Below are positions 1 through 59,617 of a DNA stretch of 59,617 nucleotides, piece by piece. The number at the start of each line of letters is the position of its first letter. Positions within the stretch are counted from its first letter, which is position 1. This DNA comes from a virus (taxonomy: Duplodnaviria; Caudoviricetes): the IMG/VR virus record IMGVR_UViG_3300032285_001005, positions 1 through 59,617 of that record. One strand, given 5' to 3'. Below the pieces are notes generated by a model, which was not told the DNA's origin, did no database searches, and was given only the letters and a program-made list of their open reading frames with translations. A program made the translations under genes and the position numbers.

Positions 1-123
1 AACGGCCCTGTGTTGACCAGAGCGCCAGCCGAGCTAATCAGAGGAATTGTACCGGAGGCTGCTTGAAGCGTCAGCGTCTGAGTTCCTGCCACTGCTGGAG
101 GATTGACTGTGACCTGACCGCTG
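1..123. repeat. Terminal overlap, identical to 59495-59617 (circular assembly)
   Basis: Exact 123-nt match between the first and last bases; a gene reads in frame across the join. Confidence 0.95.
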
Positions 124-152
124 GTTGCGCCCTGAAGCGTTAAACTACCCAT
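1..152 (-). CDS. 5' part of a 95-aa tail fibre adaptor-like protein spanning the circular junction
   Basis: ATG at 152 overlaps the TAA of the upstream gene; MGSLTLQGATSGQVTVNPPA continues in frame into ORF 59359..59586. Confidence 0.8.
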   Translation of the reverse strand, partial: MGSLTLQGATSGQVTVNPPAVAGTQTLTLQAASGTIPLISSAGALVNTGP

Positions 153-973
153 TAGACTACCGTCCAGTTAGATGTGGATGGAATGGTTACAGTGGCGGAT
201 GCACCAATTGTGATGGGACCAAATGTTCCGGCATTCGTGCTGGCTGGAACAGAATAGCTGGTATTTACCGTCTGACCGTTGTTCCAGAAAATGGAATCCG
301 TGCCGCCGCCCGTAGCGCCGCCACCAATGCTACCCCACGCCGTTCCATTATACCCTTCAAATGCCGTGCTGTCCGTATTAAAACGCAGCATACCAGATGC
401 AGGAGAACCACTGCGGTTCGCAGTCGTGCTGGCAGGAAGCTTAATCTGGCCTGTGCCAGACATGCTGATATCGCCACTTGATGTAACCGTCCCCGTAAGA
501 GACGGTGTGGTAATCGTTGGCGACGTGAGTGTTTTATTGGTCAGAGTCTGAGTCGTTGCTTCGCCTACTGGAGCATTTACGACTTCGATAACGTCCGTGC
601 CATTGTTGTAGACAATGGCCTTCTTGCCGACAGCAATCGTGACGCCCGTCTGACCCGATACCTTAACCGTGATCGATACGTTTGTGTTGTTGAATAAAAG
701 ATATGGTTTCTGTACGGCTGGAACTGTAACCGTATGACCTGCCGTCGGAGTTCCCGTAAATTCCAGAACATAGTTACGTCCAACACCCGTGGCACCATTC
801 GGAATGGTAAGTGCCGTTGGGCCAGCACCCGTCAAGGCTTGAGTCGTGTATCCTACAATAGCCTGCTCAAGTAGCGTTCCAAGATTGGTATTAGTAGTGC
901 TGCCCCACGTACCAGACTGATCGCCCGTACCTATGAGTTCAAGTGCAAGATTGCTTGAGTATGTACTTGCCAT
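152..973 (-). CDS. Tail fibre protein (proximal/attachment)
   Basis: G/T/S-rich; TQTLTNKTLTSP and GMLRFNTDSTAFEGYNGTAWGSIGGG fibre motifs. Confidence 0.75.
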   Translation of the reverse strand: MASTYSSNLALELIGTGDQSGTWGSTTNTNLGTLLEQAIVGYTTQALTGAGPTALTIPNGATGVGRNYVLEFTGTPTAGHTVTVPAVQKPYLLFNNTNVSITVKVSGQTGVTIAVGKKAIVYNNGTDVIEVVNAPVGEATTQTLTNKTLTSPTITTPSLTGTVTSSGDISMSGTGQIKLPASTTANRSGSPASGMLRFNTDSTAFEGYNGTAWGSIGGGATGGGTDSIFWNNGQTVNTSYSVPASTNAGTFGPITIGASATVTIPSTSNWTVV

Positions 974-983
974 TCTAAGACCT

Positions 984-2207
984 TTAAGCCGCTATCTTAG
1001 TCCAACTAGGGGACTGAGAAGGTGTGATTGGAGTATACCCCGGATCTTCGCTTGGCGCAATCGGTGTCCAATTTGACGAGGTGGCGGGAGTTATTACAGT
1101 CCATCCCGGATCTTCGGATGGAGTTATAGCATTCCAAGATGGGTTTTGACTAGGGGTAATCTCACCCCAAACCAGTACTTGTCCAGCATATCCATAGGCG
1201 GTGACACCGATTGGGTAAACTTGAGTGCTGACAAACACCGTCGTCGTGCCAACAGCGCCCGTGGCAGAGACGCCCGTGGCAAAGACGTTAGTTGTAATTA
1301 AGACCGTCGATGTTCCAACATCACCCGTGGCAGAGACGCCAGACAATGAAACATTGGCATCTGCCGTGATCGATGTCGTGCCAACATCACCCGTGGCAGA
1401 GACGCCTACAGCATAGGCAACAGCCGTTCCCGTGGCGGTTACTGAACCAACAGCCCCAGTTCCGGCTACTCCGGTGGTATTTACGTTAGCGGTCGCAGAA
1501 ATGCTGACAGAACCAACCTGCCCTGTAGAAGCAATTCCCGACGGAGATACGTTGGCCGTTCCGGTAACGCTTACGTTCCCCGTAAAGCCTGCTGCACTGA
1601 CGCTTCCGACAGAGACATTTGGGGAAAGTACGATAGAAACAGAGCCAACTGATCCAGTTGAGCTTACGCCCGTCGGTGAAACATTGGCCGTTCCGGTAAC
1701 AGAGACAGTACCTGTTGCTCCTGTGGCACTGACACCCGTGACAGAAACATTGGCCGTTCCGGTGACATTAACTGTTCCAACGGAACCTGTTGCATAAACG
1801 CCTGTGGCGGAGACGTTGGCCGAAGCATTGACAGTTACTGTGCCAAGCTGCCCAGTGGAGAATACTCCCACTGGATACACATTGGTCGTACCTATGACGG
1901 TAGGAGATCCAACGGAACCTGTTGCACTAAGCCCAGTAGGATAAGCGTTAGCACCCGCCGTTACTGTTACAGAACCAACGGACCCCGTAGCGACGGCAAC
2001 TGGGATTGAACCCGTACCAAAACCGCCTAAACCCCAGCCTTGGGATTTATTCCAGCCGCTAAAAGCGACTATTGCATCGACATTAAACGATACAGTTCCT
2101 ACGGAACCTGTAGCTACAGCCGCATCAACCGAACCCGTGCCAAAGGTGCCAATCCCCCAACCGGAGGATCGGTTCCACCCTTGGAAGGCTACGGTTGAAT
2201 CGACCAT
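984..2207 (-). CDS. Repetitive virion protein, probably tail fibre or beta-solenoid
   Basis: About 20-aa repeats GVSATGxVGxVxVxxxANV, then WxxIxP repeats. Confidence 0.7.
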   Translation of the reverse strand: MVDSTVAFQGWNRSSGWGIGTFGTGSVDAAVATGSVGTVSFNVDAIVAFSGWNKSQGWGLGGFGTGSIPVAVATGSVGSVTVTAGANAYPTGLSATGSVGSPTVIGTTNVYPVGVFSTGQLGTVTVNASANVSATGVYATGSVGTVNVTGTANVSVTGVSATGATGTVSVTGTANVSPTGVSSTGSVGSVSIVLSPNVSVGSVSAAGFTGNVSVTGTANVSPSGIASTGQVGSVSISATANVNTTGVAGTGAVGSVTATGTAVAYAVGVSATGDVGTTSITADANVSLSGVSATGDVGTSTVLITTNVFATGVSATGAVGTTTVFVSTQVYPIGVTAYGYAGQVLVWGEITPSQNPSWNAITPSEDPGWTVITPATSSNWTPIAPSEDPGYTPITPSQSPSWTKIAA

Positions 2208-2216
2208 TTAATCATA

Positions 2217-2675
2217 TCAAGCTATGCGGATAATGGCATTAGAAGCATCAGCCGTTGGGAAGATGATCGTGAAAGTACCAGCCGAAGCCGTCTTATCCGA
2301 ACCAAAATCCAACACGGCAACCGACTTATTTGACTGCGAGCTATTATAAATAAGTGCGCCACGAGCCGTAAACGATGCCGAAGACCATGAGGCATTCGAG
2401 AACGTGCAGATAGCCGTCGTACCCGTGGAAGAAGTCGTGGCACCAGTAAGGGCCAAACCACCTGCCGTGTACGCTGTACCTGCTGTATTGGTCGTTTCGT
2501 TGGTCGCCGTATAGGCCGTGGTCGTAGCATCAAGCGTTGCAGACGACGTATAGAGCGCAATCTTGTACGTGTCAGCCGTGGCAGAACCACGGACTGGAGG
2601 CGTACCGAGTGCTTGATAACCGTTCAAGAGGTCAAGCTTGAACGAAGTAGTCATGAAATTGCCTGTGAAACTCAC
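2217..2675 (-). CDS. Virion structural protein (tail-associated)
   Basis: YKIALYTSSATL...FTARGALIYN...VAVLDFGSDKT pattern; lies in the late operon. Confidence 0.7.
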   Translation of the reverse strand: MSFTGNFMTTSFKLDLLNGYQALGTPPVRGSATADTYKIALYTSSATLDATTTAYTATNETTNTAGTAYTAGGLALTGATTSSTGTTAICTFSNASWSSASFTARGALIYNSSQSNKSVAVLDFGSDKTASAGTFTIIFPTADASNAIIRIA

Positions 2676-2677
2676 GA

Positions 2678-2971
2678 TTATCTCCTGCTAATTGCTTCAG
2701 CAAGCTGGGGCTGGCCTGCTTGAGTTACAATGTAAGCAACCGTCGCACGATCACAGTCGATTGCCTTATTAATATTAAACAGTATAACCTGTTCTATCTG
2801 ATCGCGAAAGGCCCTTGCCTGCGCCGAAAGAGCAGGATCAGTCGTATCGCTGATCGAGATGATCTGACGGATCGCTTGATCCGCCCAAAACTCTGGCGGA
2901 TGACCGCCATTTTCACTGGTTGCGATATCTACCGCAAATACACCCATTCCAAGAGAATCTGTCATTGACAT
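2678..2971 (-). CDS. Hypothetical protein
   Basis: Closely packed ORF in the late operon. Confidence 0.7.
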   Translation of the reverse strand: MSMTDSLGMGVFAVDIATSENGGHPPEFWADQAIRQIISISDTTDPALSAQARAFRDQIEQVILFNINKAIDCDRATVAYIVTQAGQPQLAEAISRR

Positions 2972-2973
2972 GT

Positions 2974-3621
2974 TTATGTTGCTTTCACCCTAATAAGCCC
3001 ATCACGATAGGCATCAATATCCTCACGGCCTTCTCCAAAGTTCTTGAGACGCGCAAGGGATTCATTTAACCGTTTATCATAGAGAGCAATAAGATCAGGC
3101 TCACCTTTCATAAAGATGTAAGCTTCAACCAAGCTGCCATATAGCAAGGCTTCCTGAGCATAATTGCTGATCCAAGTCGTATCAGATCCAGACGTAGCCG
3201 TTAAGCTTTGAGGACGGTAATAGTAATGCAGTTCCACAGGCAATGAACTGGATGGAACAGGGGCAATTATGAACGTATTTATATCAAAAACGGCATAGTA
3301 TTTTGGAATACCCGTCGCATCTGTAGGATTATACTCCTGTAAATACTCAACATCTTTCTGCAAAAGAAACGTCTTAGACCCGCCAGATGTAATGCTTAGG
3401 CTGAATGTCGAGATATAATCAGATGGAACTGCTAGGTACTTATTGCCCGACGTAAGATTTCCTGTCTGGTTCTTACGGAAAGAAGTGAGATCTACTGCAA
3501 ATAGAATGCGTTCCTCTGCATTCTGGATGAACGTAGGGATATTAGTGTTAAAGGTCGTTTCATCGTACTGCGTGAAATCCTTGATGGCTTGCACGAGTGT
3601 AGTATAGGTCCAAGCCGTCAT
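2974..3621 (-). CDS. Head-tail adaptor-like protein
   Basis: FIQNAEERI...IAPVP...LHYYYRP...ALLYGSLVEAYIFMKGE pattern. Confidence 0.65.
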   Translation of the reverse strand: MTAWTYTTLVQAIKDFTQYDETTFNTNIPTFIQNAEERILFAVDLTSFRKNQTGNLTSGNKYLAVPSDYISTFSLSITSGGSKTFLLQKDVEYLQEYNPTDATGIPKYYAVFDINTFIIAPVPSSSLPVELHYYYRPQSLTATSGSDTTWISNYAQEALLYGSLVEAYIFMKGEPDLIALYDKRLNESLARLKNFGEGREDIDAYRDGLIRVKAT

Positions 3622-3932
3622 TAGGTTGTCTCCACAGTAATAATACCAATCTGCATAACACCCTGAAGAGTACTAAATTCATTAGCCATGAAGGGAAATA
3701 TTGAGTCCCCAACAGGCACCTGAATCGGTTCTTTACGGGAAGGTCTTGGCTCAAATAGCGCCTGCGGCTCCGTTGGAGGATACCGAGGATCAAGTTGAGG
3801 ATGCTTTACTTCCCAGCATTCTGTGCAGGTTTTAAGCCCGTTCCACTCTTTTTTCAATTCCAAAAGACGGTATTGAAATCCGCAGCGGTCACATAGGGCG
3901 ATTGCCCTTGAACCAGCAGCATAACCTGTCAT
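3621..3932 (-). CDS. Zn-finger (CxxC...CxxC) phage protein
   Basis: ALCDRCGF and KTCTECWE. Confidence 0.75.
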   Translation of the reverse strand: MTGYAAGSRAIALCDRCGFQYRLLELKKEWNGLKTCTECWEVKHPQLDPRYPPTEPQALFEPRPSRKEPIQVPVGDSIFPFMANEFSTLQGVMQIGIITVETT

Positions 3933-4618
3933 GTCAGCACACGATAGGTACTTCTCCCCGGCGTCAGGTTCAAAGCAGCCCTATCCCTGTCTTCGGCAGC
4001 GGCGCGGGTAAACTCTTCGTCATACACCGCTTTCAGCATCTGCACCCGTTCAGGAGCTTTCTTGATAGCAAGATAGTAAGCCAAGCCAGCCGCCAAGCAT
4101 GGATAGAACCTGAATGGCAGATCCATTGTATTTACGCCAGCGTTGGCATCGTCCATACGGACAAGCTTATTGATTTCCATGTAATATGTCCGGTCTGGAA
4201 CAGGCCAAACGTAGATTACAGGGATAATCTGACGATCCACAAAGATCTGAACAGGACGGCCCTGTGTCAGCTTATTTGGAATGTTGGTATAGTATTCACG
4301 GCTGACCCGTTCCATCGTCAGGTCATATTGCTGGGTTGCCCCTGCACCCGTCGTGCTACGGATAATTGATTGAATTACATCAATATCATAAGCAGTTAGG
4401 GCATAGGAAGCTTGGCCCTGAGTCACCTGAATTTCTTGCTGCTTGATTGTCCACTGGTTGAGACCACGATTAGCCCAATCGGCTAAGACAAGATTAAGAC
4501 TACGACGAGCAGTACGCTGGTCGTAGCCTGTTCTTACCTCAATGCCGCAACGCTCATACGCTTCTTCAATGTAATCGGAAACGTCAAGCTCAAAGGACTT
4601 AGTCCCTGAAGTGGTCAT
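3929..4618 (-). CDS. Head-tail adaptor / tail tubular protein A-like
   Basis: TARRSLNLVLADWANRGLNQW, YVWPVPD and PFRFYPCLAAGLAYYLA patterns. Confidence 0.65.
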   Translation of the reverse strand: MTTSGTKSFELDVSDYIEEAYERCGIEVRTGYDQRTARRSLNLVLADWANRGLNQWTIKQQEIQVTQGQASYALTAYDIDVIQSIIRSTTGAGATQQYDLTMERVSREYYTNIPNKLTQGRPVQIFVDRQIIPVIYVWPVPDRTYYMEINKLVRMDDANAGVNTMDLPFRFYPCLAAGLAYYLAIKKAPERVQMLKAVYDEEFTRAAAEDRDRAALNLTPGRSTYRVLT

Positions 4619-5094
4619 TACATGCAGCCTTTAGCGCGACCGCCACCCTTAAGAGCGACACCCATTCCACGAGTAGCCATGCCACCACCACGGAGGGCAA
4701 TGCCCTTGCCGCGCATAGCAATGCCGCCGCCACGCATCTTCTCTTCAGACTTTTCCATCGCTGGAGATTCTGAAGCCTCATGCTTTTTCATAGCAGCTTT
4801 AGAAGCATAGACTTCACCAGTCTTGGCTTCCTTGATAGGGCCACCCTTTTTCAAGGCAATGCCTTTGCCGCGCATAGCAATACCGCCGCCACGAAGACCC
4901 TTCATGTTCTGCTGCTTGTCATGCTGTACATCGCCAGCGGAAGCTTCCCACTGGTCAAAGGACATGTTGTGCTTCTTCGCAAGCTTCTTGTCTTGGGCAA
5001 GATCCGTTTTAGATCCTTCCCACTTTTTCATAGGCATCTTAGCCATTTTTAACTCCTTTTCGTCAGCCAACAGGCCAGTTGTAATACGAGACAT
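4618..5094 (-). CDS. Small basic protein with repeated xRGGGxAxRGxG units
   Basis: K/M/G-rich with several RGGG/KKGG motifs. Confidence 0.75.
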   Translation of the reverse strand: MSRITTGLLADEKELKMAKMPMKKWEGSKTDLAQDKKLAKKHNMSFDQWEASAGDVQHDKQQNMKGLRGGGIAMRGKGIALKKGGPIKEAKTGEVYASKAAMKKHEASESPAMEKSEEKMRGGGIAMRGKGIALRGGGMATRGMGVALKGGGRAKGCM

Positions 5095-5480
5095 CAGTAC
5101 ACCGTCCCCTTGCCTTTACCCTTCATGGCACAACCAGTGCCACGAACAGTGCCACCAGAAGATTTCTTCACCATGCCGCCTTTTTTGAACGTGGCAGGTC
5201 TGTCCCCAGCTTGTTTCTGAGCAGTCCGCATATCTTCAAATGCTTTTGACGAACGAGGATGAGTAGTGGCGTTAACCCAATTACGTTGCCCGCTAACCTC
5301 GCTATCTCCTTTGTCACTAGCACCAACATTATACGCTTCTGTGTCATAGTCACTCATTGCCTTGCCGACACGCTGTTGTTCGGTCACAGGCTTAGAATCA
5401 CTTTTTTCTTTTTCCATGCCAGACAAAAGACGTGACAGGAAGGAAGATGCGTCATCTTTTGGTGCTTTAGGAGCGGCCAT
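5094..5480 (-). CDS. Small basic protein (FKKGG, RGxG motifs)
   Basis: Translationally coupled; motif shared with neighbours. Confidence 0.75.
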   Translation of the reverse strand: MAAPKAPKDDASSFLSRLLSGMEKEKSDSKPVTEQQRVGKAMSDYDTEAYNVGASDKGDSEVSGQRNWVNATTHPRSSKAFEDMRTAQKQAGDRPATFKKGGMVKKSSGGTVRGTGCAMKGKGKGTVY

Positions 5481-5481
5481 T

Positions 5482-5811
5482 TTACTTACCCATTTTACTA
5501 AGTGTCATGGCAAGACGAGCGCGTTTTGCCGTTTTTGGATTAGACGAACTTGCGGCAGCTTTTAACTTGCCTTTTGAAATTGTATCACCTTCTTTGACGC
5601 CAAGCGACTTTTTAAGTGCGCCGGGTTTCTTGATGGCTTCCTGAATCCACATGCCGCCCTTCTTCAAACCCTTGGCTTGATTAAGAGCAATAGCCACGGC
5701 CTGCTTTGGGTTTGTGACTTCAGGACCTTTCTTACTACCGGAATGAAGAGATCCAGATTTGAATTCCTTCATTACCTTTGTAATCTTGGCCTGCTTAGGT
5801 GTGATCTTCAT
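5482..5811 (-). CDS. Small basic protein
   Basis: KVMKEFKSGSLHSG...PKQAVAIAL joined through LKKGG to WIQEAIKKPGAL; start moved to ATG 5811. Confidence 0.75.
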   Translation of the reverse strand: MKITPKQAKITKVMKEFKSGSLHSGSKKGPEVTNPKQAVAIALNQAKGLKKGGMWIQEAIKKPGALKKSLGVKEGDTISKGKLKAAASSSNPKTAKRARLAMTLSKMGK

Positions 5812-5963
5812 TTTTTCGCTGCCCACATATTGTCTATAAGATTCGGATAAGGACGCCCAGCTTTTTTGGCCGATGTTTTGGCCGATCTTTTAGCTGCTGG
5901 GGAAAGAACTTTTGGCTTGCCTAAACCCTTTGGCCGGGGCTTTTCCCAAACTGCCTTAGCCAT
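5808..5963 (-). CDS. Small basic protein
   Basis: AKKAGRPYPNLIDNMWAAK; start moved to ATG 5963. Confidence 0.7.
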   Translation of the reverse strand: MAKAVWEKPRPKGLGKPKVLSPAAKRSAKTSAKKAGRPYPNLIDNMWAAKK

Positions 5964-5964
5964 A

Positions 5965-6216
5965 TCACTTACCCTTCTTAGGCTTGCCAACTGCTACCAT
6001 AATAGCAATACCGCCCTTGGCTTTCTTAGCCGAGCCACCCTTCTTAAGACCCATTGCAGGAGATGGTTGCATCCCTGCGGTGGAATTCATAGGGGCAGAA
6101 GGTGCCATACCTGCCGAAGCAGACATAGCTTTCATTGCCTTCATTCCGGGCATCGCCTTAGACGCCCGGTTTTTGGCAACGGTCTTCTTAATCGACGGGA
6201 GTTTGCGAATTGTCAT
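5965..6216 (-). CDS. Small basic protein (LKKGG, KAKGG)
   Basis: K/M/A-rich ORF in the operon. Confidence 0.7.
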   Translation of the reverse strand: MTIRKLPSIKKTVAKNRASKAMPGMKAMKAMSASAGMAPSAPMNSTAGMQPSPAMGLKKGGSAKKAKGGIAIMVAVGKPKKGK

Positions 6217-6403
6217 CTATCGAATCCTTTGCCTTTGCAATAAGTTTCTGAACGGTATCGGTCTCATAAAGACGAACAACCGACCAAACTATCGACAAAA
6301 GTGCTGCAATTGAAGGAAGAATGCCCATAAGCGTACCAAAGACTGTTGTGATGGAGACGAGGTCCAAGGTTTGCTTGAGGTGTTCGTCAATTTGACCCAT
6401 CAT
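6188..6403 (-). CDS. Small membrane protein, holin-like
   Basis: Long hydrophobic stretch followed by RLYETDTVQKL. Confidence 0.55.
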   Translation of the reverse strand: MMGQIDEHLKQTLDLVSITTVFGTLMGILPSIAALLSIVWSVVRLYETDTVQKLIAKAKDSIDDNSQTPVD

Positions 6404-7182
6404 GCTACTCCTGCATCATCTTTAATTAAGATGCCGCCAGCGTAGATGTTGGCGACTGTATTTGTTCCAGTCGAAGCCTTAACTTGGAATTGAATATCCG
6501 TTTTTTCCGCGTGAGCGACAGGAGTTGAAAATGGAAACTGGAAACTTTGGACATATGTAGACTGGTTCAGGAGGTTTGTTTCGCCAGTCGTATTGTCCTT
6601 GTTGTATTCAGCAAATGTCAGATATGCACTGGATGTAAAACCAATGTTTGCATCAGCCTGAACATAAGACAGATAAAGGGTATATCCTGCCGGGACGGTG
6701 TAGATCGACATCTGCGTCTGGCCGATACCCGCAGAAATCTTAGCATATGTTGTTGAGCTAATCTTTGCCGTGATATTGCCGACATTCAAACCATTTGTCG
6801 TGGACATATTATTAACACGAAGGAACGACTTAGTCGTCGTGACGTTTGTTGTTCCGTTCATCACAATCGTTTCAGTAATCGGAGCATAACTTGCGTCCAA
6901 ACCTGAGACAAGTATGCTAAGAGCAGATGTGTCAGAAGCTGAATCGCTAACCAAGGTAAGCGTCGATGCCGATCCCGGATAAGCATACGCGCCGCCAGAA
7001 GGAGTAAGACCTTCCCACACAGGACCAAGTGCGGTGCTTCCTACGTTTCCACTGAATCCAAAGATATCTACTTTTGAATGGTATGGAATTTGACCGCGAG
7101 CTACCTGAAGCTCCCACGGTTCAAAAGTACCCGTGCGGGTAATAGAAGACGGCTGTCTTGCCGGATATACTTGTGTAGACAT
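6400..7182 (-). CDS. Virion structural protein (beta-rich)
   Basis: WELQVARGQIP...GQTQMSIYTVPAGYT...EKTDIQF pattern; downstream of the capsid gene. Confidence 0.65.
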   Translation of the reverse strand: MSTQVYPARQPSSITRTGTFEPWELQVARGQIPYHSKVDIFGFSGNVGSTALGPVWEGLTPSGGAYAYPGSASTLTLVSDSASDTSALSILVSGLDASYAPITETIVMNGTTNVTTTKSFLRVNNMSTTNGLNVGNITAKISSTTYAKISAGIGQTQMSIYTVPAGYTLYLSYVQADANIGFTSSAYLTFAEYNKDNTTGETNLLNQSTYVQSFQFPFSTPVAHAEKTDIQFQVKASTGTNTVANIYAGGILIKDDAGVA

Positions 7183-7207
7183 GTGATTTTCCTTCTAAAG
7201 GTGTAGT

Positions 7208-7232
7208 GGGGGTGCCAGATATTGACACCCCC
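7208..7232 (-). other. Intergenic hairpin GGGGGTGTCA-ATATC-TGGCACCCCC
   Basis: 10-bp stem with one G-U pair; no U tail. Confidence 0.55.
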
Positions 7233-7241
7233 TAAATCACA

Positions 7242-7715
7242 TTACGGTACGTTTGTGCCGTGCTGGATGTAGTTTACAACCAACCAACCAGTACCTGTAC
7301 CCGTGTTGGTCGAGGTGATTTTGATTTGAATGTCGGTCGTACCAACATTGTACCAAGTACCAACGCGGGTTGCATCAGCACCAGCGGTAGCAGCAATAAT
7401 ACCGAGTGTACCGCCAGCAACCGCACCCGCAGCAGTCAAGGCTGTGGCAGACGCTGTCGTACCAATACCGAGTGTCGAAGCAACACCACTCCAAACAACG
7501 CCGACATAAAGCTGGATCGAAGTAATTGTGCTACCTGCTGGAATCACGATGGTCGTCGTGAACACGCCATCTGCGCCGGGACCAGCCTGAGTAATAGCCT
7601 GTGATTGCGAAAGTACAACTTCACCGATGTTGGCGATATCTTGGCCGAGCGTCGTGCCAGTGGTGTACTTGATTGGGCCAGTGCGTACTGGACCCGAAAA
7701 GGTCGTTGTTCCCAT
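7242..7715 (-). CDS. Virion structural protein (capsid fibre/decoration-like)
   Basis: MGTTTFSGPV N-terminus; first gene after the major capsid gene. Confidence 0.7.
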   Translation of the reverse strand: MGTTTFSGPVRTGPIKYTTGTTLGQDIANIGEVVLSQSQAITQAGPGADGVFTTTIVIPAGSTITSIQLYVGVVWSGVASTLGIGTTASATALTAAGAVAGGTLGIIAATAGADATRVGTWYNVGTTDIQIKITSTNTGTGTGWLVVNYIQHGTNVP

Positions 7716-7768
7716 GAGGATCTCCTGTCGTTGGGTTGTCTGCCACGGTGGCAGTCAGGGATTGAGAA

Positions 7769-7797
7769 ACAGTACAACAAAAAAGGGGTTGACACAA
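7769..7797 (-). promoter_or_regulatory. Candidate late promoter TTGTGT-N17-TACTGT
   Basis: Same architecture as 52495..52523. Confidence 0.4.
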
Positions 7798-7808
7798 GGC
7801 CAACCCCT
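7779..7808 (-). terminator. Intrinsic terminator after the major capsid gene
   Basis: AGGGGTTGG...TCAACCCCT stem running into T6 on the minus strand. Confidence 0.8.
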
Positions 7809-7836
7809 AATCTTGTGTCATGCTGACACGACTTCT

Positions 7837-8745
7837 TTACGCACCCGGCGAACCGTAGACCGCACGAGGATCGGACCAACCGAACGAATAACGCTCGCGA
7901 GCCTTGTAGCGCACGTTGCCCGTTTCGAAGTCGCCTTCGAGAGCCGTCTTAAGCGGCGAACGAACAAAGTGCTTGAGGCCGTTTGGAGCATCCGTCTTAA
8001 TGAACCAAGCATCCGAGTCGGTCAGGAAGTGGTTGACCGCAAAGCCCTGTGGCATGTAGCCGCCGGACTTGATCGCGTTGATATCATTATCGGCAGTGCC
8101 TGTACGCTGTTCCGACTTGAGCAGACGCTCAACCGTGAACTGGAGTGCAGGAGGAACGATCAACTTCATGCCGCGAAGAGCAACCTTAAGGCCACGCTCG
8201 TCGATGAACAGCGAGATATCAATCAGAGCTTGTTCAAGCGAGGTTTCGTTAAGATCTGCTGCCGTAGCAAGCGTGTTGGACCAGTTACCACCACCAACGG
8301 TCGTGTGGGCATTGTTGACCAACGATACGCCGTCGCCGCCCAAGTAGGACGAAGAGAATGCGTTGTTGAGAACCGACGCAGCCTTGACCTGCTTCGTGTT
8401 CGACATAGACCGTGCTAGAGCGCGGGTATAACGAGCCGAAAGCTTGTCGTAGAGGTTGTCTTCCACAGCTTCTTCCGTGATGGCGAATGCAAGAGCAATC
8501 GTCTCATGGGTATAGCGAGCCGTGAAGGATTCACCAGCGGTGTCATAGGTGATGGCAGAGCCTTCGCCCTTGACAGGAGCTTGACCGAAGCCGGAAAGCA
8601 TGACCTCTTCTTCAAACGCACGTTCCGAGGATTCTTCGTCGAAGATCTCTTTGTGTTCGTTATCGTAACGGTCGTACTCAAGGCCGAACAAGGCGTTCAG
8701 GCCGGGTTCAAGTTCCTTGAGGAGTTGTGAACGAGTAATAGCCAT
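7837..8745 (-). CDS. Major capsid protein
   Basis: MAITRSQLLKELEPGLNALFGLEY...DFETGNVRYKARERYSFGWSDPR; strong codon bias; followed by a terminator. Confidence 0.92.
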   Translation of the reverse strand: MAITRSQLLKELEPGLNALFGLEYDRYDNEHKEIFDEESSERAFEEEVMLSGFGQAPVKGEGSAITYDTAGESFTARYTHETIALAFAITEEAVEDNLYDKLSARYTRALARSMSNTKQVKAASVLNNAFSSSYLGGDGVSLVNNAHTTVGGGNWSNTLATAADLNETSLEQALIDISLFIDERGLKVALRGMKLIVPPALQFTVERLLKSEQRTGTADNDINAIKSGGYMPQGFAVNHFLTDSDAWFIKTDAPNGLKHFVRSPLKTALEGDFETGNVRYKARERYSFGWSDPRAVYGSPGA

Positions 8746-8758
8746 GGTTCAGTACTCC

Positions 8759-9376
8759 TTAAACGCCAGCGCCAGTGCCGTTGGCACCGTAGCGGTAGAA
8801 GTGGTTGTTAAGCATAACAATCGCCAAACGACCAGCAACCGAAGCATCAGAGTTCGCAGGAGTGTCCTCGAAACCCAAGATACGCATGTTGAGGGTGTTG
8901 GTGGTGTTAACCGTCGAGACAGCAAGCTTACCAGCCGACTGGAACGTGGTAGCATTACCCGTCGTTGCAGTTGCGAAGTTAGCGTTACCGTGGATAATCG
9001 AGTCCGCAGCAGCAGCATCCGTATTGATCAAGAAGACCTGATCAGGGGCGGCAGCAACCGTAGCAGTTGCGATTGAGTTAGCATAAACGGCAGACGTACC
9101 GGGCCAGTATGGCGACCACTTAGGTTTGCCAGTCAGGTCGATATAGTTGCAGCCGAGGAATGCGCCGAGAAGCGGAACCGTACCACCGTTGGCATTGCCA
9201 ACAATGTCGATCATGCCGTTCGACAACGGAATAACAGGGGAACCCTGATAAATCGCTGACGAAGTACCCGCGGTAGAAGCCGTCTGGATGTAATAGACGG
9301 AATCGCCGTTGGTGTTGGCAGTGCTTCCAAGCATACGGTACGGGCGAAGCCCGAACGAGGCATTGATATTTGCCAT
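8759..9376 (-). CDS. Capsid-associated (decoration/minor capsid) protein
   Basis: MANINASFGLRP start; directly upstream of the capsid gene. Confidence 0.65.
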   Translation of the reverse strand: MANINASFGLRPYRMLGSTANTNGDSVYYIQTASTAGTSSAIYQGSPVIPLSNGMIDIVGNANGGTVPLLGAFLGCNYIDLTGKPKWSPYWPGTSAVYANSIATATVAAAPDQVFLINTDAAAADSIIHGNANFATATTGNATTFQSAGKLAVSTVNTTNTLNMRILGFEDTPANSDASVAGRLAIVMLNNHFYRYGANGTGAGV

Positions 9377-9394
9377 TGCTTAGATCCTTTGAAA

Positions 9395-9862
9395 TCAGTC
9401 GGCCCTTGGGCCGCCGAATGTGACACGAGATTGCCGATCAGGTTTAATGATTGGCATGACTGGATTATTCTCCCTCAACAGATCATTATCCACCGCAGCA
9501 AGCTGTTCACCAGCCTTACCTTGGTAATAAGCCGTGCGCTGACGCACGAGTTCTGTTGGAATACGCGCTAGAACGAGGCCACCTACCGAAATAACACCTG
9601 CGTGTTTACCATCTTGGATGGTCGGTAGATCGGTACGATCTGGGTATTCATCTGCGCGAACTAGTTCGAAGCCTTCGCGAAGGCGGGCGGAGAGGTTCTT
9701 CCGGTCGTCGTATCCATTGATTTCAGTACGAATCCAACGGTGTGTGTACCCCTCAGGTGGGGGCGGTGCGTCCAAAGTGGACGGGGGTTTCCAGACCAAA
9801 GGCCGGGAATTGTTAGTGCGACTATCTGTGGCACGTGCAGCAGGGCGACTCATGTTAGTCAA
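9395..9862 (-). CDS. Conserved head-module protein
   Basis: WKPPSTLDAPPPPEGYTHRWIR...GVISVGGLVLARIP. Confidence 0.75.
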   Translation of the reverse strand: MTNMSRPAARATDSRTNNSRPLVWKPPSTLDAPPPPEGYTHRWIRTEINGYDDRKNLSARLREGFELVRADEYPDRTDLPTIQDGKHAGVISVGGLVLARIPTELVRQRTAYYQGKAGEQLAAVDNDLLRENNPVMPIIKPDRQSRVTFGGPRAD

Positions 9863-10730
9863 TCCTATCTTGTACGAGCTTCAGTTGCCGTTTGTAGTCA
9901 TCATAGCTCACACCTAGCCGTTTCGCAATAGTCTTCTGCGTTTCGGTTAATTCGATGTTTCCAGATGACTTCTTGACCTGTGTAGGACGGCCTGAAGCTA
10001 CGGAGGAGGCGGGTTTCTTTGCAGCAGGTGCCGCAAACTTATTTGGGAACTCTTTCCGCATACGCGAATCCAATTCCTTATAATAATCATCGCCGGAGGC
10101 ATTGAACCCTTCGGATATGAGGTCTTCATGTATCTCATAGGCTACGGCAGTCATGCCGCGTTCTGCCCCAAACCAAGTGTTTCTCTCGGCCCATTCCTGT
10201 GCCTTGCGGTCAGGTTGTTGGCGTTGAACGGGTTGTGGCATGGGCCTTTCAGGAACTTCCTCCGCTTCCCGGCGATATTGCCGGTAGTTGCGAAGACGTT
10301 CGCGTTCAACAGCAAGTTGAGCCAGATGGGTCTGTACTTCGACCTGTTTATCTGTGTCACCGCTGTCAACAGCAAACTTGTACTGATCCTTGTACAGCCG
10401 CTCCTGTGTCTGAAGACGGGTTTCGGCTTCAGTCTCTAAGCTTTTGCTGAGAGTTGTTTCGCGCTTTTTAAGGGAATCAAGCTCTAACTTGACCGCACGA
10501 GCATATTCCAGAGCTTCTTGCTCACGGCGTTCTGCTTCACGGGTTTTATAAGTTAGCTTATTAATTCTCTTTTTAACGCCTTCGCTATAACTCGCGAGGT
10601 CGTCTTCTTCCCCTCCAGTAGAAGGTTTCTCTCCCTCTGAAGACGCATCAACCTCTTTTCCGGTGTCTCCACCTTCGGTTTCAGTCGTTTCACTTTCAGA
10701 AAGGCTCTCATCTTTGTCTTCTTCAAGCAT
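9855..10730 (-). CDS. Capsid scaffolding protein
   Basis: Acidic N-terminus, coiled coil, C-terminal LTETQKTIAKRLGVSYDDY. Confidence 0.7.
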   Translation of the reverse strand: MLEEDKDESLSESETTETEGGDTGKEVDASSEGEKPSTGGEEDDLASYSEGVKKRINKLTYKTREAERREQEALEYARAVKLELDSLKKRETTLSKSLETEAETRLQTQERLYKDQYKFAVDSGDTDKQVEVQTHLAQLAVERERLRNYRQYRREAEEVPERPMPQPVQRQQPDRKAQEWAERNTWFGAERGMTAVAYEIHEDLISEGFNASGDDYYKELDSRMRKEFPNKFAAPAAKKPASSVASGRPTQVKKSSGNIELTETQKTIAKRLGVSYDDYKRQLKLVQDRID

Positions 10731-10756
10731 GGTTCACTCCATGGAGCGCCGCGCAC

Positions 10757-11293
10757 TCATACGCTGAGAACGTCGGCGGGGTCTGCTATGGTGGCGATCA
10801 CCTCATCCTCATTGATAATGCGAACTTCTCCACCCTCAATCCTGAAACGCGCACCCGCATAACGACCAATCATCACCCAATCACCCTTTTTGCACCAAGG
10901 GCCAGTGGGGTAACGTGTCGTATCCGAGTAAGCTTCAGGTCCTACGGCCAGCACGTATCCGACCACCGTGGCAATTGAGTTGCGCTCAATCGTCTCGTCA
11001 GCCATCAAAATGCCACCCTTAGTCTTACCGCTGCCACGATATGGCAGGATTAAAAGCCGCCAGCCCGTGGGCTGTGGCATACGTGCAAGAGCCGATTCAG
11101 GAAGCTTGGTTGGGTCCATGACCCGCTCTTCTTCCTTGACGTAAGCCGCTGTAATATCAATAGGATTATTGTCTTCTTGGACTACAGGCTCTTCTTTTTT
11201 CTTTGAATTTGCCTTGATCTTTTCAAGGGCTTCTTTAGCGCGTTGCTTTTCAACAGCCGTGGCAACATGGTCAGGTAGTATTAAATTACTCAT
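10757..11293 (-). CDS. groES: Co-chaperonin GroES-like
   Basis: PTGWRLLI...KTKGGILM...VLAVGP...KKGDWVMIGRYAG...IINEDEVIA. Confidence 0.9.
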   Translation of the reverse strand: MSNLILPDHVATAVEKQRAKEALEKIKANSKKKEEPVVQEDNNPIDITAAYVKEEERVMDPTKLPESALARMPQPTGWRLLILPYRGSGKTKGGILMADETIERNSIATVVGYVLAVGPEAYSDTTRYPTGPWCKKGDWVMIGRYAGARFRIEGGEVRIINEDEVIATIADPADVLSV

Positions 11294-11483
11294 CGTTGAG
11301 TCCACTCTTTTTTAGCAGAGAGATAATATGCTCTTCGACATTCACCCAAGCTTCGTATTGAGCGCGAAGCTTTTGGTAAGTGGCGAAGTCAGGAACAGAA
11401 CCCTCTGTTATCTGTTCCCGAAGGACTTTTGTCCTATCTTTTATGTATTTAAGCGTGTTATCGGCAAAGTAAACACCGTCCAC
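11286..11483 (-). CDS. Hypothetical protein
   Basis: Helical 65-aa ORF before groES. Confidence 0.7.
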   Translation of the reverse strand: MDGVYFADNTLKYIKDRTKVLREQITEGSVPDFATYQKLRAQYEAWVNVEEHIISLLKKSGLNDE

Positions 11484-11507
11484 GAATATATTCCTTTCCG
11501 TCCAGAG

Positions 11508-12005
11508 TTATTTAGGGTCCGTGTGTTTGTGGGCGGACCCAAAGTAATAAGATAGCACTAACATTAAGGCACCATCTAAGGTTCCCAGTACCCGTGCCAC
11601 CAATTCACGCATCGATGCGTCAATTACGCTATGTAATAAAAACCACTGCACCGATCCCCAAGCCACGACAATCACGACAGCCAAGATCCGTGGTGTCCAA
11701 TCATGAGTAGAAATAGCCATATTGCGGGCAGAATCACGGTCAGATGCAGCTATTTTCTCTAAATCAATGTCCAATGATTTCATCTGAACCTTGAAATCAG
11801 CATCAATCTTCTTCAATGCCGCCAGTTGATCACTGGTTGGGTTAGCCAAAGCTGTGGCAATATCCTCATCTGTTCCGTTCTCATGACCAAACAGGGCATT
11901 TGAAATAGCCTTGACTGCCAATCCTGCCACAGGGCCACCCATAGCCGTTGCAAGGGTGGGTGCAACCGAACCAATTAATGGTCCAAAAGTTTTTAAAAAG
12001 TCCAT
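11508..12005 (-). CDS. Putative holin (3TM type)
   Basis: VAPTLATAMGGP, DRDSAR, two C-terminal TM helices ending YYFGS. Confidence 0.6.
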   Translation of the reverse strand: MDFLKTFGPLIGSVAPTLATAMGGPVAGLAVKAISNALFGHENGTDEDIATALANPTSDQLAALKKIDADFKVQMKSLDIDLEKIAASDRDSARNMAISTHDWTPRILAVVIVVAWGSVQWFLLHSVIDASMRELVARVLGTLDGALMLVLSYYFGSAHKHTDPK

Positions 12006-12006
12006 G

Positions 12007-12471
12007 TCACGCCCTTACCATAAGTAAAATGCCGATAACGGCCATTCCAAACAACAACCCACCAACAATCGAAGACACAAAAATCAAATCTTTACGATTC
12101 TCTTCCTGCTCTTTAAGCTCCGCTGCTGCCTGACGTGCTGCTTCTTTACGCATCTCAATCACCTCGCGCTGAATAGCATCCCAAGCTGGTCTACCATATT
12201 GGCCGATAAACATATTCTTAACGTTCTGCTGCATCTCCAAGGCTTTTTGTTTAGCAGCATATACTTTAATTGCCTGAGCTTCGAACTCAGCCTGAGACTG
12301 AAACATCCCCTTTTTACGGGGAGATGAGGCCAAAGTAACAATCTGGCCCACCCTTCCGAAGAGATTGCTGACTTTTTCTGCCGTATCCATAACGTCTTGG
12401 CCCGCATCAACTGCGGACTTAATAGAGTTATAGATCGCCGTAGCGCCAGCAATAAGGGTAATCGGGTCCAC
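12007..12471 (-). CDS. Membrane-anchored coiled-coil protein
   Basis: MDPITLIAGA start; C-terminal TM helix. Confidence 0.7.
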   Translation of the reverse strand: MDPITLIAGATAIYNSIKSAVDAGQDVMDTAEKVSNLFGRVGQIVTLASSPRKKGMFQSQAEFEAQAIKVYAAKQKALEMQQNVKNMFIGQYGRPAWDAIQREVIEMRKEAARQAAAELKEQEENRKDLIFVSSIVGGLLFGMAVIGILLMVRA

Positions 12472-12711
12472 TTACTTACAGCCCCACCGTTTCCGAGCAG
12501 CTTTACCCCTCTCACCTGTCCAACTTTGCGATCTAGCGCAAAAAGACTTGTGACGGGGATTATCCGTGTCCTTCGTAGGAGCTTTCAAGTTGCTTCCCGT
12601 GGCACGGTTATATTTGGCACGGCCCTTCGCTGTCAGCCCGCTGCCTTCTTTGACAGAGAGCTTCTCGCCACGACCAACAGAAAGGTTTGGACCCTTCTTA
12701 CGCCCCGCCAT
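12472..12711 (-). CDS. Small basic conserved phage protein
   Basis: GLTAKGRAKYN...GSNLKAP...RHKSFCAR...RWGC. Confidence 0.75.
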   Translation of the reverse strand: MAGRKKGPNLSVGRGEKLSVKEGSGLTAKGRAKYNRATGSNLKAPTKDTDNPRHKSFCARSQSWTGERGKAARKRWGCK

Positions 12712-12902
12712 TAGCGGACCTTGAACATCTGGGAGCGCATCATCAGACCGAAGCCACGAGCCTGCATGTCACTCTTGGTAGGTGCGCCGGGAACAGCAAA
12801 TTCTTCCGTCTTCTTATACGGAACGTTGCCTTGGCTCTGAACGCTCATCGAGGTTTCAGCCGTAGGAGTAATGGTCTTATCGCGCTTGATTGGGTATGCC
12901 AT
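12711..12902 (-). CDS. Small protein with a C-terminal RGxG motif
   Basis: ARGFGLMMR; coupled to the next gene. Confidence 0.7.
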   Translation of the reverse strand: MAYPIKRDKTITPTAETSMSVQSQGNVPYKKTEEFAVPGAPTKSDMQARGFGLMMRSQMFKVR

Positions 12903-12913
12903 GTCAGAGGTCC

Positions 12914-14782
12914 TTATGAGTAAGCATTGCTTTTTGTAGCTACAGAACCACGTGGGATGTACTTCCTACGTTGGTAATCAATTCCTGTAGTATACACCGG
13001 ATTCTGCGAAGTTTCGAGTGCTGCCACAGTTTGGGGAGCAGGGGCAGGATATGAAGCCTGAGGAGCAGTTTCACCTTTATTCCCCCCACCACCGTAGCTA
13101 GGAGTAAAGGAGGAGGGTGGAGAAGACCGGAAACCGTTGTCTGACGATTTAGGTTTGAACAAGGAGGCAATACCTTCGCCAGCCGCTTTCAAGGGATCGC
13201 TAAACAAGGCTGTCCCAAGGTCCTTCGAGAAGAACTCAACTTGTGGGAATCCGTTAATCGTTGAAATCCGAGATTGGACCTGTGACAGATCCCCGCCTGT
13301 AAACTTCTCGGCATAAGACTCTGGTGTGTCACCTGACACAGAATTAGCAACATCCGGGTCATTTGGGAAGTTAGGGTTAGGTTGGTTGTACAACGCTTCC
13401 TTTGCCTTTGTATTGTCTACAAAAGGAAGGTTGCCCTTGGCCCAATCTAACGAACCCGTCGTCTCAGTTTTTGTTTCCGGGGCCGTATAAGCTACTTCTT
13501 CAGTGGCATCATTCATCGTGCCATTAGCTAATGCAGCATACTGGTCTTTAGGTGCGTAGCTTCCTGCTTCCATATTAGATGGAGTAGGGGTAGGTGCTTT
13601 CCCGCCATCCAAAATAGACTGAAGCGTGTCAGCAAAGTTCTTAGGCGCAGAAGCCGCTACTGTAGCAAGGTTGTTCACTGCCGAGCCTACGCCTGTGGCA
13701 AGGTTCTGAAGGCTTGCTACTAAAGTAGGGGAAGTAGCAGGAGTATTTTGATAGGCTTGAGTAATCTTGTCCGTAAACTGGCTGGCAGGGGCGTCTGGAT
13801 CTCCGCCATTGTTACGAATAGCCCGTATAGCCTTGTCTAAACTTCCGTTATACGCCTTAGAGAGAGCCTCCGCCGCCGGAGCATTGGGGTTATTAAGCAA
13901 CGCCGCTGCGCCTTTTTCGCCTTGGTTATACCCAAAGCCGATTTCCCCAGCCGTTGGCGCACGGCCTATGTCACGAGCCAAGTCCTTAGCAATATCCGAT
14001 TCATAAGAAGCCGCAGCACGAGCAACTGCGATAGGGTCGTTACGGAGATCGTAACCCGGACCTACAATGCCATATTGCCTGCCGACATCTTCAGACATCT
14101 GGAAAACGCCAGATGGGCCAGAACTTAATTTAAATGCCTTTGGATTCGTCCCATAAGTGCTTTCAACACCTATTGTTTTACCCAAAGTACCTTCAGGAAG
14201 GTTCATTTCCTTTTCTAAATCCGAAAAGTCAGAACCCGATGCCCCCTTCGCCGTGTAACCCGCAAAGCGAGCCTCATTAGACATAGGAAGACCGCCCTTT
14301 GGTCCAGAGAACGTGCCTTCCCTGTTAAGTGGGACATTCGTAATCGTAGGGGTAATCTGTCCGCCCATGATGACAGCACGGTTGCCCTGATCGTCTTTCC
14401 GAACATACGGGGCAGGAGTATTCATGCCTACAATCGTAGGTACGCCAAATGTCTGTGGCGTTGGATTGTACGAAGTAGGATATGACGTAGCAAGGTTCAA
14501 ACCCTGCGCTGCAAAGTAAGGAAGGCTTACCGGAGCAGGGGCCGCAGGTTGTGCAGGTTGTTGTACAGGTTGAGCCTGCTGCTGTGGCACAACGCGCTGA
14601 TCAAGAAGATTACCCGTCGAAGGATCATACGAACGACCTCTGGATTCGTTGGTATTATTCATACCGCCTTCGTTGCCAGCACCAGAATTACCCGTGTAGC
14701 CAGCCCCGCCGTAATCGTTTACCTTGGCTTCGCCGTACCCACCGTAATTACCCCAGCCGCCACTGTATCCTTCGTCAGACAT
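12914..14782 (-). CDS. Virion-associated lytic transglycosylase (SLT domain) in a low-complexity protein
   Basis: GVESTYG (catalytic Glu), GVFQM and GYNQG motifs. Confidence 0.75.
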   Translation of the reverse strand: MSDEGYSGGWGNYGGYGEAKVNDYGGAGYTGNSGAGNEGGMNNTNESRGRSYDPSTGNLLDQRVVPQQQAQPVQQPAQPAAPAPVSLPYFAAQGLNLATSYPTSYNPTPQTFGVPTIVGMNTPAPYVRKDDQGNRAVIMGGQITPTITNVPLNREGTFSGPKGGLPMSNEARFAGYTAKGASGSDFSDLEKEMNLPEGTLGKTIGVESTYGTNPKAFKLSSGPSGVFQMSEDVGRQYGIVGPGYDLRNDPIAVARAAASYESDIAKDLARDIGRAPTAGEIGFGYNQGEKGAAALLNNPNAPAAEALSKAYNGSLDKAIRAIRNNGGDPDAPASQFTDKITQAYQNTPATSPTLVASLQNLATGVGSAVNNLATVAASAPKNFADTLQSILDGGKAPTPTPSNMEAGSYAPKDQYAALANGTMNDATEEVAYTAPETKTETTGSLDWAKGNLPFVDNTKAKEALYNQPNPNFPNDPDVANSVSGDTPESYAEKFTGGDLSQVQSRISTINGFPQVEFFSKDLGTALFSDPLKAAGEGIASLFKPKSSDNGFRSSPPSSFTPSYGGGGNKGETAPQASYPAPAPQTVAALETSQNPVYTTGIDYQRRKYIPRGSVATKSNAYS

Positions 14783-14785
14783 ATC

Positions 14786-17170
14786 TTACCTCGCCTTAGT
14801 AGCGTTGACACGTTCCAGAGCTATGTTAGCCCTAAGCTGCGCCACATCTTCCATGGATTGAACCCGCTGGTGGTCCATCTGAGCCTTCTGCTGCATCTTC
14901 TGCGCGTCAAGACCTAACCGAGCCTGATCGATCTGACCCTTCTGCTGAAGCTCTTGAGCTTTCAACTGCAAGCCCTGCTGCTGAAGCTGGATCAAAGGAT
15001 CTGGGCCAGCAGGCGGAGGAGCAAGCTGCTGCATCAAACCAGCCATCATCTGAGCCTCTGCCTTGGCAACCTCAATCTCCATCTCATGTGCTTGAAGCTG
15101 GATATTGATACCTTGTTGTTGCATCTGCAAGACAACCTGCTGCTGTGCAGCCAAGGACAGATGTTCAAGGACATGGGACAACAAAACCCCATAAACCGCC
15201 GGAGATGTCTGGATCAAAGGCAGCTTAATGAACGTCAAATGCGTCTGGATATGGGCCAAATGATCTTGGTCCGGGAACACTTTTAAAGGATTACCCCCAG
15301 AAGGTATTGTCAACGACCTTGCATTCTCCAAAGCAGGGCTTTCAGGCATCGCTTGTGGAGGAGGGGGAAGAACGAGGTCGATGTCAGTGACACCGAGAGC
15401 CGAGTACATCCGTCGGTAAGCCTCGTACATATTGTGCATCTGAGGAGCTTGCTGGGCCATCTGCAATTGCTGCTGGGCCAGCGTAATCCGCTGCGTCATC
15501 GAGAAGATATTCGGGTCCGACACAGGTAAAATGTCTACTTTACCGTCAAAATCAGCCGCCTTAATGCTGGCTTCCGCCCCAGTTACCTCATAAGGGTACT
15601 CTGGAGGCAAATAATCAGCAAAAATGTCTGCAAGAAGCTTCAATTCCTGCATCTGAGCATTGTGCAACCGCTTGTGGACCGCTGACATCACGCGGCTGCC
15701 GCGTTCCAGCATCGCAATCGTCGTGCCAACAGGCATTTCGTTGTTGGAATCGCCCATTCCAAGGTCAGTCGTGCCAATAAACTTCTGGGCGGCGTCAATA
15801 CAGAAGCCAAGAAGCTGGAAAAGAGTCGCTGACGGCTCTTTATATGGCAAAGGCATCAGGCTGGAAGCGATATCGCCGCCCGGAACGTCAACATCACGCC
15901 ACTCACCGGGTTGAATCGGGGTTTGGTCCTCGACCCTTAGACCTTTGGCTTTAAAACCAGCCGGAAGGTTAGATAAAGTTCCAGCATCAATAAGCTGACG
16001 AAGAATAGCGGTAGATGTACGAGACAGATTACCAAGAAGATGAACGAGTCCAAAGCCGTAGAAGCCCATACCCGGCAAGAATTTGTAATGGACAAAGTAT
16101 TGTTTCTTGAGTTTCTTGGGATCATCTTCCCGATAATTCCTACGAATAGATAAAACAACCTGAGATTTTTTCTCATAGGTTACAATGTAAGGTAATTGGA
16201 GACCAGTTTCTTCACCGCTCTCGTCTTTATCTTCAAAACCTTCAATGTCCAAGTAGCAATGACATTCATGCAAGGTATATTCATTTACGTCAGCAGGTTC
16301 TTCTACACCACGAATACGGTCCATCCGTTCTTGGATGATGTCCGTATCACCTGTGACAGGCTTGCCAAGGTGAACATCGCGATAGAAACCGCTCAACTGA
16401 AGCTTGCGAAGTTCGTTAGGTGAGTACCGTAATACGTGTGTTACCCGCTCTGCGGTCAGAAGATCGCGAGCAGAATACGGAACAATGAGATCCTTAGGTA
16501 AAATGTATGGGCTAGTGCCTCTTTCAAGATAGCTATCATAGTACACCTTCTTAAATGCACTGCCGCCGTAACCAACATAGAAGAGCATCTGATCAAAATC
16601 AGGGTCGTACTCTTCCATGACCTGAGTGATCTGGTAGTTCATATACGTCTTGACACGGTTAGCCTGTGCTTCCTTTTCAGGAGTCACCTTCCCGATTATC
16701 ATGGTACGGACTGGACCACCTGCTGGCAGAAGCTCCTTGTAAGCCTGCGCTTGGAACTGTGTCACGGCCTCATTCAGGATTGGATGCGTGACACCCGTGG
16801 CACCGTCAAACGGTTCTGTACGTTCCTCGTACTCCATACCAAGAAGGACCATGCCCTTCTCGTACTGGTCTTTCCATTCTTCCCGGCCCGTGTCATCGTC
16901 CTCGATGTCGCTATCCAAGGCGTCAACGATCTTAAACAGGACGGCATCTTCCAAAAATTCGGCTAGATTGTCCCCGAACTCCGGCTCTTGGCCCGGTTCT
17001 ACGTCTGAAAACTCTTCTTCAGAAGCCTCTTCCGTTTCTACGGCTGAGTCCTCATTACCCCTTTCAGGCCCTGCTCCATTACCGCCATTACCCATGGCAT
17101 CATCGCGTTCACCATTCAAAGTTCCAGAATAAATGGAACTGTCGATGTTATTGTAAGGAGAATTAGCCAT
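14786..17170 (-). CDS. Portal protein
   Basis: 794 aa directly after TerL; HPILNEAVTQFQAQAYKELLP and GFYGFGLVHLLG. Confidence 0.9.
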   Translation of the reverse strand: MANSPYNNIDSSIYSGTLNGERDDAMGNGGNGAGPERGNEDSAVETEEASEEEFSDVEPGQEPEFGDNLAEFLEDAVLFKIVDALDSDIEDDDTGREEWKDQYEKGMVLLGMEYEERTEPFDGATGVTHPILNEAVTQFQAQAYKELLPAGGPVRTMIIGKVTPEKEAQANRVKTYMNYQITQVMEEYDPDFDQMLFYVGYGGSAFKKVYYDSYLERGTSPYILPKDLIVPYSARDLLTAERVTHVLRYSPNELRKLQLSGFYRDVHLGKPVTGDTDIIQERMDRIRGVEEPADVNEYTLHECHCYLDIEGFEDKDESGEETGLQLPYIVTYEKKSQVVLSIRRNYREDDPKKLKKQYFVHYKFLPGMGFYGFGLVHLLGNLSRTSTAILRQLIDAGTLSNLPAGFKAKGLRVEDQTPIQPGEWRDVDVPGGDIASSLMPLPYKEPSATLFQLLGFCIDAAQKFIGTTDLGMGDSNNEMPVGTTIAMLERGSRVMSAVHKRLHNAQMQELKLLADIFADYLPPEYPYEVTGAEASIKAADFDGKVDILPVSDPNIFSMTQRITLAQQQLQMAQQAPQMHNMYEAYRRMYSALGVTDIDLVLPPPPQAMPESPALENARSLTIPSGGNPLKVFPDQDHLAHIQTHLTFIKLPLIQTSPAVYGVLLSHVLEHLSLAAQQQVVLQMQQQGINIQLQAHEMEIEVAKAEAQMMAGLMQQLAPPPAGPDPLIQLQQQGLQLKAQELQQKGQIDQARLGLDAQKMQQKAQMDHQRVQSMEDVAQLRANIALERVNATKAR

Positions 17171-18633
17171 CAGTAGTAAACCCTTTTCCCGACCTTCTCT
17201 TCCCGCTCAATTACAAAGTCTTCGGGATGTGACAGGAATCCTCCCTGCCGAAACCGCATCAAAGCCTGTGTAGCCGCGTCACAGTGGTCATCATGTTCCC
17301 CGAACGGAAATGCCGCCATCTCTTCAATGACTTCTTCAGCCCACGCAGATTCAGGATACCACACAAGTCCTGCTTCAAACAATGGGGCAACGGAATTCAT
17401 TCTCACATGTTTATCATTTCCACGGCTCGGTGTAAAATTTACTACCGGAATGCCCGTGGTCCGAAGTTCTTGGGTCAAGGGCATCCCCGCCGCCTTGGCT
17501 TCGATCAATACCGTTTCTGGGTCCCAGTACTTGTATTCGTCGAACGCGATTCTCTTCAAGTCTGGGAATTCCCACCGCCCCTTCTTGGCATCCAGAAGGA
17601 TGACGTTAGGAGGACTTTCCTCTGTCGGATAGAATACCCCCCACGTCTGGATAGACGTAAAGTCCGAGGTCCGAGTTTTCAGGTACGCGGTATCGTAGCT
17701 CTGCATCACGTAATGCAGTCTTGGGATATCGGCCTTATTCCACTTCATCCACCATTCACGCTTAATAACTGCCGCCGTGTCAGAGGTTGGCTTTTGAAGA
17801 TACTGGGCGTTCCACTTACCAATACTGATCGAAGCCTTGATCTTTTCAAGTTCTTCAAGCTTCCAGTATTCCGGCCACAGTGGTTCGCCGTTATCAAATA
17901 TCGCAGGAAATTCAACGACTTCCCACTGGTCGGCCTTCGGATCACGGGCAGACTGACGCAACAGACGAGCGGTGAGATCGTTCTCACCCCACCGTGTCAT
18001 GACCAGAATAATCGCACCACCCGGTTGTAAACGCTGACGAGGGCCACCTTGATACCATTCCCACGCATTTTCCAGAGCAGTAGGTGAAAGAGCATCTTGC
18101 TCCGAATGCGGGTCATCGACAATGAACAAATCTGCACCACGACCTGCAATGTTGCCGCCCACACCAGAAGCGTAGTACTCACCACCATTGTCCGTCTCCC
18201 ACCGATACGCCGCCTTGCTATCGGATCTTAGCTTGACATCAAAGACCCCCTGATAGTCTTTAGTTTCCATCAGGTTCTTAACTTTACGACCAAAACGAAC
18301 AGACAGATCCGCCGTATGGGTTGCCTGCATGATCTTCAGGTCAGGACGCCGACCGATCATCCAAGCAGGGAAAAGGTAACTTGCAAACTCTGATTTAGTA
18401 TGCCGGGGTGGCATATTAATTATCAGGCGCTTGAGTTCTCCTTTTGCGACCCTTTCTAGCTTTTCTGCGACAATCCGATGGTGCCTACCTGCAATGAAGG
18501 ACGGCCACATCATCTTTACAAAGTCTAGAAAGTTCTCTTTTGCTTTGTCCCGCTTCTCTAAGCCTGCGGCTCTTTCCAGAAGTTGGGCGTACCGTTTAAG
18601 GGCTTCATCCGGGGCAAGTGTTTTAGTTGTCAA
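17170..18633 (-). CDS. terL: Terminase large subunit
   Basis: INMPPRHTKS Walker A, IVDDPH Walker B, nuclease SYDTA...HDDHCDA. Confidence 0.95.
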   Translation of the reverse strand: MTTKTLAPDEALKRYAQLLERAAGLEKRDKAKENFLDFVKMMWPSFIAGRHHRIVAEKLERVAKGELKRLIINMPPRHTKSEFASYLFPAWMIGRRPDLKIMQATHTADLSVRFGRKVKNLMETKDYQGVFDVKLRSDSKAAYRWETDNGGEYYASGVGGNIAGRGADLFIVDDPHSEQDALSPTALENAWEWYQGGPRQRLQPGGAIILVMTRWGENDLTARLLRQSARDPKADQWEVVEFPAIFDNGEPLWPEYWKLEELEKIKASISIGKWNAQYLQKPTSDTAAVIKREWWMKWNKADIPRLHYVMQSYDTAYLKTRTSDFTSIQTWGVFYPTEESPPNVILLDAKKGRWEFPDLKRIAFDEYKYWDPETVLIEAKAAGMPLTQELRTTGIPVVNFTPSRGNDKHVRMNSVAPLFEAGLVWYPESAWAEEVIEEMAAFPFGEHDDHCDAATQALMRFRQGGFLSHPEDFVIEREEKVGKRVYY

Positions 18634-18636
18634 AGG

Positions 18637-18918
18637 TTAGCTCTTCTTGTTCCAAGCGCGATTCTTAGATTGTGACATGACACGGAGGTTGGATCTCGCA
18701 TTGCTGCCACCAGAGCGAACGGGCTTGATGTGGTCGACATCTTTGCCGTCGCCCTTGCTTACAAGACCTGCTTTTGCAAGTTTTCTGCGAGCTTCATTTC
18801 GCATTCCGCGCTTCTTTATGTTATCAGGGGTAGCATTGTAGCCGCGATCCATCTTTTTGATCTGCGATGGAGTACGATGGGAGCTTGGGTCGCGCTTCTC
18901 TTGTTTCACGTGAAACAT
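18637..18918 (-). CDS. HNH endonuclease (terminase-associated)
   Basis: KGDGKDVDHIKP...GGSN...NLRV...NR; start moved to ATG 18918 (MFHVKQ). Confidence 0.8.
   Translation of the reverse strand: MFHVKQEKRDPSSHRTPSQIKKMDRGYNATPDNIKKRGMRNEARRKLAKAGLVSKGDGKDVDHIKPVRSGGSNARSNLRVMSQSKNRAWNKKS
18902..18917. promoter_or_regulatory. parS: parS site TGTTTCACGTGAAACA
   Basis: Perfect 16-bp palindrome equal to the bacterial chromosomal parS consensus. Confidence 0.8.
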
Positions 18919-18951
18919 CCCGTCCGGTAATAACTGTCGTTGCCGTGACAC

Positions 18952-18980
18952 AATATACAACGAAATAAGCCTTGCGGCAA
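18952..18980 (-). promoter_or_regulatory. Sigma70-like promoter TTGCCG-N17-TATATT for the HNH-terL operon
   Basis: Correct spacing; about 35 nt upstream of ATG 18918. Confidence 0.5.
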
Positions 18981-19003
18981 ACCACAAGGTCAGAGGTCAG
19001 AGT

Positions 19004-19495
19004 ATGGCTATATCACAACCATTGGATTTGTACGACGTAGCTCGGTTCTTTTCCAGAGTTGCTGTCAAGAAAGAACGTGAATGTTGGACGTACAATAAAT
19101 ACCTAAGCCCAAAAGGGTACGGGATGATCAAGATCGGTGATAAGAAATGGTACGCTCATCGGTTAAGCTACACATTCTTTAATGGACCTATCCCAGAAAA
19201 TTTGGTTGTCCGGCATAAGTGCGATAACAGGTGTTGTGTCAATCCCTATCATCTGGAGACAGGAACCCCTACCGATAACGTCATGGACAGAAATATTCGT
19301 GGCAGAACGGCACGGGGAAGTAAGAATGGTCGTGCGAAATTGTCCGAGGAACAAGTTATAGCCATCTTTAAGGACAAGAGACCATGTATTGTGATCTCTC
19401 AGGATTTCCCCGTCTGCCCGGATATGGTTAGCAGGATTAAGCGGGGAGTGGCTTGGGGGCATGTCACTGGTGCCACGCCCCCAAGAAATCTTTAG
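19004..19495 (+). CDS. HNH homing endonuclease (free-standing)
   Basis: ECW...GYG...AHRLSY...VRHKCDNRCCVNPYHLETGTPTDN plus C-terminal HTH-like region. Confidence 0.88.
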   Translation: MAISQPLDLYDVARFFSRVAVKKERECWTYNKYLSPKGYGMIKIGDKKWYAHRLSYTFFNGPIPENLVVRHKCDNRCCVNPYHLETGTPTDNVMDRNIRGRTARGSKNGRAKLSEEQVIAIFKDKRPCIVISQDFPVCPDMVSRIKRGVAWGHVTGATPPRNL

Positions 19496-19974
19496 GCTGC
19501 TTCGTCGATCTCGACTTCTTCGTCATCTTCTTCCGAGTAGAAGTCGATATCGTCGTCGAGTTCAAGTTCAGCGTCTTCAAGATCCATTTCTTCATCATCA
19601 GCGTCGTCGAAAGAGTCAAACGGCTGAATAAAGATTGGCTCGTTCTCGTCCGTGTACTGGGCGATCAAAGCGTCAAGGGTATCGACAGCTTCTTCTTCGT
19701 CCATGCCGGAACCTACCATGTAGACTTCAATGCACTTCCAATAGTCATACACGACGACGGTGCGTGGGTGTTCCGAGATTGCCATGATGGCGTAGTCAAA
19801 ACCCTCGACCGTGACGAGAGGCTCTTCAAGGATGTAGTCATAGAGGTCAATCCGCTCGCGGTTAAGCTCGCCTTCGGCTTCCATCGCAGCCCAAGCTTCT
19901 TCCATGGCGTCGGCTTGGATTTCTGGGGGAACTTCTGAACCAAATTCAATTGCGTAGTTAAACGATATCTTCAT
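19492..19974 (-). CDS. Highly acidic hypothetical protein
   Basis: EGFDYAIM...VVYDYWKCIE...GMDEEEA; D/E-rich tail. Confidence 0.75.
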   Translation of the reverse strand: MKISFNYAIEFGSEVPPEIQADAMEEAWAAMEAEGELNRERIDLYDYILEEPLVTVEGFDYAIMAISEHPRTVVVYDYWKCIEVYMVGSGMDEEEAVDTLDALIAQYTDENEPIFIQPFDSFDDADDEEMDLEDAELELDDDIDFYSEEDDEEVEIDEAA

Positions 19975-20332
19975 TGCCGACTCCTATGTTTGCGGGATTT
20001 TAAAATACCAAATTTACAGGGGGCAGGCTAGGGGGACCCTGTGACACAGGTATGAAAAGGGGGTCGGCCCGATTATTTGAAATTGCTCATAATCTGGAAA
20101 AAACAGGGTCTAAAGGTAAATCCTACGCAAGCCGCCCGAAAAAGGGGGGCCGAGGTCCGTGGCACGATGTCATCGCGAAACCAAAAAAGGGCCAAGGGAC
20201 CCGAACCATGTCACGAGGCCATGTCACGGCGGACCTAGGAAATTAAACCTAGGACCTAGGATCATATACCTAATGACATGACGCACGGTCATCCGTTAGG
20301 TAAGGTGACACGTCGGTGTCACTGTCACGAAC

Positions 20333-20385
20333 CGATGAACTCGAAACGGGTTCATCGATCAAATGAACTCGAATCCGGTTCATCG
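20333..20385. repeat. Two tandem palindromic units ATGAACTCGAA-N3-GGTTCATCG, period 28
   Basis: 20335-20357 and 20363-20385. Confidence 0.85.
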
Positions 20386-20435
20386 TGTCACGCCATCCGT
20401 GACACGGCTATTATTACGGTAACGAAACGAGTTGT

Positions 20436-20641
20436 GGCATGACAGTTTTTGTCATCCCTTAGTCGATTGTTACGGAACCGAAACGCCCAGCTCCGGGTCT
20501 TTTCTTGTAAGTCATTGATTTTATTAAATAAAAACCGATTTTCTTAAAGTCTTGTTTTTATGTGTCACGGTACCCATGACACGGTCAAACCGTTTCTAGG
20601 GCGGTTTTTGTGGTTTTTAGGGGCATGACAGTTTTTGTCAT
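20436..20641. repeat. Two identical 20-mers GGCATGACAGTTTTTGTCAT (palindromic, operator-like)
   Basis: 20436-20455 and 20622-20641. Confidence 0.85.
20508..20520 (-). promoter_or_regulatory. IHF consensus site AATCAATGACTTA
   Basis: Matches WATCAANNNNTTR with an adjacent AT tract. Confidence 0.6.
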
Positions 20642-20858
20642 GGCATCTCGGACCTGTGACATGGTAAATTTTAGGGCGTGGCAGGGCGCGAGGGGCTTAG
20701 TCTTATTTGACGGGGCGTGGCAGACCGGAAAGCGTGGCAGGGGCATTGTTAGGACCTATTTGACAGAACGTGACAGTTGCAGTTGACACGGGAACAAATC
20801 AGCTTTAAACGGGAATTGCACTACCCAATTAAACCCCTAGAAAGAGAAAGACAGAAAG

Positions 20859-22190
20859 ATGAAAATTGACGCAGCAGCAAGATCACGCTTACGGTCTGCC
20901 ATTACATCTCACACAGGTTGGCAAGACTACAAAAGAGCCACAGGTAAGGGCATCGCAGACTATCAGAAAGAAGACTACTTAGCAGCATGTCACGCCCTAC
21001 AGATTGACGCACAGGGCATCGTTGACGCAGCGCAGACAGAGGGGGCAGACATGAGAAAAGAACGGACAAAAGACCGTTTCGAGGTAAATGCTTTGTATGA
21101 CCGTTTCATTGCTGTTTTAGACCGTGTTGAAACAAAAGAACGGACAAAATGCGACGACATTTTTCGCAGCATCAGGCAGCAAGGCAGTGGCATGGCGACA
21201 GATGCACAATACAACGCTATTGACCGTATCGTGACACAGGCAGAAAGCACAGAACAGAAAGCACAGACATTTGACGCAGCCCCCGCAGCGCAACCCGTGG
21301 CAGCGCCCCCCGCAGCGTCAAATGCTCTCTATGACATAATGCGCGAGGCAGTAAGGGCAGACCTTGAACCATTAGTGAAGGGCATTGTCACAAGGGCGCT
21401 TGACGGGGTAGCAACGGTCAAGATTGAGTTGCAGCAGCAGGGCGCAACAGTAGGGGCGTCTGACGGTCATCAGCACCCTATGTTCACAACGCTTTGCAGG
21501 GCGCTTTCTGCACGGCAGGTTGACAGCTTCGCCCCTAACGTCTGGATAGCAGGCCCCGCAGGTAGTGGTAAAACACATGCTGCAAAGACGTTTGCAAGCG
21601 TGGCAAAGCTTGCTTTCTGGTACAATGGGGCGCTTTCAATGCCCCATGAGTTGCTAGGGTTTATTGATGCAGCAGGGCATTATCATAGAACGCCCTTCCG
21701 TGAAGCGTTTGAACATGGGGGCGTTTACCTATTTGACGAGGTTGACGGTAGTGACAACGCAGCCCTGTTAGCCCTTAACGCAGCCCTAGCTAATGGCAGA
21801 GCAAGCTTTCCAGACGCACAGATTGAACGACACAAAGACTGTCGGATTATTGCGACAGCTAACACATGGGGGCTAGGCGCTACAGCAGACTACGTAGGGC
21901 GCAGCAAAATTGACGCAGCGTTTTTGTCACGCTTTCCAGTACGTCTGCCATGGGATTATGACGCAGCCCTTGAGGTTGCTATCTCTGGTAATGCTGATTT
22001 TGCAAGACGAGTTCAGGCAGCACGTGAGCGTGCAAGGGCAGCAGGTCTTAAGGTCTTGATTGATCCCCGCGCAACCATGGCAGGGGCAGCGTTAATCGCA
22101 GCAGGTCTGACACATGACGAGGCAGCAAGCTTAACCTATCTTGCCAACCTGTCACCTGATCAGAAAAAGCTTGTCGAGGGGCGCGCATAA
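20859..22190 (+). CDS. MoxR/CobS-like AAA+ ATPase
   Basis: GPAGSGKT, YLFDEVD, IATANT...YVGRSKIDAAFLSRF. Confidence 0.88.
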   Translation: MKIDAAARSRLRSAITSHTGWQDYKRATGKGIADYQKEDYLAACHALQIDAQGIVDAAQTEGADMRKERTKDRFEVNALYDRFIAVLDRVETKERTKCDDIFRSIRQQGSGMATDAQYNAIDRIVTQAESTEQKAQTFDAAPAAQPVAAPPAASNALYDIMREAVRADLEPLVKGIVTRALDGVATVKIELQQQGATVGASDGHQHPMFTTLCRALSARQVDSFAPNVWIAGPAGSGKTHAAKTFASVAKLAFWYNGALSMPHELLGFIDAAGHYHRTPFREAFEHGGVYLFDEVDGSDNAALLALNAALANGRASFPDAQIERHKDCRIIATANTWGLGATADYVGRSKIDAAFLSRFPVRLPWDYDAALEVAISGNADFARRVQAARERARAAGLKVLIDPRATMAGAALIAAGLTHDEAASLTYLANLSPDQKKLVEGRA

Positions 22191-22229
22191 TTGCGCCCCC
22201 AACCAACCCTAGAAAGAGAAAGAAAGACC

Positions 22230-23102
22230 ATGCAACAGATTATTCTAGACACTATTGAGACCTGCCCCGTTCAAGGTAAAGACGTGTTTCTTATAGGTGA
22301 CATGCCAAGCTTCGCTAACAGAGCAGACAGCGTGCCTGAGAACAACGACAGCAGGTCAAGTTGTCGTTCTGGTAACGATTGGACAGGTAACGTGTCTTAT
22401 TCTGATGCTGTCAAGATGACACGTGAGGGCGATTTGAAGGGCGTTGCCATGTCTGATAAATACCTGCAACGCTTCGAAGCATTGGCACCCATGCGAGGGG
22501 CGTGGCAGGTACGTGATGACGTGGCGGGGGGCGTACCTAACGTTCAAGCTTTCTTAGCAGGTACGCCCTTGACAATGCGTCGACGTGAGCGAGTTGCGCT
22601 TGAGACTGCGCCCCTTGCTGTCGCTGTTGACCTAGTGTCATCTGCTACTGTTTCAGCAGAGCATTTAAAAAAACGGGGCGCTTTAATCCTAGCCCTTGTA
22701 AGGGCGCTATCAGCAACCCGCCCTGTCGAGTTATGGGTAGGGGGCAGCGCAACCCCTATGAACAAGAGACAAGACGGGGCGTGGCATGTCTGGACACGTT
22801 TAGACACAGCGCCCCTTGACCTTGCAAGGGCAGCGCATGTGATGACCTGCCCCGCTGTTTCGCGTGGCATGATTTACGCAACCATTACCGACGAGGCAAA
22901 GGGCAGCAATGATCTGCATTGGCCCTATAGCAACCACGCATGGTCAAGGGCTAACATGCGCCCTGTATTGTCTCGCGTTATTGGTTCAGGTGACATGTTA
23001 ACCATTGCAGCGCCTCACACTAATGACGAGCTAGTTAACAACCCTGAACAATGGTTTGAGCGCATGTTAAAAGAATTCGGGGGGCTTGATCATGACGCCT
23101 AA
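22230..23102 (+). CDS. vWA-like partner of the AAA+ ATPase
   Basis: AGGVPNVQAFLAGTP; beta strand plus DLVSSATVS (degenerate MIDAS); ATG 22230 follows a leader shared with the AAA gene. Confidence 0.6.
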   Translation: MQQIILDTIETCPVQGKDVFLIGDMPSFANRADSVPENNDSRSSCRSGNDWTGNVSYSDAVKMTREGDLKGVAMSDKYLQRFEALAPMRGAWQVRDDVAGGVPNVQAFLAGTPLTMRRRERVALETAPLAVAVDLVSSATVSAEHLKKRGALILALVRALSATRPVELWVGGSATPMNKRQDGAWHVWTRLDTAPLDLARAAHVMTCPAVSRGMIYATITDEAKGSNDLHWPYSNHAWSRANMRPVLSRVIGSGDMLTIAAPHTNDELVNNPEQWFERMLKEFGGLDHDA

Positions 23103-23310
23103 TCAAGCGCAAGCTTTAGGTCTGGACATAAGACCTGACGGGGCGAAAGCTTTAGTTGTTCTTTACAAGGGCGCAGCTTTCGCATGGGTAGAAAGATCAC
23201 AGCGTGACCGTCACCTATGGCGGGGCGTGACAGTATCAGGGGCGCTGTTTCACGCTAGGACTGTTTCGGAGTTAATCGATACCTTAGCAGCCAACCTGCC
23301 CCCGTCTTAA
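23092..23310 (+). CDS. Hypothetical protein
   Basis: Overlaps the upstream stop; same sequence style; ends before a terminator. Confidence 0.65.
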   Translation: MTPNQAQALGLDIRPDGAKALVVLYKGAAFAWVERSQRDRHLWRGVTVSGALFHARTVSELIDTLAANLPPS

Positions 23311-23603
23311 TTGTCTGCCCCTGTCGTGTCATCAAGCCCCCCGCTTTCGGGGGGCTTTTTTTGTTCCGTGTCATCTAATGGCACAGGTACAAGCGCCAAG
23401 CGATAGCCGAAAACATGGGCAATATGCGCGACCGTCGACAAGCGCAGATCGGTATTGATTCCTACCTTTGTCATCGTGGCATGTGACAGACCCGCCAGCT
23501 TCAGGAGTCGCCGTTGTGACAGCTTGTGCTTGTCGCGTTCAGCCAGAACCCACTTGGAGAACTGGGAGGTAGACTTCAAAAATATTAAATCCATCACGCG
23601 CAC
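23307..23603 (-). CDS. XRE-family HTH regulator
   Basis: LSQRRLLKLAGLSHATM...DLRLSTVAHIAHVFGYRLALV. Confidence 0.75.
   Translation of the reverse strand: MRVMDLIFLKSTSQFSKWVLAERDKHKLSQRRLLKLAGLSHATMTKVGINTDLRLSTVAHIAHVFGYRLALVPVPLDDTEQKKPPESGGLDDTTGADN
23334..23362 (+). terminator. Intrinsic terminator of the AAA/vWA operon
   Basis: AAGCCCCCCG-CTTT-CGGGGGGCTT plus T run. Confidence 0.88.
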
Positions 23604-24028
23604 TCATAATCCATAACCGAGCGATTTCGGTCTAGCTTTTCGTTTATGTGGTCCAGCATGTCTTGCCACGGCACAGGATAGCTCAACACTAAATCCGCTT
23701 CGGGCGGTTGCTCACTGGTGTTCAAGGCCAATATGTCACGACAGTTGTACACGTGGATTAACTCCTGAGCCGGATGACTTATGACATTCCAGACATTGCA
23801 ATAGTGTTCACTGCGTTTGTACTGCCACGATATCTGGGACGGACGCCATAGGCCCTCGGTCTTGAACTTCTTGGTCTTGCAAACTTTTAACTCGATCCAA
23901 AACTCTCCGAACTTTGTGGCACCATTGATATCCGGCATCCCTGTGCCGACCCGTGCCTCAAGCCTCGTCCATTCCACTCCCGTCGGAGTCGCTTTCTTCA
24001 AGCTCTGCCACATCTTCGCCTCGGTCAT
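23594..24028 (-). CDS. PD-(D/E)XK nuclease (VRR-NUC / Holliday junction resolvase-like)
   Basis: MTEAKMW...RLE...GMPDING...WIELK...RPSQISW. Confidence 0.8.
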   Translation of the reverse strand: MTEAKMWQSLKKATPTGVEWTRLEARVGTGMPDINGATKFGEFWIELKVCKTKKFKTEGLWRPSQISWQYKRSEHYCNVWNVISHPAQELIHVYNCRDILALNTSEQPPEADLVLSYPVPWQDMLDHINEKLDRNRSVMDYECA

Positions 24029-24662
24029 CAAAATCGAGTATCTCGGCATCATCCCTCACTGCGGTTGTCATAACTTCCTTGATATCATTATCAGGGATGT
24101 CGATGACATTGGTAGAACTAGGCAAGGCCAGCATCGGGAACTCAGCTTGAAGCCTGCGAATCTCGTTCATGACTTCGTCCCGTGACATCTGGTCAATCTT
24201 ACCTACCAAGATTTCAGACCGTGACACATACAAGCCTGCCGCTTGTCCACGGGATTTCTCAGCCGCGACCGCCGCTGTGAAGTTTCCCTTCTCCAAAGCC
24301 GCATCTCTGATCTCAGCCAGCTTGGTGACATGGCTATCAAAAGTCACATCTGCGCGATGTGCTAACGCTTCTCTGATCTCTTCCACTCGTTTCACCACCC
24401 TTGGAAAGTATTTCTCATTCAGGAGTAACCAACCCAAGACCTTGGGCTTCTTACAAGTGTATCCCGCACGACGCACGGCTTCGGTCTGTGACAGATTCCC
24501 GCCCGCATACAATCGGGCGAACTCTTCCTGCTTGGGCGTTATACCATAAACCCGCCGTGTGTTTGCCACGGGCTTCAGAACTTTGTGAAGCTCCACGGGC
24601 AACGGCCTGCGGATGTCTTGCACTGGTCTGCCACGCTTCTTCTGTTTCAGGAATGACGCCAT
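23958..24662 (-). CDS. terS: Terminase small subunit
   Basis: ITPKQEEFARLY...SQTEAVRRAGY HTH; AAVAAEKSRGQAAGLY. Confidence 0.8.
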   Translation of the reverse strand: MASFLKQKKRGRPVQDIRRPLPVELHKVLKPVANTRRVYGITPKQEEFARLYAGGNLSQTEAVRRAGYTCKKPKVLGWLLLNEKYFPRVVKRVEEIREALAHRADVTFDSHVTKLAEIRDAALEKGNFTAAVAAEKSRGQAAGLYVSRSEILVGKIDQMSRDEVMNEIRRLQAEFPMLALPSSTNVIDIPDNDIKEVMTTAVRDDAEILDFDDRGEDVAELEESDSDGSGMDEA

Positions 24663-25131
24663 GTCAGGAGTATAGCCAATTCAAACTGGCGGCTCAACAG
24701 AGTTTTGCTATAAGAGCGGTTTTTCCCGTTTAGACAGAAAAGCAAACGTTTCCCGCACACGCACGTCTAGGCATAATATTGTACCCATGCAACTATGTCA
24801 TAGCTAATTGTGATAAAGGGAGTGTATCGACTCTGCTATGCACTGGAGGTAGACCCTTTATTGCAATCCCTTATTTATCAATGGGTTATCGATCCAATAA
24901 AGACTCTGAGCCAATAAAGGGCTTCCCAATGGCCGAAAAAATAATTTATGTCTAATTTGGCTGAAACGCCCTATACTCAATATATTCAATGACTTACAAT
25001 TTTAAGAGTCGATATAGAGTCGATATCTTTATATAATTCTCCTCCTTATAGCAAAGGTCCAAGGACCGAGGACCACCCTCCTTGACCATCATGTCATTTC
25101 TTGATAGTCCTTACACCGTTGACATAGCTAC
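24663..25131. other. AT-rich divergent intergenic region with IHF sites and repeats; candidate origin/control region
   Basis: IHF matches at 24876-24888 and 24984-24996; AGAGTCGATA at 25005 and 25016, inverted at 24825. Confidence 0.5.
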
Positions 25132-25149
25132 ATGACACGGAGAACTTAC

Positions 25150-25464
25150 ATGGAAGACTTTGAGATATTATCCGAGATGATTGAGCGCGGCGTTGCCAAG
25201 CCAGCGAGCAAGCGTCAGCCAGTCGCCATTGATTGGGGAGTGATCGAGGACGGTGACAGCGTTGTGGCGCACAGTGCGAAGCGGGCGGCGGTTTTGATAT
25301 CGTCATTCAAGCATCACCAGAAGAACAGTCCGAAGCATCAATGTTTTTCGATAAGCCAACGCAAGCAAGCGGATGGTTCGGTGCGTCTCTTCTTTGAAGA
25401 CACTGATAAAACATTAAGAGAAAAGCTTTTGAGACGTGGTATCATCTTACCAAAAAGTAAGTGA
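25150..25464 (+). CDS. Hypothetical protein, possibly DNA-binding
   Basis: GGAG upstream; loose similarity to 27339..27644. Confidence 0.65.
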   Translation: MEDFEILSEMIERGVAKPASKRQPVAIDWGVIEDGDSVVAHSAKRAAVLISSFKHHQKNSPKHQCFSISQRKQADGSVRLFFEDTDKTLREKLLRRGIILPKSK

Positions 25465-25474
25465 TATCAACCAC

Positions 25475-25522
25475 TTAAAGCGGCCAACCTGTAAGCAATC
25501 CTTACAAGTTGCGCCGCTTTAA
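25475..25522. repeat. 48-bp imperfect palindrome upstream of the early promoter
   Basis: TTAAAGCGGC-CAACCTGTAAG-caatc-CTTACAAGTTG-c-GCCGCTTTAA. Confidence 0.8.
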
Positions 25523-25541
25523 AATTATTTTAAAAACCCTA

Positions 25542-25570
25542 TTGACAGTTTTAATTGGCACTTATAACTT
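25542..25570 (+). promoter_or_regulatory. Sigma70-like early promoter TTGACA-N17-TAACTT
   Basis: Perfect -35, AT-rich UP element, near-duplicate at 32840. Confidence 0.7.
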
Positions 25571-25615
25571 TAAACCCATCAGCAAGAACGCTGATTCGAA
25601 GAAAGGAAGAAAGCG

Positions 25616-25924
25616 ATGAACACTAAGACCCAATCCCCAGATAACGATATCGATATGATCGCTGAGACGTTTGGTTTGACCGAAGGTCTTTGCAAGATGG
25701 TTGTAATCAACGTTGTGGAAACCTTGAAGGAAAAGCACTCTGAAGCAGACATTATGCGGACGGTGGTATTTGCCGTGTTGGAATTTGGTTTAAAGCTTGG
25801 ATTGATGGCGACGACTGGCGTGGATGACTTCCGTGGAATGGTTGACCGGATGGTGGATAACCTTGTTCAGCACGACGAAGACGTGCAACGGATATTTGAA
25901 GATCGGAAAAAGGCTCAGAATTAA
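25616..25924 (+). CDS. Hypothetical protein
   Basis: GAAAGGAAG leader after the promoter. Confidence 0.75.
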   Translation: MNTKTQSPDNDIDMIAETFGLTEGLCKMVVINVVETLKEKHSEADIMRTVVFAVLEFGLKLGLMATTGVDDFRGMVDRMVDNLVQHDEDVQRIFEDRKKAQN

Positions 25925-25959
25925 TTCTGAGCCTACCCTTCGAATGACGGAGAAATGTC

Positions 25960-26211
25960 ATGCAACTGAATATCGAAACAAATAGAAACGGCTACGAACG
26001 GTTAATCACACCGGACTTTGCTTGTTTGTATTACAAGAAAGAAAGCAATGTCTGCTATCGCGTTTCGACTGAGTCTGACGTGCAGTGGGAAGAAACAAAT
26101 CATTGCGGGTGGATATTTAACGAGCAGTCTTTGCGACAGGCCGCAGAATTATTCTTGCGTCTGGCTGACGATATTTCAGATGCTCTTGAACAAAGGACCG
26201 AGGACCAATGA
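25960..26211 (+). CDS. Hypothetical protein
   Basis: GGAG RBS. Confidence 0.7.
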   Translation: MQLNIETNRNGYERLITPDFACLYYKKESNVCYRVSTESDVQWEETNHCGWIFNEQSLRQAAELFLRLADDISDALEQRTEDQ

Positions 26212-26354
26212 CACAGGAAAAGATCACAGTAGAAGCATTACTCATAGCTTTGCAAAACCTATACACGTGGATGGCGGAGTACTATCCGAGTTCGGTAAAC
26301 AACAGCCCTGCCATGAAAGCCGCTTTTGAAATCATAAAGGAACAGAACCAATGA
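26208..26354 (+). CDS. Hypothetical protein (48 aa, not in the ORF track)
   Basis: ATGA coupling at both ends; MTQEKITVEALLIALQ... Confidence 0.65.
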   Translation: MTQEKITVEALLIALQNLYTWMAEYYPSSVNNSPAMKAAFEIIKEQNQ

Positions 26355-26623
26355 CCGATGACATCTTAGAAAGACCAATCACCTACATCGTAAAGATCAG
26401 CCGCACAAAAACAGAAACCGCTTTGATCCCTGTTGTCGCTATGTCCGCAGACGAAGCCATGACAAAGGCTTGGGCAAGACGAGCGGGCAACCATCACGAA
26501 TGGCGCGTGACTGGGACAGATGAGAAGTTGCACGGCATCGTTGACACACGAGGCTTTGCCAATGACTTTCAAACGGAACAATACAACAAAGGTTTTGTAA
26601 CCAATGAACCACACAAAGTTTGA
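26351..26623 (+). CDS. Hypothetical protein
   Basis: Coupled ORF. Confidence 0.7.
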   Translation: MTDDILERPITYIVKISRTKTETALIPVVAMSADEAMTKAWARRAGNHHEWRVTGTDEKLHGIVDTRGFANDFQTEQYNKGFVTNEPHKV

Positions 26624-26849
26624 AACAAGCTTCACACTCAAACGTGAATGTGACGCGGGCAACTCTATTGACACGAAGATCCAATACATCCAAGGGGTGC
26701 CAATGGTTATGGTAGTAACGCAAGGAACCAATCGTATAGAGTTCACACCACCGGAAGCCGTTGCTTTCCAATATGCGATGCGAGAGTTTGGCGCTTTTAA
26801 AAGCATTGTAGGTCGGATGAACAGTCCCGACACAGACGACGACGATTGA
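26604..26849 (+). CDS. Hypothetical protein
   Basis: Overlapping ORF in the early operon. Confidence 0.65.
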   Translation: MNHTKFETSFTLKRECDAGNSIDTKIQYIQGVPMVMVVTQGTNRIEFTPPEAVAFQYAMREFGAFKSIVGRMNSPDTDDDD

Positions 26850-26858
26850 TAGGAGCGA

Positions 26859-27068
26859 GTGATGACACAGCCAGTGACATATGTATGCAAAGCTTGCCAA
26901 GGGGCGAACGTTTTGAAAGATGCTTTCGCTTATTGGGATGCGTTTGACCAAGAATGGAAAGTGCAGAATAATTTTAGTGGCGGCGCAGTGTGCGAAGATT
27001 GCGATGGCCCGACAATCTTGGTTAAAATAGAATTACACAAGGCCAGAGAACAAGGAGAAAGCAAATGA
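26859..27068 (+). CDS. Zn-ribbon protein
   Basis: CKAC...CEDC; AGGAG RBS. Confidence 0.7.
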   Translation: MMTQPVTYVCKACQGANVLKDAFAYWDAFDQEWKVQNNFSGGAVCEDCDGPTILVKIELHKAREQGESK

Positions 27069-27352
27069 CACGAACGACAATCATTAAATCTGACATGGGT
27101 ACAGCAAAGATACTCTACCCAGAAGAAGCACAGCAACAGACCGAGTGCATCATGTTGTTGAAGCAACAGGTTGACACATTTGTCGAAGCGAACATGCCAG
27201 ACAGAAACGTCTTGCAGTCTTATGGCACGGCGTTGAGTTCCTTGGTGACACTCGCAACCATTCTGGCGATGCACTTGGAGATGAGCCAAGAAGATATAAC
27301 CAAACTATTTACCATGGCAGTAGAAGGAAACTATAAAAATGCTAAACGCTGA
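27065..27352 (+). CDS. Hypothetical protein
   Basis: AAGGAG RBS, ATGA coupling. Confidence 0.7.
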   Translation: MTRTTIIKSDMGTAKILYPEEAQQQTECIMLLKQQVDTFVEANMPDRNVLQSYGTALSSLVTLATILAMHLEMSQEDITKLFTMAVEGNYKNAKR

Positions 27353-27644
27353 AACAAGAAAGTCAGTCGCAGTGATTACGAAGATTTCAAAGCCGCGTGT
27401 CATGGAGTTGCCGAAGGTCAGAGCCAATGCGAGGCCGCGTCCGATTGACCCGCGCTCGATGCAAGGTAGGTTGACGCTCGCCATCTTGGCTTTGAAGATT
27501 GGTGAGATGATCAAGATCAAATACGATGGCCCCGATGGCAATGTGTCAGGACGGATCGGCGCTTTCAGGAAGAAGAACCCCGACGTTAAGATCACCACGC
27601 GCAAGCTTGATGAAGAGACGCTCGGTATCTGGCGGCTTGTGTGA
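27339..27644 (+). CDS. Basic hypothetical protein, possibly DNA-binding
   Basis: LKIGEMI...KITTRK...LGIWRL. Confidence 0.65.
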   Translation: MLNAETRKSVAVITKISKPRVMELPKVRANARPRPIDPRSMQGRLTLAILALKIGEMIKIKYDGPDGNVSGRIGAFRKKNPDVKITTRKLDEETLGIWRLV

Positions 27645-27653
27645 GTGCGCCCG

Positions 27654-27863
27654 ATGACAAATGATCCACACTACGTGACGCCTGAAGAGGCAGGGAAAAT
27701 GATATGCCCCCACAAACCAAATCAAATGAGCATTTGGTGTGAAGGCCCAAAATGCATGGCTTGGCGGTGGAAACCTACCCATCGTCAAGCAGAATGGCCG
27801 ACGCCGCAGACTGTTAAGGAATACAGCACAACTCACGGCTATTGCGGGATGGTACGGTCATGA
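27654..27863 (+). CDS. Cys-rich hypothetical protein
   Basis: TPEEA..MICP...CEGPKCMAWRW...HGYCG. Confidence 0.7.
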   Translation: MTNDPHYVTPEEAGKMICPHKPNQMSIWCEGPKCMAWRWKPTHRQAEWPTPQTVKEYSTTHGYCGMVRS

Positions 27864-28312
27864 CACAAAGCGACGAAGAACTATCCAAGGTCATAGGATC
27901 GCATTTAGTGAAAGCAGGTGTGCATCCCATGACGGCGTCAGCCCTAATCAAAACCGCGATTGTCCATCGTGACATGACGAAAAGGCTGATGGAGACAAGT
28001 GACCAAGAGCAGAAGATGAACATCCTAGGCAATGCCACGGATATGATCATGAACATGCTTCTTGTTCAGTTGTTCCATTCAGCGGAAGCCAGTGGCTTAG
28101 AGGTTGGACGGATGAATTCCGTCTTGATCTCTGTGATGTTGAGCAAGGCGGCGACGGGATGCCTTTTGTCTACTGACACAGAGGACGATGCAAGGGACCT
28201 GTTTAAATCGGTGCAAGCGATTGCGTTCGATAAGACAGTTGAGATAACCGAACTATTCAAGGAACATCTTGAACTGTTGGAAAGAGAAAAGAAAAATGCT
28301 TCAATTCACTAA
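27860..28312 (+). CDS. Hypothetical protein
   Basis: ATGA coupling. Confidence 0.7.
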   Translation: MTQSDEELSKVIGSHLVKAGVHPMTASALIKTAIVHRDMTKRLMETSDQEQKMNILGNATDMIMNMLLVQLFHSAEASGLEVGRMNSVLISVMLSKAATGCLLSTDTEDDARDLFKSVQAIAFDKTVEITELFKEHLELLEREKKNASIH

Positions 28313-28736
28313 TGCCACGGAACTACGGAACCACTACGCGGAACTCAAGCGCAAGTTCCAAGGACCGAGGTACGTCAACTACGTGACACGGCCACAGCCT
28401 CCAAAACCACCGGAGCCTGAACCACCGAAGAGAAAGATATCAACAATCCCCGAACATCTTCTTGAACAATACCGCAAGGGTCCGGTGAACAAGAAGCGTC
28501 AGGCAGTGAACAAGATTATTGAAGAAGTGGGAGAAGTCCACGGGATGACCAAGAACCAAATCTTTTCAGGGTCACGGAAGAAACATATTGTTGCGGCCCG
28601 TCATGAGATTATGTATCGGGTACGCAATGAGGTCGGTATGTCCTACATCGAAATGGGGATTTACTTTAACAGAGACCACACTACAATTTTGAACTCAGTC
28701 TACAAACATTCACAGAGGTTGAAAGCAAATGGCTAA
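28296..28736 (+). CDS. DnaA C-terminal (domain IV) HTH protein
   Basis: SRKKHIVAARHEIMY...SYIEMGIYFNRDHTTILNSVYK. Confidence 0.85.
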   Translation: MLQFTNATELRNHYAELKRKFQGPRYVNYVTRPQPPKPPEPEPPKRKISTIPEHLLEQYRKGPVNKKRQAVNKIIEEVGEVHGMTKNQIFSGSRKKHIVAARHEIMYRVRNEVGMSYIEMGIYFNRDHTTILNSVYKHSQRLKANG

Positions 28737-29088
28737 CAGTATCAACGAAATCCTAGATCAGCGCGAGAAGACACACGGTAAATATGCTGACGTGTCAAAG
28801 CTCTCTCAGACTTTGAAAGAGATACTTCGTGACACACCCAACTGGGACAAACTCAACGACGGTCAGAAAGAGTCTCTTGAGATGATCTGCAACAAGCTTG
28901 GTCGGTTACTCAGTGGTGATGCACACTTCCGCGATCATTGGGATGATATTGGCGGGTACGCAGAACTAGGTCAAAGGTCCTCTGTTACCAGTCTGAATAC
29001 GGTTGAGAAGGACTTGGCTCTTGCTTTGTCTTTATCGAATGTCACGGCGATTGCAACGGCGGCAAAGGACGCTAAGAATGTATCTTGA
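28729..29088 (+). CDS. DUF6378-like phage protein
   Basis: ILDQREKTHG...KLGRLLSGD...DHWDDIGGYAEL. Confidence 0.7.
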   Translation: MANSINEILDQREKTHGKYADVSKLSQTLKEILRDTPNWDKLNDGQKESLEMICNKLGRLLSGDAHFRDHWDDIGGYAELGQRSSVTSLNTVEKDLALALSLSNVTAIATAAKDAKNVS

Positions 29089-29182
29089 GTTCTTGCTTTC
29101 GATCCTGATGCTGTCGCTTGGCGGCATCGGGATCTTGTCGGTGATCTTATTCTTATCTGGAAAGAAAAAACCTAATGCCTGA
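29078..29182 (+). CDS. Small membrane protein (34 aa, not in the ORF track)
   Basis: MYLEFLLSILMLSLGGIGILSVILFLSGKKKPNA. Confidence 0.55.
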   Translation: MYLEFLLSILMLSLGGIGILSVILFLSGKKKPNA

Positions 29183-29381
29183 CATAACGATGTGCAAAGG
29201 AGATACATGTGTGTTGTCGGAAACCTGTTATCGGTCCCCTGCCAGTGGCACGGAACCACACCCAACTAACCAGTCGTGGTTCATTGATGAGCCGTACTGG
29301 CGGGACGGGACCAACCGCCCAACAATCTGCGACTACTATTGGGAAGTCCGTAAAAGAAAGCCGGAGGTACACAGTGAATAG
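29175..29381 (+). CDS. Cys-rich phage protein
   Basis: MPDITMCKG..C.....CYR...QSWF...CDYYW. Confidence 0.75.
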   Translation: MPDITMCKGDTCVLSETCYRSPASGTEPHPTNQSWFIDEPYWRDGTNRPTICDYYWEVRKRKPEVHSE

Positions 29382-29601
29382 ACATGCTGATCCGATTACG
29401 ATTGATCACATCATTGCCTTACGCAAGCGCGTGGCAGAACTAGAGCGGCAGGTCGAGAACGCCATGTCGTGGGTGATTGCTAAGAAGAGAGAAGAAGAAA
29501 GGATGTTGGGGGCTTTGAAGCGGGTCGCGGATAATGCCTATGACAATCAGATGTTTCATCTGGGCTTGAATACTTTCAAGATGGAGGAACCAATACCATG
29601 A
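29374..29601 (+). CDS. Hypothetical coiled-coil protein
   Basis: GGAGG RBS before GTG 29374. Confidence 0.6.
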   Translation: MNRHADPITIDHIIALRKRVAELERQVENAMSWVIAKKREEERMLGALKRVADNAYDNQMFHLGLNTFKMEEPIP

Positions 29602-29717
29602 GAAAGTGGATCGTGCGCCACGAAGAAGTGGGCAAAGACATCTTAGCCTTGTGGGAGAACGACAACGGCGACAGGTGGTATGTGCAGGTCGTGATTAACG
29701 GGGAGGTGCAGTGGTGA
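29598..29717 (+). CDS. Hypothetical protein (39 aa, not in the ORF track)
   Basis: GGAGG RBS, ATGA coupling; MRKWIVRHEE... Confidence 0.6.
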   Translation: MRKWIVRHEEVGKDILALWENDNGDRWYVQVVINGEVQW

Positions 29718-30043
29718 TGGATAAAACAGAACAAATGGCTGCGGACATTGCTATGGCAATGAATGGAGGCGAATGGAAGGATGGCGATTGGTATGCCGAA
29801 GGACATCGTCAAGCATGGATAAAGGCGGTCAAACCATACTCTGATGAGATTGAACGGTTGCGGGGTTCATATGAAGACTGCATCAATGCTGTTGATACTA
29901 TAATCAATGACGGAATGACTGAGCCAGCAAAATTTGCCAAAATTCAACACAGTGGGTTTACCGCGTATAACTACATGATCGCAATGGCGGAAGACATAAA
30001 AGATGAAATTAAAAAACGGGCTGCACTGAAGGAGGGTGAGTGA
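29717..30043 (+). CDS. Hypothetical protein (DEIERLR...ALKEGE cassette)
   Basis: Coupled ORF. Confidence 0.7.
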   Translation: MDKTEQMAADIAMAMNGGEWKDGDWYAEGHRQAWIKAVKPYSDEIERLRGSYEDCINAVDTIINDGMTEPAKFAKIQHSGFTAYNYMIAMAEDIKDEIKKRAALKEGE

Positions 30044-30345
30044 TGCACGACGAAGTACAAATAACAAAGTTATTTTTGGAAAAGTTAAAGCCATATGATT
30101 TTAAGGCTACATTGGGTGTCTTTGAAAGTGGCGGTTATGTCCATGTCAACGTACAGGTGATTGGCGACAACAAAGAACACATAGACACATTCATCAATGA
30201 AACATATCAAGCCATCACGGATGGTGAAGTTATCTTTTCCAGAAGGCTTCCTGAATACGAAACAGTTAAAGATTTTGAAGCAAATGAATTAAAATATGGC
30301 GGTGGCTACAGGTTTTCCGTTAAAGCATTGAAGGAGGGTGAGTGA
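30040..30345 (+). CDS. Hypothetical protein (ALKEGE end)
   Basis: Coupled ORF. Confidence 0.7.
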   Translation: MMHDEVQITKLFLEKLKPYDFKATLGVFESGGYVHVNVQVIGDNKEHIDTFINETYQAITDGEVIFSRRLPEYETVKDFEANELKYGGGYRFSVKALKEGE

Positions 30346-30605
30346 TGGATATTGTAGAAAAATTGCGTTTGGTTGACTGTACGTTTTGGTATAAGCCACT
30401 TGGTCATGGGATTGATACAGACTTGGATGTTCCCGCTTATGAATTGGGAGCGTTGTCACATGAAGCCGCCGATGAGATTGAACGGTTGCGGGAAGCATTA
30501 GCCGATCTTGTGGCTGTCCAAAATGGGCCGCCATTAGTGACGTACACTGAGGCATGGGATGCAGCGATGGAAAAAGCGTATGCCGCACTGAAGGAGGGGG
30601 AGTGA
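30342..30605 (+). CDS. Hypothetical protein (MDIVEKLR...EAADEIERLR...ALKEGE)
   Basis: Coupled ORF. Confidence 0.72.
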   Translation: MMDIVEKLRLVDCTFWYKPLGHGIDTDLDVPAYELGALSHEAADEIERLREALADLVAVQNGPPLVTYTEAWDAAMEKAYAALKEGE

Positions 30606-30796
30606 TGGAAATATCATTTATTGATTGGGTAAATTCATTTCCAGAAACTCAGGAAGAGGCATCTAAAAGAATGACACTAACTCGCGATCAAGTTGAGAAG
30701 ATTGCTGTAGAAACAATGATGAGAGTATTAGAAGAAGATAGTAGCGATAATAAATTGAAGGAGAGTGAGGATGGCAATCAAGAAACACATCCGTGA
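30605..30796 (+). CDS. Hypothetical protein
   Basis: Starts at the ATG of the junction repeat. Confidence 0.65.
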   Translation: MEISFIDWVNSFPETQEEASKRMTLTRDQVEKIAVETMMRVLEEDSSDNKLKESEDGNQETHP

Positions 30797-31007
30797 CACA
30801 AAAGAACTATTGATTGATTGCGGAGTAGATGTAACCACGGTCGAGATTTCCAGAAAGCATTTGAAGTTTTTTGTACAGATCGGATCACACAAGCATCTAT
30901 TTGTACGATCTGCCAGCCCATCCGACAGTCGATCTACGCTGAACTTCAAGGGCGACGTGAGACGATGGATTAACGAAGTGAAAGGAAAGAACGATGGACG
31001 GGTTTAA
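30771..31007 (+). CDS. HicA-like protein
   Basis: RKHLKF...SASPSDSRSTLNFKGDVRR. Confidence 0.5.
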   Translation: MAIKKHIRDTKELLIDCGVDVTTVEISRKHLKFFVQIGSHKHLFVRSASPSDSRSTLNFKGDVRRWINEVKGKNDGRV

Positions 31008-31101
31008 AGATCTTTTTTATATGTCATTGGGTTTAACCATGGGTATTGGATTCGGCGTCATCCTTGTAATCTATGTTGCTAAGATAGTCTTCGGGTTCTG
31101 A
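30994..31101 (+). CDS. Small membrane protein (35 aa, not in the ORF track)
   Basis: MDGFKDLFYMSLGLTMGIGFGVILVIYVAKIVFGF; AAAGGA RBS. Confidence 0.6.
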   Translation: MDGFKDLFYMSLGLTMGIGFGVILVIYVAKIVFGF

Positions 31102-31105
31102 TGTC

Positions 31106-31330
31106 ATGGATGATCTGATCAAAAAGATAATGTCCTATCCAGTCTACGATGACAGCTTGGCACTATTCTATGAAAAATACCCTGAACCATATTGGCGCGT
31201 AGAGTTTTGCAACCGCGCCGCCCATTGTGTCAACTTGGGTGAAGCCACAGGCGATTACATTGCCGAAGGAAAAACCATAGAAGAAGCCTTTGAAAATCTC
31301 ATTAAGGTGCTGGACAATGAACAAGCGTAA
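31106..31330 (+). CDS. HicB N-terminal-like protein
   Basis: YWRVEF...IAEGKTIEEAFENL. Confidence 0.45.
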   Translation: MDDLIKKIMSYPVYDDSLALFYEKYPEPYWRVEFCNRAAHCVNLGEATGDYIAEGKTIEEAFENLIKVLDNEQA

Positions 31331-31596
31331 GTTGCTGACAGATCGCCAGAGTCTGGTACAATGCGGGAATGGAAAACGTGCCATGCGACTATCTGGCGGT
31401 AGACTGGAGCGGCATCCCATGGGTGCGGTTCGAGGAGTGCTATCGGGTGGACGGGAAGATATACATAGGACCAAGGTCCGAGGGCCGAGTTCCAATGACA
31501 ATGGAGATGGGTCGCTGTCGTGACAGTGACACGAAGAGCTATCCAAGATATCGGATAGGTGAGCGTGAATGGATATGTATTTTGAAAGGAAAATAG
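31317..31596 (+). pseudogene. Possibly frameshifted hypothetical gene (or intact ORF 31369..31596)
   Basis: ATG 31317 frame MNKRKLL joins QIARVWYNAGMENVPC... by a +1 shift near 31338. Confidence 0.35.
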
Positions 31597-31597
31597 G

Positions 31598-31789
31598 ATG
31601 CACGATACCCTTTTAACGATGATGTGTATTTGGGCGGCGGTCAAAGTCATGCAGACCATCAAGGAAATCTGGGAACATTTGGGATATCAGAACGAGACTA
31701 GGCTTCGGGATCAGATACGAGACCTGAAGAAAGAACTGGCCGCACTGAAGGGCGAGCCAGAGGAAAAATCATTTACACTTCTGGATTGA
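31598..31789 (+). CDS. Hypothetical membrane/coiled-coil protein
   Basis: Hydrophobic N-terminus; spanin-like architecture possible. Confidence 0.6.
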   Translation: MHDTLLTMMCIWAAVKVMQTIKEIWEHLGYQNETRLRDQIRDLKKELAALKGEPEEKSFTLLD

Positions 31790-31793
31790 TGGC

Positions 31794-32150
31794 ATGACAT
31801 TTGGGGAACGGTTAGCGGATAGGTTTGCGGCGGTCATTGGTTCATGGCGGTTCATCCTGACACAGACGATCTTATTGATCCTGTGGGTGCTGGTGAACGT
31901 CTTGAACATTTGGAAGTTCGACGCCTATCCTTTTACGTTCCTCAATCTCATCTTGTCGGTACAGGCCGCGTTCACTGGCCCGATCCTTTTGCTGTCCGCT
32001 AACCGAATGGCGTTACAGGACCGTCGTCGTGCCATGAAGAACCTGATCATTGACCAACAGGATCATGAGGTAATCATCCGAATGGAACAGCATATTGATA
32101 ACCATATGCACGAGTTAAGAGAAGACATCAGAAGTTTTATGGCGCAGTGA
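31794..32150 (+). CDS. DUF1003-domain membrane protein
   Basis: TFGERLADRFAAVIGSWRFI...FDAYPFTFLNLILSVQAA..GPILLLSANR. Confidence 0.85.
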   Translation: MTFGERLADRFAAVIGSWRFILTQTILLILWVLVNVLNIWKFDAYPFTFLNLILSVQAAFTGPILLLSANRMALQDRRRAMKNLIIDQQDHEVIIRMEQHIDNHMHELREDIRSFMAQ

Positions 32151-32151
32151 C

Positions 32152-32367
32152 ATGGGATCATACGACAACCGAGAAAGATTTAATCGCGTACAGGATAAGT
32201 TCTACGAGAACTTAAAGGACCAAAAGCAATGGGCAGATTACGTCCGCACCAAACATGAGTTGGGAACGGCGGGGCCGAACTCCTTAAAGGCTAAGATCAG
32301 TCGTGGCAATATTGCCCGCAGTAAAAAAGTACCTGTATCTTTACCGAAGATGTCTTGGGAAAAATAA
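32152..32367 (+). CDS. Hypothetical protein
   Basis: Closely packed ORF. Confidence 0.65.
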   Translation: MGSYDNRERFNRVQDKFYENLKDQKQWADYVRTKHELGTAGPNSLKAKISRGNIARSKKVPVSLPKMSWEK

Positions 32368-32843
32368 TGACAATTTCCGTAAGCTTGACCGAACAGGATT
32401 TAATCATGTGCCGACTCATTGGTAACATGCGTTCGCTTGTGGCACGGAATAACTCTGTAGGTGACAAAAAAATGGGAAGTCAATCTGGAAGTCAGATTGA
32501 CGAAGACGGAGTGATTGGAGAATTTGCTTTCTGCAAACACTTCAATATATTTTTTGATATGGGACTGTCGCCACGAAGTGGAAGTTATGATTGTCTGTTA
32601 AGGGGTAAGCGGGTAGATGTGAAAACAACCCGATACAAATCAGGTCGGCTTCTTGCTACAACAAAAATTAATTACGACGTGGATATTTATGTGCTTGCTA
32701 TTTTGGAAGATAACACCGTGACGTTTGTCGGGTGGACTGAAAGAGAAATACTTACGTCCGCAGAAAACCTTAAAGACCTTGGCCGTGGTGAAGGATACAG
32801 CTTGGATCAAAGCGCCTTAAAATCTTTTTCAAAACAGGCTTGA
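32367..32843 (+). CDS. PD-(D/E)XK nuclease-like protein
   Basis: GVIGEFAF...YDCLL...VDVKTT...DIYVL. Confidence 0.6.
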   Translation: MTISVSLTEQDLIMCRLIGNMRSLVARNNSVGDKKMGSQSGSQIDEDGVIGEFAFCKHFNIFFDMGLSPRSGSYDCLLRGKRVDVKTTRYKSGRLLATTKINYDVDIYVLAILEDNTVTFVGWTEREILTSAENLKDLGRGEGYSLDQSALKSFSKQA

Positions 32844-32872
32844 CAGTTTGAATTGGCAGTTATAGATATAAT
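32840..32872 (+). promoter_or_regulatory. Promoter, near-duplicate of 25542
   Basis: TTGACAGTTTGAATTGGCAGTTATA versus TTGACAGTTTTAATTGGCACTTATA. Confidence 0.65.
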
Positions 32873-32902
32873 TTATCGCGTTATCGAAGAAAGGAAAGAG
32901 CG

Positions 32903-33238
32903 ATGAGAGCAATACTTATAGACCCAGTTGAAAAGTCCTTCACAGAAATCGAGTACAACGGCAACTGGAAGACAATAGCGCCTACCCTTGGATGCGAGTT
33001 GTTCGATGTTGTCTACACAGACTTTGGCGACGTGTACGTAGACGACGAAGGTCTCTTGAAACCTGACCAGAAATTTTTCCACATTCGCGGGATGTCTCAA
33101 CCATTCGCCGGACGTGGTCTTGTGTTTGGTCTTGTTGGGCCGGAAGGGGAAACAACCCCTGCCACTGTATCGATTGAGGATTTAGAGTTGAACGTTAAGT
33201 TCATGACACGTCAAAAAGTCATGGAGATGTTTGCTTAG
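32903..33238 (+). CDS. DUF3846-like protein
   Basis: MRAILIDP...VYVDDEGLL...PFAGRGLVFG. Confidence 0.65.
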   Translation: MRAILIDPVEKSFTEIEYNGNWKTIAPTLGCELFDVVYTDFGDVYVDDEGLLKPDQKFFHIRGMSQPFAGRGLVFGLVGPEGETTPATVSIEDLELNVKFMTRQKVMEMFA

Positions 33239-33239
33239 A

Positions 33240-33330
33240 GTTTCACGTCGCCTCCCGATGTGAACCGCGAGTTTTAGATTACCTCCCTTTTCTCGCGGCA
33301 GACTGGCCCCGCTTCGGCGGGGCCTTTTTT
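33240..33330 (+). ncRNA. Candidate three-hairpin sRNA with anti-SD (CCUCC) loops
   Basis: Stems 33242-33264 (loop CCTCC) and 33265-33298 (loop contains GATTACCTCCC), then a terminator. Confidence 0.6.
33305..33330 (+). terminator. Intrinsic terminator
   Basis: GGCCCCGC-TTCG-GCGGGGCC-T6. Confidence 0.92.
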
Positions 33331-35200
33331 ATAGGTCTAAGGGAGTTGTGGCCGCGCCCCACGACGGGCCAACTTCGGCGTCTACAATCGATGGTACGCG
33401 AAGCATAACACAGTTCTCCATGATCTCCTTTGCCCTACGTCCAGTTTCTTTGTTGGGCAATGACAGTGCGAGTTCGTCATGGATTTGGATCATGGGAAGA
33501 ATACCCTCGTCAGCTAGATCGACCAAAGCCTTCTTGGTCTGATCAGCCGCTGATCCTTGAATCAAGGAGTTCAAAGCTTTGTACGTGAACGCCCGACGGA
33601 TACCAGCGCCATACTCTGCAAAGGCTTCCTTGTGTGGCAGGGGCTTGTGAACGCCGAAGCTTGCGGGTTCCCATTTGTCATACCTGCACTTACGACCGAG
33701 CAAGGTTCTGATCGATCCATTCTTACCTGCGCGATCCGATGCAAACTCGCTGAGTTGTTTAACAAACGGAACTTCTTCGTGATACCTTGCAAAGAGTTCT
33801 TTGGCGACGGTAAGATCAAGACCAAGTTGTCCTGCCAGCTTCGTGACACCCATGCCATAGAACAGGCCAAGGTTAATTGTCTTCGCCTGCTTCCGTGGCA
33901 CACCTACAATGTCAGCGGCAATCTGGTGAAAGTCCGAGCGTGGGTCATCGCGGTACTGTGCCACGAATTCGTCTGCGCCTTTCATCTTGGCGACCGAAGC
34001 GTAGTGGACCACGATCCGAGGTTCTTGGGACGAGTAATCGAAAGCGCCCCACTGACAACCTTCTTCCGGTAAGAACAAACTCCGAATCATAGGACCGATG
34101 ATCTCGTCCCGTGATGGGATTTGCTGGAGGTTCGGGTTCGAGTAACTGAACCGTCCAGTGATCGTCCCGCCCTCGTCGCCCCGCAACTGGTGGATGTCAG
34201 CATGGATGCGGCCATTGTGTTGATGCTTCATGATCGTTTCGATGAACGTCGTGCGAGCCTTGTTGAGTTCCCGCGCCTTGACGATCATCTGCGGCAGAGC
34301 GTGTTCATGAGAGGACAGAAAATCCTTGGTGAAACTTGGCGCACCCGTGCCGCCCGTCTTTGGATATTCCAACCCAGCGGCGTCGAATACCTTTGCCACA
34401 GAAGCTGCGGCCCAGATGTCAGGGCTATGACCGTAATCATCCTTGATCTTTTTAATGAGTGCGCGTTCTTGTTTTTCAAGATCGGTCTGCGCTCTGTCGG
34501 CGGCATCCAGATCAACACGAACACCACGCGACCGCATGTCGATGATGGCCCGCAAGACACGCAGTTCGAGTTCGAAGATGTCTGTCACTTCTTCCTTGAC
34601 GAGCAATCCTTTGAAGAGGTCCCAAAGTTTCAAGGTCAGAGAAGCGTCTTGCTCGGCGTATGGTCCGACGTATTGCGGTGGAAGCTTGTACATCTCAGCT
34701 TTTGCATCCACGCCCCACTCGTTAGCGGCGACGGTCAGAAGCTTTTCGTCCTTACGATTTGCTAGATAGTCTTTGCCAAGATTGTTTAGCGAATAGCTAA
34801 AACGGTTCTCGTCCAGCAGAGGAGCGGCGACCATCGTGTCAATGATCCGGCCCTTGATCTCGACGCCCTCGGCGCGAAGCCAACCCACGTCATACATCGC
34901 ATTATGAAAAACATATGTCTTGCGGGGATCAGAACACAGGTCCTTCATCCAGCGCATGACACGCTTCGGGTCCATGTTGCCACCGTTCAAATGGCGGATA
35001 GGAAAGTACCAAGCTTCACCACGAACAGCGACTGCCACGCCAATGATGTGACCAGTCTTTGTAGGCCAGCCACTACCTTTTGTTTTTAGTTCGGGGTCGT
35101 AGGTTTCAAGATCGATTGCGATCTCTACTTCACCTGACAGGTCTGGCAGACTGTCTGGAGCGCACCATTCTGATTCCGTTCTCAACAGGGGTAACTGCAT
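33329..35200 (-). CDS. polA: DNA polymerase family A with 3'-5' exonuclease
   Basis: IDLET, FHNAMYD, TGRFSYSNPNLQQIP, DYSSQE, KTINLGLFYG, IQGSAAD, QIHDEL. Confidence 0.95.
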   Translation of the reverse strand: MQLPLLRTESEWCAPDSLPDLSGEVEIAIDLETYDPELKTKGSGWPTKTGHIIGVAVAVRGEAWYFPIRHLNGGNMDPKRVMRWMKDLCSDPRKTYVFHNAMYDVGWLRAEGVEIKGRIIDTMVAAPLLDENRFSYSLNNLGKDYLANRKDEKLLTVAANEWGVDAKAEMYKLPPQYVGPYAEQDASLTLKLWDLFKGLLVKEEVTDIFELELRVLRAIIDMRSRGVRVDLDAADRAQTDLEKQERALIKKIKDDYGHSPDIWAAASVAKVFDAAGLEYPKTGGTGAPSFTKDFLSSHEHALPQMIVKARELNKARTTFIETIMKHQHNGRIHADIHQLRGDEGGTITGRFSYSNPNLQQIPSRDEIIGPMIRSLFLPEEGCQWGAFDYSSQEPRIVVHYASVAKMKGADEFVAQYRDDPRSDFHQIAADIVGVPRKQAKTINLGLFYGMGVTKLAGQLGLDLTVAKELFARYHEEVPFVKQLSEFASDRAGKNGSIRTLLGRKCRYDKWEPASFGVHKPLPHKEAFAEYGAGIRRAFTYKALNSLIQGSAADQTKKALVDLADEGILPMIQIHDELALSLPNKETGRRAKEIMENCVMLRVPSIVDAEVGPSWGAATTPLDL

Positions 35201-35327
35201 ATTTCTCAGCTTTCATCATTCTGCCACAGGTACATCTAGGCCATTTTAATGTGACAGTTTTTAGTGGCACTACGATTTTTCCATAGTCGCCACAGACACA
35301 ACTTATTGATACACGTTCTTCATTCAT
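35130..35327 (-). CDS. Small Zn-ribbon-like protein
   Basis: CVCG...CTCG; fills the gap between helicase and polymerase. Confidence 0.5.
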   Translation of the reverse strand: MNEERVSISCVCGDYGKIVVPLKTVTLKWPRCTCGRMMKAEKYAVTPVENGIRMVRSRQSARPVR

Positions 35328-35336
35328 AATTCTATC

Positions 35337-36848
35337 TCAAACAATGTTGAAGCCCTTTGACATCATGGGATGAACCAGATGCAAACTGTTCTTGCCACGG
35401 GTAAGCCCCACATAGAAAACGCGCATCTCGTCTTCTTCTTCATACATCGAACGCTTCCACTGTCCTTGGTTGCGCCTGACACCATCTGTTAGTAGCATGA
35501 CATTATCACATTCGGAACCTTTAGCCCCGTGGATTGTGGATATCGTTATACGTGATTGGTCATCAAACGTACCACTCCTGAGACATGACCGAAGATATCT
35601 CCGGTCATCTTCTGAAATCTTTCCAAGAGTTTTGTCCCAAGGCTTGGTATGTAACAGCCCGTGTGACAACTGAAGCGTTGAAATATCGAGCATGGCGTTC
35701 TCTGGCACTCCGGGAAGAGTTTTGTGTCCACGCTCAACATCTTCACCTAAAACCATGTAACGATACACGTTTTTGATCTGAAGGCATGGCACAACTTTAC
35801 CAGCGCGGAGCGATTCCCACGTCGTGACAGCGGCGATAATATCGCTCTTAATCGTCCTGCCATTCTCATAGTGGTAAAGCAAACCTCTCTGCCGAACCTC
35901 TTCCTCAATCTGATCTGTTCCTTTTTTGGTACGTGCCAGTAGTAGCCACTTGCCTTGTGTCAGATCGACCTCTTCGCTGTGGCGATACCATGCGACAGTT
36001 CCCTCATCATCCCTTGGAAGGAATATCTTAGGACGGCGGTTCGTAACCCGTTGGATCAGGTTCTGTGAAATGACGTGGTGGCTTGAAGGAATACGATAGC
36101 TTTGTCCGAGGACCTCGACATTTCCTTTCAGGTTAATGAAATGGTTTACGTCAGCCCCTGCCCAACGGTAGATGGCTTGGTCGTCATCTCCCGCGATGTA
36201 GACGTTCTTGGCTTTCTGGGCGATCTGGTTGACCATTGTCCATTGCAGGGCAGACAGGTCTTGCGCCTCGTCCACGAACATAACGTCCAGACTTGGTGAA
36301 AGGTTCCGCTGAATGAACAATTCAATCAGGTCAGTGTAGTCGTAAAGATGCTTCTCTTTCTTGTAGGTCCGAAGGCCACGGTCCACGTACTCAACGCGGC
36401 TCCAATCGGTCCTCGTTGACACGGCAGAGTTGTTGTACGTTTCTCGTAAAGGAGTCTGTGTGATGCGGGACATATTGATGATTTCAAGGAACCGATCACC
36501 ATATCCAAAGTCCACGAAAGGTCCGTCGTTATAGGATGCGACCTCGATGAACCCCGCGATCTTCAACCACGCGGCGACCTCGATGTAGTCCTTCTGTGCC
36601 ATGAGACTGCTACGACCGACGCCGAGCATCTGATAGGCCAGACTATGAAGCGTCTTGAAGTATGGGAGTTCTTTCTCTGACATACCAAAGCGAACGACGG
36701 CGCGAAGCACTGCTTCTTGCGCCGCCTTTCTGGTGAAAGAAAAGTACCCGATTCTTTCTGGTGAAACCCCCTTAGCAAGATGTTCTTCAACTAGGTTTAA
36801 AAGCCTAGTTGTCTTGCCAGTTCCGGGTGGTCCTAGGATGATATTCAT
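35337..36848 (-). CDS. UvrD/Rep-like SF1 helicase
   Basis: GPPGTGKT, VDEAQD, AGDDDQAIY, STIHGAKG, YVGLTR. Confidence 0.92.
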   Translation of the reverse strand: MNIILGPPGTGKTTRLLNLVEEHLAKGVSPERIGYFSFTRKAAQEAVLRAVVRFGMSEKELPYFKTLHSLAYQMLGVGRSSLMAQKDYIEVAAWLKIAGFIEVASYNDGPFVDFGYGDRFLEIINMSRITQTPLRETYNNSAVSTRTDWSRVEYVDRGLRTYKKEKHLYDYTDLIELFIQRNLSPSLDVMFVDEAQDLSALQWTMVNQIAQKAKNVYIAGDDDQAIYRWAGADVNHFINLKGNVEVLGQSYRIPSSHHVISQNLIQRVTNRRPKIFLPRDDEGTVAWYRHSEEVDLTQGKWLLLARTKKGTDQIEEEVRQRGLLYHYENGRTIKSDIIAAVTTWESLRAGKVVPCLQIKNVYRYMVLGEDVERGHKTLPGVPENAMLDISTLQLSHGLLHTKPWDKTLGKISEDDRRYLRSCLRSGTFDDQSRITISTIHGAKGSECDNVMLLTDGVRRNQGQWKRSMYEEEDEMRVFYVGLTRGKNSLHLVHPMMSKGFNIV

Positions 36849-36849
36849 A

Positions 36850-38379
36850 TTACATGATACCATCATCACGTGGCATAGGAGGCAGTGGCAGAGACTTACC
36901 CTTAGCCGCATCACCAAAGAACTCTTGTTTAAAGTACCAGACGTGTACGCCCTTACCGTTCACATTCCAAAAGATACGCTCACCTTTCAACTCACGTAAC
37001 CTCAACCCAACCTTGTTGATTGTGTAGTTAAGAAAGTTATTGATCGTGAGATGCTTCATCAGGTCTTTGATCTGGAAGTAGACCTTGCCATCCATCCAGA
37101 TAGCGATGCCCTGCGCGATTTCTTCCTTCTCAAAACCACGAGCGCGATCACAGCAGAATGAGTTGAGCAAGTCTTCAAACGTCCCCTTAAGCGTGGCATC
37201 AGGAGCCACCTCAACAATCGTGATGTTCTCAAGAAGTCCTTGCATCCTCACCTGCCATGCCCGCTCTGTCATAGTCAGAGGAAACTTGTTGATTTGTGAC
37301 ACACATTCTTTCTGAAATATCTTCTGTGACACGAGGGCTTCCGTGCTTAGTTCTACACGAGCGCCATCTACGTTGAGCAACCAGATCGCTGGATCGCCGT
37401 TGATTTTGGTCAGACTAGTCAGTTCGTTGTTACGCTGACCGGGTCCGACACCGAACTTCCGTGTCATGCAAACGTCCTTGTTGCAGAACGAAGCAATCGG
37501 TTGGTCATCGCACTTGTAGAAGTAGTCTTTCTTTTGAAGCTGCTTGATAATGATAGCCACTTCCCCCGCTGACAGCGGCGGCTTCATGTACTTCATATTG
37601 TATGTCTGGATGACGTTTTCCCAATCTTCCTTGTTCGCCATCCGAGCATAAACACCCAGACTGAACAAAGCATTGTTACGACCGCCTTCACCAAACCCCT
37701 GAGCGCAAAGATGCTGCAAGCATGGTGGACCATGTGGCAGTAACTCTTCACTCTTCTTAGCCTTAGTGACAAGACCAAGAAACTGATCGACAGTCATAGT
37801 ATGGTCTATTGAATAGTCCAAAAACTCTTCAAGGCTCAGACTATCACCATGCGGCCCGAAAGCGTAACGCACTGTGTTATCGCCAGCGAAGTACGGCATG
37901 TTGATGAAGTTGCCCGTGTCACCACGCTCCACCAAAATCTCAGTCTGCTTTGGAAAGATTTCCGATCCTGAATATCCAAGGACCGAGGCTATCTCTATTA
38001 GCTTCGGGTGCAGATCAGCAGCCGCTATCTCTTCACTGAAAAAGAAATAAACGTGAGCGCCGCCAGACTTGCTGCGGCAAACCACAGCAGGGAAATTGTT
38101 CTTGTCTAGTTTCTCAATGAGGACCTTGTGGTCGATGTTGTAGCTATCGATGTCGATAGCGCCCCAATGACAATGGTTGTTATCCTTGATTGGAATAATC
38201 CCAAGACCGCTTTCTCCCTTGAGATGCTTCTCCCAGTGATCAAGTGTTGTTGGTTCTTGGATGACACGAGCAAAACCTTGCTTCTTGCCGTCCCGCTCTC
38301 TGTCCTTGGTGACGTTGAATACGCCGTGAGCGCGTCCATTCCCAAGGAACAAATTGTACATACGTTCTGTAAGTGACAT
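36850..38379 (-). CDS. Primase (AEP-like) with PriCT-type domain
   Basis: WGAIDID, RSKSGGAHVY, GNFINMPY, GGRNNALF. Confidence 0.8.
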   Translation of the reverse strand: MSLTERMYNLFLGNGRAHGVFNVTKDRERDGKKQGFARVIQEPTTLDHWEKHLKGESGLGIIPIKDNNHCHWGAIDIDSYNIDHKVLIEKLDKNNFPAVVCRSKSGGAHVYFFFSEEIAAADLHPKLIEIASVLGYSGSEIFPKQTEILVERGDTGNFINMPYFAGDNTVRYAFGPHGDSLSLEEFLDYSIDHTMTVDQFLGLVTKAKKSEELLPHGPPCLQHLCAQGFGEGGRNNALFSLGVYARMANKEDWENVIQTYNMKYMKPPLSAGEVAIIIKQLQKKDYFYKCDDQPIASFCNKDVCMTRKFGVGPGQRNNELTSLTKINGDPAIWLLNVDGARVELSTEALVSQKIFQKECVSQINKFPLTMTERAWQVRMQGLLENITIVEVAPDATLKGTFEDLLNSFCCDRARGFEKEEIAQGIAIWMDGKVYFQIKDLMKHLTINNFLNYTINKVGLRLRELKGERIFWNVNGKGVHVWYFKQEFFGDAAKGKSLPLPPMPRDDGIM

Positions 38380-38399
38380 TGCTCCCCCGATAGAAAATA

Positions 38400-38424
38400 C
38401 GGCCCTTGGAATGACCAAGGGCCG
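38400..38424 (-). terminator. Hairpin / weak terminator between the SSB-like and primase genes
   Basis: CGGCCCTTGG-N5-CCAAGGGCCG followed by TATTTTCT. Confidence 0.6.
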
Positions 38425-38439
38425 AGTTCCTAGTTCAAC

Positions 38440-39276
38440 TTAAAAAGGAGCATCCAGATCGTCGATAGAAGAACTATGACCACTTTGACTATTATGGTCA
38501 TCACCTTCTTGCTTGACCTTCACTTCGCCCGCCTTGACGGACTTGGAGAAAGCAACTGCCATTTCAAACAACGCCCTATCTGATGGTTCATTCATTTCAA
38601 GGACATAGTTCTTCGATACTTCCCACCCAAACCATGATCCTTTGTCATTACGCTCTTCGACCGTGGAGAGCGTATAGACATGAGACATCATAGGCATAAC
38701 GAACATGTTACCGTTCTTGCCTTTAGCCATGCTGGTCTGCATCTGTGTCAGCCACTTACGAGCCTTCTTCAACTGCGTCGAAGTCATCGTAATCAGGCAA
38801 CGGCGTGGGCTACCATCTGAGTCCAACATTAACACATAGAACTCAGCTGTATTGGTCAGTAGGTTTCCATTTGGAAGAATGTCGTTACCACGATCATCCT
38901 TGTAGGTCGTCTTGGTAATTGGGTCATCGACGCCATACGTACCAACATAACCGCCACCCTTCTCACGTGGTTTCCATTCAACATAGACGCGGCGATAGTA
39001 GCAAGGAATGACAGACACACCATCTTCACCACTGTAAACAGCGTTCTCAACCGTGTTGTAGATCATACCTGCTTCCGCACCTTGTACGTAAGCACCATCA
39101 CGCTTGTTCACCTGTGGTGACAGTTGAGCAAGAATACGGAGATAGGGAATAGATAGGTCCTGTGCAGAAACGCTTTCTAAACCTTCGTTGGCAAAAGCTT
39201 CGAAACCGCTGAAGTCTGTTACCGCAGGGAGTGCTGTTTTTGTGTCGGCTACAGCAACCGCATTAGACTTAGCCAT
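38440..39276 (-). CDS. ssDNA-binding-like protein
   Basis: DLSIPYLRILAQLSPQ...TQLKKARKW; acidic C-terminus DDLDAPF. Confidence 0.65.
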   Translation of the reverse strand: MAKSNAVAVADTKTALPAVTDFSGFEAFANEGLESVSAQDLSIPYLRILAQLSPQVNKRDGAYVQGAEAGMIYNTVENAVYSGEDGVSVIPCYYRRVYVEWKPREKGGGYVGTYGVDDPITKTTYKDDRGNDILPNGNLLTNTAEFYVLMLDSDGSPRRCLITMTSTQLKKARKWLTQMQTSMAKGKNGNMFVMPMMSHVYTLSTVEERNDKGSWFGWEVSKNYVLEMNEPSDRALFEMAVAFSKSVKAGEVKVKQEGDDHNSQSGHSSSIDDLDAPF

Positions 39277-39280
39277 GCTC

Positions 39281-39832
39281 TTATTTCCTCTTAATCTTGG
39301 CTTTATCACCGATGAAAATACCAAATAGATCGGACGGTATCGGCTCACCGCTTTCGACCTGTTCTTTCACAAACGCTTTAAGGGTCATTGGTTCTACCCA
39401 TACTTTCTGGGAAGTCTCATAACCATCGTCTTCGAGTTGTGTGCGAAGCTTCTGTGCAGCCTCGTCCTCGGAACGTCCGAAGCTGACAGCCAACTGGTTC
39501 TTGATTAGGCCATCATGACCATTATCGCGAAGCCAATCAAATGCTTCTTCCTGACGTGCTTTTGGAATCGATGCAGAGTAGTACTTCGATACCGATATCT
39601 CACTACCGTCGTCCATTTTGAGTTTAGCCATGCCGTACTCAGCCATAGCCGCTGGTAGTAAGTCTTCTGCCACGACGTTTAAATCTTTTTTCGCCGTGGC
39701 AAGTTCTAGTTCAAGGTCTTCAACCCGCTTCTCTAGTGCAAGCTGTTGCCTGACAAGAGATGCGATTTGAGACAGGCCCTGCTCTTCAATCTGTTGAAGA
39801 TCAGTAGCAACGTCTTCAAAATCAAAACTCAT
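39281..39832 (-). CDS. Conserved phage replication-module protein
   Basis: AFDWLRDNGHDGLIKN...VEPMTLKAFVKEQ. Confidence 0.75.
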   Translation of the reverse strand: MSFDFEDVATDLQQIEEQGLSQIASLVRQQLALEKRVEDLELELATAKKDLNVVAEDLLPAAMAEYGMAKLKMDDGSEISVSKYYSASIPKARQEEAFDWLRDNGHDGLIKNQLAVSFGRSEDEAAQKLRTQLEDDGYETSQKVWVEPMTLKAFVKEQVESGEPIPSDLFGIFIGDKAKIKRK

Positions 39833-40160
39833 CGCTTTCATTTCCCATTTCTATAAGTAGGTCTACCGAATAATAAGCTTCTTGCAACCTATCCCATTTC
39901 AATATCTTAACCTTACCGCCATTGTTAAGAGCGGCAACTGTAAAGCAAACCGCAATACATGCGGGATCACCGGAAAGAAGGAGATAGTCTAAGTCACTGA
40001 AATCCTTCAATGTTTCCTCAATCAAATTAACGATAGAGGACTTCATGTTACGATTGTCTGTGATTTGGTTTTCTGATGGAAGGACAACTTGCAGAGGCCC
40101 GAAGTCAAGGGCGTTCGACAAATCTTTTCCACGCATTTCATGAGTTATATACACAGTCAT
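39822..40160 (-). CDS. Hypothetical protein
   Basis: DYLLLSGDP...ILKWDR; GAAAGGAAG leader. Confidence 0.75.
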   Translation of the reverse strand: MTVYITHEMRGKDLSNALDFGPLQVVLPSENQITDNRNMKSSIVNLIEETLKDFSDLDYLLLSGDPACIAVCFTVAALNNGGKVKILKWDRLQEAYYSVDLLIEMGNESDEF

Positions 40161-40182
40161 TCTTTCTTCCTTTCCAACCCCG

Positions 40183-40211
40183 AACTTATTGATGCAGTGA
40201 AAATCTGTCAA
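40183..40211 (-). promoter_or_regulatory. Sigma70-like promoter TTGACA-N17-TAAGTT for the replication operon
   Basis: Perfect -35 and correct spacing. Confidence 0.7.
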
Positions 40212-40450
40212 GCGGGTCTTCCATTTTTATTTTTATACCCATATAAGAAAGAGCGGGGCGGCGTGTTTTTGCTGTTTCCACGTCTTGGGTCAACCGAAGC
40301 AGAGCAGCGTCAGGGCGATCACCCGTTTGGTTTTGTAGTAGTGGATGTCCTGAGCAGTCTGCGTTTGCTGCTAAGATTACTACTAGACATCCCGCAAGCC
40401 TTCGCAGGGGGCTACTATGTTTCCGTGCCACAGAAAGAGAAAGAAATACG

Positions 40451-41923
40451 ATGCAACCTATTGTAACTAAATACGAATTCAAACTCCCTCCCTACGAACA
40501 CCAGAACATCGCTCTTAAGAAAAGTTGGAACAAAGAAGAGTTCGCCTTGTTCTGTGAGATGGGGACGGGCAAGTCCAAAATGCTCATCGATAACATCGGT
40601 ATCCTGTTCGAGCGGGACGAAATAAAAGCTGCGCTAATTGTCGCACCTAAAGGCGTGTACAAAAATTGGCAGAGGTCCGAGTTGCCTCGTCATATGCCAG
40701 ATCGCATCCTTGAGAAGACCGATGTCGTCGCATGGTCTCCAGCAACGTCTATTAAGAATAAGAAAGAACTGGAACTATCTCTCAAGAAGGATGGTCGCTA
40801 CAAAATCCTTGTCATGAACATCGAAGCGTTCTCCACAGCAAAGGGAACCGAGTTCGCTTCAAAGTTTTGTGATGCCCATGAATGTCTAATGGCCGTGGAC
40901 GAAAGCACGACGATCAAGAACCGTTCTGCACAGCGCACTAAGAGCGTAATCAAGGTCGGTCAGAAAGCAAAGTACCGCCGTATCATGACGGGATCGCCTG
41001 TCACCAAATCGCCTATGGATTTGTATTCACAGTGTGCGTTCCTTGATCCAAAGAAGTTGGGCTACACATCTTTCTTCTCGTTCCAAGGACGGTATGCCAA
41101 GACCATCCGTCGCACTATGGGAAGCCACAGCTTCAACCAAGTCGTCGGTTATCAGCATCTGGATGAACTGGCGACAAAGCTAGATGACTTCAGTTATCGG
41201 GTCTTGAAGAAGGATTGCCTTGATCTTCCTGAAAAGGTCTACATCAAGCGCGTCGTCGAGATGACTGACAAGCAAGCTGTGTCCTATAATTTTATGAAGA
41301 AGCTGGCCCTGACCAAAATTCAGGACGAGGTTGGCGACATCACGACTGTGTCCGCAGCAAACGTCTTGACACAGATTCTCCGGCTTCAGCAAATCTGCTC
41401 AGGCTCTGTCAAGAACGACGACGGCGAGATCGTCGATCTACCTACCAATAAATTAGATGAATTGTTGGCGGTCATCGATGAGACAGAAGGCAAGATCATC
41501 ATCTGGGCCGTCTTTGTCAGCGATCTGCTCAAAATAACGGATATGCTTAACACGACGTTTGGGGCCGGATCAGCGGCGTCTTTCTACGGTGACACAAAGC
41601 CGGAAGAGCGGCAGGACATCGTCGAGAAGTTCCAAGATCCCAACAACAAGCTTCGCTTCTTTGTTGGAAACCCCCGCGTCGGCGGGATGGGTCTGACGCT
41701 TACGGAGGCTAAGACGGTCATCTATTATTCCAACGTCTACGATTTGGAAGTCCGGCTACAGTCCGAGGACAGAGCGCATCGTATCGGCCAAAAGAATAAC
41801 GTGACTTACATTGATCTCGTCTGTGAGAACACTGTGGAAGAGAAAATCCTACAGGCTCTTAGGGACAAGATCGACGTAGCCACGTTAATCATGAAAGACG
41901 GACATAAAGATTGGCTTATCTGA
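40451..41923 (+). CDS. SNF2-family helicase
   Basis: EMGTGKS, VDES, MTGSP, GGMGLTL, QSEDRAHRIGQ. Confidence 0.93.
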   Translation: MQPIVTKYEFKLPPYEHQNIALKKSWNKEEFALFCEMGTGKSKMLIDNIGILFERDEIKAALIVAPKGVYKNWQRSELPRHMPDRILEKTDVVAWSPATSIKNKKELELSLKKDGRYKILVMNIEAFSTAKGTEFASKFCDAHECLMAVDESTTIKNRSAQRTKSVIKVGQKAKYRRIMTGSPVTKSPMDLYSQCAFLDPKKLGYTSFFSFQGRYAKTIRRTMGSHSFNQVVGYQHLDELATKLDDFSYRVLKKDCLDLPEKVYIKRVVEMTDKQAVSYNFMKKLALTKIQDEVGDITTVSAANVLTQILRLQQICSGSVKNDDGEIVDLPTNKLDELLAVIDETEGKIIIWAVFVSDLLKITDMLNTTFGAGSAASFYGDTKPEERQDIVEKFQDPNNKLRFFVGNPRVGGMGLTLTEAKTVIYYSNVYDLEVRLQSEDRAHRIGQKNNVTYIDLVCENTVEEKILQALRDKIDVATLIMKDGHKDWLI

Positions 41924-42461
41924 CTACCATCTTGAAGGCCAGATTTTCCACCTGCGCTACACGGTTGGACCAACCAAGTCCGAAGGTAGCGAAGGTCGGA
42001 AGCGCCTGAAGAAACGCCAGACGCTTGTCGCTTAGATCAGTAATGATCTGGGTTGGCGTCATGAGGCCGATAGCTTCAAAGGTCATAGGACCGAGGTTCC
42101 CGTCTGCCTTGACTCCGACCACTTCCTGAAGAAATTTGATCGCCCGACTCGGTCCGCTGTTTACGGCGAAATCCATGACAGCGTAATCGACTCCAGCAGG
42201 AAGTGTGTCACCGTGACATGTATCCCAGTACTTGGCTTTATAGAATGGTGCCACCGTGTCAGGGCGTAGTGACCGCATGTCAGATTCTGTCACCGGGTGT
42301 CCCACATATGCTTCCCAAGCTTTCTTCGTGACACCAAGCTGTGTCATGCCGCCCGGATCAGCAGGATTGTTTACAAACCCAAATGGGTTGCGAGGGTCAT
42401 TTGGGTGATAGCCTTCCGCAGTTAGAACATGGGAAAGGCAGACCATAAAGTTGTTGTTCAT
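41916..42461 (-). CDS. Endolysin, glycoside hydrolase 108 plus PG-binding domain
   Basis: EG...DPGGMTQLGVT, DFAVNSG, FGLGWSNR. Confidence 0.9.
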   Translation of the reverse strand: MNNNFMVCLSHVLTAEGYHPNDPRNPFGFVNNPADPGGMTQLGVTKKAWEAYVGHPVTESDMRSLRPDTVAPFYKAKYWDTCHGDTLPAGVDYAVMDFAVNSGPSRAIKFLQEVVGVKADGNLGPMTFEAIGLMTPTQIITDLSDKRLAFLQALPTFATFGLGWSNRVAQVENLAFKMVVR

Positions 42462-45400
42462 TTTGTTGCTCTTAGTTTTTGCGCTGCACCAATAGCAGGT
42501 AGTGTGTCAGCGGCATACTGCTGGAGTTCTTTACTCTTTTGGAGAATCGTGTCGTTTAGATCTTTGATCTTTGTCGCACGTTGCTCAGGGGAAAGGCTTT
42601 GATCCTTACCCACGATGCTTTGGAACGATTTGATCCGGTTGATCTCGTTTTGCATGTAAGTAAGATTTAGCCCGCGTTGCAAGTCAGCTTGAAGTGGCAT
42701 CATACGCAACCCAAACAAGCTGGCGATAGATTCAGCCATGTCGGGGGTCGGCGTACCCTTCTTCTGTTTACCCGTACCTAAGTCAAAAAGGCTATTATAA
42801 ATTTTTGTGAGTGCGCCACCACCTTGGGATGGATTGCGGAAATCGACATTCAGCATTGGCGGGATCGCTTGGTTAGCGATGTAGTTGAACATATCGATTG
42901 CCTGATTGGTCGGCGTGTCACGTGGGTCCATGATCGGCTTGTTAGTCAGAGGGTCCGTCCCCGTAGACAAAGCTGTAATCGCAGCAACCATCGGACCGGA
43001 TGGCGTTACAAGTTTTGCAACGCCTTTTCCGAGTTCGGATACTTTGCCTGACCGATACATGGCGATGAACGGGTCGGTAAACGACGACCATGGAAAATAG
43101 CCAGCGATGTCAGCGTAAGCGATGTTGCCGTCTTTGTCCCGATATGGGAGGAAATGAAGTGAGCCGTTGTTACGGATATATTCAGGCAAACTTTTACGCA
43201 TTGCATCTAATTCCTCCTGTGACAGGTTGAGTGCTGCCATCGTCCCAGCAGGAAGTGCATACGCCAAAGCGACATACGGAGCAAACCGTAATGGATGCTC
43301 AACCGCTGTCTTGATGAACATCGGAAGGGCTTTGTAATAGTATGTCACGAACGGAAGGCCGAGGGGCGTGTTCCGAAGATACCGGATATTTTGGTTCACC
43401 AAGCTGTAGTCGAAGAGGGCTTCGTTAGCAGAGTTCACTGCCTCAGATGGAGCGAGCTTCTCGTCTTGAACGCCATGCAGATACTTGGCAAACTTAAAGA
43501 TAACTTCGGACTTCTGGTACAGATCGCCAGCTTTACCCGTCAATTCGCCGTACAAAATACGAGCCATTGTGAACGCAGAGAACGGCGTTGTCTCAGACGA
43601 GTGCTTGCGGTTGAACTGCTTCAACCGATCCAACGCACCACGTAACTCAGCCGAGGACATCGTGCCACCCGTGATACCGAACTTCTTGGCTTCTTGCCAG
43701 TTCTTGCTATTGGACGACATTTCTTCCAAGGACTTCATGATGAAGCCCGGAATTTTGTGAAGCGGAACGCCACCAAACGTATGCAATGCGAAGACGTTTG
43801 ATATGACGTTCGTTGCTTGCGTCGGAATATTCAAGGTCGTCTTGAAGAGCTTCCACTGCGAGCCGATCTTGTTGATTGCACTGTGTTCGTCACCGAATAC
43901 GCGCTCAATGAATGGACGGTTCTCTTTCCCAACTGGGATGAACGTACCGACAAGATCGTTATAAATACCCTTCTGAACCCATGCACCAGCGAGTGGTCCA
44001 TACCGTTTATCTTCCGGCATCTTGGAGTAGTTCGTCAGATCGATCTTAGCCTGTTTGAAGTCAGCAATCGCCTGATCAGCAATCCGGTCCATGTTATAGG
44101 ACTCATCAACCATCGTCTTCGCTTGAACTTTGTCACGAAGACCAGCTTCAGGAGCGATGTGTTCCCGAATCTCTTGAGCCATGTTCTTGAGGGTGTAAGG
44201 CGATACTTTACGCCCACGCCAATCTACGAACTGATTCGCTGCAACCCAAGGGGCTTGTCCCTTCTCAGGACCGAAGGCCGAGAGCTTATTCAAGAAGTCA
44301 ATCATCGCAAGATCACGTGCAGGCCGCGACAGTGCAACGTATGTCAGATAAGCGGGGTCACGGATTTCACCGAGAATGTCACGCTCTTCCCTTGAAAGGT
44401 CCTCATCACGAGCCATGAGGAATTCCATACGTGACTTACCTGCCATTGGTGTTTTAAGATTACGATTGGTGAGTTCGTTATACAGATAGAGCCGTGGCAG
44501 ATAGCGATCCACGTAATTCTGGAAGCTGGCTTCAGGAAGAAGACCTGCATCAACTAACTTCCGACCTAGGTCCTTGATCTTCTCTTTTGCTTCGATTGCA
44601 GCCGCCCGAACATCTGCGTCCTTGATCTTTGCCGGATCAGCATTAGCCGTCGTCAGAAACTCAAATGCCGATTTGGAATCTTCCATCGAAGCCTTGGCAA
44701 GGCGCTTGTTCAAACCTTCTGCCAATTCATGTGACATAGTCACTTCACCGTGCATCAGATTACGAAGCATCAGATAGGACTTGATATCGCTGACACGAGA
44801 AAGGGGGTCAAAGAACTCTTTCAGCGCACCGAAGCCACGAGCAAACGTATCCGATGCAGCCTTCGTGGCAGTACCCTGACCTGAAGCGGCGATCTGCTTG
44901 GATGCTTCAGCATTTGCCTTTGTGTATTCAGCAACCTCTCCCGGCAGAGTTTTTGGTGTCCGCTCACCAGCACCCAACCCAGCCTGCCGTTCACCAGCAC
45001 TCGTGGCACGGAAAACGTCCTCAACATTCTGGAAGCCCTGACCACGGAACATGTTACCCACACGTTCCTTGAAGTCACGGACATAATTCAGCAACCGAGT
45101 AAAGGCCGAACCAATACCAGAAGCAGATTGGCCGTTCTGGATTGCGTGATCCAGATAACCAAACACTGCGGCTTGTAGCTCGCGCTCTTTTACAGGTTGG
45201 CTGTATTTGTCGAGATAGTTCTCAGGGTAATTCTTCTGAAGACTATCATAGATAGAAAGCCCCGTGTCAGGGTCCTTCATCTGCTTCAGCTTACGGAGAA
45301 GATTTGGGTCGATCTCATCAAGAGAAGTAGCACCTTTAAAAGCCCTATTAATGATGCTCGAAGCTTTCTTGTCATGCAGAGCAAACAAATCTTGCAAGAC

Positions 45401-48061
45401 ATGGAACGCTTCATGCGATGCGGTGCTTTTAGATGCGTATTGGAACCGAGGATCGAGCGATAACTGAACAAGACCACGCATTGCTTCGTCAGGCGCAATC
45501 CGTTTACCACCCACTTCAATAGGTGTACCTGCCCCATTAAAACCGACACGGTTTAGAAATTCAAAGAGATGCGGATCAGCATTAGTCTTGCCCAAGAGCC
45601 GCGCTGAGATGTCGGCCATCTTGAAGGCGTTGACCATTTGGTCTGGGTTAAAGTTTCCGCTGTCGAGTGCTTCACGTACTGCATTTCCAATTTTACCACC
45701 TTGCTCACCCGTGCGAGAGATACGGCTCAGGCGGTCCTCAATCAGAGCGCGAGCTTTTGCAGACTCTTCCGCTGTTGGCTTAACAGGTTCAGGAGCCTTT
45801 GGCTCTGGAGGAATTGCAGGGTATTCACCACGCACTGGGCGCTCTTCCTTAGGAAGACGGAAACCAGCGGGAGGTGCTTCACCTTCTTCTGGCTTCAGAA
45901 CATTCTCTGGCGCAGGTACTTTTTTGACACGAGCAGCCTCTTCTTCAGGCGATGTAACCTTTGCAAGCTTCAAGCTATCCAGATATTCTTGGCTACGTGC
46001 GGAAGGAGTAGGTTCCAAGGGCCGAGGTCCGAGGGCCTCTTGCTCATACGCCGGGTGAATCGTGTCACCACCCCGTGTCACAGGCTTTTGGCCCTCGGCC
46101 AACTGCTCAAGCTGATCACGTGTTGCGCCGTACTTAGTACGAAGGTCTTCCATTGTAACGGGAGCCGTCACATTAGGAGCGCCTTCACGCTGACGAGATA
46201 TCTGGATTTTCTGAGCCAGATTTTCGTCGACCTTTGCCACTTCATCAAAGGTGATTGGATAGAATGGTTCTTTGACTTCACGTGCAGCAGCCGCGAGAGC
46301 TGCTGTCATCAAGGGTTTGCGTTGCTCTTCATAGTCACGGCTTTTGTTTTGGAAATCCGATTGTTGCTGAAGATCGTGTTCCCGACGCAGAGCTTCCATG
46401 AGGAGGTTTGCGTCACGCGCTGACCTGAGCGGCCCAGTAATGACACGATTATCTCCGCTCATAATGCGGAAACCTTGCGGCCCTTGCTGAACAGAAAGGT
46501 CATTCAGTGGGGCATTACTATCCAAGGCGGCATTGTAAGCTTCGTGTGCTTTGACTGTCAGAATTTCTGGAGCAGGCAAAGACCGAGGTCCTGTCCCTGC
46601 CACAGGTTCATTAGGAATGAACCCAGAAGGAAGTTCCTTATCTATCGTGTTCTGTAAGAGTTTGAGCTTAGAGTCACGTGGGATATCTGAATCTAGAATA
46701 TGACCAAGGACCGGGAAGTTATCGCGGTTGTCAGCAGCAAATTTAAGAAGGGTATTCCCAATCATGTCAGGAGATGGAAGCGCACGAGGCCCTTCTCCTG
46801 TCATAGGCCCGCTTGGCATGAATTCATATCTCTCACCAAGCTTGCGCTGCAAGAGATTGATCTTCACGTCGCGTGGAATATCCGCATCAAGGATAGTTCC
46901 CAAAACGGGAATCTTCTCACGATTGTCTGCGGCGAATTGAAGTAGACGCTTACCTGTCTGATCTTCAAGCAAGAGCATCGGACCTTGGACAGGCTCTTCG
47001 TTTGGTTTGGCGTTGTCACGATTATAGACATCGATTGCACTACGGAGAGCTTCGTCTTCATTAGCAAGGTCTTCATGAACTTGGTGCGCTTTGCTACCAA
47101 GTGCGCCTTCAGTCAAGCCACCAACAACAGCACCAGTGATTGCAGCCGGAACAGCAGCCTCTGCCACGCCTTGCATGGTAGGAACTTCTTCGCCTTCACG
47201 CTGACGTGCAATGTTTCCGGCAACCTGAGTTTGAGCAGCCTGTGCGCCAGTCGTGACAGCACCCTTCGCCCCGCCTTCAGCAGTACGAGCAAGAAGACCT
47301 GCACCTTCTTCTTCTCCCGTCTTCAGAATACGAGACGTAATACGTTTTGCCAGCATTCCGGCAGGGCCAACTGCCATGGCACCGCCACCAACAAGTCCAC
47401 CAAGAATGACTTGGTCTAAGTTCTTTCCGGTGTAGGACTGTGCCTCTTGTGCAGTCTTTTCAGCAACGTCTTCTGGAACCTTTGCATCCAGAAGCGACCG
47501 CTTAACGTCGCCGTAAATCTTTTCTTTTGTGGCACCGAGACCTGTGGCAGCACCGAGTCCAAGTTCTACGCCTGTTCCGGCAAGGGCTGCTTCACCAGCA
47601 GATAGTAAACCAATGCCACCAGCAGTTTCAGGCCCGGCAAGAGCAGCACCGACGCTTCCAAGAACAAAAGGGACGGCTTGACCAAAAGCATTGGCAAGAG
47701 TTTTTGCAGGAGCAACGGACATAGCTTCAAGGCCCGCCTTGAAGTTTTCCCAATAACCTTTGTCCTTGGCTTCTGCCATAATTTCTTCTTGGCGCTTCTC
47801 ATCCTTACGAGCGCCAGCAGAAAGGTATTCGGCAAGTTGGGTATCCACTGATTGGATTTTCTTTGATACAGGATTATCCGCACCAAAAGCACTTGCAATG
47901 GTTTGAACACCAGATAAGAAACCGCGAGCGCCGGAGATACCAACGTCTTCTACACGTTGTGCCGTCGTAGTTGGTTTTTCAGGAAATACTGGAGCAGCAG
48001 AAGATAAATCAAACTTAGGTGTATTAGGAACTGGCTCCGCCGTAGCTAAGTCGAAAGCCAT
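42458..48061 (-). CDS. Large internal virion / DNA-ejection protein with zincin motif
   Basis: 1867 aa, last gene of the ejection cluster; SHEAFH...ERE. Confidence 0.7.
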   Translation of the reverse strand: MAFDLATAEPVPNTPKFDLSSAAPVFPEKPTTTAQRVEDVGISGARGFLSGVQTIASAFGADNPVSKKIQSVDTQLAEYLSAGARKDEKRQEEIMAEAKDKGYWENFKAGLEAMSVAPAKTLANAFGQAVPFVLGSVGAALAGPETAGGIGLLSAGEAALAGTGVELGLGAATGLGATKEKIYGDVKRSLLDAKVPEDVAEKTAQEAQSYTGKNLDQVILGGLVGGGAMAVGPAGMLAKRITSRILKTGEEEGAGLLARTAEGGAKGAVTTGAQAAQTQVAGNIARQREGEEVPTMQGVAEAAVPAAITGAVVGGLTEGALGSKAHQVHEDLANEDEALRSAIDVYNRDNAKPNEEPVQGPMLLLEDQTGKRLLQFAADNREKIPVLGTILDADIPRDVKINLLQRKLGERYEFMPSGPMTGEGPRALPSPDMIGNTLLKFAADNRDNFPVLGHILDSDIPRDSKLKLLQNTIDKELPSGFIPNEPVAGTGPRSLPAPEILTVKAHEAYNAALDSNAPLNDLSVQQGPQGFRIMSGDNRVITGPLRSARDANLLMEALRREHDLQQQSDFQNKSRDYEEQRKPLMTAALAAAAREVKEPFYPITFDEVAKVDENLAQKIQISRQREGAPNVTAPVTMEDLRTKYGATRDQLEQLAEGQKPVTRGGDTIHPAYEQEALGPRPLEPTPSARSQEYLDSLKLAKVTSPEEEAARVKKVPAPENVLKPEEGEAPPAGFRLPKEERPVRGEYPAIPPEPKAPEPVKPTAEESAKARALIEDRLSRISRTGEQGGKIGNAVREALDSGNFNPDQMVNAFKMADISARLLGKTNADPHLFEFLNRVGFNGAGTPIEVGGKRIAPDEAMRGLVQLSLDPRFQYASKSTASHEAFHVLQDLFALHDKKASSIINRAFKGATSLDEIDPNLLRKLKQMKDPDTGLSIYDSLQKNYPENYLDKYSQPVKERELQAAVFGYLDHAIQNGQSASGIGSAFTRLLNYVRDFKERVGNMFRGQGFQNVEDVFRATSAGERQAGLGAGERTPKTLPGEVAEYTKANAEASKQIAASGQGTATKAASDTFARGFGALKEFFDPLSRVSDIKSYLMLRNLMHGEVTMSHELAEGLNKRLAKASMEDSKSAFEFLTTANADPAKIKDADVRAAAIEAKEKIKDLGRKLVDAGLLPEASFQNYVDRYLPRLYLYNELTNRNLKTPMAGKSRMEFLMARDEDLSREERDILGEIRDPAYLTYVALSRPARDLAMIDFLNKLSAFGPEKGQAPWVAANQFVDWRGRKVSPYTLKNMAQEIREHIAPEAGLRDKVQAKTMVDESYNMDRIADQAIADFKQAKIDLTNYSKMPEDKRYGPLAGAWVQKGIYNDLVGTFIPVGKENRPFIERVFGDEHSAINKIGSQWKLFKTTLNIPTQATNVISNVFALHTFGGVPLHKIPGFIMKSLEEMSSNSKNWQEAKKFGITGGTMSSAELRGALDRLKQFNRKHSSETTPFSAFTMARILYGELTGKAGDLYQKSEVIFKFAKYLHGVQDEKLAPSEAVNSANEALFDYSLVNQNIRYLRNTPLGLPFVTYYYKALPMFIKTAVEHPLRFAPYVALAYALPAGTMAALNLSQEELDAMRKSLPEYIRNNGSLHFLPYRDKDGNIAYADIAGYFPWSSFTDPFIAMYRSGKVSELGKGVAKLVTPSGPMVAAITALSTGTDPLTNKPIMDPRDTPTNQAIDMFNYIANQAIPPMLNVDFRNPSQGGGALTKIYNSLFDLGTGKQKKGTPTPDMAESIASLFGLRMMPLQADLQRGLNLTYMQNEINRIKSFQSIVGKDQSLSPEQRATKIKDLNDTILQKSKELQQYAADTLPAIGAAQKLRATK

Positions 48062-50151
48062 TACTGAACTCCTTCATACTGCTTCCCATCTGGACTGACA
48101 TAAGCATAATTACCTTTTGCATCTTTATGCAATGCCCATCCTTTACTATTAGTTGGAGGAGGAACAGCAGATGTCGTTTTCTCAGGTGCTTCCTCGGACC
48201 CTACGTTCAACCCTGCTTGTTTTTGAGCAATTTTAAGCAAGCGGTTTTCTTCCGCAATCTGAGCCATCAAATCTGCTTTTTCTGCAAGTAACCCCGGATC
48301 ATCTTTTTTAACCGGATCAGACAAATCACGGTTAACTGCACGTAACTGACTACCTAGTTGTGTCACAGTAGTTTGATGACGGGTAGCTGCGGCAGTTAAA
48401 TTAGTCTGCGTCCGAATGTCGAGACGAGCCTTACGATCTTCTTCTGCCTTGTCCTTCAAGTATTCAAACTCAGGTCCGCGTTTGAATTCGTCAGCAAGGT
48501 TACGTGCTTCAAGTTCCTTCTGCGAAATACCAAGACGCGCCGCCTCATTAGAAAGCGTAGCATTACGATACGCCTGTTCATTCTTCATTTGCTGGATAGC
48601 ACGAAGATCTGCGGTGCGTTCGCGCTCAAGAACACGTGAGTCATGCTCGCCCTTAGTAAACGCCTGAATTCCAGAAATGCCGCCTTCACCGATATTGGTA
48701 AGAGCATTTGAACTCTTGCCACCAGCAATAGCCAAGCCTGCCTGTATAAGAGCCATATTGAAGTTATCTTGGCGTTCTTGATTACGACGGGCTTTGATAT
48801 CTTCCATCGTTAAGCCACCAGAGATATCCGCAGTGTCTTTATTTGTTGCTGCACCAGCACCAGCACCAGCACCAGCACCAGCACCAGCACCAGCACCAGC
48901 ACCAGCACCCGCCCCTGTGCCTGTGGCAACACCCGCACCCGGAACGCCACCAACGGTTGCTGGCTTAGGTTTCATCGCATCCAAAGAAGCTTGCGGTGTT
49001 CCCGTGGCAGAGGTAATCGGTTGAGCCGCCTCAACGGCATCCAAAGAAGCTTGCGGTGTTCCCGTGGCAGAGGTGATTGGTTGAGCCGCCGCAGCATCAA
49101 GAGAACCTTGTGGAGTACCTGTTGCTTGCGGAAGATTTCCGATTCCGCCAGATGGAACCTTGCTCATGTAATCGCCACTGCCACCAGTGACATTGGCTGT
49201 CTGACCAGTGCGTTCATTCTCTGCACGAGCAAGGGCAGAGGACCGAGCTTCTTGAGCCGCTGCAACTTCTTCTTCCGTCGAAGGCGTAAATGCCCCCGGA
49301 ACTGGAGTAGCTGCTTCGATGCCTTGTTTCTTCGCCTGTGTGTCAAGGATTTCAGGAACCTTGTCCATCGATCCAGTCTTCTGGCCCTGAATAGCCATTT
49401 CCCTTTCATTGCGGAGAGACTTAGCTATGTCCTCGGCACTTGATTGAGATGGAAGACCAACAATACCCTGAAGAGCGCGACCTGCACGAGTACCCGCCTT
49501 TGATGCGCCGCCTTCGTTCTGACGAGCAACACGCATAGCAACGTCATTGATCTCGGCATCCGACCACTTGGAAGGATCTGGATCAAGCATTTCGTAAAGG
49601 CTTGGAGTTGGTTCTTTTTCAGGTGTGTTATTAACGTCTGAGCTTAATGTAGCAATACCAGCTTCACCCTCTTTACCCGCACGTAAACCAACATCGGGAA
49701 GAGTGTATTTCGCATCAGATCCAACGGCCATTGTTTTAGGGCCATCGGGATACATCCAGTTACTAAATCTTTTAAATATAGAAGGGGACTCAACCGTAGG
49801 CTGCATCCTTCCATCACCAACTTCACCGCCACGTGCCATCCCAACAGGGCGCAAGCCAGCCGCCTGCATCTGTGCCATTTGCTGTGCCACAGGAGGTTGT
49901 TGTGGTTGTGGGGGAAGATTGACAGCGGTCGGACGGAACACCATCGGGCGTTCACGATCTGATAAGGTTTGATAATTGGAAGGATCTTGTTCATGCTTGG
50001 CCTGTGCCAGCATCTCCATCGCCTTTTGACGACGAGCTTCTAGATCGCTCGTATCTTCGTTGTCTTCTGCCAACGCAACAATGCCTTTGCCCTTGGAAGC
50101 TTTTTCCTTAGGTTGAAACATGGAACGCTCAAGAACGGGATCATAAGCCAT
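48061..50151 (-). CDS. Internal virion / ejection protein
   Basis: MAYDPVLERSMF start, MARGG, GA repeat. Confidence 0.65.
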   Translation of the reverse strand: MAYDPVLERSMFQPKEKASKGKGIVALAEDNEDTSDLEARRQKAMEMLAQAKHEQDPSNYQTLSDRERPMVFRPTAVNLPPQPQQPPVAQQMAQMQAAGLRPVGMARGGEVGDGRMQPTVESPSIFKRFSNWMYPDGPKTMAVGSDAKYTLPDVGLRAGKEGEAGIATLSSDVNNTPEKEPTPSLYEMLDPDPSKWSDAEINDVAMRVARQNEGGASKAGTRAGRALQGIVGLPSQSSAEDIAKSLRNEREMAIQGQKTGSMDKVPEILDTQAKKQGIEAATPVPGAFTPSTEEEVAAAQEARSSALARAENERTGQTANVTGGSGDYMSKVPSGGIGNLPQATGTPQGSLDAAAAQPITSATGTPQASLDAVEAAQPITSATGTPQASLDAMKPKPATVGGVPGAGVATGTGAGAGAGAGAGAGAGAGAGAGAATNKDTADISGGLTMEDIKARRNQERQDNFNMALIQAGLAIAGGKSSNALTNIGEGGISGIQAFTKGEHDSRVLERERTADLRAIQQMKNEQAYRNATLSNEAARLGISQKELEARNLADEFKRGPEFEYLKDKAEEDRKARLDIRTQTNLTAAATRHQTTVTQLGSQLRAVNRDLSDPVKKDDPGLLAEKADLMAQIAEENRLLKIAQKQAGLNVGSEEAPEKTTSAVPPPTNSKGWALHKDAKGNYAYVSPDGKQYEGVQ
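48851..48909. repeat. (GCACCA)n microsatellite encoding (GA)n
   Basis: 9 perfect hexamers plus a partial. Confidence 0.95.
48977..49125. repeat. 60-bp tandem repeat (AAQPITSATGTPQASLDA)
   Basis: Two near-identical copies and a degenerate third. Confidence 0.9.
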
Positions 50152-50157
50152 TATTAA

Positions 50158-51069
50158 TTATCCAAAGCTTTTGCCAGCCGATGTTCCGGCATTATACATT
50201 CCAAGACCCGCAATACCAAGACCCGCAATCTGCGAGAAAGGACTTGCAGACGGAGCAGTTGTCTGTGTCATGCCCATTTGACCTGATGGCGTCTTATTCA
50301 AGATATCTGCATAGTACGACAGGCGCTGATATGGTTCAGCGTTATACATAGCTTGGTTAAGGCGTTGAGCGTCAAGTTCCTTCTGGTTCTGCGCTTGAAG
50401 GTTTGCACCCATGTTATATTGGAACGAGGTATCGCCCTGCTGAAGAGCCTGATTCGTCTGACCAAGGCCAGCAATGCCCTGACCAAGTGAGCCAAGTGCC
50501 GAACCCGCCGCAAGCTGGCGCTGTTGCTGATTCTGGAAGGCATTCATCGCAGCCTGCTGCGCTTGGCTGTAGTTTTGAGAGTAATCTTGCAAGATCTGAC
50601 GACCTTGGACATCTGCAAGGTTACGACCCAATTCAGCTTGTTGCACACCAAAACGCGACCCACCAAATGCACCAGCTTTTGCAGCCTGTGCCGAAACACC
50701 CTGCTGCTGAATAGCCGCCTGACGGTTCATTTCAGCAAGAGCATTCTGTGTCACTTGCTGCTGGTATGGGTTCATATATTGCGTGACAGAGTTAGGATCA
50801 TAGGCTTGCGCCGATCCACCAATCATCTGCCCAGCACTTCCCATCGCTTCGCCAGCAGAAGCCATATAAGGTTTGTACGCGCCAATACCTTCCTTTGCCA
50901 TTTGAACAGCTTGCTGCTGTTCTGGAGCAAGACCCGCAACATTGTAGGTTGCCATGGTTTCAGGAGCTTTGGACGTTGCTCCTTTGACATCTGCAATCAA
51001 GCCCTGACGTAGGGCTTCCATCCAATCCGGTTCGCGGGTGACGTACTGTTGGGTAGTCGTATCAGCCAT
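50158..51069 (-). CDS. DNA transfer / ejection protein
   Basis: Q/A-rich; YMNPY and AGAFGGSR motifs. Confidence 0.7.
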   Translation of the reverse strand: MADTTTQQYVTREPDWMEALRQGLIADVKGATSKAPETMATYNVAGLAPEQQQAVQMAKEGIGAYKPYMASAGEAMGSAGQMIGGSAQAYDPNSVTQYMNPYQQQVTQNALAEMNRQAAIQQQGVSAQAAKAGAFGGSRFGVQQAELGRNLADVQGRQILQDYSQNYSQAQQAAMNAFQNQQQRQLAAGSALGSLGQGIAGLGQTNQALQQGDTSFQYNMGANLQAQNQKELDAQRLNQAMYNAEPYQRLSYYADILNKTPSGQMGMTQTTAPSASPFSQIAGLGIAGLGMYNAGTSAGKSFG

Positions 51070-51071
51070 TG

Positions 51072-52433
51072 TCAGGCCCTCTTCTCAAATTGGTGCATTA
51101 ACGCATACATCTTCTTCGCGCCTGCGGAACGATCTCCACCGCCTGCACCACGAACAGCCTTTGCTGTCATCACGAATTCGCCGTCACTTAACTTGGCTGG
51201 AATGCTGTCGCTTGTTCCTGTTCCCGGACCTTCAAGATGGCCCCCGATCCGTGCATCGATCTGGCCTCCCTTTGCTGCATAGGCTGTGGAATATGTAGGA
51301 ACTACATTAATCCTTGGAGCAGTACGTTGTGTGAAGGAACCAGCAGGGAAACGTGCCGCTGCAATCTGTTCAGGAGTTGCACCCTGAGATGACATCATTG
51401 GCGGGGGAGACTCATTGCCGGAGTTCATGGCATACCCAAGAGCGCCAGCCCCTAAACCTGCAATACCAATAGCCGGATATGGATTTGCTTTAATCCAATT
51501 ACCAACTTTATCGAACATTCCGGGGGAGCTTGCAGGAGGAACCGCAGCCGAAGTAGACGCGGGAATACCGGAATAACCCCCAGCCTCTACCGTGGCAGTC
51601 GGAGCTACCGCAGGAGCCTTGTATCCCATCTGCTCGCCAAGAATTCCGGGGCCAGCTTCAAAACCTTTTGACACGCCACCCATAAAGCCGCCTTCGCCAC
51701 CCATATTCTGAAGGCCGCTAAACACAGCACCACCAACGCCACCGAGAACCGCAGCACCAAGGGCATCCTTAGGGCTTGCTCCATTAATCATGGCACCAAC
51801 ACCAGAACCAATAGCGCCAGCAAATATTGGAGGAACGCCCATCATACCAAGGGCCACAGGCAATACGATTGGAGCAGCCTGCTTAAAGAAGTTACCAATG
51901 TCATCAAAGAACCCGTACTCAGGAAGACCTGTGCTTGGGTTCATGCCACCGCCACGGGTAGCTTGAAGCATTGCAGCTTCACGGGGATTGATATGGGCAA
52001 GAACCTTGTCACCACCCGTTCCAGCTTTTGCAACGTCTGAAGCTTTCTTGCGAAGTTGAGCAATGCCACCACGGGCAAAACCCTGCTTTTCGCCACCAGC
52101 CATTGCTTGGCGGACCATTGTGTCAAGGATTTCAAAGAACGAAGGAATATATTGCGGAGGCAAATCACCCGGCTGAACAATACCTTTCGTCACAAGAACC
52201 TGTACGGCCTTGGCGTATTGACCAGCATTCTTTTTCAAGAATTGAATAACCTGCTCAAGCACTTGGAGTTTGTCGGGAGACAACTGCTTTAAGTTGTCAG
52301 AAAGTTCACGAAGATGTCCGAGTTCTTCTTGTGACAGATTAGAAAACCCCTGTCCAAGCGCAGCTTGAGCGTCAGGAGGCATCTGTCCTTGTTGTGGTTG
52401 TTGGGCGTCTAAAGACGCAATTCCCTGCACCAT
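51072..52433 (-). CDS. Internal virion protein
   Basis: GDKVLAHINP...NPSTGLPEY; GPGTGTSDSIPAKLSDGEFV. Confidence 0.7.
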   Translation of the reverse strand: MVQGIASLDAQQPQQGQMPPDAQAALGQGFSNLSQEELGHLRELSDNLKQLSPDKLQVLEQVIQFLKKNAGQYAKAVQVLVTKGIVQPGDLPPQYIPSFFEILDTMVRQAMAGGEKQGFARGGIAQLRKKASDVAKAGTGGDKVLAHINPREAAMLQATRGGGMNPSTGLPEYGFFDDIGNFFKQAAPIVLPVALGMMGVPPIFAGAIGSGVGAMINGASPKDALGAAVLGGVGGAVFSGLQNMGGEGGFMGGVSKGFEAGPGILGEQMGYKAPAVAPTATVEAGGYSGIPASTSAAVPPASSPGMFDKVGNWIKANPYPAIGIAGLGAGALGYAMNSGNESPPPMMSSQGATPEQIAAARFPAGSFTQRTAPRINVVPTYSTAYAAKGGQIDARIGGHLEGPGTGTSDSIPAKLSDGEFVMTAKAVRGAGGGDRSAGAKKMYALMHQFEKRA

Positions 52434-52494
52434 GGCTTATCCTTGATGAAATTAAGCTGTGGCAGGGGCCGAACCTGAAACGCTAGACCCTGCC

Positions 52495-52523
52495 ACAATA
52501 CCTTTTTACCCCCTGAAACACAA
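52495..52523 (-). promoter_or_regulatory. Candidate late promoter TTGTGT-N17-TATTGT with overlapping inverted repeat 52458-52497
   Basis: Matches the 7769..7797 architecture. Confidence 0.45.
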
Positions 52524-52526
52524 GTC

Positions 52527-52823
52527 TCAGACTACCGTTACTGTAACACTTCCAACCCGTCCCGTTGCCTTAACTCCGGCAACATACGGGCTATACAGAA
52601 GTGGAATACGAAGAACCCCGTTTACCACAAAGATCGACCCCGGCTCTAAGCCTGAATCATTGCTTGGAAGATTGGTCAAAACCAGTGTGGTTTGACGACC
52701 CTCACCCGGATTGCGAAGGGCATTCATCAACACGTTCAACATGTTGACCATGTTGTCGAAATAACCCCTGTCGTATTCCCCCGTCGCCTTTTGGAACTGG
52801 GGAAATATAAGACGCCGATCCAT
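52527..52823 (-). CDS. Virion protein (tail needle-like position)
   Basis: LTNLPSNDSGLEPGSIF; follows the nozzle gene. Confidence 0.65.
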   Translation of the reverse strand: MDRRLIFPQFQKATGEYDRGYFDNMVNMLNVLMNALRNPGEGRQTTLVLTNLPSNDSGLEPGSIFVVNGVLRIPLLYSPYVAGVKATGRVGSVTVTVV

Positions 52824-54703
52824 TACCGCCGCCCGTCTGGTTGGATCTCAATTCTTGGAGAACCCAAAATCCAACTCGTCCCAATCTGGTTAGCACCAAC
52901 CCTAAAGGTCGCCTGTCTTCCACGAAGGCGTAGGAACATCTGTTCAGTAAACTGCTCAACAGGAACTGTAGCACTCTGTGTCACAGTTTTGGCATTTGTC
53001 TGGGAGTAGTTGTCACCGGGGAAGTTCTGCATCTTCAAGGTCATGGTTGCCTGCGGAGCTTCGCTTGTTGACCCGTTGAACGTAATATCCGGTATGATAC
53101 GCCGGATAAACGAGAACTTATCTCCGTCCCCGATGTCGAAAGGCGAACTTTCAATATAGGAATTGATTGCCACAGGGGTTCCCGTGCTGCCATCATCCAC
53201 ACCGATCTCGTGATAGTAGAGATAGTTGTCCGTTCCAGCAGCCAAAGGATACTGAAGAACACCACGGTCAAGCCATGCAGTACGTGCAAGGGTTCCGTAA
53301 GTCCATGCTTTTTCAGCATAATTATACGTGACGTATCTGTCGTTTTCCAACGAAGCTTCTGACGGATAAAACCACGTTATCTCATTAAATTCCGAGTTAA
53401 CCGAAGCATAAACCTTATCCAATTGATCTTGGTTTATGTTCTTAAATACGTAGTTTTTAACGGGGCAGAGAAGCTCATCCGAAGCACCCGTATAGATGTA
53501 GAATTTATTCTGCCCCATCCAGAACACAATATCTTCCACCACAGCAAAAGCATTAAACCCGCTGGTTGTCGTATTGGTCGAAACCTGCTGAATACCAAAT
53601 GTGTATGGAGGACCGATATACTGCATCGAGTACACAGCCGTATCCGTAAAGACCAAGGTTTCGCGCTTGGTCTCGACAGCCCTTACAATATGAGAACCCG
53701 TTCCAAGGCGAAGATCCCCCGCAGAATTCGTGGCATCAGGAGTCCAAACTGTGTAATCTTCCTGATTGCACCAGCGAATAAGCATCGCATCCTGAGACGT
53801 AGCTCCACCGTTATTCGGGGCTAAGGCAATAAGATGCCTGTCACGATCTGACACAAAAATCTGCGTAGCCTGCGTTGGAGCAAGACTGTCAGAGGTCAGA
53901 GAAGAAAGAGCAACAGCCCTATTGTTCGACAGACCGGAACTAGATACCCAATAATAAATGCCACCATTCTGCACATTGAGGAAGATGTTTTCACCCCATG
54001 TGTCCTGTGACCACAGACGAAGAGTATTGGATGCAGTAAGACCTGCTCCAGATCCCCAGACACCCGAACTCCAAGGGTTAACACCCCAGCCTGCACCAGT
54101 AACCTGCGTATTTAAGCCGACATTGATTTGATACTCAGCCGTGACAGTGCCACCGTGACCTGTGTCACTGGCATTAGCATTCACAGAGGCAGTAATCTGA
54201 TAGTTGTTGTTATCGACAATCTTGGTTACTTGGTACTCTTTATTAAGAACCGCTGCCGTTAAGTTGCCGCCGAGACTTGTGGCACCAGAAAATGTTACGA
54301 AATCATTGACGACTGCGCCATGAGCTACGTCATACACGTTGATGATCGGAGAGCCATTGGTTGGGGTAAAAGGTCCGCCTGTTGGCTGACTTCCACTCCA
54401 AGCAGTAAGTGACACAGTTCTGCGAAGCGGTGTCACGTCATAGTACGAACCACCCGTTTCTACATAGAATTTAAGGTTGGTTCCAACGCCTACATAGAAG
54501 CGACCAGCCAGAGTACTCCAACCCATCAAAGAACGGCAGGTTCCAAGATATGTGTTGTTCGATAACCTCTGCCATCCGCCCACGGATTGAGGAAATCCCA
54601 AGCGGAAGCGGACGAGGTTGCCGTCGTACCAACCACCTTCAGTGGTGTAAGCCGTTAAATCTCGAACGATGCCGGGTTTGAATTGAATCTTCTGAAGGGG
54701 CAT
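52823..54703 (-). CDS. Tail nozzle / stabilisation protein (P22 gp10-like)
   Basis: MPLQKIQFKPG, IRWCNQED, YIGPPYTFG, NEITWFYPS, RLRGRQ. Confidence 0.75.
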   Translation of the reverse strand: MPLQKIQFKPGIVRDLTAYTTEGGWYDGNLVRFRLGFPQSVGGWQRLSNNTYLGTCRSLMGWSTLAGRFYVGVGTNLKFYVETGGSYYDVTPLRRTVSLTAWSGSQPTGGPFTPTNGSPIINVYDVAHGAVVNDFVTFSGATSLGGNLTAAVLNKEYQVTKIVDNNNYQITASVNANASDTGHGGTVTAEYQINVGLNTQVTGAGWGVNPWSSGVWGSGAGLTASNTLRLWSQDTWGENIFLNVQNGGIYYWVSSSGLSNNRAVALSSLTSDSLAPTQATQIFVSDRDRHLIALAPNNGGATSQDAMLIRWCNQEDYTVWTPDATNSAGDLRLGTGSHIVRAVETKRETLVFTDTAVYSMQYIGPPYTFGIQQVSTNTTTSGFNAFAVVEDIVFWMGQNKFYIYTGASDELLCPVKNYVFKNINQDQLDKVYASVNSEFNEITWFYPSEASLENDRYVTYNYAEKAWTYGTLARTAWLDRGVLQYPLAAGTDNYLYYHEIGVDDGSTGTPVAINSYIESSPFDIGDGDKFSFIRRIIPDITFNGSTSEAPQATMTLKMQNFPGDNYSQTNAKTVTQSATVPVEQFTEQMFLRLRGRQATFRVGANQIGTSWILGSPRIEIQPDGRR

Positions 54704-54724
54704 CAGGCGACCTCATTGTACTGC

Positions 54725-54970
54725 TTAGGCCGTTGGTTCCGGTGCAGGTGGATTAGGGTCAGTGAATTGACCTGTAGCAGGATCATAAGTCCAACCAATT
54801 TGAACTGGTGAATCATCAGGGATTCCAACAATCGTGCAGCCTTCTGGAGCCGGATCAACAGTAGGATCGGCAACAATCATGTTAATGACTGTTTCATTGC
54901 TGTTTTGAACAAGCGCACAGTTTTGAGGATTGCCATTAGGTTGAACCATTTGCATAGGACCGCCCATCAT
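54725..54970 (-). CDS. Tail fibre chaperone-like protein
   Basis: ALV...VINMIV...IGWTYD...FTDP. Confidence 0.6.
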   Translation of the reverse strand: MMGGPMQMVQPNGNPQNCALVQNSNETVINMIVADPTVDPAPEGCTIVGIPDDSPVQIGWTYDPATGQFTDPNPPAPEPTA

Positions 54971-55830
54971 TACGTGTACTCCCAAACGCGGATCACGCCT
55001 TGCGCCCCTACGTTACCAACCCAGTTGCTGCCGCTATTGCCACCTGAAGGCCCTCCGGCTCCACCGCCGTAGTTAACACCATTATTACCAGCAGCATTTG
55101 AACTTCCTTTTCCGCCACCGCCAAATATGCTGTTGCCGCCGTTGCCACCAAACCCGCTGCTGCTTAAAGATGCATTACCACCGGGGCCACCACTGAAATT
55201 AAAATCACCGCCCGAACCAACCCCCCCAGCCGAACCCGGACTTGCATTTGTATTTGACGAACCGCCGCCAACACCACCCGCTGCGGTAATCGTAGTTGCG
55301 CTTACAGTAAATGTAGTGCTGCCACCCGTACCGCCAGCACTTGGACCTGAAGAGTTGCCAGCAGTTCCAGCTGCACCAATCGCATATGTGTAGGAAGTTG
55401 ATCCAGTTACAGTAAAATATTTAGAAGAATAACCACCGCCTCCACCGCCACCAGAGGCAGATGGACTACCCGCATTTCCGCCGCTTCCCCCGCCAGCACC
55501 AACACATTCAACATAAATTGAAGTGCAGTTTGATGGAGTTGTATAAGATGTGCCGGAAGTAAGGATTTGTGGTGCGCGAATAAGAGAACCTGTAGCTGAA
55601 AGCGTTGCCCATACTGGGGCAGCACCCGCACCAGCAGATTGCAAATACTGTCCTGACGTACCCTGTGACGCAGACATTGGAGCAATAACCCATGCAGAGC
55701 CATTGTATGTTTCAAGCTGAATTGTGGTCGTATTAAACCCAGTCTGCCCTTGGTTTGGGGAAGCTGGACGGGTTGCTGTCGTCCACGTTGGGAACGTCTC
55801 ACCATTTTGACCGTTTAGGATAATGCTCAT
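54970..55830 (-). CDS. Glycine-rich tail fibre protein
   Basis: VGAGGGSGG...GGGGGGY...GAQGVIRVWEY. Confidence 0.75.
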   Translation of the reverse strand: MSIILNGQNGETFPTWTTATRPASPNQGQTGFNTTTIQLETYNGSAWVIAPMSASQGTSGQYLQSAGAGAAPVWATLSATGSLIRAPQILTSGTSYTTPSNCTSIYVECVGAGGGSGGNAGSPSASGGGGGGGYSSKYFTVTGSTSYTYAIGAAGTAGNSSGPSAGGTGGSTTFTVSATTITAAGGVGGGSSNTNASPGSAGGVGSGGDFNFSGGPGGNASLSSSGFGGNGGNSIFGGGGKGSSNAAGNNGVNYGGGAGGPSGGNSGSNWVGNVGAQGVIRVWEYT

Positions 55831-55997
55831 TCTGCGGCTCCAATGGTAAGTTTGCCTTCTGCAACCAATTGCATGATGGCGGCATAGTCAGAGTTGGCGG
55901 GGTCTAATGGGACGAACGAAGTCACGCCGTTGATGTCAACACGGATGCCCATATGATCGCCATTCGTATTATTATAATATTGTGCGTTCTCATACAT
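55827..55997 (-). CDS. Tail fibre chaperone-like protein (56 aa, not in the ORF track)
   Basis: MYENAQYY...FVPLDPANSDYAAI; ATGA coupling. Confidence 0.75.
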   Translation of the reverse strand: MYENAQYYNNTNGDHMGIRVDINGVTSFVPLDPANSDYAAIMQLVAEGKLTIGAAE

Positions 55998-55999
55998 AA

Positions 56000-57163
56000 T
56001 TATAATTCCGCATTAGCTGAAAGTTGGCCGTTATATTGAAGAGGAAATCCTACTGTAGCAGACGTAACAGCGGATAATTCAGAAAATGTATTATATATTG
56101 TTGAGCCAAAACCAGAAAATGTTGCCGAAGCGGTTGCGCTTACCGTTGAAATATAAAAAGTATTACTTGTACCACCAGCAGTAACGGTTGGCGCAGCCCT
56201 CATAGGAACCGGAAACGTACCAAATACGTTTGCAGCTGTTGCGCCATACATTGATCCAGTAAGACCCCCACCCCTTGATGTATTAGATGGATTAGTTAAT
56301 ACAAAATACCGCTGACAATCAGCCAACTGCTTGCTGTATAATGGCCGTTCAAATGGTGTGGCTACAGAGCCTTGTTCAAGTTGGACGCTTGTGATGTAGA
56401 AGGTTGCGCCGGATGTGCCGACTACGGATACTGCGCCAGTCGCTGAATAATATAAAGTAGATGACCAAGAACCAGCCGTACCACTGACAGATGATCCCGC
56501 TCCAAGACTAAAGTGGATTTCACCCCAACCTGAACCAGTATTTCCTACCCAAGTACCAGATGTATCACCGGCAATTGTAAGAGAAATAGTGGTCCAAGTA
56601 TTGGCAGACGGGACTGAGTAGCTAAATGGGTAAGACCTTGTTCCCGCGTAATTATAGATAGCACCACCAAACGTACCCGTTAAGGAAGAATAAACAAGAA
56701 AAGAAAGCGTTACTGTTTTGGCAGAAGCAGTACCCCACCCCAAATCTGCCGCGTTAAATCCTTCTATTGGTTGCCTGATGCTGAAAAAATCAGTGCTTGT
56801 AACAGAATATGGAGACTGTGATGTAAGGCCAAGATAGTTTGGGAAACCTACAGGCGTTGTTACAGAGCCTTGATTTTGTTGCGCATTAAATTTTGCAGTT
56901 TGGGTTGAATTATATTGCCAACGATCTACCGTATATGACCCAGATGTTAAATTGGCGGCAGAGATAGCAGCACCCGCATTTCGCTGGTCAATTACCATAT
57001 TCCCATTTATAATACGGTTCCGCAGAAACGACGACGACCCATACGGCATACCCGTAGCAACAAGGTTTGCGCCTCCTGTGACGTTACCTGCCGTGTCCAA
57101 CGTGATGTTGGCGGTGGAGGATGAGGCGTTCTGGATGACGGTGGTGTTTAATGTAGCGACCAT
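56000..57163 (-). CDS. Tail fibre protein with carbohydrate-binding-like domain
   Basis: RNRIINGNMVIDQR...VQLEQGSVATPFE...LADCQRYF...PMRAAPTV. Confidence 0.8.
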   Translation of the reverse strand: MVATLNTTVIQNASSSTANITLDTAGNVTGGANLVATGMPYGSSSFLRNRIINGNMVIDQRNAGAAISAANLTSGSYTVDRWQYNSTQTAKFNAQQNQGSVTTPVGFPNYLGLTSQSPYSVTSTDFFSIRQPIEGFNAADLGWGTASAKTVTLSFLVYSSLTGTFGGAIYNYAGTRSYPFSYSVPSANTWTTISLTIAGDTSGTWVGNTGSGWGEIHFSLGAGSSVSGTAGSWSSTLYYSATGAVSVVGTSGATFYITSVQLEQGSVATPFERPLYSKQLADCQRYFVLTNPSNTSRGGGLTGSMYGATAANVFGTFPVPMRAAPTVTAGGTSNTFYISTVSATASATFSGFGSTIYNTFSELSAVTSATVGFPLQYNGQLSANAEL

Positions 57164-57166
57164 GTC

Positions 57167-57436
57167 TTATGCCTTTGGATACTTGGTTTTAACGGCCTGA
57201 CAAGCAGCAATGTATGCGGCAATCTGTTCTTGATCGCCCTTCACAATGCCGTCCAGATAGTCACGAAAATCAGGGTATTCAGCGGCGCGTTTGGCCTTAT
57301 ACGCATTAGGGTCAACCCAAGCATTAACGGCGTTCATGTCAATGGCAACTTTGTTTCCATCAATGTCAAACGCGCCTTCTCCGTCATCAACGGTTATGAC
57401 ATTTGGATATAAAGCATATATAGCGGCGTGATTCAT
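57167..57436 (-). CDS. Tail fibre chaperone-like protein
   Basis: YKAKRAAEYP...LD...AVKTKYPK. Confidence 0.7.
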   Translation of the reverse strand: MNHAAIYALYPNVITVDDGEGAFDIDGNKVAIDMNAVNAWVDPNAYKAKRAAEYPDFRDYLDGIVKGDQEQIAAYIAACQAVKTKYPKA

Positions 57437-57969
57437 GCTGCTATCTCCATCACAGTAATAGTTGAGGCGGTTCTGCTATAGACCGTAGTGTCTGAATCAG
57501 TTGTGGTCCTATTTACATAACCCGTTGAGCTATTGACACGCATTTGAAGTTTATAGGTAACAGATGATGTAGTAGAGGGAGAATCAAGGTAAATAGGCGT
57601 TGCCATAGCAACGCCATCTGCCGCAGCAGTGTAAAGATTTGTTGTTGCCTGAATACGTGTTGATGCCGCATCACCAATGTCAATTGCTGTAGAATTTCGC
57701 ACAAGTTGAATCATTGACTGGACCACAGTTGAGGAACCAGTTCCATTTATACTTGCCATAACTAATATTTTGCTTGTTGTTGAAGTTGGCGTGATGCTAA
57801 CAGACAACCCCGTTATATCTGTGAAGGAAGTAGAAGATGTAGAAAACGTATCTGTTTTATTTACCGTCACAACCTGCAATACTTTTGATGAAGCACTTTG
57901 CGTCGCAGATGTGCCGCCAGCACCTACTGGAAATGATACGCCATTGGTTCCGTCAACGATTACGGTCAT
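57433..57969 (-). CDS. Short tail fibre / receptor-binding protein
   Basis: KVLQVV...ITPTSTTSKILV...LDSPSTTSSVTYKLQ...STITVMEIAA. Confidence 0.75.
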   Translation of the reverse strand: MTVIVDGTNGVSFPVGAGGTSATQSASSKVLQVVTVNKTDTFSTSSTSFTDITGLSVSITPTSTTSKILVMASINGTGSSTVVQSMIQLVRNSTAIDIGDAASTRIQATTNLYTAAADGVAMATPIYLDSPSTTSSVTYKLQMRVNSSTGYVNRTTTDSDTTVYSRTASTITVMEIAA

Positions 57970-57970
57970 G

Positions 57971-58171
57971 TTATGCTCCTACCAAGGAGTTGATTTGAGC
58001 AGTTAAAGTAGCTAGTCGCGCCTGTAACTCAGCAAGAGTTGGGGCAGCGGGTTGTGCTGGCTGTGAAGCAAGCCACTCCTGATACTGAGCTTGTGCGGCA
58101 TCCATCTCTTCTTGAGTGAGATCAATCACTTTTTGTTCGCCAGTGATTACATTTACTTCAATGCGTTGCAT
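57971..58171 (-). CDS. Tail fibre chaperone-like protein
   Basis: RIEVNVITGE...DLTQEE...PTLAELQA. Confidence 0.65.
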   Translation of the reverse strand: MQRIEVNVITGEQKVIDLTQEEMDAAQAQYQEWLASQPAQPAAPTLAELQARLATLTAQINSLVGA

Positions 58172-58176
58172 GTTTC

Positions 58177-58785
58177 TTACTCGTAAAGAATGTTGATGGA
58201 GCCAGCGTCAAAAGTGTCACTACCATTAGCCGTACCAATTTGAACTTGTGTAAGTACACCCGCCAAAGGTTTTGAACCAGAATAGTAATAAGATGTGGCG
58301 GTTCCTGAAGCATCACTCCGACCCGTCTGAGAAACACAAACCCATGTGTTTCCTGAAAAGTTTACTATCTCTGCTCTGCCGTGAAGAATAGTTGCCGCAG
58401 ACAGTTCTGTAGCTGGTGTAACAAGAAATGAAGTAGTTGGATTACTAGCACTCGACCCACTCTGAGAATCACTAGCACCTAGATAACCCGTGGTTTCTAC
58501 CCCACCTGATGGCCCAATAAGTATTTTATACCCGCTTGTTCCGCTAGTGCTGACAGCGTAAAACATCACGGTAATACGTTTTACCCAAGATGGTATGCCA
58601 GTAAAAGTGATAGTCGTTCCAGATGTAGAAGCGACCGCCGTGCTTTGCACAATATTCGTAGACACACCCTGCACCGCAACCGTACCCGTTCCCGATGGGA
58701 CCGTGATGACGCTGCTTCCCGCTACTGCTGGAACGGTAAGTTGGACTGAGCCGCTTGTGTCGCCGTTAAGGGTAATGGATGACAT
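58177..58785 (-). CDS. Short tail fibre / receptor-binding protein
   Basis: LNGDTSGSV...FTGIPSWVKRITV...DTFDAGSINILYE. Confidence 0.75.
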   Translation of the reverse strand: MSSITLNGDTSGSVQLTVPAVAGSSVITVPSGTGTVAVQGVSTNIVQSTAVASTSGTTITFTGIPSWVKRITVMFYAVSTSGTSGYKILIGPSGGVETTGYLGASDSQSGSSASNPTTSFLVTPATELSAATILHGRAEIVNFSGNTWVCVSQTGRSDASGTATSYYYSGSKPLAGVLTQVQIGTANGSDTFDAGSINILYE

Positions 58786-58789
58786 GATC

Positions 58790-59362
58790 TTACTCGTAAA
58801 GGATGTTGGCCGAACCAGTTGCGCTGAACGTATCGGTGCTAAGAAGGGTTACTTTAACAGCAGAAAGTGCAGCGCCAAGGCTTATATACCCTGAAAAATT
58901 GGCTAACTGGTTAACGCCAGACGAACCAGAAGAAGAAATTCCCGATACAGTCCAATAATTTCCCCCTGCGTTAACAAATGTAAACGTAGCCATTTGTGGG
59001 TTGTATGCTTCAACATTGAAATACGTGCTTGAAACAAGAGAAATTGCAGTGGCTGCCGATAAAGAAAGCCCATTATATCCCGTTGCCGCATAAGTTGGGG
59101 TTGAACCTGTGCCAAGGGTAATAGAATAATTGCCACTTGCAAATGTTCCGTTAAGCCCAGCAAGGGCCAATGTAACCCTTTTTGCATATGAAGGTATGTT
59201 GATAAAACTAAATGTATTTGACCCACTGGTTGGCGTAACAGCAGTTCCAGAAAACAACACTGGGTTGTATTGCGTACCATTGGTTTGAAAAGCAAACGTG
59301 CCACTATTGTCGGGTGTTACGACCAAACCAGATGAGGTGGAAGCGTTAAGAATTAAGGTCAT
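58790..59362 (-). CDS. Short tail fibre / receptor-binding protein, paralogue of 58177..58785
   Basis: FINIPSYAKRVTL...DTFSATGSANILYE. Confidence 0.72.
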   Translation of the reverse strand: MTLILNASTSSGLVVTPDNSGTFAFQTNGTQYNPVLFSGTAVTPTSGSNTFSFINIPSYAKRVTLALAGLNGTFASGNYSITLGTGSTPTYAATGYNGLSLSAATAISLVSSTYFNVEAYNPQMATFTFVNAGGNYWTVSGISSSGSSGVNQLANFSGYISLGAALSAVKVTLLSTDTFSATGSANILYE

Positions 59363-59617
59363 AGTACCACCCACTTGCTACCGCCGGGGACCGTAACCGT
59401 GACACCAGAAGCCACTGAAATTGGCCCTGCTGATACTGCGCTGCTGCCAGACGGAATTGAATACGATGTAGATACTGATTGGCTATTTACAAAAAACGGC
59501 CCTGTGTTGACCAGAGCGCCAGCCGAGCTAATCAGAGGAATTGTACCGGAGGCTGCTTGAAGCGTCAGCGTCTGAGTTCCTGCCACTGCTGGAGGATTGA
59601 CTGTGACCTGACCGCTG
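59359..59617 (-). CDS. 3' part of the junction-spanning tail fibre adaptor-like protein
   Basis: C-terminus NSQSVSTSYSIP...GPISVASGVTVTVPGGSKWVVL is similar to the C-terminus of 152..973. Confidence 0.8.
   Translation of the reverse strand, partial: SGQVTVNPPAVAGTQTLTLQAASGTIPLISSAGALVNTGPFFVNSQSVSTSYSIPSGSSAVSAGPISVASGVTVTVPGGSKWVVL
59495..59617. repeat. Terminal overlap, identical to 1-123
   Basis: Exact match to the window start. Confidence 0.95.

Follow-up and report, generated by a model that had tools for sequence, protein, structure and literature searches.

Separate ancestry and unusual word usage coincide in a swappable ATPase cassette of a tailed phage

Why should a single operon in a phage genome lack short DNA words that are common in the rest of that genome? 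The question is raised by positions 20859-23310 of the window, the whole 59,617-nt stretch of a Caudoviricetes genome analysed here (IMG/VR record IMGVR_UViG_3300032285_001005). An earlier note, made from the letters alone, had read the scarcity as a purge of restriction- and methylation-type words from a first-injected anti-defence module built on a MoxR AAA+ ATPase and a vWA partner. The first-step-transfer DNA of phage T5 is a case in which first-entering DNA alone needs to be site-free. Two further precedents favour such a reading. Excerpts of PMC12455610 describe leading regions as variable and rich in anti-defence genes, with Murciavirus sensitive or not according to whether its leading region lacks an RM motif, and a portion of a preprint (10.1101/2025.11.20.689424) describes a MoxR ATPase gene of phage Bas54 that is needed against a predicted defence system. 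Here, we ask how strong the scarcity is, which words it concerns, and whether a purge or another history explains it best.

Results

The operon belongs to a self-contained cassette that runs opposite to its neighbours, all on the plus strand: three genes preceded by a control region and closed by a terminator. The left boundary of the block is a GTGTCAC..GTGACAC hairpin (20383..20407), where contigs of relatives stop at position 20392, and the cassette's own upstream control region (20392..20858) cannot be aligned with that of the nearest relative, L010. The control region carries three plus-strand copies of TGACACGG and a TTGACA box at 20783. A putative, operator-like cluster of TGACA/TGTCA inverted repeats (20306..20640) holds 5 of the 11 TGACA..TGTCA or TGTCA..TGACA pairs of the window and includes the boundary hairpin and two identical 20-nt copies of GGCATGACAGTTTTTGTCAT at 20436 and 20622. 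A sigma-70 consensus scan gave 7 promoter-like sites versus 5.0 +/- 2.1 in shuffles, hence no excess. The leader CCCTAGAAAGAGAAAGA, purine-rich and without GG, ends 7 nt 5' of the ATG of the first gene (leader 20835..20851; gene 20859..22190), which encodes a 443-aa MoxR-class (CobS-like) AAA+ ATPase. An identical copy of this 17-mer (22207..22223) ends 6 nt 5' of ATG 22230, the start of a gene (22230..23102) for a 290-aa DUF7192 protein, probably a compact vWA-like partner; both assignments draw on Pfam, PHROG and fold matches. The longest open reading frame of the second gene opens at TTG 22191, which is not the start. The third gene (23092..23310), whose start overlaps the end of the DUF7192 gene, encodes a conserved 72-aa protein of no known family, and an intrinsic terminator with a 10-bp stem, 8 G-C pairs and a T run (23334..23357) forms the right block boundary. 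Exact copies of the leader occur only at 20835 and 22207, with a 2-mismatch copy at 40428, and three matches were seen in 0 of 100 shuffles. Backbone genes, unlike those behind these GG-free leaders, mostly have AAGGA/AGGAG-type ribosome-binding sites.

Words were counted over 20859-23310 (2452 nt), with expectations taken from word rates in the remainder of the genome. CCGG (0 versus 5.7 expected), GCCG (0 versus 13.2) and GANTC (0 versus 4.5) are absent, CGGC occurs once (at 21513, versus 7.9), and GGA (10 versus 37.1) and TCC (5 versus 34.8) show a 4-7-fold shortfall. AAGCTT occurs 8 times (versus 2.0), GATC 6 times and GAATTC once, and the first copies 3' of the terminator are found at 23406 (GCCG), 23457 (GANTC) and 23770 (CCGG). 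What the earlier note had read from the letters was thus reproduced in every count, including the palindromes that it listed as kept and the words that it saw return past the terminator, and its self-contained, inverted operon with a leader shared by the first two genes and a terminator at 23334 was recovered as well.

The depletion is significant. In the sliding-window k-mer z-scores that had been proposed as a check, the operon is the strongest compositional outlier of the phage genome: its windows rank first in the 59.6 kb as outliers for 3-mers and 4-mers alike (z 4.2 and 4.8), and none of 265 non-overlapping windows matches its compositional distance (z 7.1). GGA|TCC is as scarce as in the operon in 3 of 1144 sliding windows and GCCG|CGGC in 11 of 1144, each of which overlaps the operon. 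Codon usage does not account for this. In 2000 synonymous shuffles that preserve the encoded proteins and the codon usage of the operon itself, none is as low in GCCG (0 versus 8.8), CGGC (1 versus 10.2), GGA (10 versus 27.7) or TCC (5 versus 13.4), while CCGG (0 versus 3.7, P = 0.0135) and GANTC (0 versus 4.1, P = 0.0045) are also low and AAGCTT is in excess (8 versus 1). Many operon 4-mers lie more than 4 SD from the shuffle expectation in both directions, and 4-mers that are not restriction words are skewed equally (AAGT/ACTT 2 versus 15; GCAC/GTGC 11 versus 29). The complementary partners GGA and TCC, and likewise CCG and CGG, are about equally scarce, which points to the DNA and not to one RNA strand. 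The operon bias is a DNA-level property, about equal on both strands, and exceeds codon usage.

This symmetry also bears on selection on mRNA or translation, by which the vocabulary would tune expression, for example by avoiding internal Shine-Dalgarno-like GGA/GGAG and pyrimidine tracts that pair with the leader. Such selection would suit a depletion that is confined to the transcribed coding part and ends at the terminator, and leaders that both lack GG where the backbone has its AAGGA/AGGAG sites. It would also suit the TC-bearing triplets, which are all low on the sense strand relative to the genome rate (TCC 0.14, CTC 0.29, TTC 0.58, TCT 0.70), with CTC low and its complement GAG not (0.95). 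However, it does not predict the loss of complementary pairs, the codons favoured in the operon (GGG, CCC, CTA, TTA and AGA) are unlike translational optimisation, and it leaves the loss of GCCG/CGGC and the excess of GGGC and AAGCTT unaccounted for. We consider it very unlikely.

Two other sources of bias were rejected. Overlapping or antisense genes do not fit off-frame stops that are no rarer than in the genome as a whole (TGA at 1.39 times the genome rate, TAG 1.14, TAA 1.06, CTA 2.18), and antisense open reading frames are short only. C-to-T deamination does not fit an operon GC of 0.52 versus 0.49, which is not AT-enriched, or the undepleted CG.

If the cassette enters the cell first, selection might strip it of restriction and methylation words until the MoxR/vWA machine disables the defence. 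Several observations agree with this. Of the 64 six-base palindromes, 24 are absent from the backbone, and these have 2 copies in the cassette versus 13.3 expected. In the operon, five palindromic words are rarer than codon usage explains, versus 0-2 in six control gene groups, although this excess over controls is weak in relatives. The depleted words also include GGCC and CCNGG. GANTC is low across the clade, with 12 copies versus 54 expected from own-codon shuffles in the operons of 11 members and 0-2 in 10 of the 11, whereas their flanks carry it. The words that are exceptional in the operon, however, are GCCG/CGGC and GGA/TCC, not classical restriction sites. The main signal lies in the trimers GGA/TCC and CCG/CGG, and the 15 remaining GGA/TCC copies mean that no nuclease site is truly eliminated; GCCG/CGGC is a single double-stranded word with one copy present. 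CCGG and GANTC are missing from the genes, but gaps of like length occur elsewhere: CCGG is missing over 3045 nt at the operon but over 3747 nt at 29361-33108, and the GANTC gap of the operon (3086 nt) only slightly exceeds the next longest in the genome (2799 nt). CCGG is present at 20493 and 20725, inside the cassette's own upstream region and ahead of the genes as seen from the supposed genome end, and the palindromes AAGCTT, GCGC and CATG are enriched. The restriction-type specificity claimed in the earlier note therefore does not hold, given that trimers lead the depletion, ordinary 4-mers are equally skewed and CCGG sits twice upstream of the genes. A purge of this kind appears unlikely to us.

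A graded avoidance of a short immunity motif in the first-entering region, such as a 3-nt CRISPR PAM, would need only partial loss. CRISPR spacers are preferentially acquired from first-injected DNA, the cassette may sit near a genome end, and a trimer that falls together with its complement, strongly yet incompletely, is the pattern that PAM avoidance would leave. Against this, we know of no CRISPR type with a TCC/GGA or CCG/CGG PAM, many further words are skewed, and the backbone is free of GGA avoidance (ratio 0.96). This explanation seems to us extremely unlikely.

The source record was circularised on assembly, with an overlap of 123 bp, and the four runs compared with it were all contigs, in which no pile-up of molecule ends was reported. 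The position of the genome end was approached through Sinorhizobium phage phiM5, which has annotated terminal repeats of 357 bp. There, going inward from the right repeat, the homologous pair comes first, and TerL adjoins the left repeat, which also speaks for the purge reading; the circular gene order around the pair and TerL is the same as in the window. By analogy, the position beside a genome end that had been assumed for the operon is plausible.

Comparison with L010 points to a separate ancestry of the whole block. The flanking proteins are near-identical (g19492 98% aa identity, TerL 97%, HTH 95%, g23594 100%, TerS 94%), with dS of 0.2-0.6 for the genes, whereas the three operon genes have 72-75% aa and 63-65% nt identity, saturated synonymous differences (pS 0.77-0.84) and dN of 0.22-0.25. 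Silent purging cannot give 25-28% aa divergence beside such flanks. A 60-nt identity profile falls from 75-98% to unalignable at about 20360 and is back at 83-100% from 23360, and both flanks of the block are 85-100% identical to L010. This sharp drop between conserved flanks is the hallmark of a mosaic module, and its breakpoints recur in contigs from two other studies, which match the flanks, end at 20392 (runs X3 and X6), restart at 23325 (runs X3 and X4) and do not resemble the sequence between. A third study holds pieces of the same cassette allele with 1-5% of letters different. A Markov model trained on 21400-22800 gave a maximal segment of 20562-23355, and the compositionally odd segment, from about 20392/20560 to 23355, coincides with the mosaic block. 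The L010 allele is biased in the opposite direction, with 155 CCG|CGG versus 71 expected from its own flanks.

These alignments show the cassette in the window to be a divergent allele whose history differs from that of its flanks; it was swapped by recombination in or close to the conserved hairpins that border the block. Since the oddity spans exactly the swapped block, the odd word usage looks like a trace of separate history and not like targeted restriction-site loss. The earlier note had itself named recent transfer from a donor of the same bias as a finding that would undo its proposal, and this largely applies: the anomaly has the same extent as a segment of independent ancestry, but no donor of that bias was found. 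None of the 974 windows (2.5 kb each) taken from the fetched loci has the same signature (best 3-mer correlation 0.63; lowest GGA/TCC ratio 0.35 versus 0.19 in the cassette), so that inheritance of the bias from a donor lineage is something we infer. A metagenome scan for a donor returned one partial relative (L007, identical to L004), a search with the 17-mer leader returned two viral contigs, with no match by local tblastn with ten proteins (including the ATPase and DUF7192), and a DNA search of a phage collection returned phiM5 alone (67.8% over 14% of the query). At protein level, the closest alleles are P0013 (95% identity), P0039 (86%), P0024 (81%) and P0002/P0003 (76-75%).

Within the cassette, the trimer depletion spans the coding part and spares the upstream 467 nt. 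This is not what a plain donor signature spanning the whole genome would give, and it is a point against the ancestry reading.

In close relatives (TerL at least 76% identical), the operon is likewise a 4-mer outlier, with z of 5-11 in 9 of 10 rows, two of which are near-duplicates of L017, and z of 2.0 in L018. Its k-mer vocabulary is reduced in 7 of 7 relatives tested. Together with the GANTC scarcity of the clade, this suggests that, beyond chance ancestry, some pressure acts on the module or on the place where it sits, and the relatives' oddity could reflect position- or host-specific selection on an early module. Across 49 loci, GGA and TCC in the operon are mildly low (median O/E 0.80 and 0.87) and the window is the far extreme (0.20 and 0.32); a family-wide GGA/TCC avoidance was rejected on these medians, a statistic without control genes.

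In the closest relatives the operon is compositionally odd, yet the preferred and avoided words differ from one relative to another.

A broader proposal would make the cassette the leading, first-expressed and often-swapped anti-defence module of the phage family, in which the MoxR/vWA pair and the 72-aa protein would dismantle a host immune complex and motif loss would be graded because the cassette DNA is exposed before protection is established. If this were true, different hosts would leave different operon 'dialects' among relatives. We regard it as decidedly unlikely.

The protein assignments of the earlier note fared well. The N-terminal 200 aa or so of the ATPase form a helical domain to which no function is assigned; an Ala/Pro linker and an AAA+ core follow, with GPAGSGKT (Walker A) and VYLFDEVD (Walker B, DEVD) read in the translation. 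It matches Pfam AAA_5 (E = 4.5e-8, residues 228-359) and phrog_249 (E = 4e-48), and the top Foldseek matches of its AF2 model (pLDDT 80.8) are CbbQ2 (6l1q_A) and NorQ (9qh4/9qh6), with E of about 1e-11 and TM by target of 0.71-0.74. Core motifs and a fold closest to solved MoxR members thus assign it to the MoxR class. The second protein matches Pfam DUF7192 (E = 8.5e-19) and phrog_1909. Its AF2 model (pLDDT 93.1) has NorD VWA (NorQD complexes) and Rea1 MIDAS as best PDB folds (prob 0.90-1.00, TM just 0.27-0.36), and in BFVD its own family is followed by phage vWA and CobT-like proteins (E 2e-5 to 5e-4). Where named, the non-family PDB and BFVD matches (E up to 0.001) are vWA/MIDAS or CobT-like with prob 0.87-1.00, at TM of only 0.21-0.39 and rmsd of 8-14 A; several BFVD matches are unnamed or uncharacterised. 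By sequence profile, Pfam gives DUF7192 alone and the A2 profile finds nothing among PDB sequences at E up to 10. The MIDAS motif DxSxS...T...D is absent: the 41-sequence consensus at the loop is VDLxSS, with one Ser alone invariant and the Asp less than 90% conserved. The literature searched holds no mention of DUF7192. The proposed vWA partner is described here as vWA-like.

The 72-aa reading frame, which had been put forward as a possible accessory, is a real gene, conserved in 7 relatives: orthologues come after DUF7192 in 6 relatives, and 18 columns are invariant over 7 sequences. It has no Pfam match above the family threshold (one chance-level match, E = 0.015) and no match in PHROG or NCBIfam, and PADLOC gave no match for any of the three operon proteins. 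Of 80 rows that have an ATPase match, 61 also have a DUF7192 match no more than 2.5 kb from it; the rows come from 76 viral loci, earlier loci and the window, with some contigs counted twice. Complex prediction for the ATPase and DUF7192 with the 72-aa protein as partner scored 0.00, which is no verdict either way.

The same matches bear on a metabolic alternative, in which a viral CobS/CobT cobaltochelatase motor hijacks host CobN and boosts cobalamin as an auxiliary metabolic gene, with the composition unrelated to defence. The phrog_249 label is porphyrin biosynthesis, JGI names many homologues of the ATPase cobaltochelatase CobS, and the A1 profile of the ATPase finds midasin and CobS in the PDB (9ujv, weak at E = 9e-6). 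Such a role for phage cobST is proposed in the excerpted text of PMC8651126, and an excerpt of PMC11288001 calls the function of these pairs uncertain. However, the ATPase folds are nearest to CbbQ and NorQ and not CobS, the ATPase has its additional 200-aa N-terminal domain, the partner is a 290-aa DUF7192 protein without canonical MIDAS compared with a 600-aa CobT, and neither cassette protein has a CobS or CobT match in NCBIfam. No cobN-sized gene was seen near the operon. We give this alternative little credence, about as little as selection on mRNA.

Discussion

We favour, at roughly 60%, an exchangeable module present as a divergent allele, whose word bias is a property of that allele and whose ATPase and DUF7192 protein would remodel a target complex. 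Positions 20392-23357 would then be a self-contained, swappable module in a family of phiM5-related tailed phages, consisting of an operator-rich upstream region, the ATPase, its vWA-like DUF7192 partner, the 72-aa protein and the terminator. The word usage would have been gained as a whole in the lineage in which the allele evolved, low in GGA/TCC, CCG/CGG, GCCG/CGGC, CCGG and GANTC and high in GGGC/GCCC, GCA, GCGC and AAGCTT, with no site-by-site loss of restriction sites in the present genome. To judge from the NorQ/NorD and CbbQ/CbbO folds, the ATPase probably forms a hexameric ring on which DUF7192 may dock as an adaptor, and the two would remodel or mature a specific target complex, most likely the host's, soon after infection.

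More generally, when restriction-type words are strikingly scarce in one place, module exchange can be what left the mark, and comparison with a close relative settles the matter quickly. In addition, the viral family DUF7192 gains a structural reading from the models, as a probable compact vWA-like partner of a MoxR-class ATPase.

Among known systems, the NorQ/NorD and CbbQ/CbbO complexes supply the best structural matches of both cassette proteins (DUF7192 versus the NorD VWA in 9qhd/9qh6, prob 0.97-1.00), and the two cassette genes are adjacent. In contrast to those complexes, the cassette ATPase is extended by an N-terminal helical domain (about 200 aa), its 290-aa partner is compact (TM 0.27-0.36) and without the canonical DxSxS MIDAS, the system is viral with a third small gene, and the annotated neighbours include no nitric-oxide reductase or Rubisco gene. 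Phage cobS/cobT pairs, widespread in tailed phages according to the excerpted text of PMC8651126, share a phrog_249 AAA+ ATPase beside a vWA-fold protein, and the BFVD matches of DUF7192 past its own family are phage CobT-like and vWA proteins; the cassette differs in that its DUF7192 partner (phrog_1909) is about half the size of CobT and in the lack of an NCBIfam CobS/CobT match.

The leading region of the Autographiviridae (Murciavirus), in the excerpts of PMC12455610, and T5 resemble the cassette as variable modules near a genome end that miss short words, but the cassette signal lies mainly in trimers, with complete double-stranded loss of CCGG and GANTC only. Bas54 is another phage with another host, likened to the cassette by the description in the preprint excerpt (10.1101/2025.11.20.689424) and not by sequence; its MoxR-type ATPase is reported to be needed against a predicted host defence, and the excerpt names neither partner nor mechanism. 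The closest parallel in gene content is phiM5, whose genes 64 (putative ATPase) and 63 are orthologues with 61% and 38% aa identity. The phiM5 pair has no GGA/TCC depletion (47 versus 52.7 expected), its GC is below that of the phiM5 backbone, and GANTC is missing from the whole phiM5 genome. However, genes 64 and 63 have the same order, diverge from TerL across the genome end and stand out more in composition than any other part of their genome (z 3.6-4.1), and the conserved end-adjacent position of the pair in this cultured phage of Sinorhizobium meliloti makes the role of the phage 'CobS-like' ATPase testable there.

Results

The IMG/VR record is a complete virus of 59,617 bp in the class direct terminal repeats, and 123 bp are common to both ends; it is therefore a circularised assembly, and coordinate 1 is uninformative on physical ends. 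On the minus strand lie the genes for the portal (14786-17170), TerL (17170-18633) and an HNH protein (18637-18987), followed by a second HNH endonuclease gene (19004-19495, +), g19492 (-) and a noncoding stretch of about 0.9 kb. The plus-strand operon comes next, encoding an ATPase (20859-22190), a DUF7192 protein (22230-23102) and a 72-aa protein (23092-23310), with a terminator at 23334-23357. Its other neighbours, an XRE-type HTH protein (23307-23603), the phrog_2165 protein g23594 (23594-24052) and TerS (23958-24662), are all on the minus strand. The operon is thus inverted relative to both neighbours, as the earlier note had it, and sits within the packaging-gene neighbourhood. The leader described for its first two genes is an exact 17-nt match found twice (20835 and 22207). 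A third copy with 2 mismatches (40428-40444) precedes an ORF (40451-41923, +) for a SNF2-type helicase (phrog_62), which is on the opposite strand to its neighbours.

That note had read the operon as purged of restriction- and methylation-type words, and its counts were all reproduced for 20859-23310: against rates taken from elsewhere in the genome, we found CCGG 0 times (5.7 expected), GCCG 0 (13.2), CGGC 1 (7.9), GANTC 0 (4.5), GGA 10 (37.1) and TCC 5 (34.8), with GATC (6), AAGCTT (8) and GAATTC (1) kept. In a sliding k-mer analysis the operon is the strongest 3-mer (z 4.2) and 4-mer (z 4.8) outlier of the genome, and its signature distance is matched by 0 of 265 non-overlapping genome windows. 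The depletion is real and highly significant. Codon usage is extreme as well, with GGA absent from 55 Gly codons, TCC from 44 Ser codons, CCG used once in 36 Pro codons and CTC once in 70 Leu codons, and with GCA and ACA taking 51% of Ala and 52% of Thr codons. When proteins and codon counts were fixed in 2000 synonymous shuffles, the means were still 8.8 for GCCG, 10.2 for CGGC, 27.7 for GGA, 13.4 for TCC, 3.7 for CCGG (P 0.0135) and 4.1 for GANTC (P 0.0045). Depletion is similar within complementary pairs (GGA with TCC, CCG with CGG), and the bias is a DNA-level one that exceeds codon usage.

Comparison with the closest relative found, the IMG/VR contig L010, places this bias in a segment of separate ancestry. 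Protein identity is 97% for TerL, 98% for g19492, 95% for the HTH protein, 100% for g23594 and 94% for TerS, but only 72-75% for the three operon genes. The flanking genes have dS of 0.2-0.6; the operon genes have 63-65% nucleotide identity, saturated pS (0.77-0.84) and dN of 0.22-0.25. Silent purging cannot produce 25-28% protein divergence beside near-identical flanks, so the operon is a different allele. In 60-nt windows, identity is mostly 75-98% from 19460 to about 20350, similarity is wholly gone from 20360 to 20860, identity is about 65% in the operon genes and it returns to 83-100% from 23360. Contigs of two other studies (X3 and X4) match the flanks up to 20392 and again from 23325, with unlike GC-rich sequence between, whereas contigs of a third study (X6) include parts of the window's own allele with 1-5% of letters differing (6-7% in flank pieces). 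A Markov model trained on 21400-22800 only returned 20562-23355 as the maximal compositional segment, and composition and ancestry therefore switch at the same places, marked by a GTGTCAC..GTGACAC hairpin at the left and the terminator at the right. The L010 allele is biased the opposite way (CCG|CGG 155 versus 71 expected; GC 0.59 versus 0.50), and in another relative, L004, TerL is 91% identical but the ATPase N-terminus only 68% and rich in GCCG and TCC. From these sequence comparisons, the word anomaly looks like the mark of an exchanged allele with a separate history.

Other segments are also mosaic relative to L010, including within 11508-14782, with neighbours at 94-100%: the HNH endonuclease gene at 19004-19495 (+) has 59% amino acid identity, the gene at 12914-14782 61% and the portal 80%. 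None of them stands out in composition as the operon does. Within the ATPase gene, the Ala/Pro-rich linker that joins the N-terminal domain to the AAA+ core (21276-21317) varies in length and sequence; loose ends of X6 contigs flank it on both sides, and pLDDT in the model is <50 at residues 134-151.

The anomaly bears the signature of an exchanged allele, and the purge is for that reason unsupported as it was proposed. Enrichments match depletions in strength in the same shuffle test (AAGCTT 8 versus 1.0, GGGC 33 versus 15.5, GGGCGC 10 versus 1.6, and likewise GCGC and CATG), and 4-mers unlinked to restriction are equally skewed (AAGT/ACTT 2 versus 15, GCAC/GTGC 11 versus 29, CACC/GGTG 6 versus 19). 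Maximal-order Markov expectations within the operon region are 1.8 for CCGG, 4.3 for GCCG and 1.1 for GANTC; trimer losses largely account for the 4-mer losses. There remain 15 copies of GGA/TCC and one of GCCG/CGGC, counted as a double-stranded word, and no cleavage target built on either has been removed. CCGG is missing over a longer stretch at 29361-33108, the rest of the genome has GANTC-free stretches of 2.6-2.8 kb, and only GCCG (3257 nt versus 1542 for the next) and GGA|TCC have exceptional gaps. The 467 nt upstream of the operon (20392-20858) contain two CCGG sites and normal densities of GGA and CGG.

Restriction-site avoidance is extreme in the backbone (the window outside 20392-23325): CCWGG occurs 0 times versus 99 expected, 24 of the 64 six-base palindromes never occur (together 212 copies by the Markov expectation; for example TCCGGA, CTGCAG, CGATCG, TGGCCA, AGCGCT and GGATCC), and CCGG and GGCC reach about 0.65-0.73 of their expected counts. 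The cassette holds 2 copies of these 24 palindromes versus 13.3 expected. It keeps the backbone's taboo, and its restriction landscape is therefore similar to that of the rest of the phage; its distinctness stems from something else.

TGACA/TGTCA inverted repeats crowd the upstream region (5 of the window's 11), which also carries TGACACGG three times. Genome-wide, this 8-mer has 17 sites, among them 20400, 20577, 20784 and 25133 (+) and 23366 (-), versus 2.07 expected (0 of 100 shuffles reach 17). Beyond what codon usage explains, TGNCA is about 2-fold enriched in most gene groups, both in this phage and in its relatives, Sinorhizobium phage phiM5 among them, and the motif may have a regulatory or recombination role across the family. 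A consensus promoter scan found no promoter excess in the upstream region. Immediately left of the block boundary is a tandem 28-nt repeat (20328-20383; copies 82% identical), and one contig of the probable source sample skips 20328-20508 (179 nt), which suggests that the control region occurs in length variants.

No donor with a matching signature was found in 974 windows of 2.5 kb drawn from the loci compared (best correlation 0.63; lowest GGA/TCC ratio 0.35 versus 0.19 in the operon). In a set of 49 non-duplicate loci the window lies at the far low end of the range for GGA|TCC, with observed/expected ratios of 0.20 by flank codon usage and 0.32 by own-codon shuffle (medians 0.80 and 0.87). 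Relatives' operons are also unusual. Of ten rows of relatives whose TerL is at least 76% identical, nine have the operon as their strongest 4-mer outlier (z 5-11), two rows being near-duplicates of L017 and the exception L018 (z 2.0). In 7 of 7 tested relatives the operon uses fewer distinct 6-mers than the flanking sequence (z -2.3 to -9.1), its codon usage is atypical in several, and it is a compositional outlier in phiM5 as well. Operons of 11 clade members contain 12 GANTC versus 54 expected from own-codon shuffles. Together these features of the operons suggest a pressure tied to the module or its position. GANTC is lacking from the entire 44-kb phiM5 genome and from the operons of L022, L025, L027, L029 and L044, where the flank-based expectation rounds to 0; in the window's own clade it is lacking in the operon only. 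Word preferences differ between relatives' operons.

Discussion

The earlier description of an AAA+/vWA module stands for the ATPase, which is MoxR-like by Pfam (AAA_5), phrog_249 and its AlphaFold model (pLDDT 80.8; nearest MoxR ATPases CbbQ2 and NorQ, TM by target 0.71-0.74); a profile search of the PDB matched midasin and CobS. Its first ~200 residues form a helical domain in the model, without a match. The claim is looser for its partner (Pfam DUF7192, phrog_1909), of an almost wholly viral family. Its MIDAS motif is non-canonical (VDLxSS), and neither Pfam nor an A2 profile against PDB sequences linked it to vWA. Its model (pLDDT 93.1) is nearest to the NorD VWA domain of NorQD complexes and the Rea1 MIDAS domain, with probabilities of 0.90-1.00 at TM of only 0.27-0.36, and the nearest BFVD entries beyond DUF7192 proteins are phage vWA and CobT-like proteins. 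By its model it would work like a vWA adaptor, and it is not classifiable as a regular vWA member. The 72-aa protein is conserved in 7 clade members, with no family match above threshold.

A passage of PMC8651126 classes phage cobST pairs as auxiliary metabolic genes, one in PMC11288001 states their function as uncertain, and part of a preprint (10.1101/2025.11.20.689424) describes a phage MoxR ATPase required against a predicted defence system. In Autographiviridae, according to a 2025 paper (PMC12455610), leading regions are variable and carry anti-defence genes, and their lack of the motif of a Type I RM system decides sensitivity to it. The unusual operons of relatives, each with its own word preferences, leave room for a weaker form of the idea of a first-injected anti-defence module.

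Relatives of about 50% identity occur in alphaproteobacterial genomes or MAGs (Hyphomicrobiaceae, Xanthobacteraceae); with phiM5, they hint that the hosts of the family are Alphaproteobacteria. The phiM5 orthologues of the ATPase and DUF7192 genes (64 and 63) come first when reading inward from the 357-bp repeat at the right terminus, and TerL adjoins the left repeat. The circular order is as in the window, where TerL and the ATPase diverge across about 2.2 kb, and by this analogy a candidate physical end within 19975-20400 is plausible. As a cultured relative, phiM5 allows first entry and anti-defence function to be tested.

Follow-up and report, generated by a model that had tools for sequence, protein, structure and literature searches.

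Which part of the hairpin series that directly follows a small DUF3846 gene has been kept among related phages, and what could it do? The stretch analysed here (the window) is a whole record, a single 59,617-base contig of an uncultured aquatic tailed phage that we read as complete. It encodes DNA polymerase A, a UvrD-type helicase and many small open reading frames (ORFs), and no tRNA genes were found in it. By polymerase protein, the closest cultured phages are 023Pt_psg01 (55%), DSL-LC04 (54%) and the pelagiphages HTVC027P (52%) and HTVC023P (51%), and the hosts of these nearest cultured phages are Gammaproteobacteria, Pelagibacter or unrecorded. The sequencing runs that hold parts of the window sequence are labelled metagenome, aquatic or freshwater; none of the eight runs with matches to the stretch is on record as RNA.

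The DUF3846 gene (32903–33238, +) encodes a protein of 111 aa that matches PF12957 (E = 4.7e-08; 33.6 bits against a cutoff of 27.5) and phrog_25534, a group of unknown function. Its stop codon, TAG, lies at 33236–33238, and it is the sole ORF in a short transcription unit. The protein has no solved relative in the PDB (best E-value 0.57), a search of cultured phages gave no match, and the Atlas returned DUF3846 clusters only. A profile search of genome contigs recovered five distant matches with 34–42% identity in unrelated taxa.

Upstream of the gene lies a promoter-like cassette (32840–32872, +) with a −35 box TTGACA at 32840–32845 and a TAGATA/TATAAT-like region at 32863–32872. The initial annotation had assigned the gene its own promoter at 32840, and this holds in part: the TTGACA box is perfect and recurs, together with a purine-rich leader, upstream of the DUF3846 gene in 15/15 relatives from IMG/VR, but the −10 box (TAGATA, 17 nt further on) is imperfect, and a strict promoter consensus scan did not list the cassette. 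The 5′ leader (32873–32902, +) contains the purine tract GAAGAAAGGAAAGAG at 32886–32900, a weak Shine–Dalgarno (SD) sequence, and its core GAAGAAAGGA is preserved among the relatives. Because this promoter–leader cassette precedes the gene both here and in all 15 relatives, we take the DUF3846 unit to be a short, separately promoted transcript with a predicted length of ~0.46 kb.

Three copies of the promoter cassette (TTGACA plus CAGTTTGAATTGGC) are present in the window, at 24675–24688 (−), 25546–25559 (+) and 32844–32857 (+). The copies at 25546 and 32844 are followed by near-identical purine-rich leaders ending in GCGATG, and the copy at 24675 comprises the promoter part. Judged by its sequence, the three-copy cassette looks like a set of early promoters.

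The 3′ element of the unit (33242–33330, +) begins directly after the DUF3846 stop codon. Hairpin 1 (33242–33264, +) has a stem of 9 bp, including one G–U pair, and a 5-nt loop that consists of CCUCC (33251–33255). Hairpin 2 (33265–33298, +) has 7 perfect base pairs and a 20-nt loop containing CCUCCC at 33282–33287. An intrinsic terminator follows (33305–33330, +), with eight G–C pairs and a UUCG loop in its stem-loop (33305–33324) and six U at 33325–33330. These three consecutive hairpins had been described from the letters of the sequence, and RNAfold reproduced the same helices at −42.4 kcal/mol. None of 200 dinucleotide shuffles (−27.4 ± 3.4) folded as well, which corresponds to z = −4.49. 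The probability of being unpaired was 1.00 for the motif in hairpin 1 and 0.89 for that in hairpin 2. When contigs from four sequencing runs were compared, DNA contigs of two of them (runs X3 and X5) covered the element without gaps.

Fold energy cannot decide the strand, since the complementary strand folds almost equally well (−42.2, z = −4.08). We assigned the element to the plus strand because a U-tract is present on this strand only and because the G–U pair fits it, as the same position would be an A–C mismatch on the minus strand. The minus-strand stability could nevertheless point to a function of the opposite strand, whose loops would read GGGAGGAA and could act as an SD sequence for a small ORF or as a GGA-type protein site in convergent transcripts, e.g., that of polA. 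The DNA polymerase A gene (33329–35200, −; PF00476, E = 1.2e-57), which belongs to the context outside the element, does converge on it: its stop codon (33329–33331, −) overlaps the terminator U-tract, and a similar overlap is visible by eye in several relatives. We consider such a function highly improbable, given the lack of a minus-strand U-tract and the mismatches that replace the plus-strand G–U pairs. Just one of the window's two GGGAGG sequences has a start codon after it, which opens an ORF of 3 codons, and L087 shows no such start codon, these being the two cases checked.

Gene order in two relatives argues in the same direction. In L082, the closest relative, the next gene is co-directional with the DUF3846 unit; this ORF, at 1938–2516 (+) between the terminator and polA, matches NUMOD3 (E = 2.9e-18) and is weakly GIY-YIG-like. 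An L082-type variant with the same insertion, 641 letters long, after the terminator is represented by a contig of run X2. The inserted ORF is probably a homing endonuclease, and in both sequences the module stays with the DUF3846 unit despite this same-strand insertion before the polymerase. In L085, an extra gene is inserted after DUF3846, and the hairpin–terminator module is still found at the end of the plus-strand unit, after the inserted gene.

As a separate observation on this arrangement, the relatives L083, L086 and L091 show, by eye, a convergent minus-strand stop codon (of polA or another gene) in or near the terminator U-tract. In these relatives and in the window, two converging units are thus packed on one terminator of unidirectional appearance.

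Conservation of the CCUCC loops in related phages had been set beforehand as a test of the element. Relatives were gathered from IMG/VR via polymerase and DUF3846 profile searches, and further loci from metagenome contigs. An unpaired CCUCC just before the terminator was present in 15/15 IMG/VR relatives with at least 61% DUF3846 identity (L082–L096). From the metagenome contigs, the first 30 of 80 loci were examined; 20 reached 61% identity or more, and 17 of these could be used, L186 and L201 being cut off and L177 being an L085-type record. All 17 carried the module. In all, 18 different sequences of the element were obtained, which contain 22 copies of CCUCC and give the consensus UUCCUCCC; all variants derive from one ancestor, so the 18 sequences do not count as 18 independent events.

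The CCUCC core is invariant across the 22 copies. The preceding base is U in 17 copies, A in 3 and G in 2, the base two positions before the core is U in 16/22, and the following base is C in 18 copies and G in 4. Two copies of the motif are present in 4/18 elements, as is also known from SD-targeting sRNAs. The setting of the motif varies widely: it occupies loops of 5–20 nt, the loop of the terminator itself (three variants) or a linker (three variants). The stems around it are unrelated among the variants and comprise at least eight different helices plus the linker case. MAFFT could not bring the variant stems into common columns, and structure was therefore judged sequence by sequence, without a common covariance model. 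In 15/18 elements the best motif copy had a probability of being unpaired of at least 0.84, with lower values of 0.52–0.66 in L085, L091 and L095. A G+C-rich hairpin followed by a U-tract, the hallmark of an intrinsic terminator, was found in the window and in 18/18 elements.

In the beforehand test, then, the motif proved to be kept while the stems were replaced: across the 22 copies, five to eight bases of the motif show no change or almost none, and the rest of the loops and the stems have diverged past alignment. Because the stems are unrelated and cannot be aligned while CCUCC is invariant, it is the motif rather than the hairpin that is kept, in a predicted unpaired state and linked to the end of the unit.

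The module is restricted to one clade. Among the IMG/VR loci with at most 54% DUF3846 identity (65, of which 63 were usable), CCTCC was found within 60 nt of the stop codon in 0/63; two such loci carried it at +97, apparently within a convergent coding region. The metagenome loci with at most 51% identity had the module in 0/10 cases. At terminator-like sites, CCTCC occurred within 45 nt upstream in 0/17 sites of loci outside the clade and in 17/25 sites of clade loci, being absent from the other 8. In the nearly complete relatives G001 and G002, no CCTCC-loop hairpin besides the element has a T-run after it.

Loci L097–L100 and L193–L199, with ~50% identity, show a different arrangement after the DUF3846 stop codon, where a long near-perfect hairpin (~17–19 bp, loop UCAGC) replaces the CCUCC module. 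After this hairpin come a purine-rich leader and the next gene.

These controls bear on the view that the hairpins have no sequence-specific role and serve just to shield the 3′ end or to aid termination, CCUCC being present by descent or as a by-product. The confinement of all carriers to one clade and the constant adjacency of the module to a terminator agree with such a view, but near-invariance of five to eight motif bases amid stems and remaining loop bases that cannot be aligned does not, and neither do the other terminators of the same phages, which lack the motif (the 8/25 clade sites; G001 and G002). We therefore regard it as quite improbable.

Base composition of the window gives a further frame for the motif. 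Both strands together contain nine CCTCCC, where 23 ± 5 would be expected, and a 40-nt stretch of the element accounts for two of them. CCTCC and GGAGG together are depleted (62 against ~113 in shuffles). Hairpins with CCTCC in the loop are not enriched by count (8 against 12.3 ± 3.5 in shuffles). Among these eight, the two of the element have the longest stem (9 bp) and one of two joint third-longest stems (7 bp), and they adjoin each other in front of a terminator. The plus strand of the window is asymmetric, with 15 CCTCC and 47 GGAGG. The relative G002 shows no CCTCC depletion (58 and 62).

Loop 2 of the window had been likened to the 3′ end of 16S rRNA, which raises the idea of a decoy, an RNA whose likeness to the anti-SD tail would draw away a factor or nuclease acting on that tail. 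In the 16S tail, the CCUCC core is preceded by A and followed by U. Window loop 2 does resemble this tail beyond the core, but the resemblance turned out to be peculiar to the window. Among the 22 copies, the core is preceded by U instead of A in 17 and by A in 3, and it is followed by C or G instead of U in 22/22, so that U after the core has a count of 0/22. Mimicry of the 16S 3′ tail is not supported by these counts, no likeness beyond the CCUCC core being conserved among the 22 copies, and we find a decoy scarcely credible. The core itself is common to 16S (PMC6288834).

Pairing in cis was considered as well. In Staphylococcus aureus, the icaR mRNA is regulated by pairing between its 3′UTR and 5′UTR, and the CCUCC loop could likewise fold onto the SD sequence of its own mRNA, limiting translation or triggering decay. 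The conserved leader does offer an AGGAA with which the UUCCU half of the consensus can pair. However, the duplex between the loop and its own leader was no better than that with random 47-nt windows of the locus (background share 0.27–0.90; 13 probes, 11/18 elements), which does not support this pairing. Moreover, the leader SD varies (AGGAA, AGGAG, AGGUAAG), and the loop does not change to match it. An icaR-type mechanism thus appears very unlikely.

Comparison with known RNA families places the element near, and outside, described groups. Across the whole window, Rfam at gathering scores returned only a CyVA-1 RNA (RF02965; 40251–40328, +; 43.5 bits against a gathering score of 41.4), outside the element. 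The CyVA-1 site lies between divergent genes, ahead of the one for an SNF2-type helicase (40451–41923). A search of 33100–33450 at E ≤ 10 gave 13 matches, and a search of ten relatives at E ≤ 5 gave 15, none of them at gathering score. The best Rfam match of the element was anti-hemB (RF02837), with 32.1 bits in the window, 23.7 in L094 and 20.4 in L083 against a gathering score of 49.5. The Betaproteobacteria toxic sRNA family (RF02278) scored 25.2 bits in L082 and 15.7 in the window against 50. Membership in either family was rejected, as the scores lie below the gathering scores in the window and in the relatives.

The initial annotation had named alpha-r14, alpha-r15 and cuckoo as possible families, and these are absent from the 13 window matches (E ≤ 10) and the 15 matches of the relatives. 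It had been closer to the mark with the general kind of RNA it invoked, AbcR/cuckoo-like molecules that display anti-RBS (ribosome binding site) loops: the nearest Rfam models, although sub-threshold, are terminator-bearing sRNAs with CU-rich anti-RBS loops. AbcR (alpha-r15), alpha-r14 and cuckoo/CcsR also carry C-rich anti-SD motifs in loops; AbcR1 is the subject of PMC4152367.

Anti-hemB and the element are alike in having two hairpins, the first with CCUCCC in its loop, ahead of a terminator, the Rfam consensus loop of anti-hemB being UCuCCUCCCUG. In contrast, most of the phage relatives lack a second hairpin, and the genomic context is not the same. Anti-hemB was proposed as a non-coding RNA with a terminator at its end (Weinberg 2007). 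The RF02278 family includes the Burkholderia cenocepacia double-hairpin sRNAs ncS03, ncS05, ncS27 and ncS62. As described in PMC5688073, they resemble the phage element in having a length of 57–95 nt, a CU-rich unpaired anti-RBS stretch and a terminator hairpin with a U-tail, and some members, like some phage elements, carry two CU-rich regions. The same paper reports predicted targets of these sRNAs to be centred on start regions, growth to be attenuated in cells that overexpress ncS27, and ncS04 (= anti-hemB) to bind Hfq. Members of RF02278 are toxic if cloned in E. coli, and their native function is unknown (PMC4603805). In keeping with this working likeness, CCUCC was located upstream of or inside the terminator in 18/18 phage elements. 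The phage element differs in sitting within an mRNA 3′UTR rather than in a free-standing gene.

A parallel in origin is offered by the enterobacterial sRNAs CpxQ, DapZ and SroC, which derive from 3′UTRs. Like them, the module comes from an mRNA end and uses the mRNA's own terminator; the phage element differs in having no conserved internal promoter. In an alignment of 12 variants, no conserved promoter was found within the last 100 nt of the DUF3846 gene, where conservation follows codon positions, so a separate sRNA would need to be processed from the mRNA. A type I 3′UTR sRNA with its own promoter is not supported, since the last 100 nt of the 12 variants showed codon-like conservation only. 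The literature, searched mostly at the abstract level, yielded prophage and phage sRNAs of other types and no description of such an element. C-rich anti-SD regulatory RNAs are a kind known in bacteria; the phage 3′UTR family, found in a clade of uncultured freshwater phages, is absent from Rfam.

In the reading that we prefer, at a probability of about 0.5, the module would be an anti-SD RNA that pairs in trans, either after processing to a 3′ fragment or in the form of the full ~0.46 kb mRNA. This reading is favoured because an unpaired motif complementary to ribosome binding sites is kept beside a U-tailed terminator whatever helix surrounds it, which is the anatomy of SD-occluding sRNAs. 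The unit would run from the promoter-like cassette via the purine-rich leader and the DUF3846 gene to the RNA module, in which one or two hairpins, or a linker, would hold UUCCUCCC single-stranded ahead of the intrinsic terminator with its U-tail. The exposed C-rich motif would serve as a seed for purine-rich, GGAGG-type ribosome binding sites of other mRNAs, ideally GGGAGGAA, and seed pairing would block 30S binding at the target site. The preferred site would accordingly be GGGAGGAA-like and unlike the ideal partner of 16S. From these features we infer transcription, stability, pairing in trans and a partner, which may be a host or a phage mRNA.

Pairing may be carried out by a stable 3′ fragment of 57–95 nt, released by cleavage, or by the ~0.46 kb transcript in its entirety. 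Against the proposal, the hairpin of the element starts 2–6 nt past the stop codon, and ribosomes finishing translation there would unfold it on an intact mRNA.

The seed is conserved and accessible across the 18 elements, and the search for targets covered phage genomes (the window, G001 and G002). A sliding duplex scan of the window mRNAs found no complementarity beyond the 5–6 nt core. The best-pairing initiation regions of the window had no similarly strong-pairing homologues in G001 or G002, and no conserved phage target emerged.

The lack of a conserved RNA target within the phage is one of the points that favour a protein-binding or sponge element, in which the exposed pyrimidine motif would be a site for a host or phage RNA-binding protein that the module titrates or recruits. 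Such a site could equally be conserved, exposed and at times duplicated. Its presentation in a 5-nt loop, a 20-nt loop, a terminator loop or a linker is, however, highly varied and better fits a pairing seed than a shaped protein site. Nor did a candidate protein emerge, DUF3846 itself being without a PDB relative at the E-value given above. Protein binding is, in our estimation, a tentative and rather unlikely alternative to the trans-pairing anti-SD RNA.

A more far-reaching version of anti-SD pairing is a general anti-SD RNA made by the phage. From a strong early promoter, a stable 3′ fragment would accumulate and coat GGAGG-type ribosome binding sites, shutting down host translation or timing a switch between classes of phage genes, while the purine-rich weak-SD early leaders of the phage itself would be spared. 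The A-rich leader motifs cited by the initial annotation are where it had placed them, GAAAGGAAGAAAG at 25601 (+) and 40162–40174 (−) and AGAAAGAGAAAG at 20839, 22211 and 40432 (+). The exact 12-mer AGAAAGAGAAAG occurs in three copies in the window against 0.34 expected. Two of these copies stand directly upstream of start codons, at 20859 and 40451.

The proposed sparing of such leaders fared less well. The A-rich leaders themselves contain AGGAA, the complement of the UUCCU half of the consensus, and ORFs led by GGAGG are commoner in G001 (12) and G002 (24) than in the window (9), counting sites with a start codon 3–13 nt further on and an ORF of at least 40 aa, with two overlapping sites each in G001 and G002. 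With these relatives ahead of the window in this count, the comparison gave no sign that strong SDs are avoided across the clade. We consider the general form doubtful and, on balance, unlikely.

Strong SDs in the window have a distribution of their own. Four consecutive small genes, at 29702, 30031, 30333 and 30593 (+), each stand behind a strong GGAGG, and three of them share the near-identical junction CTGAAGGAGGG(T/G)GAGTGATG. The group at 29702–30593 is a tandem family that holds the sole strong SDs of the rightward operon. Pfam gave no match for its ORF 30040–30342.

To our knowledge, hardly any work has addressed regulatory RNAs in lytic phages from the environment. The comparative data alone mark 5–8 nt, the complement of a ribosome binding site, as a selected part of a phage 3′UTR in at least 18 variants. 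Even if the module acts only in cis, it would be a clean new RNA motif absent from Rfam. If it blocks ribosome binding sites, it would be a compact and portable means for a phage to re-programme translation, and would give the CU-rich double-hairpin sRNAs of bacteria an equivalent among phages. A general anti-SD RNA, if true, would amount to an RNA device for the takeover of host translation that is conserved in a clade of freshwater phages.
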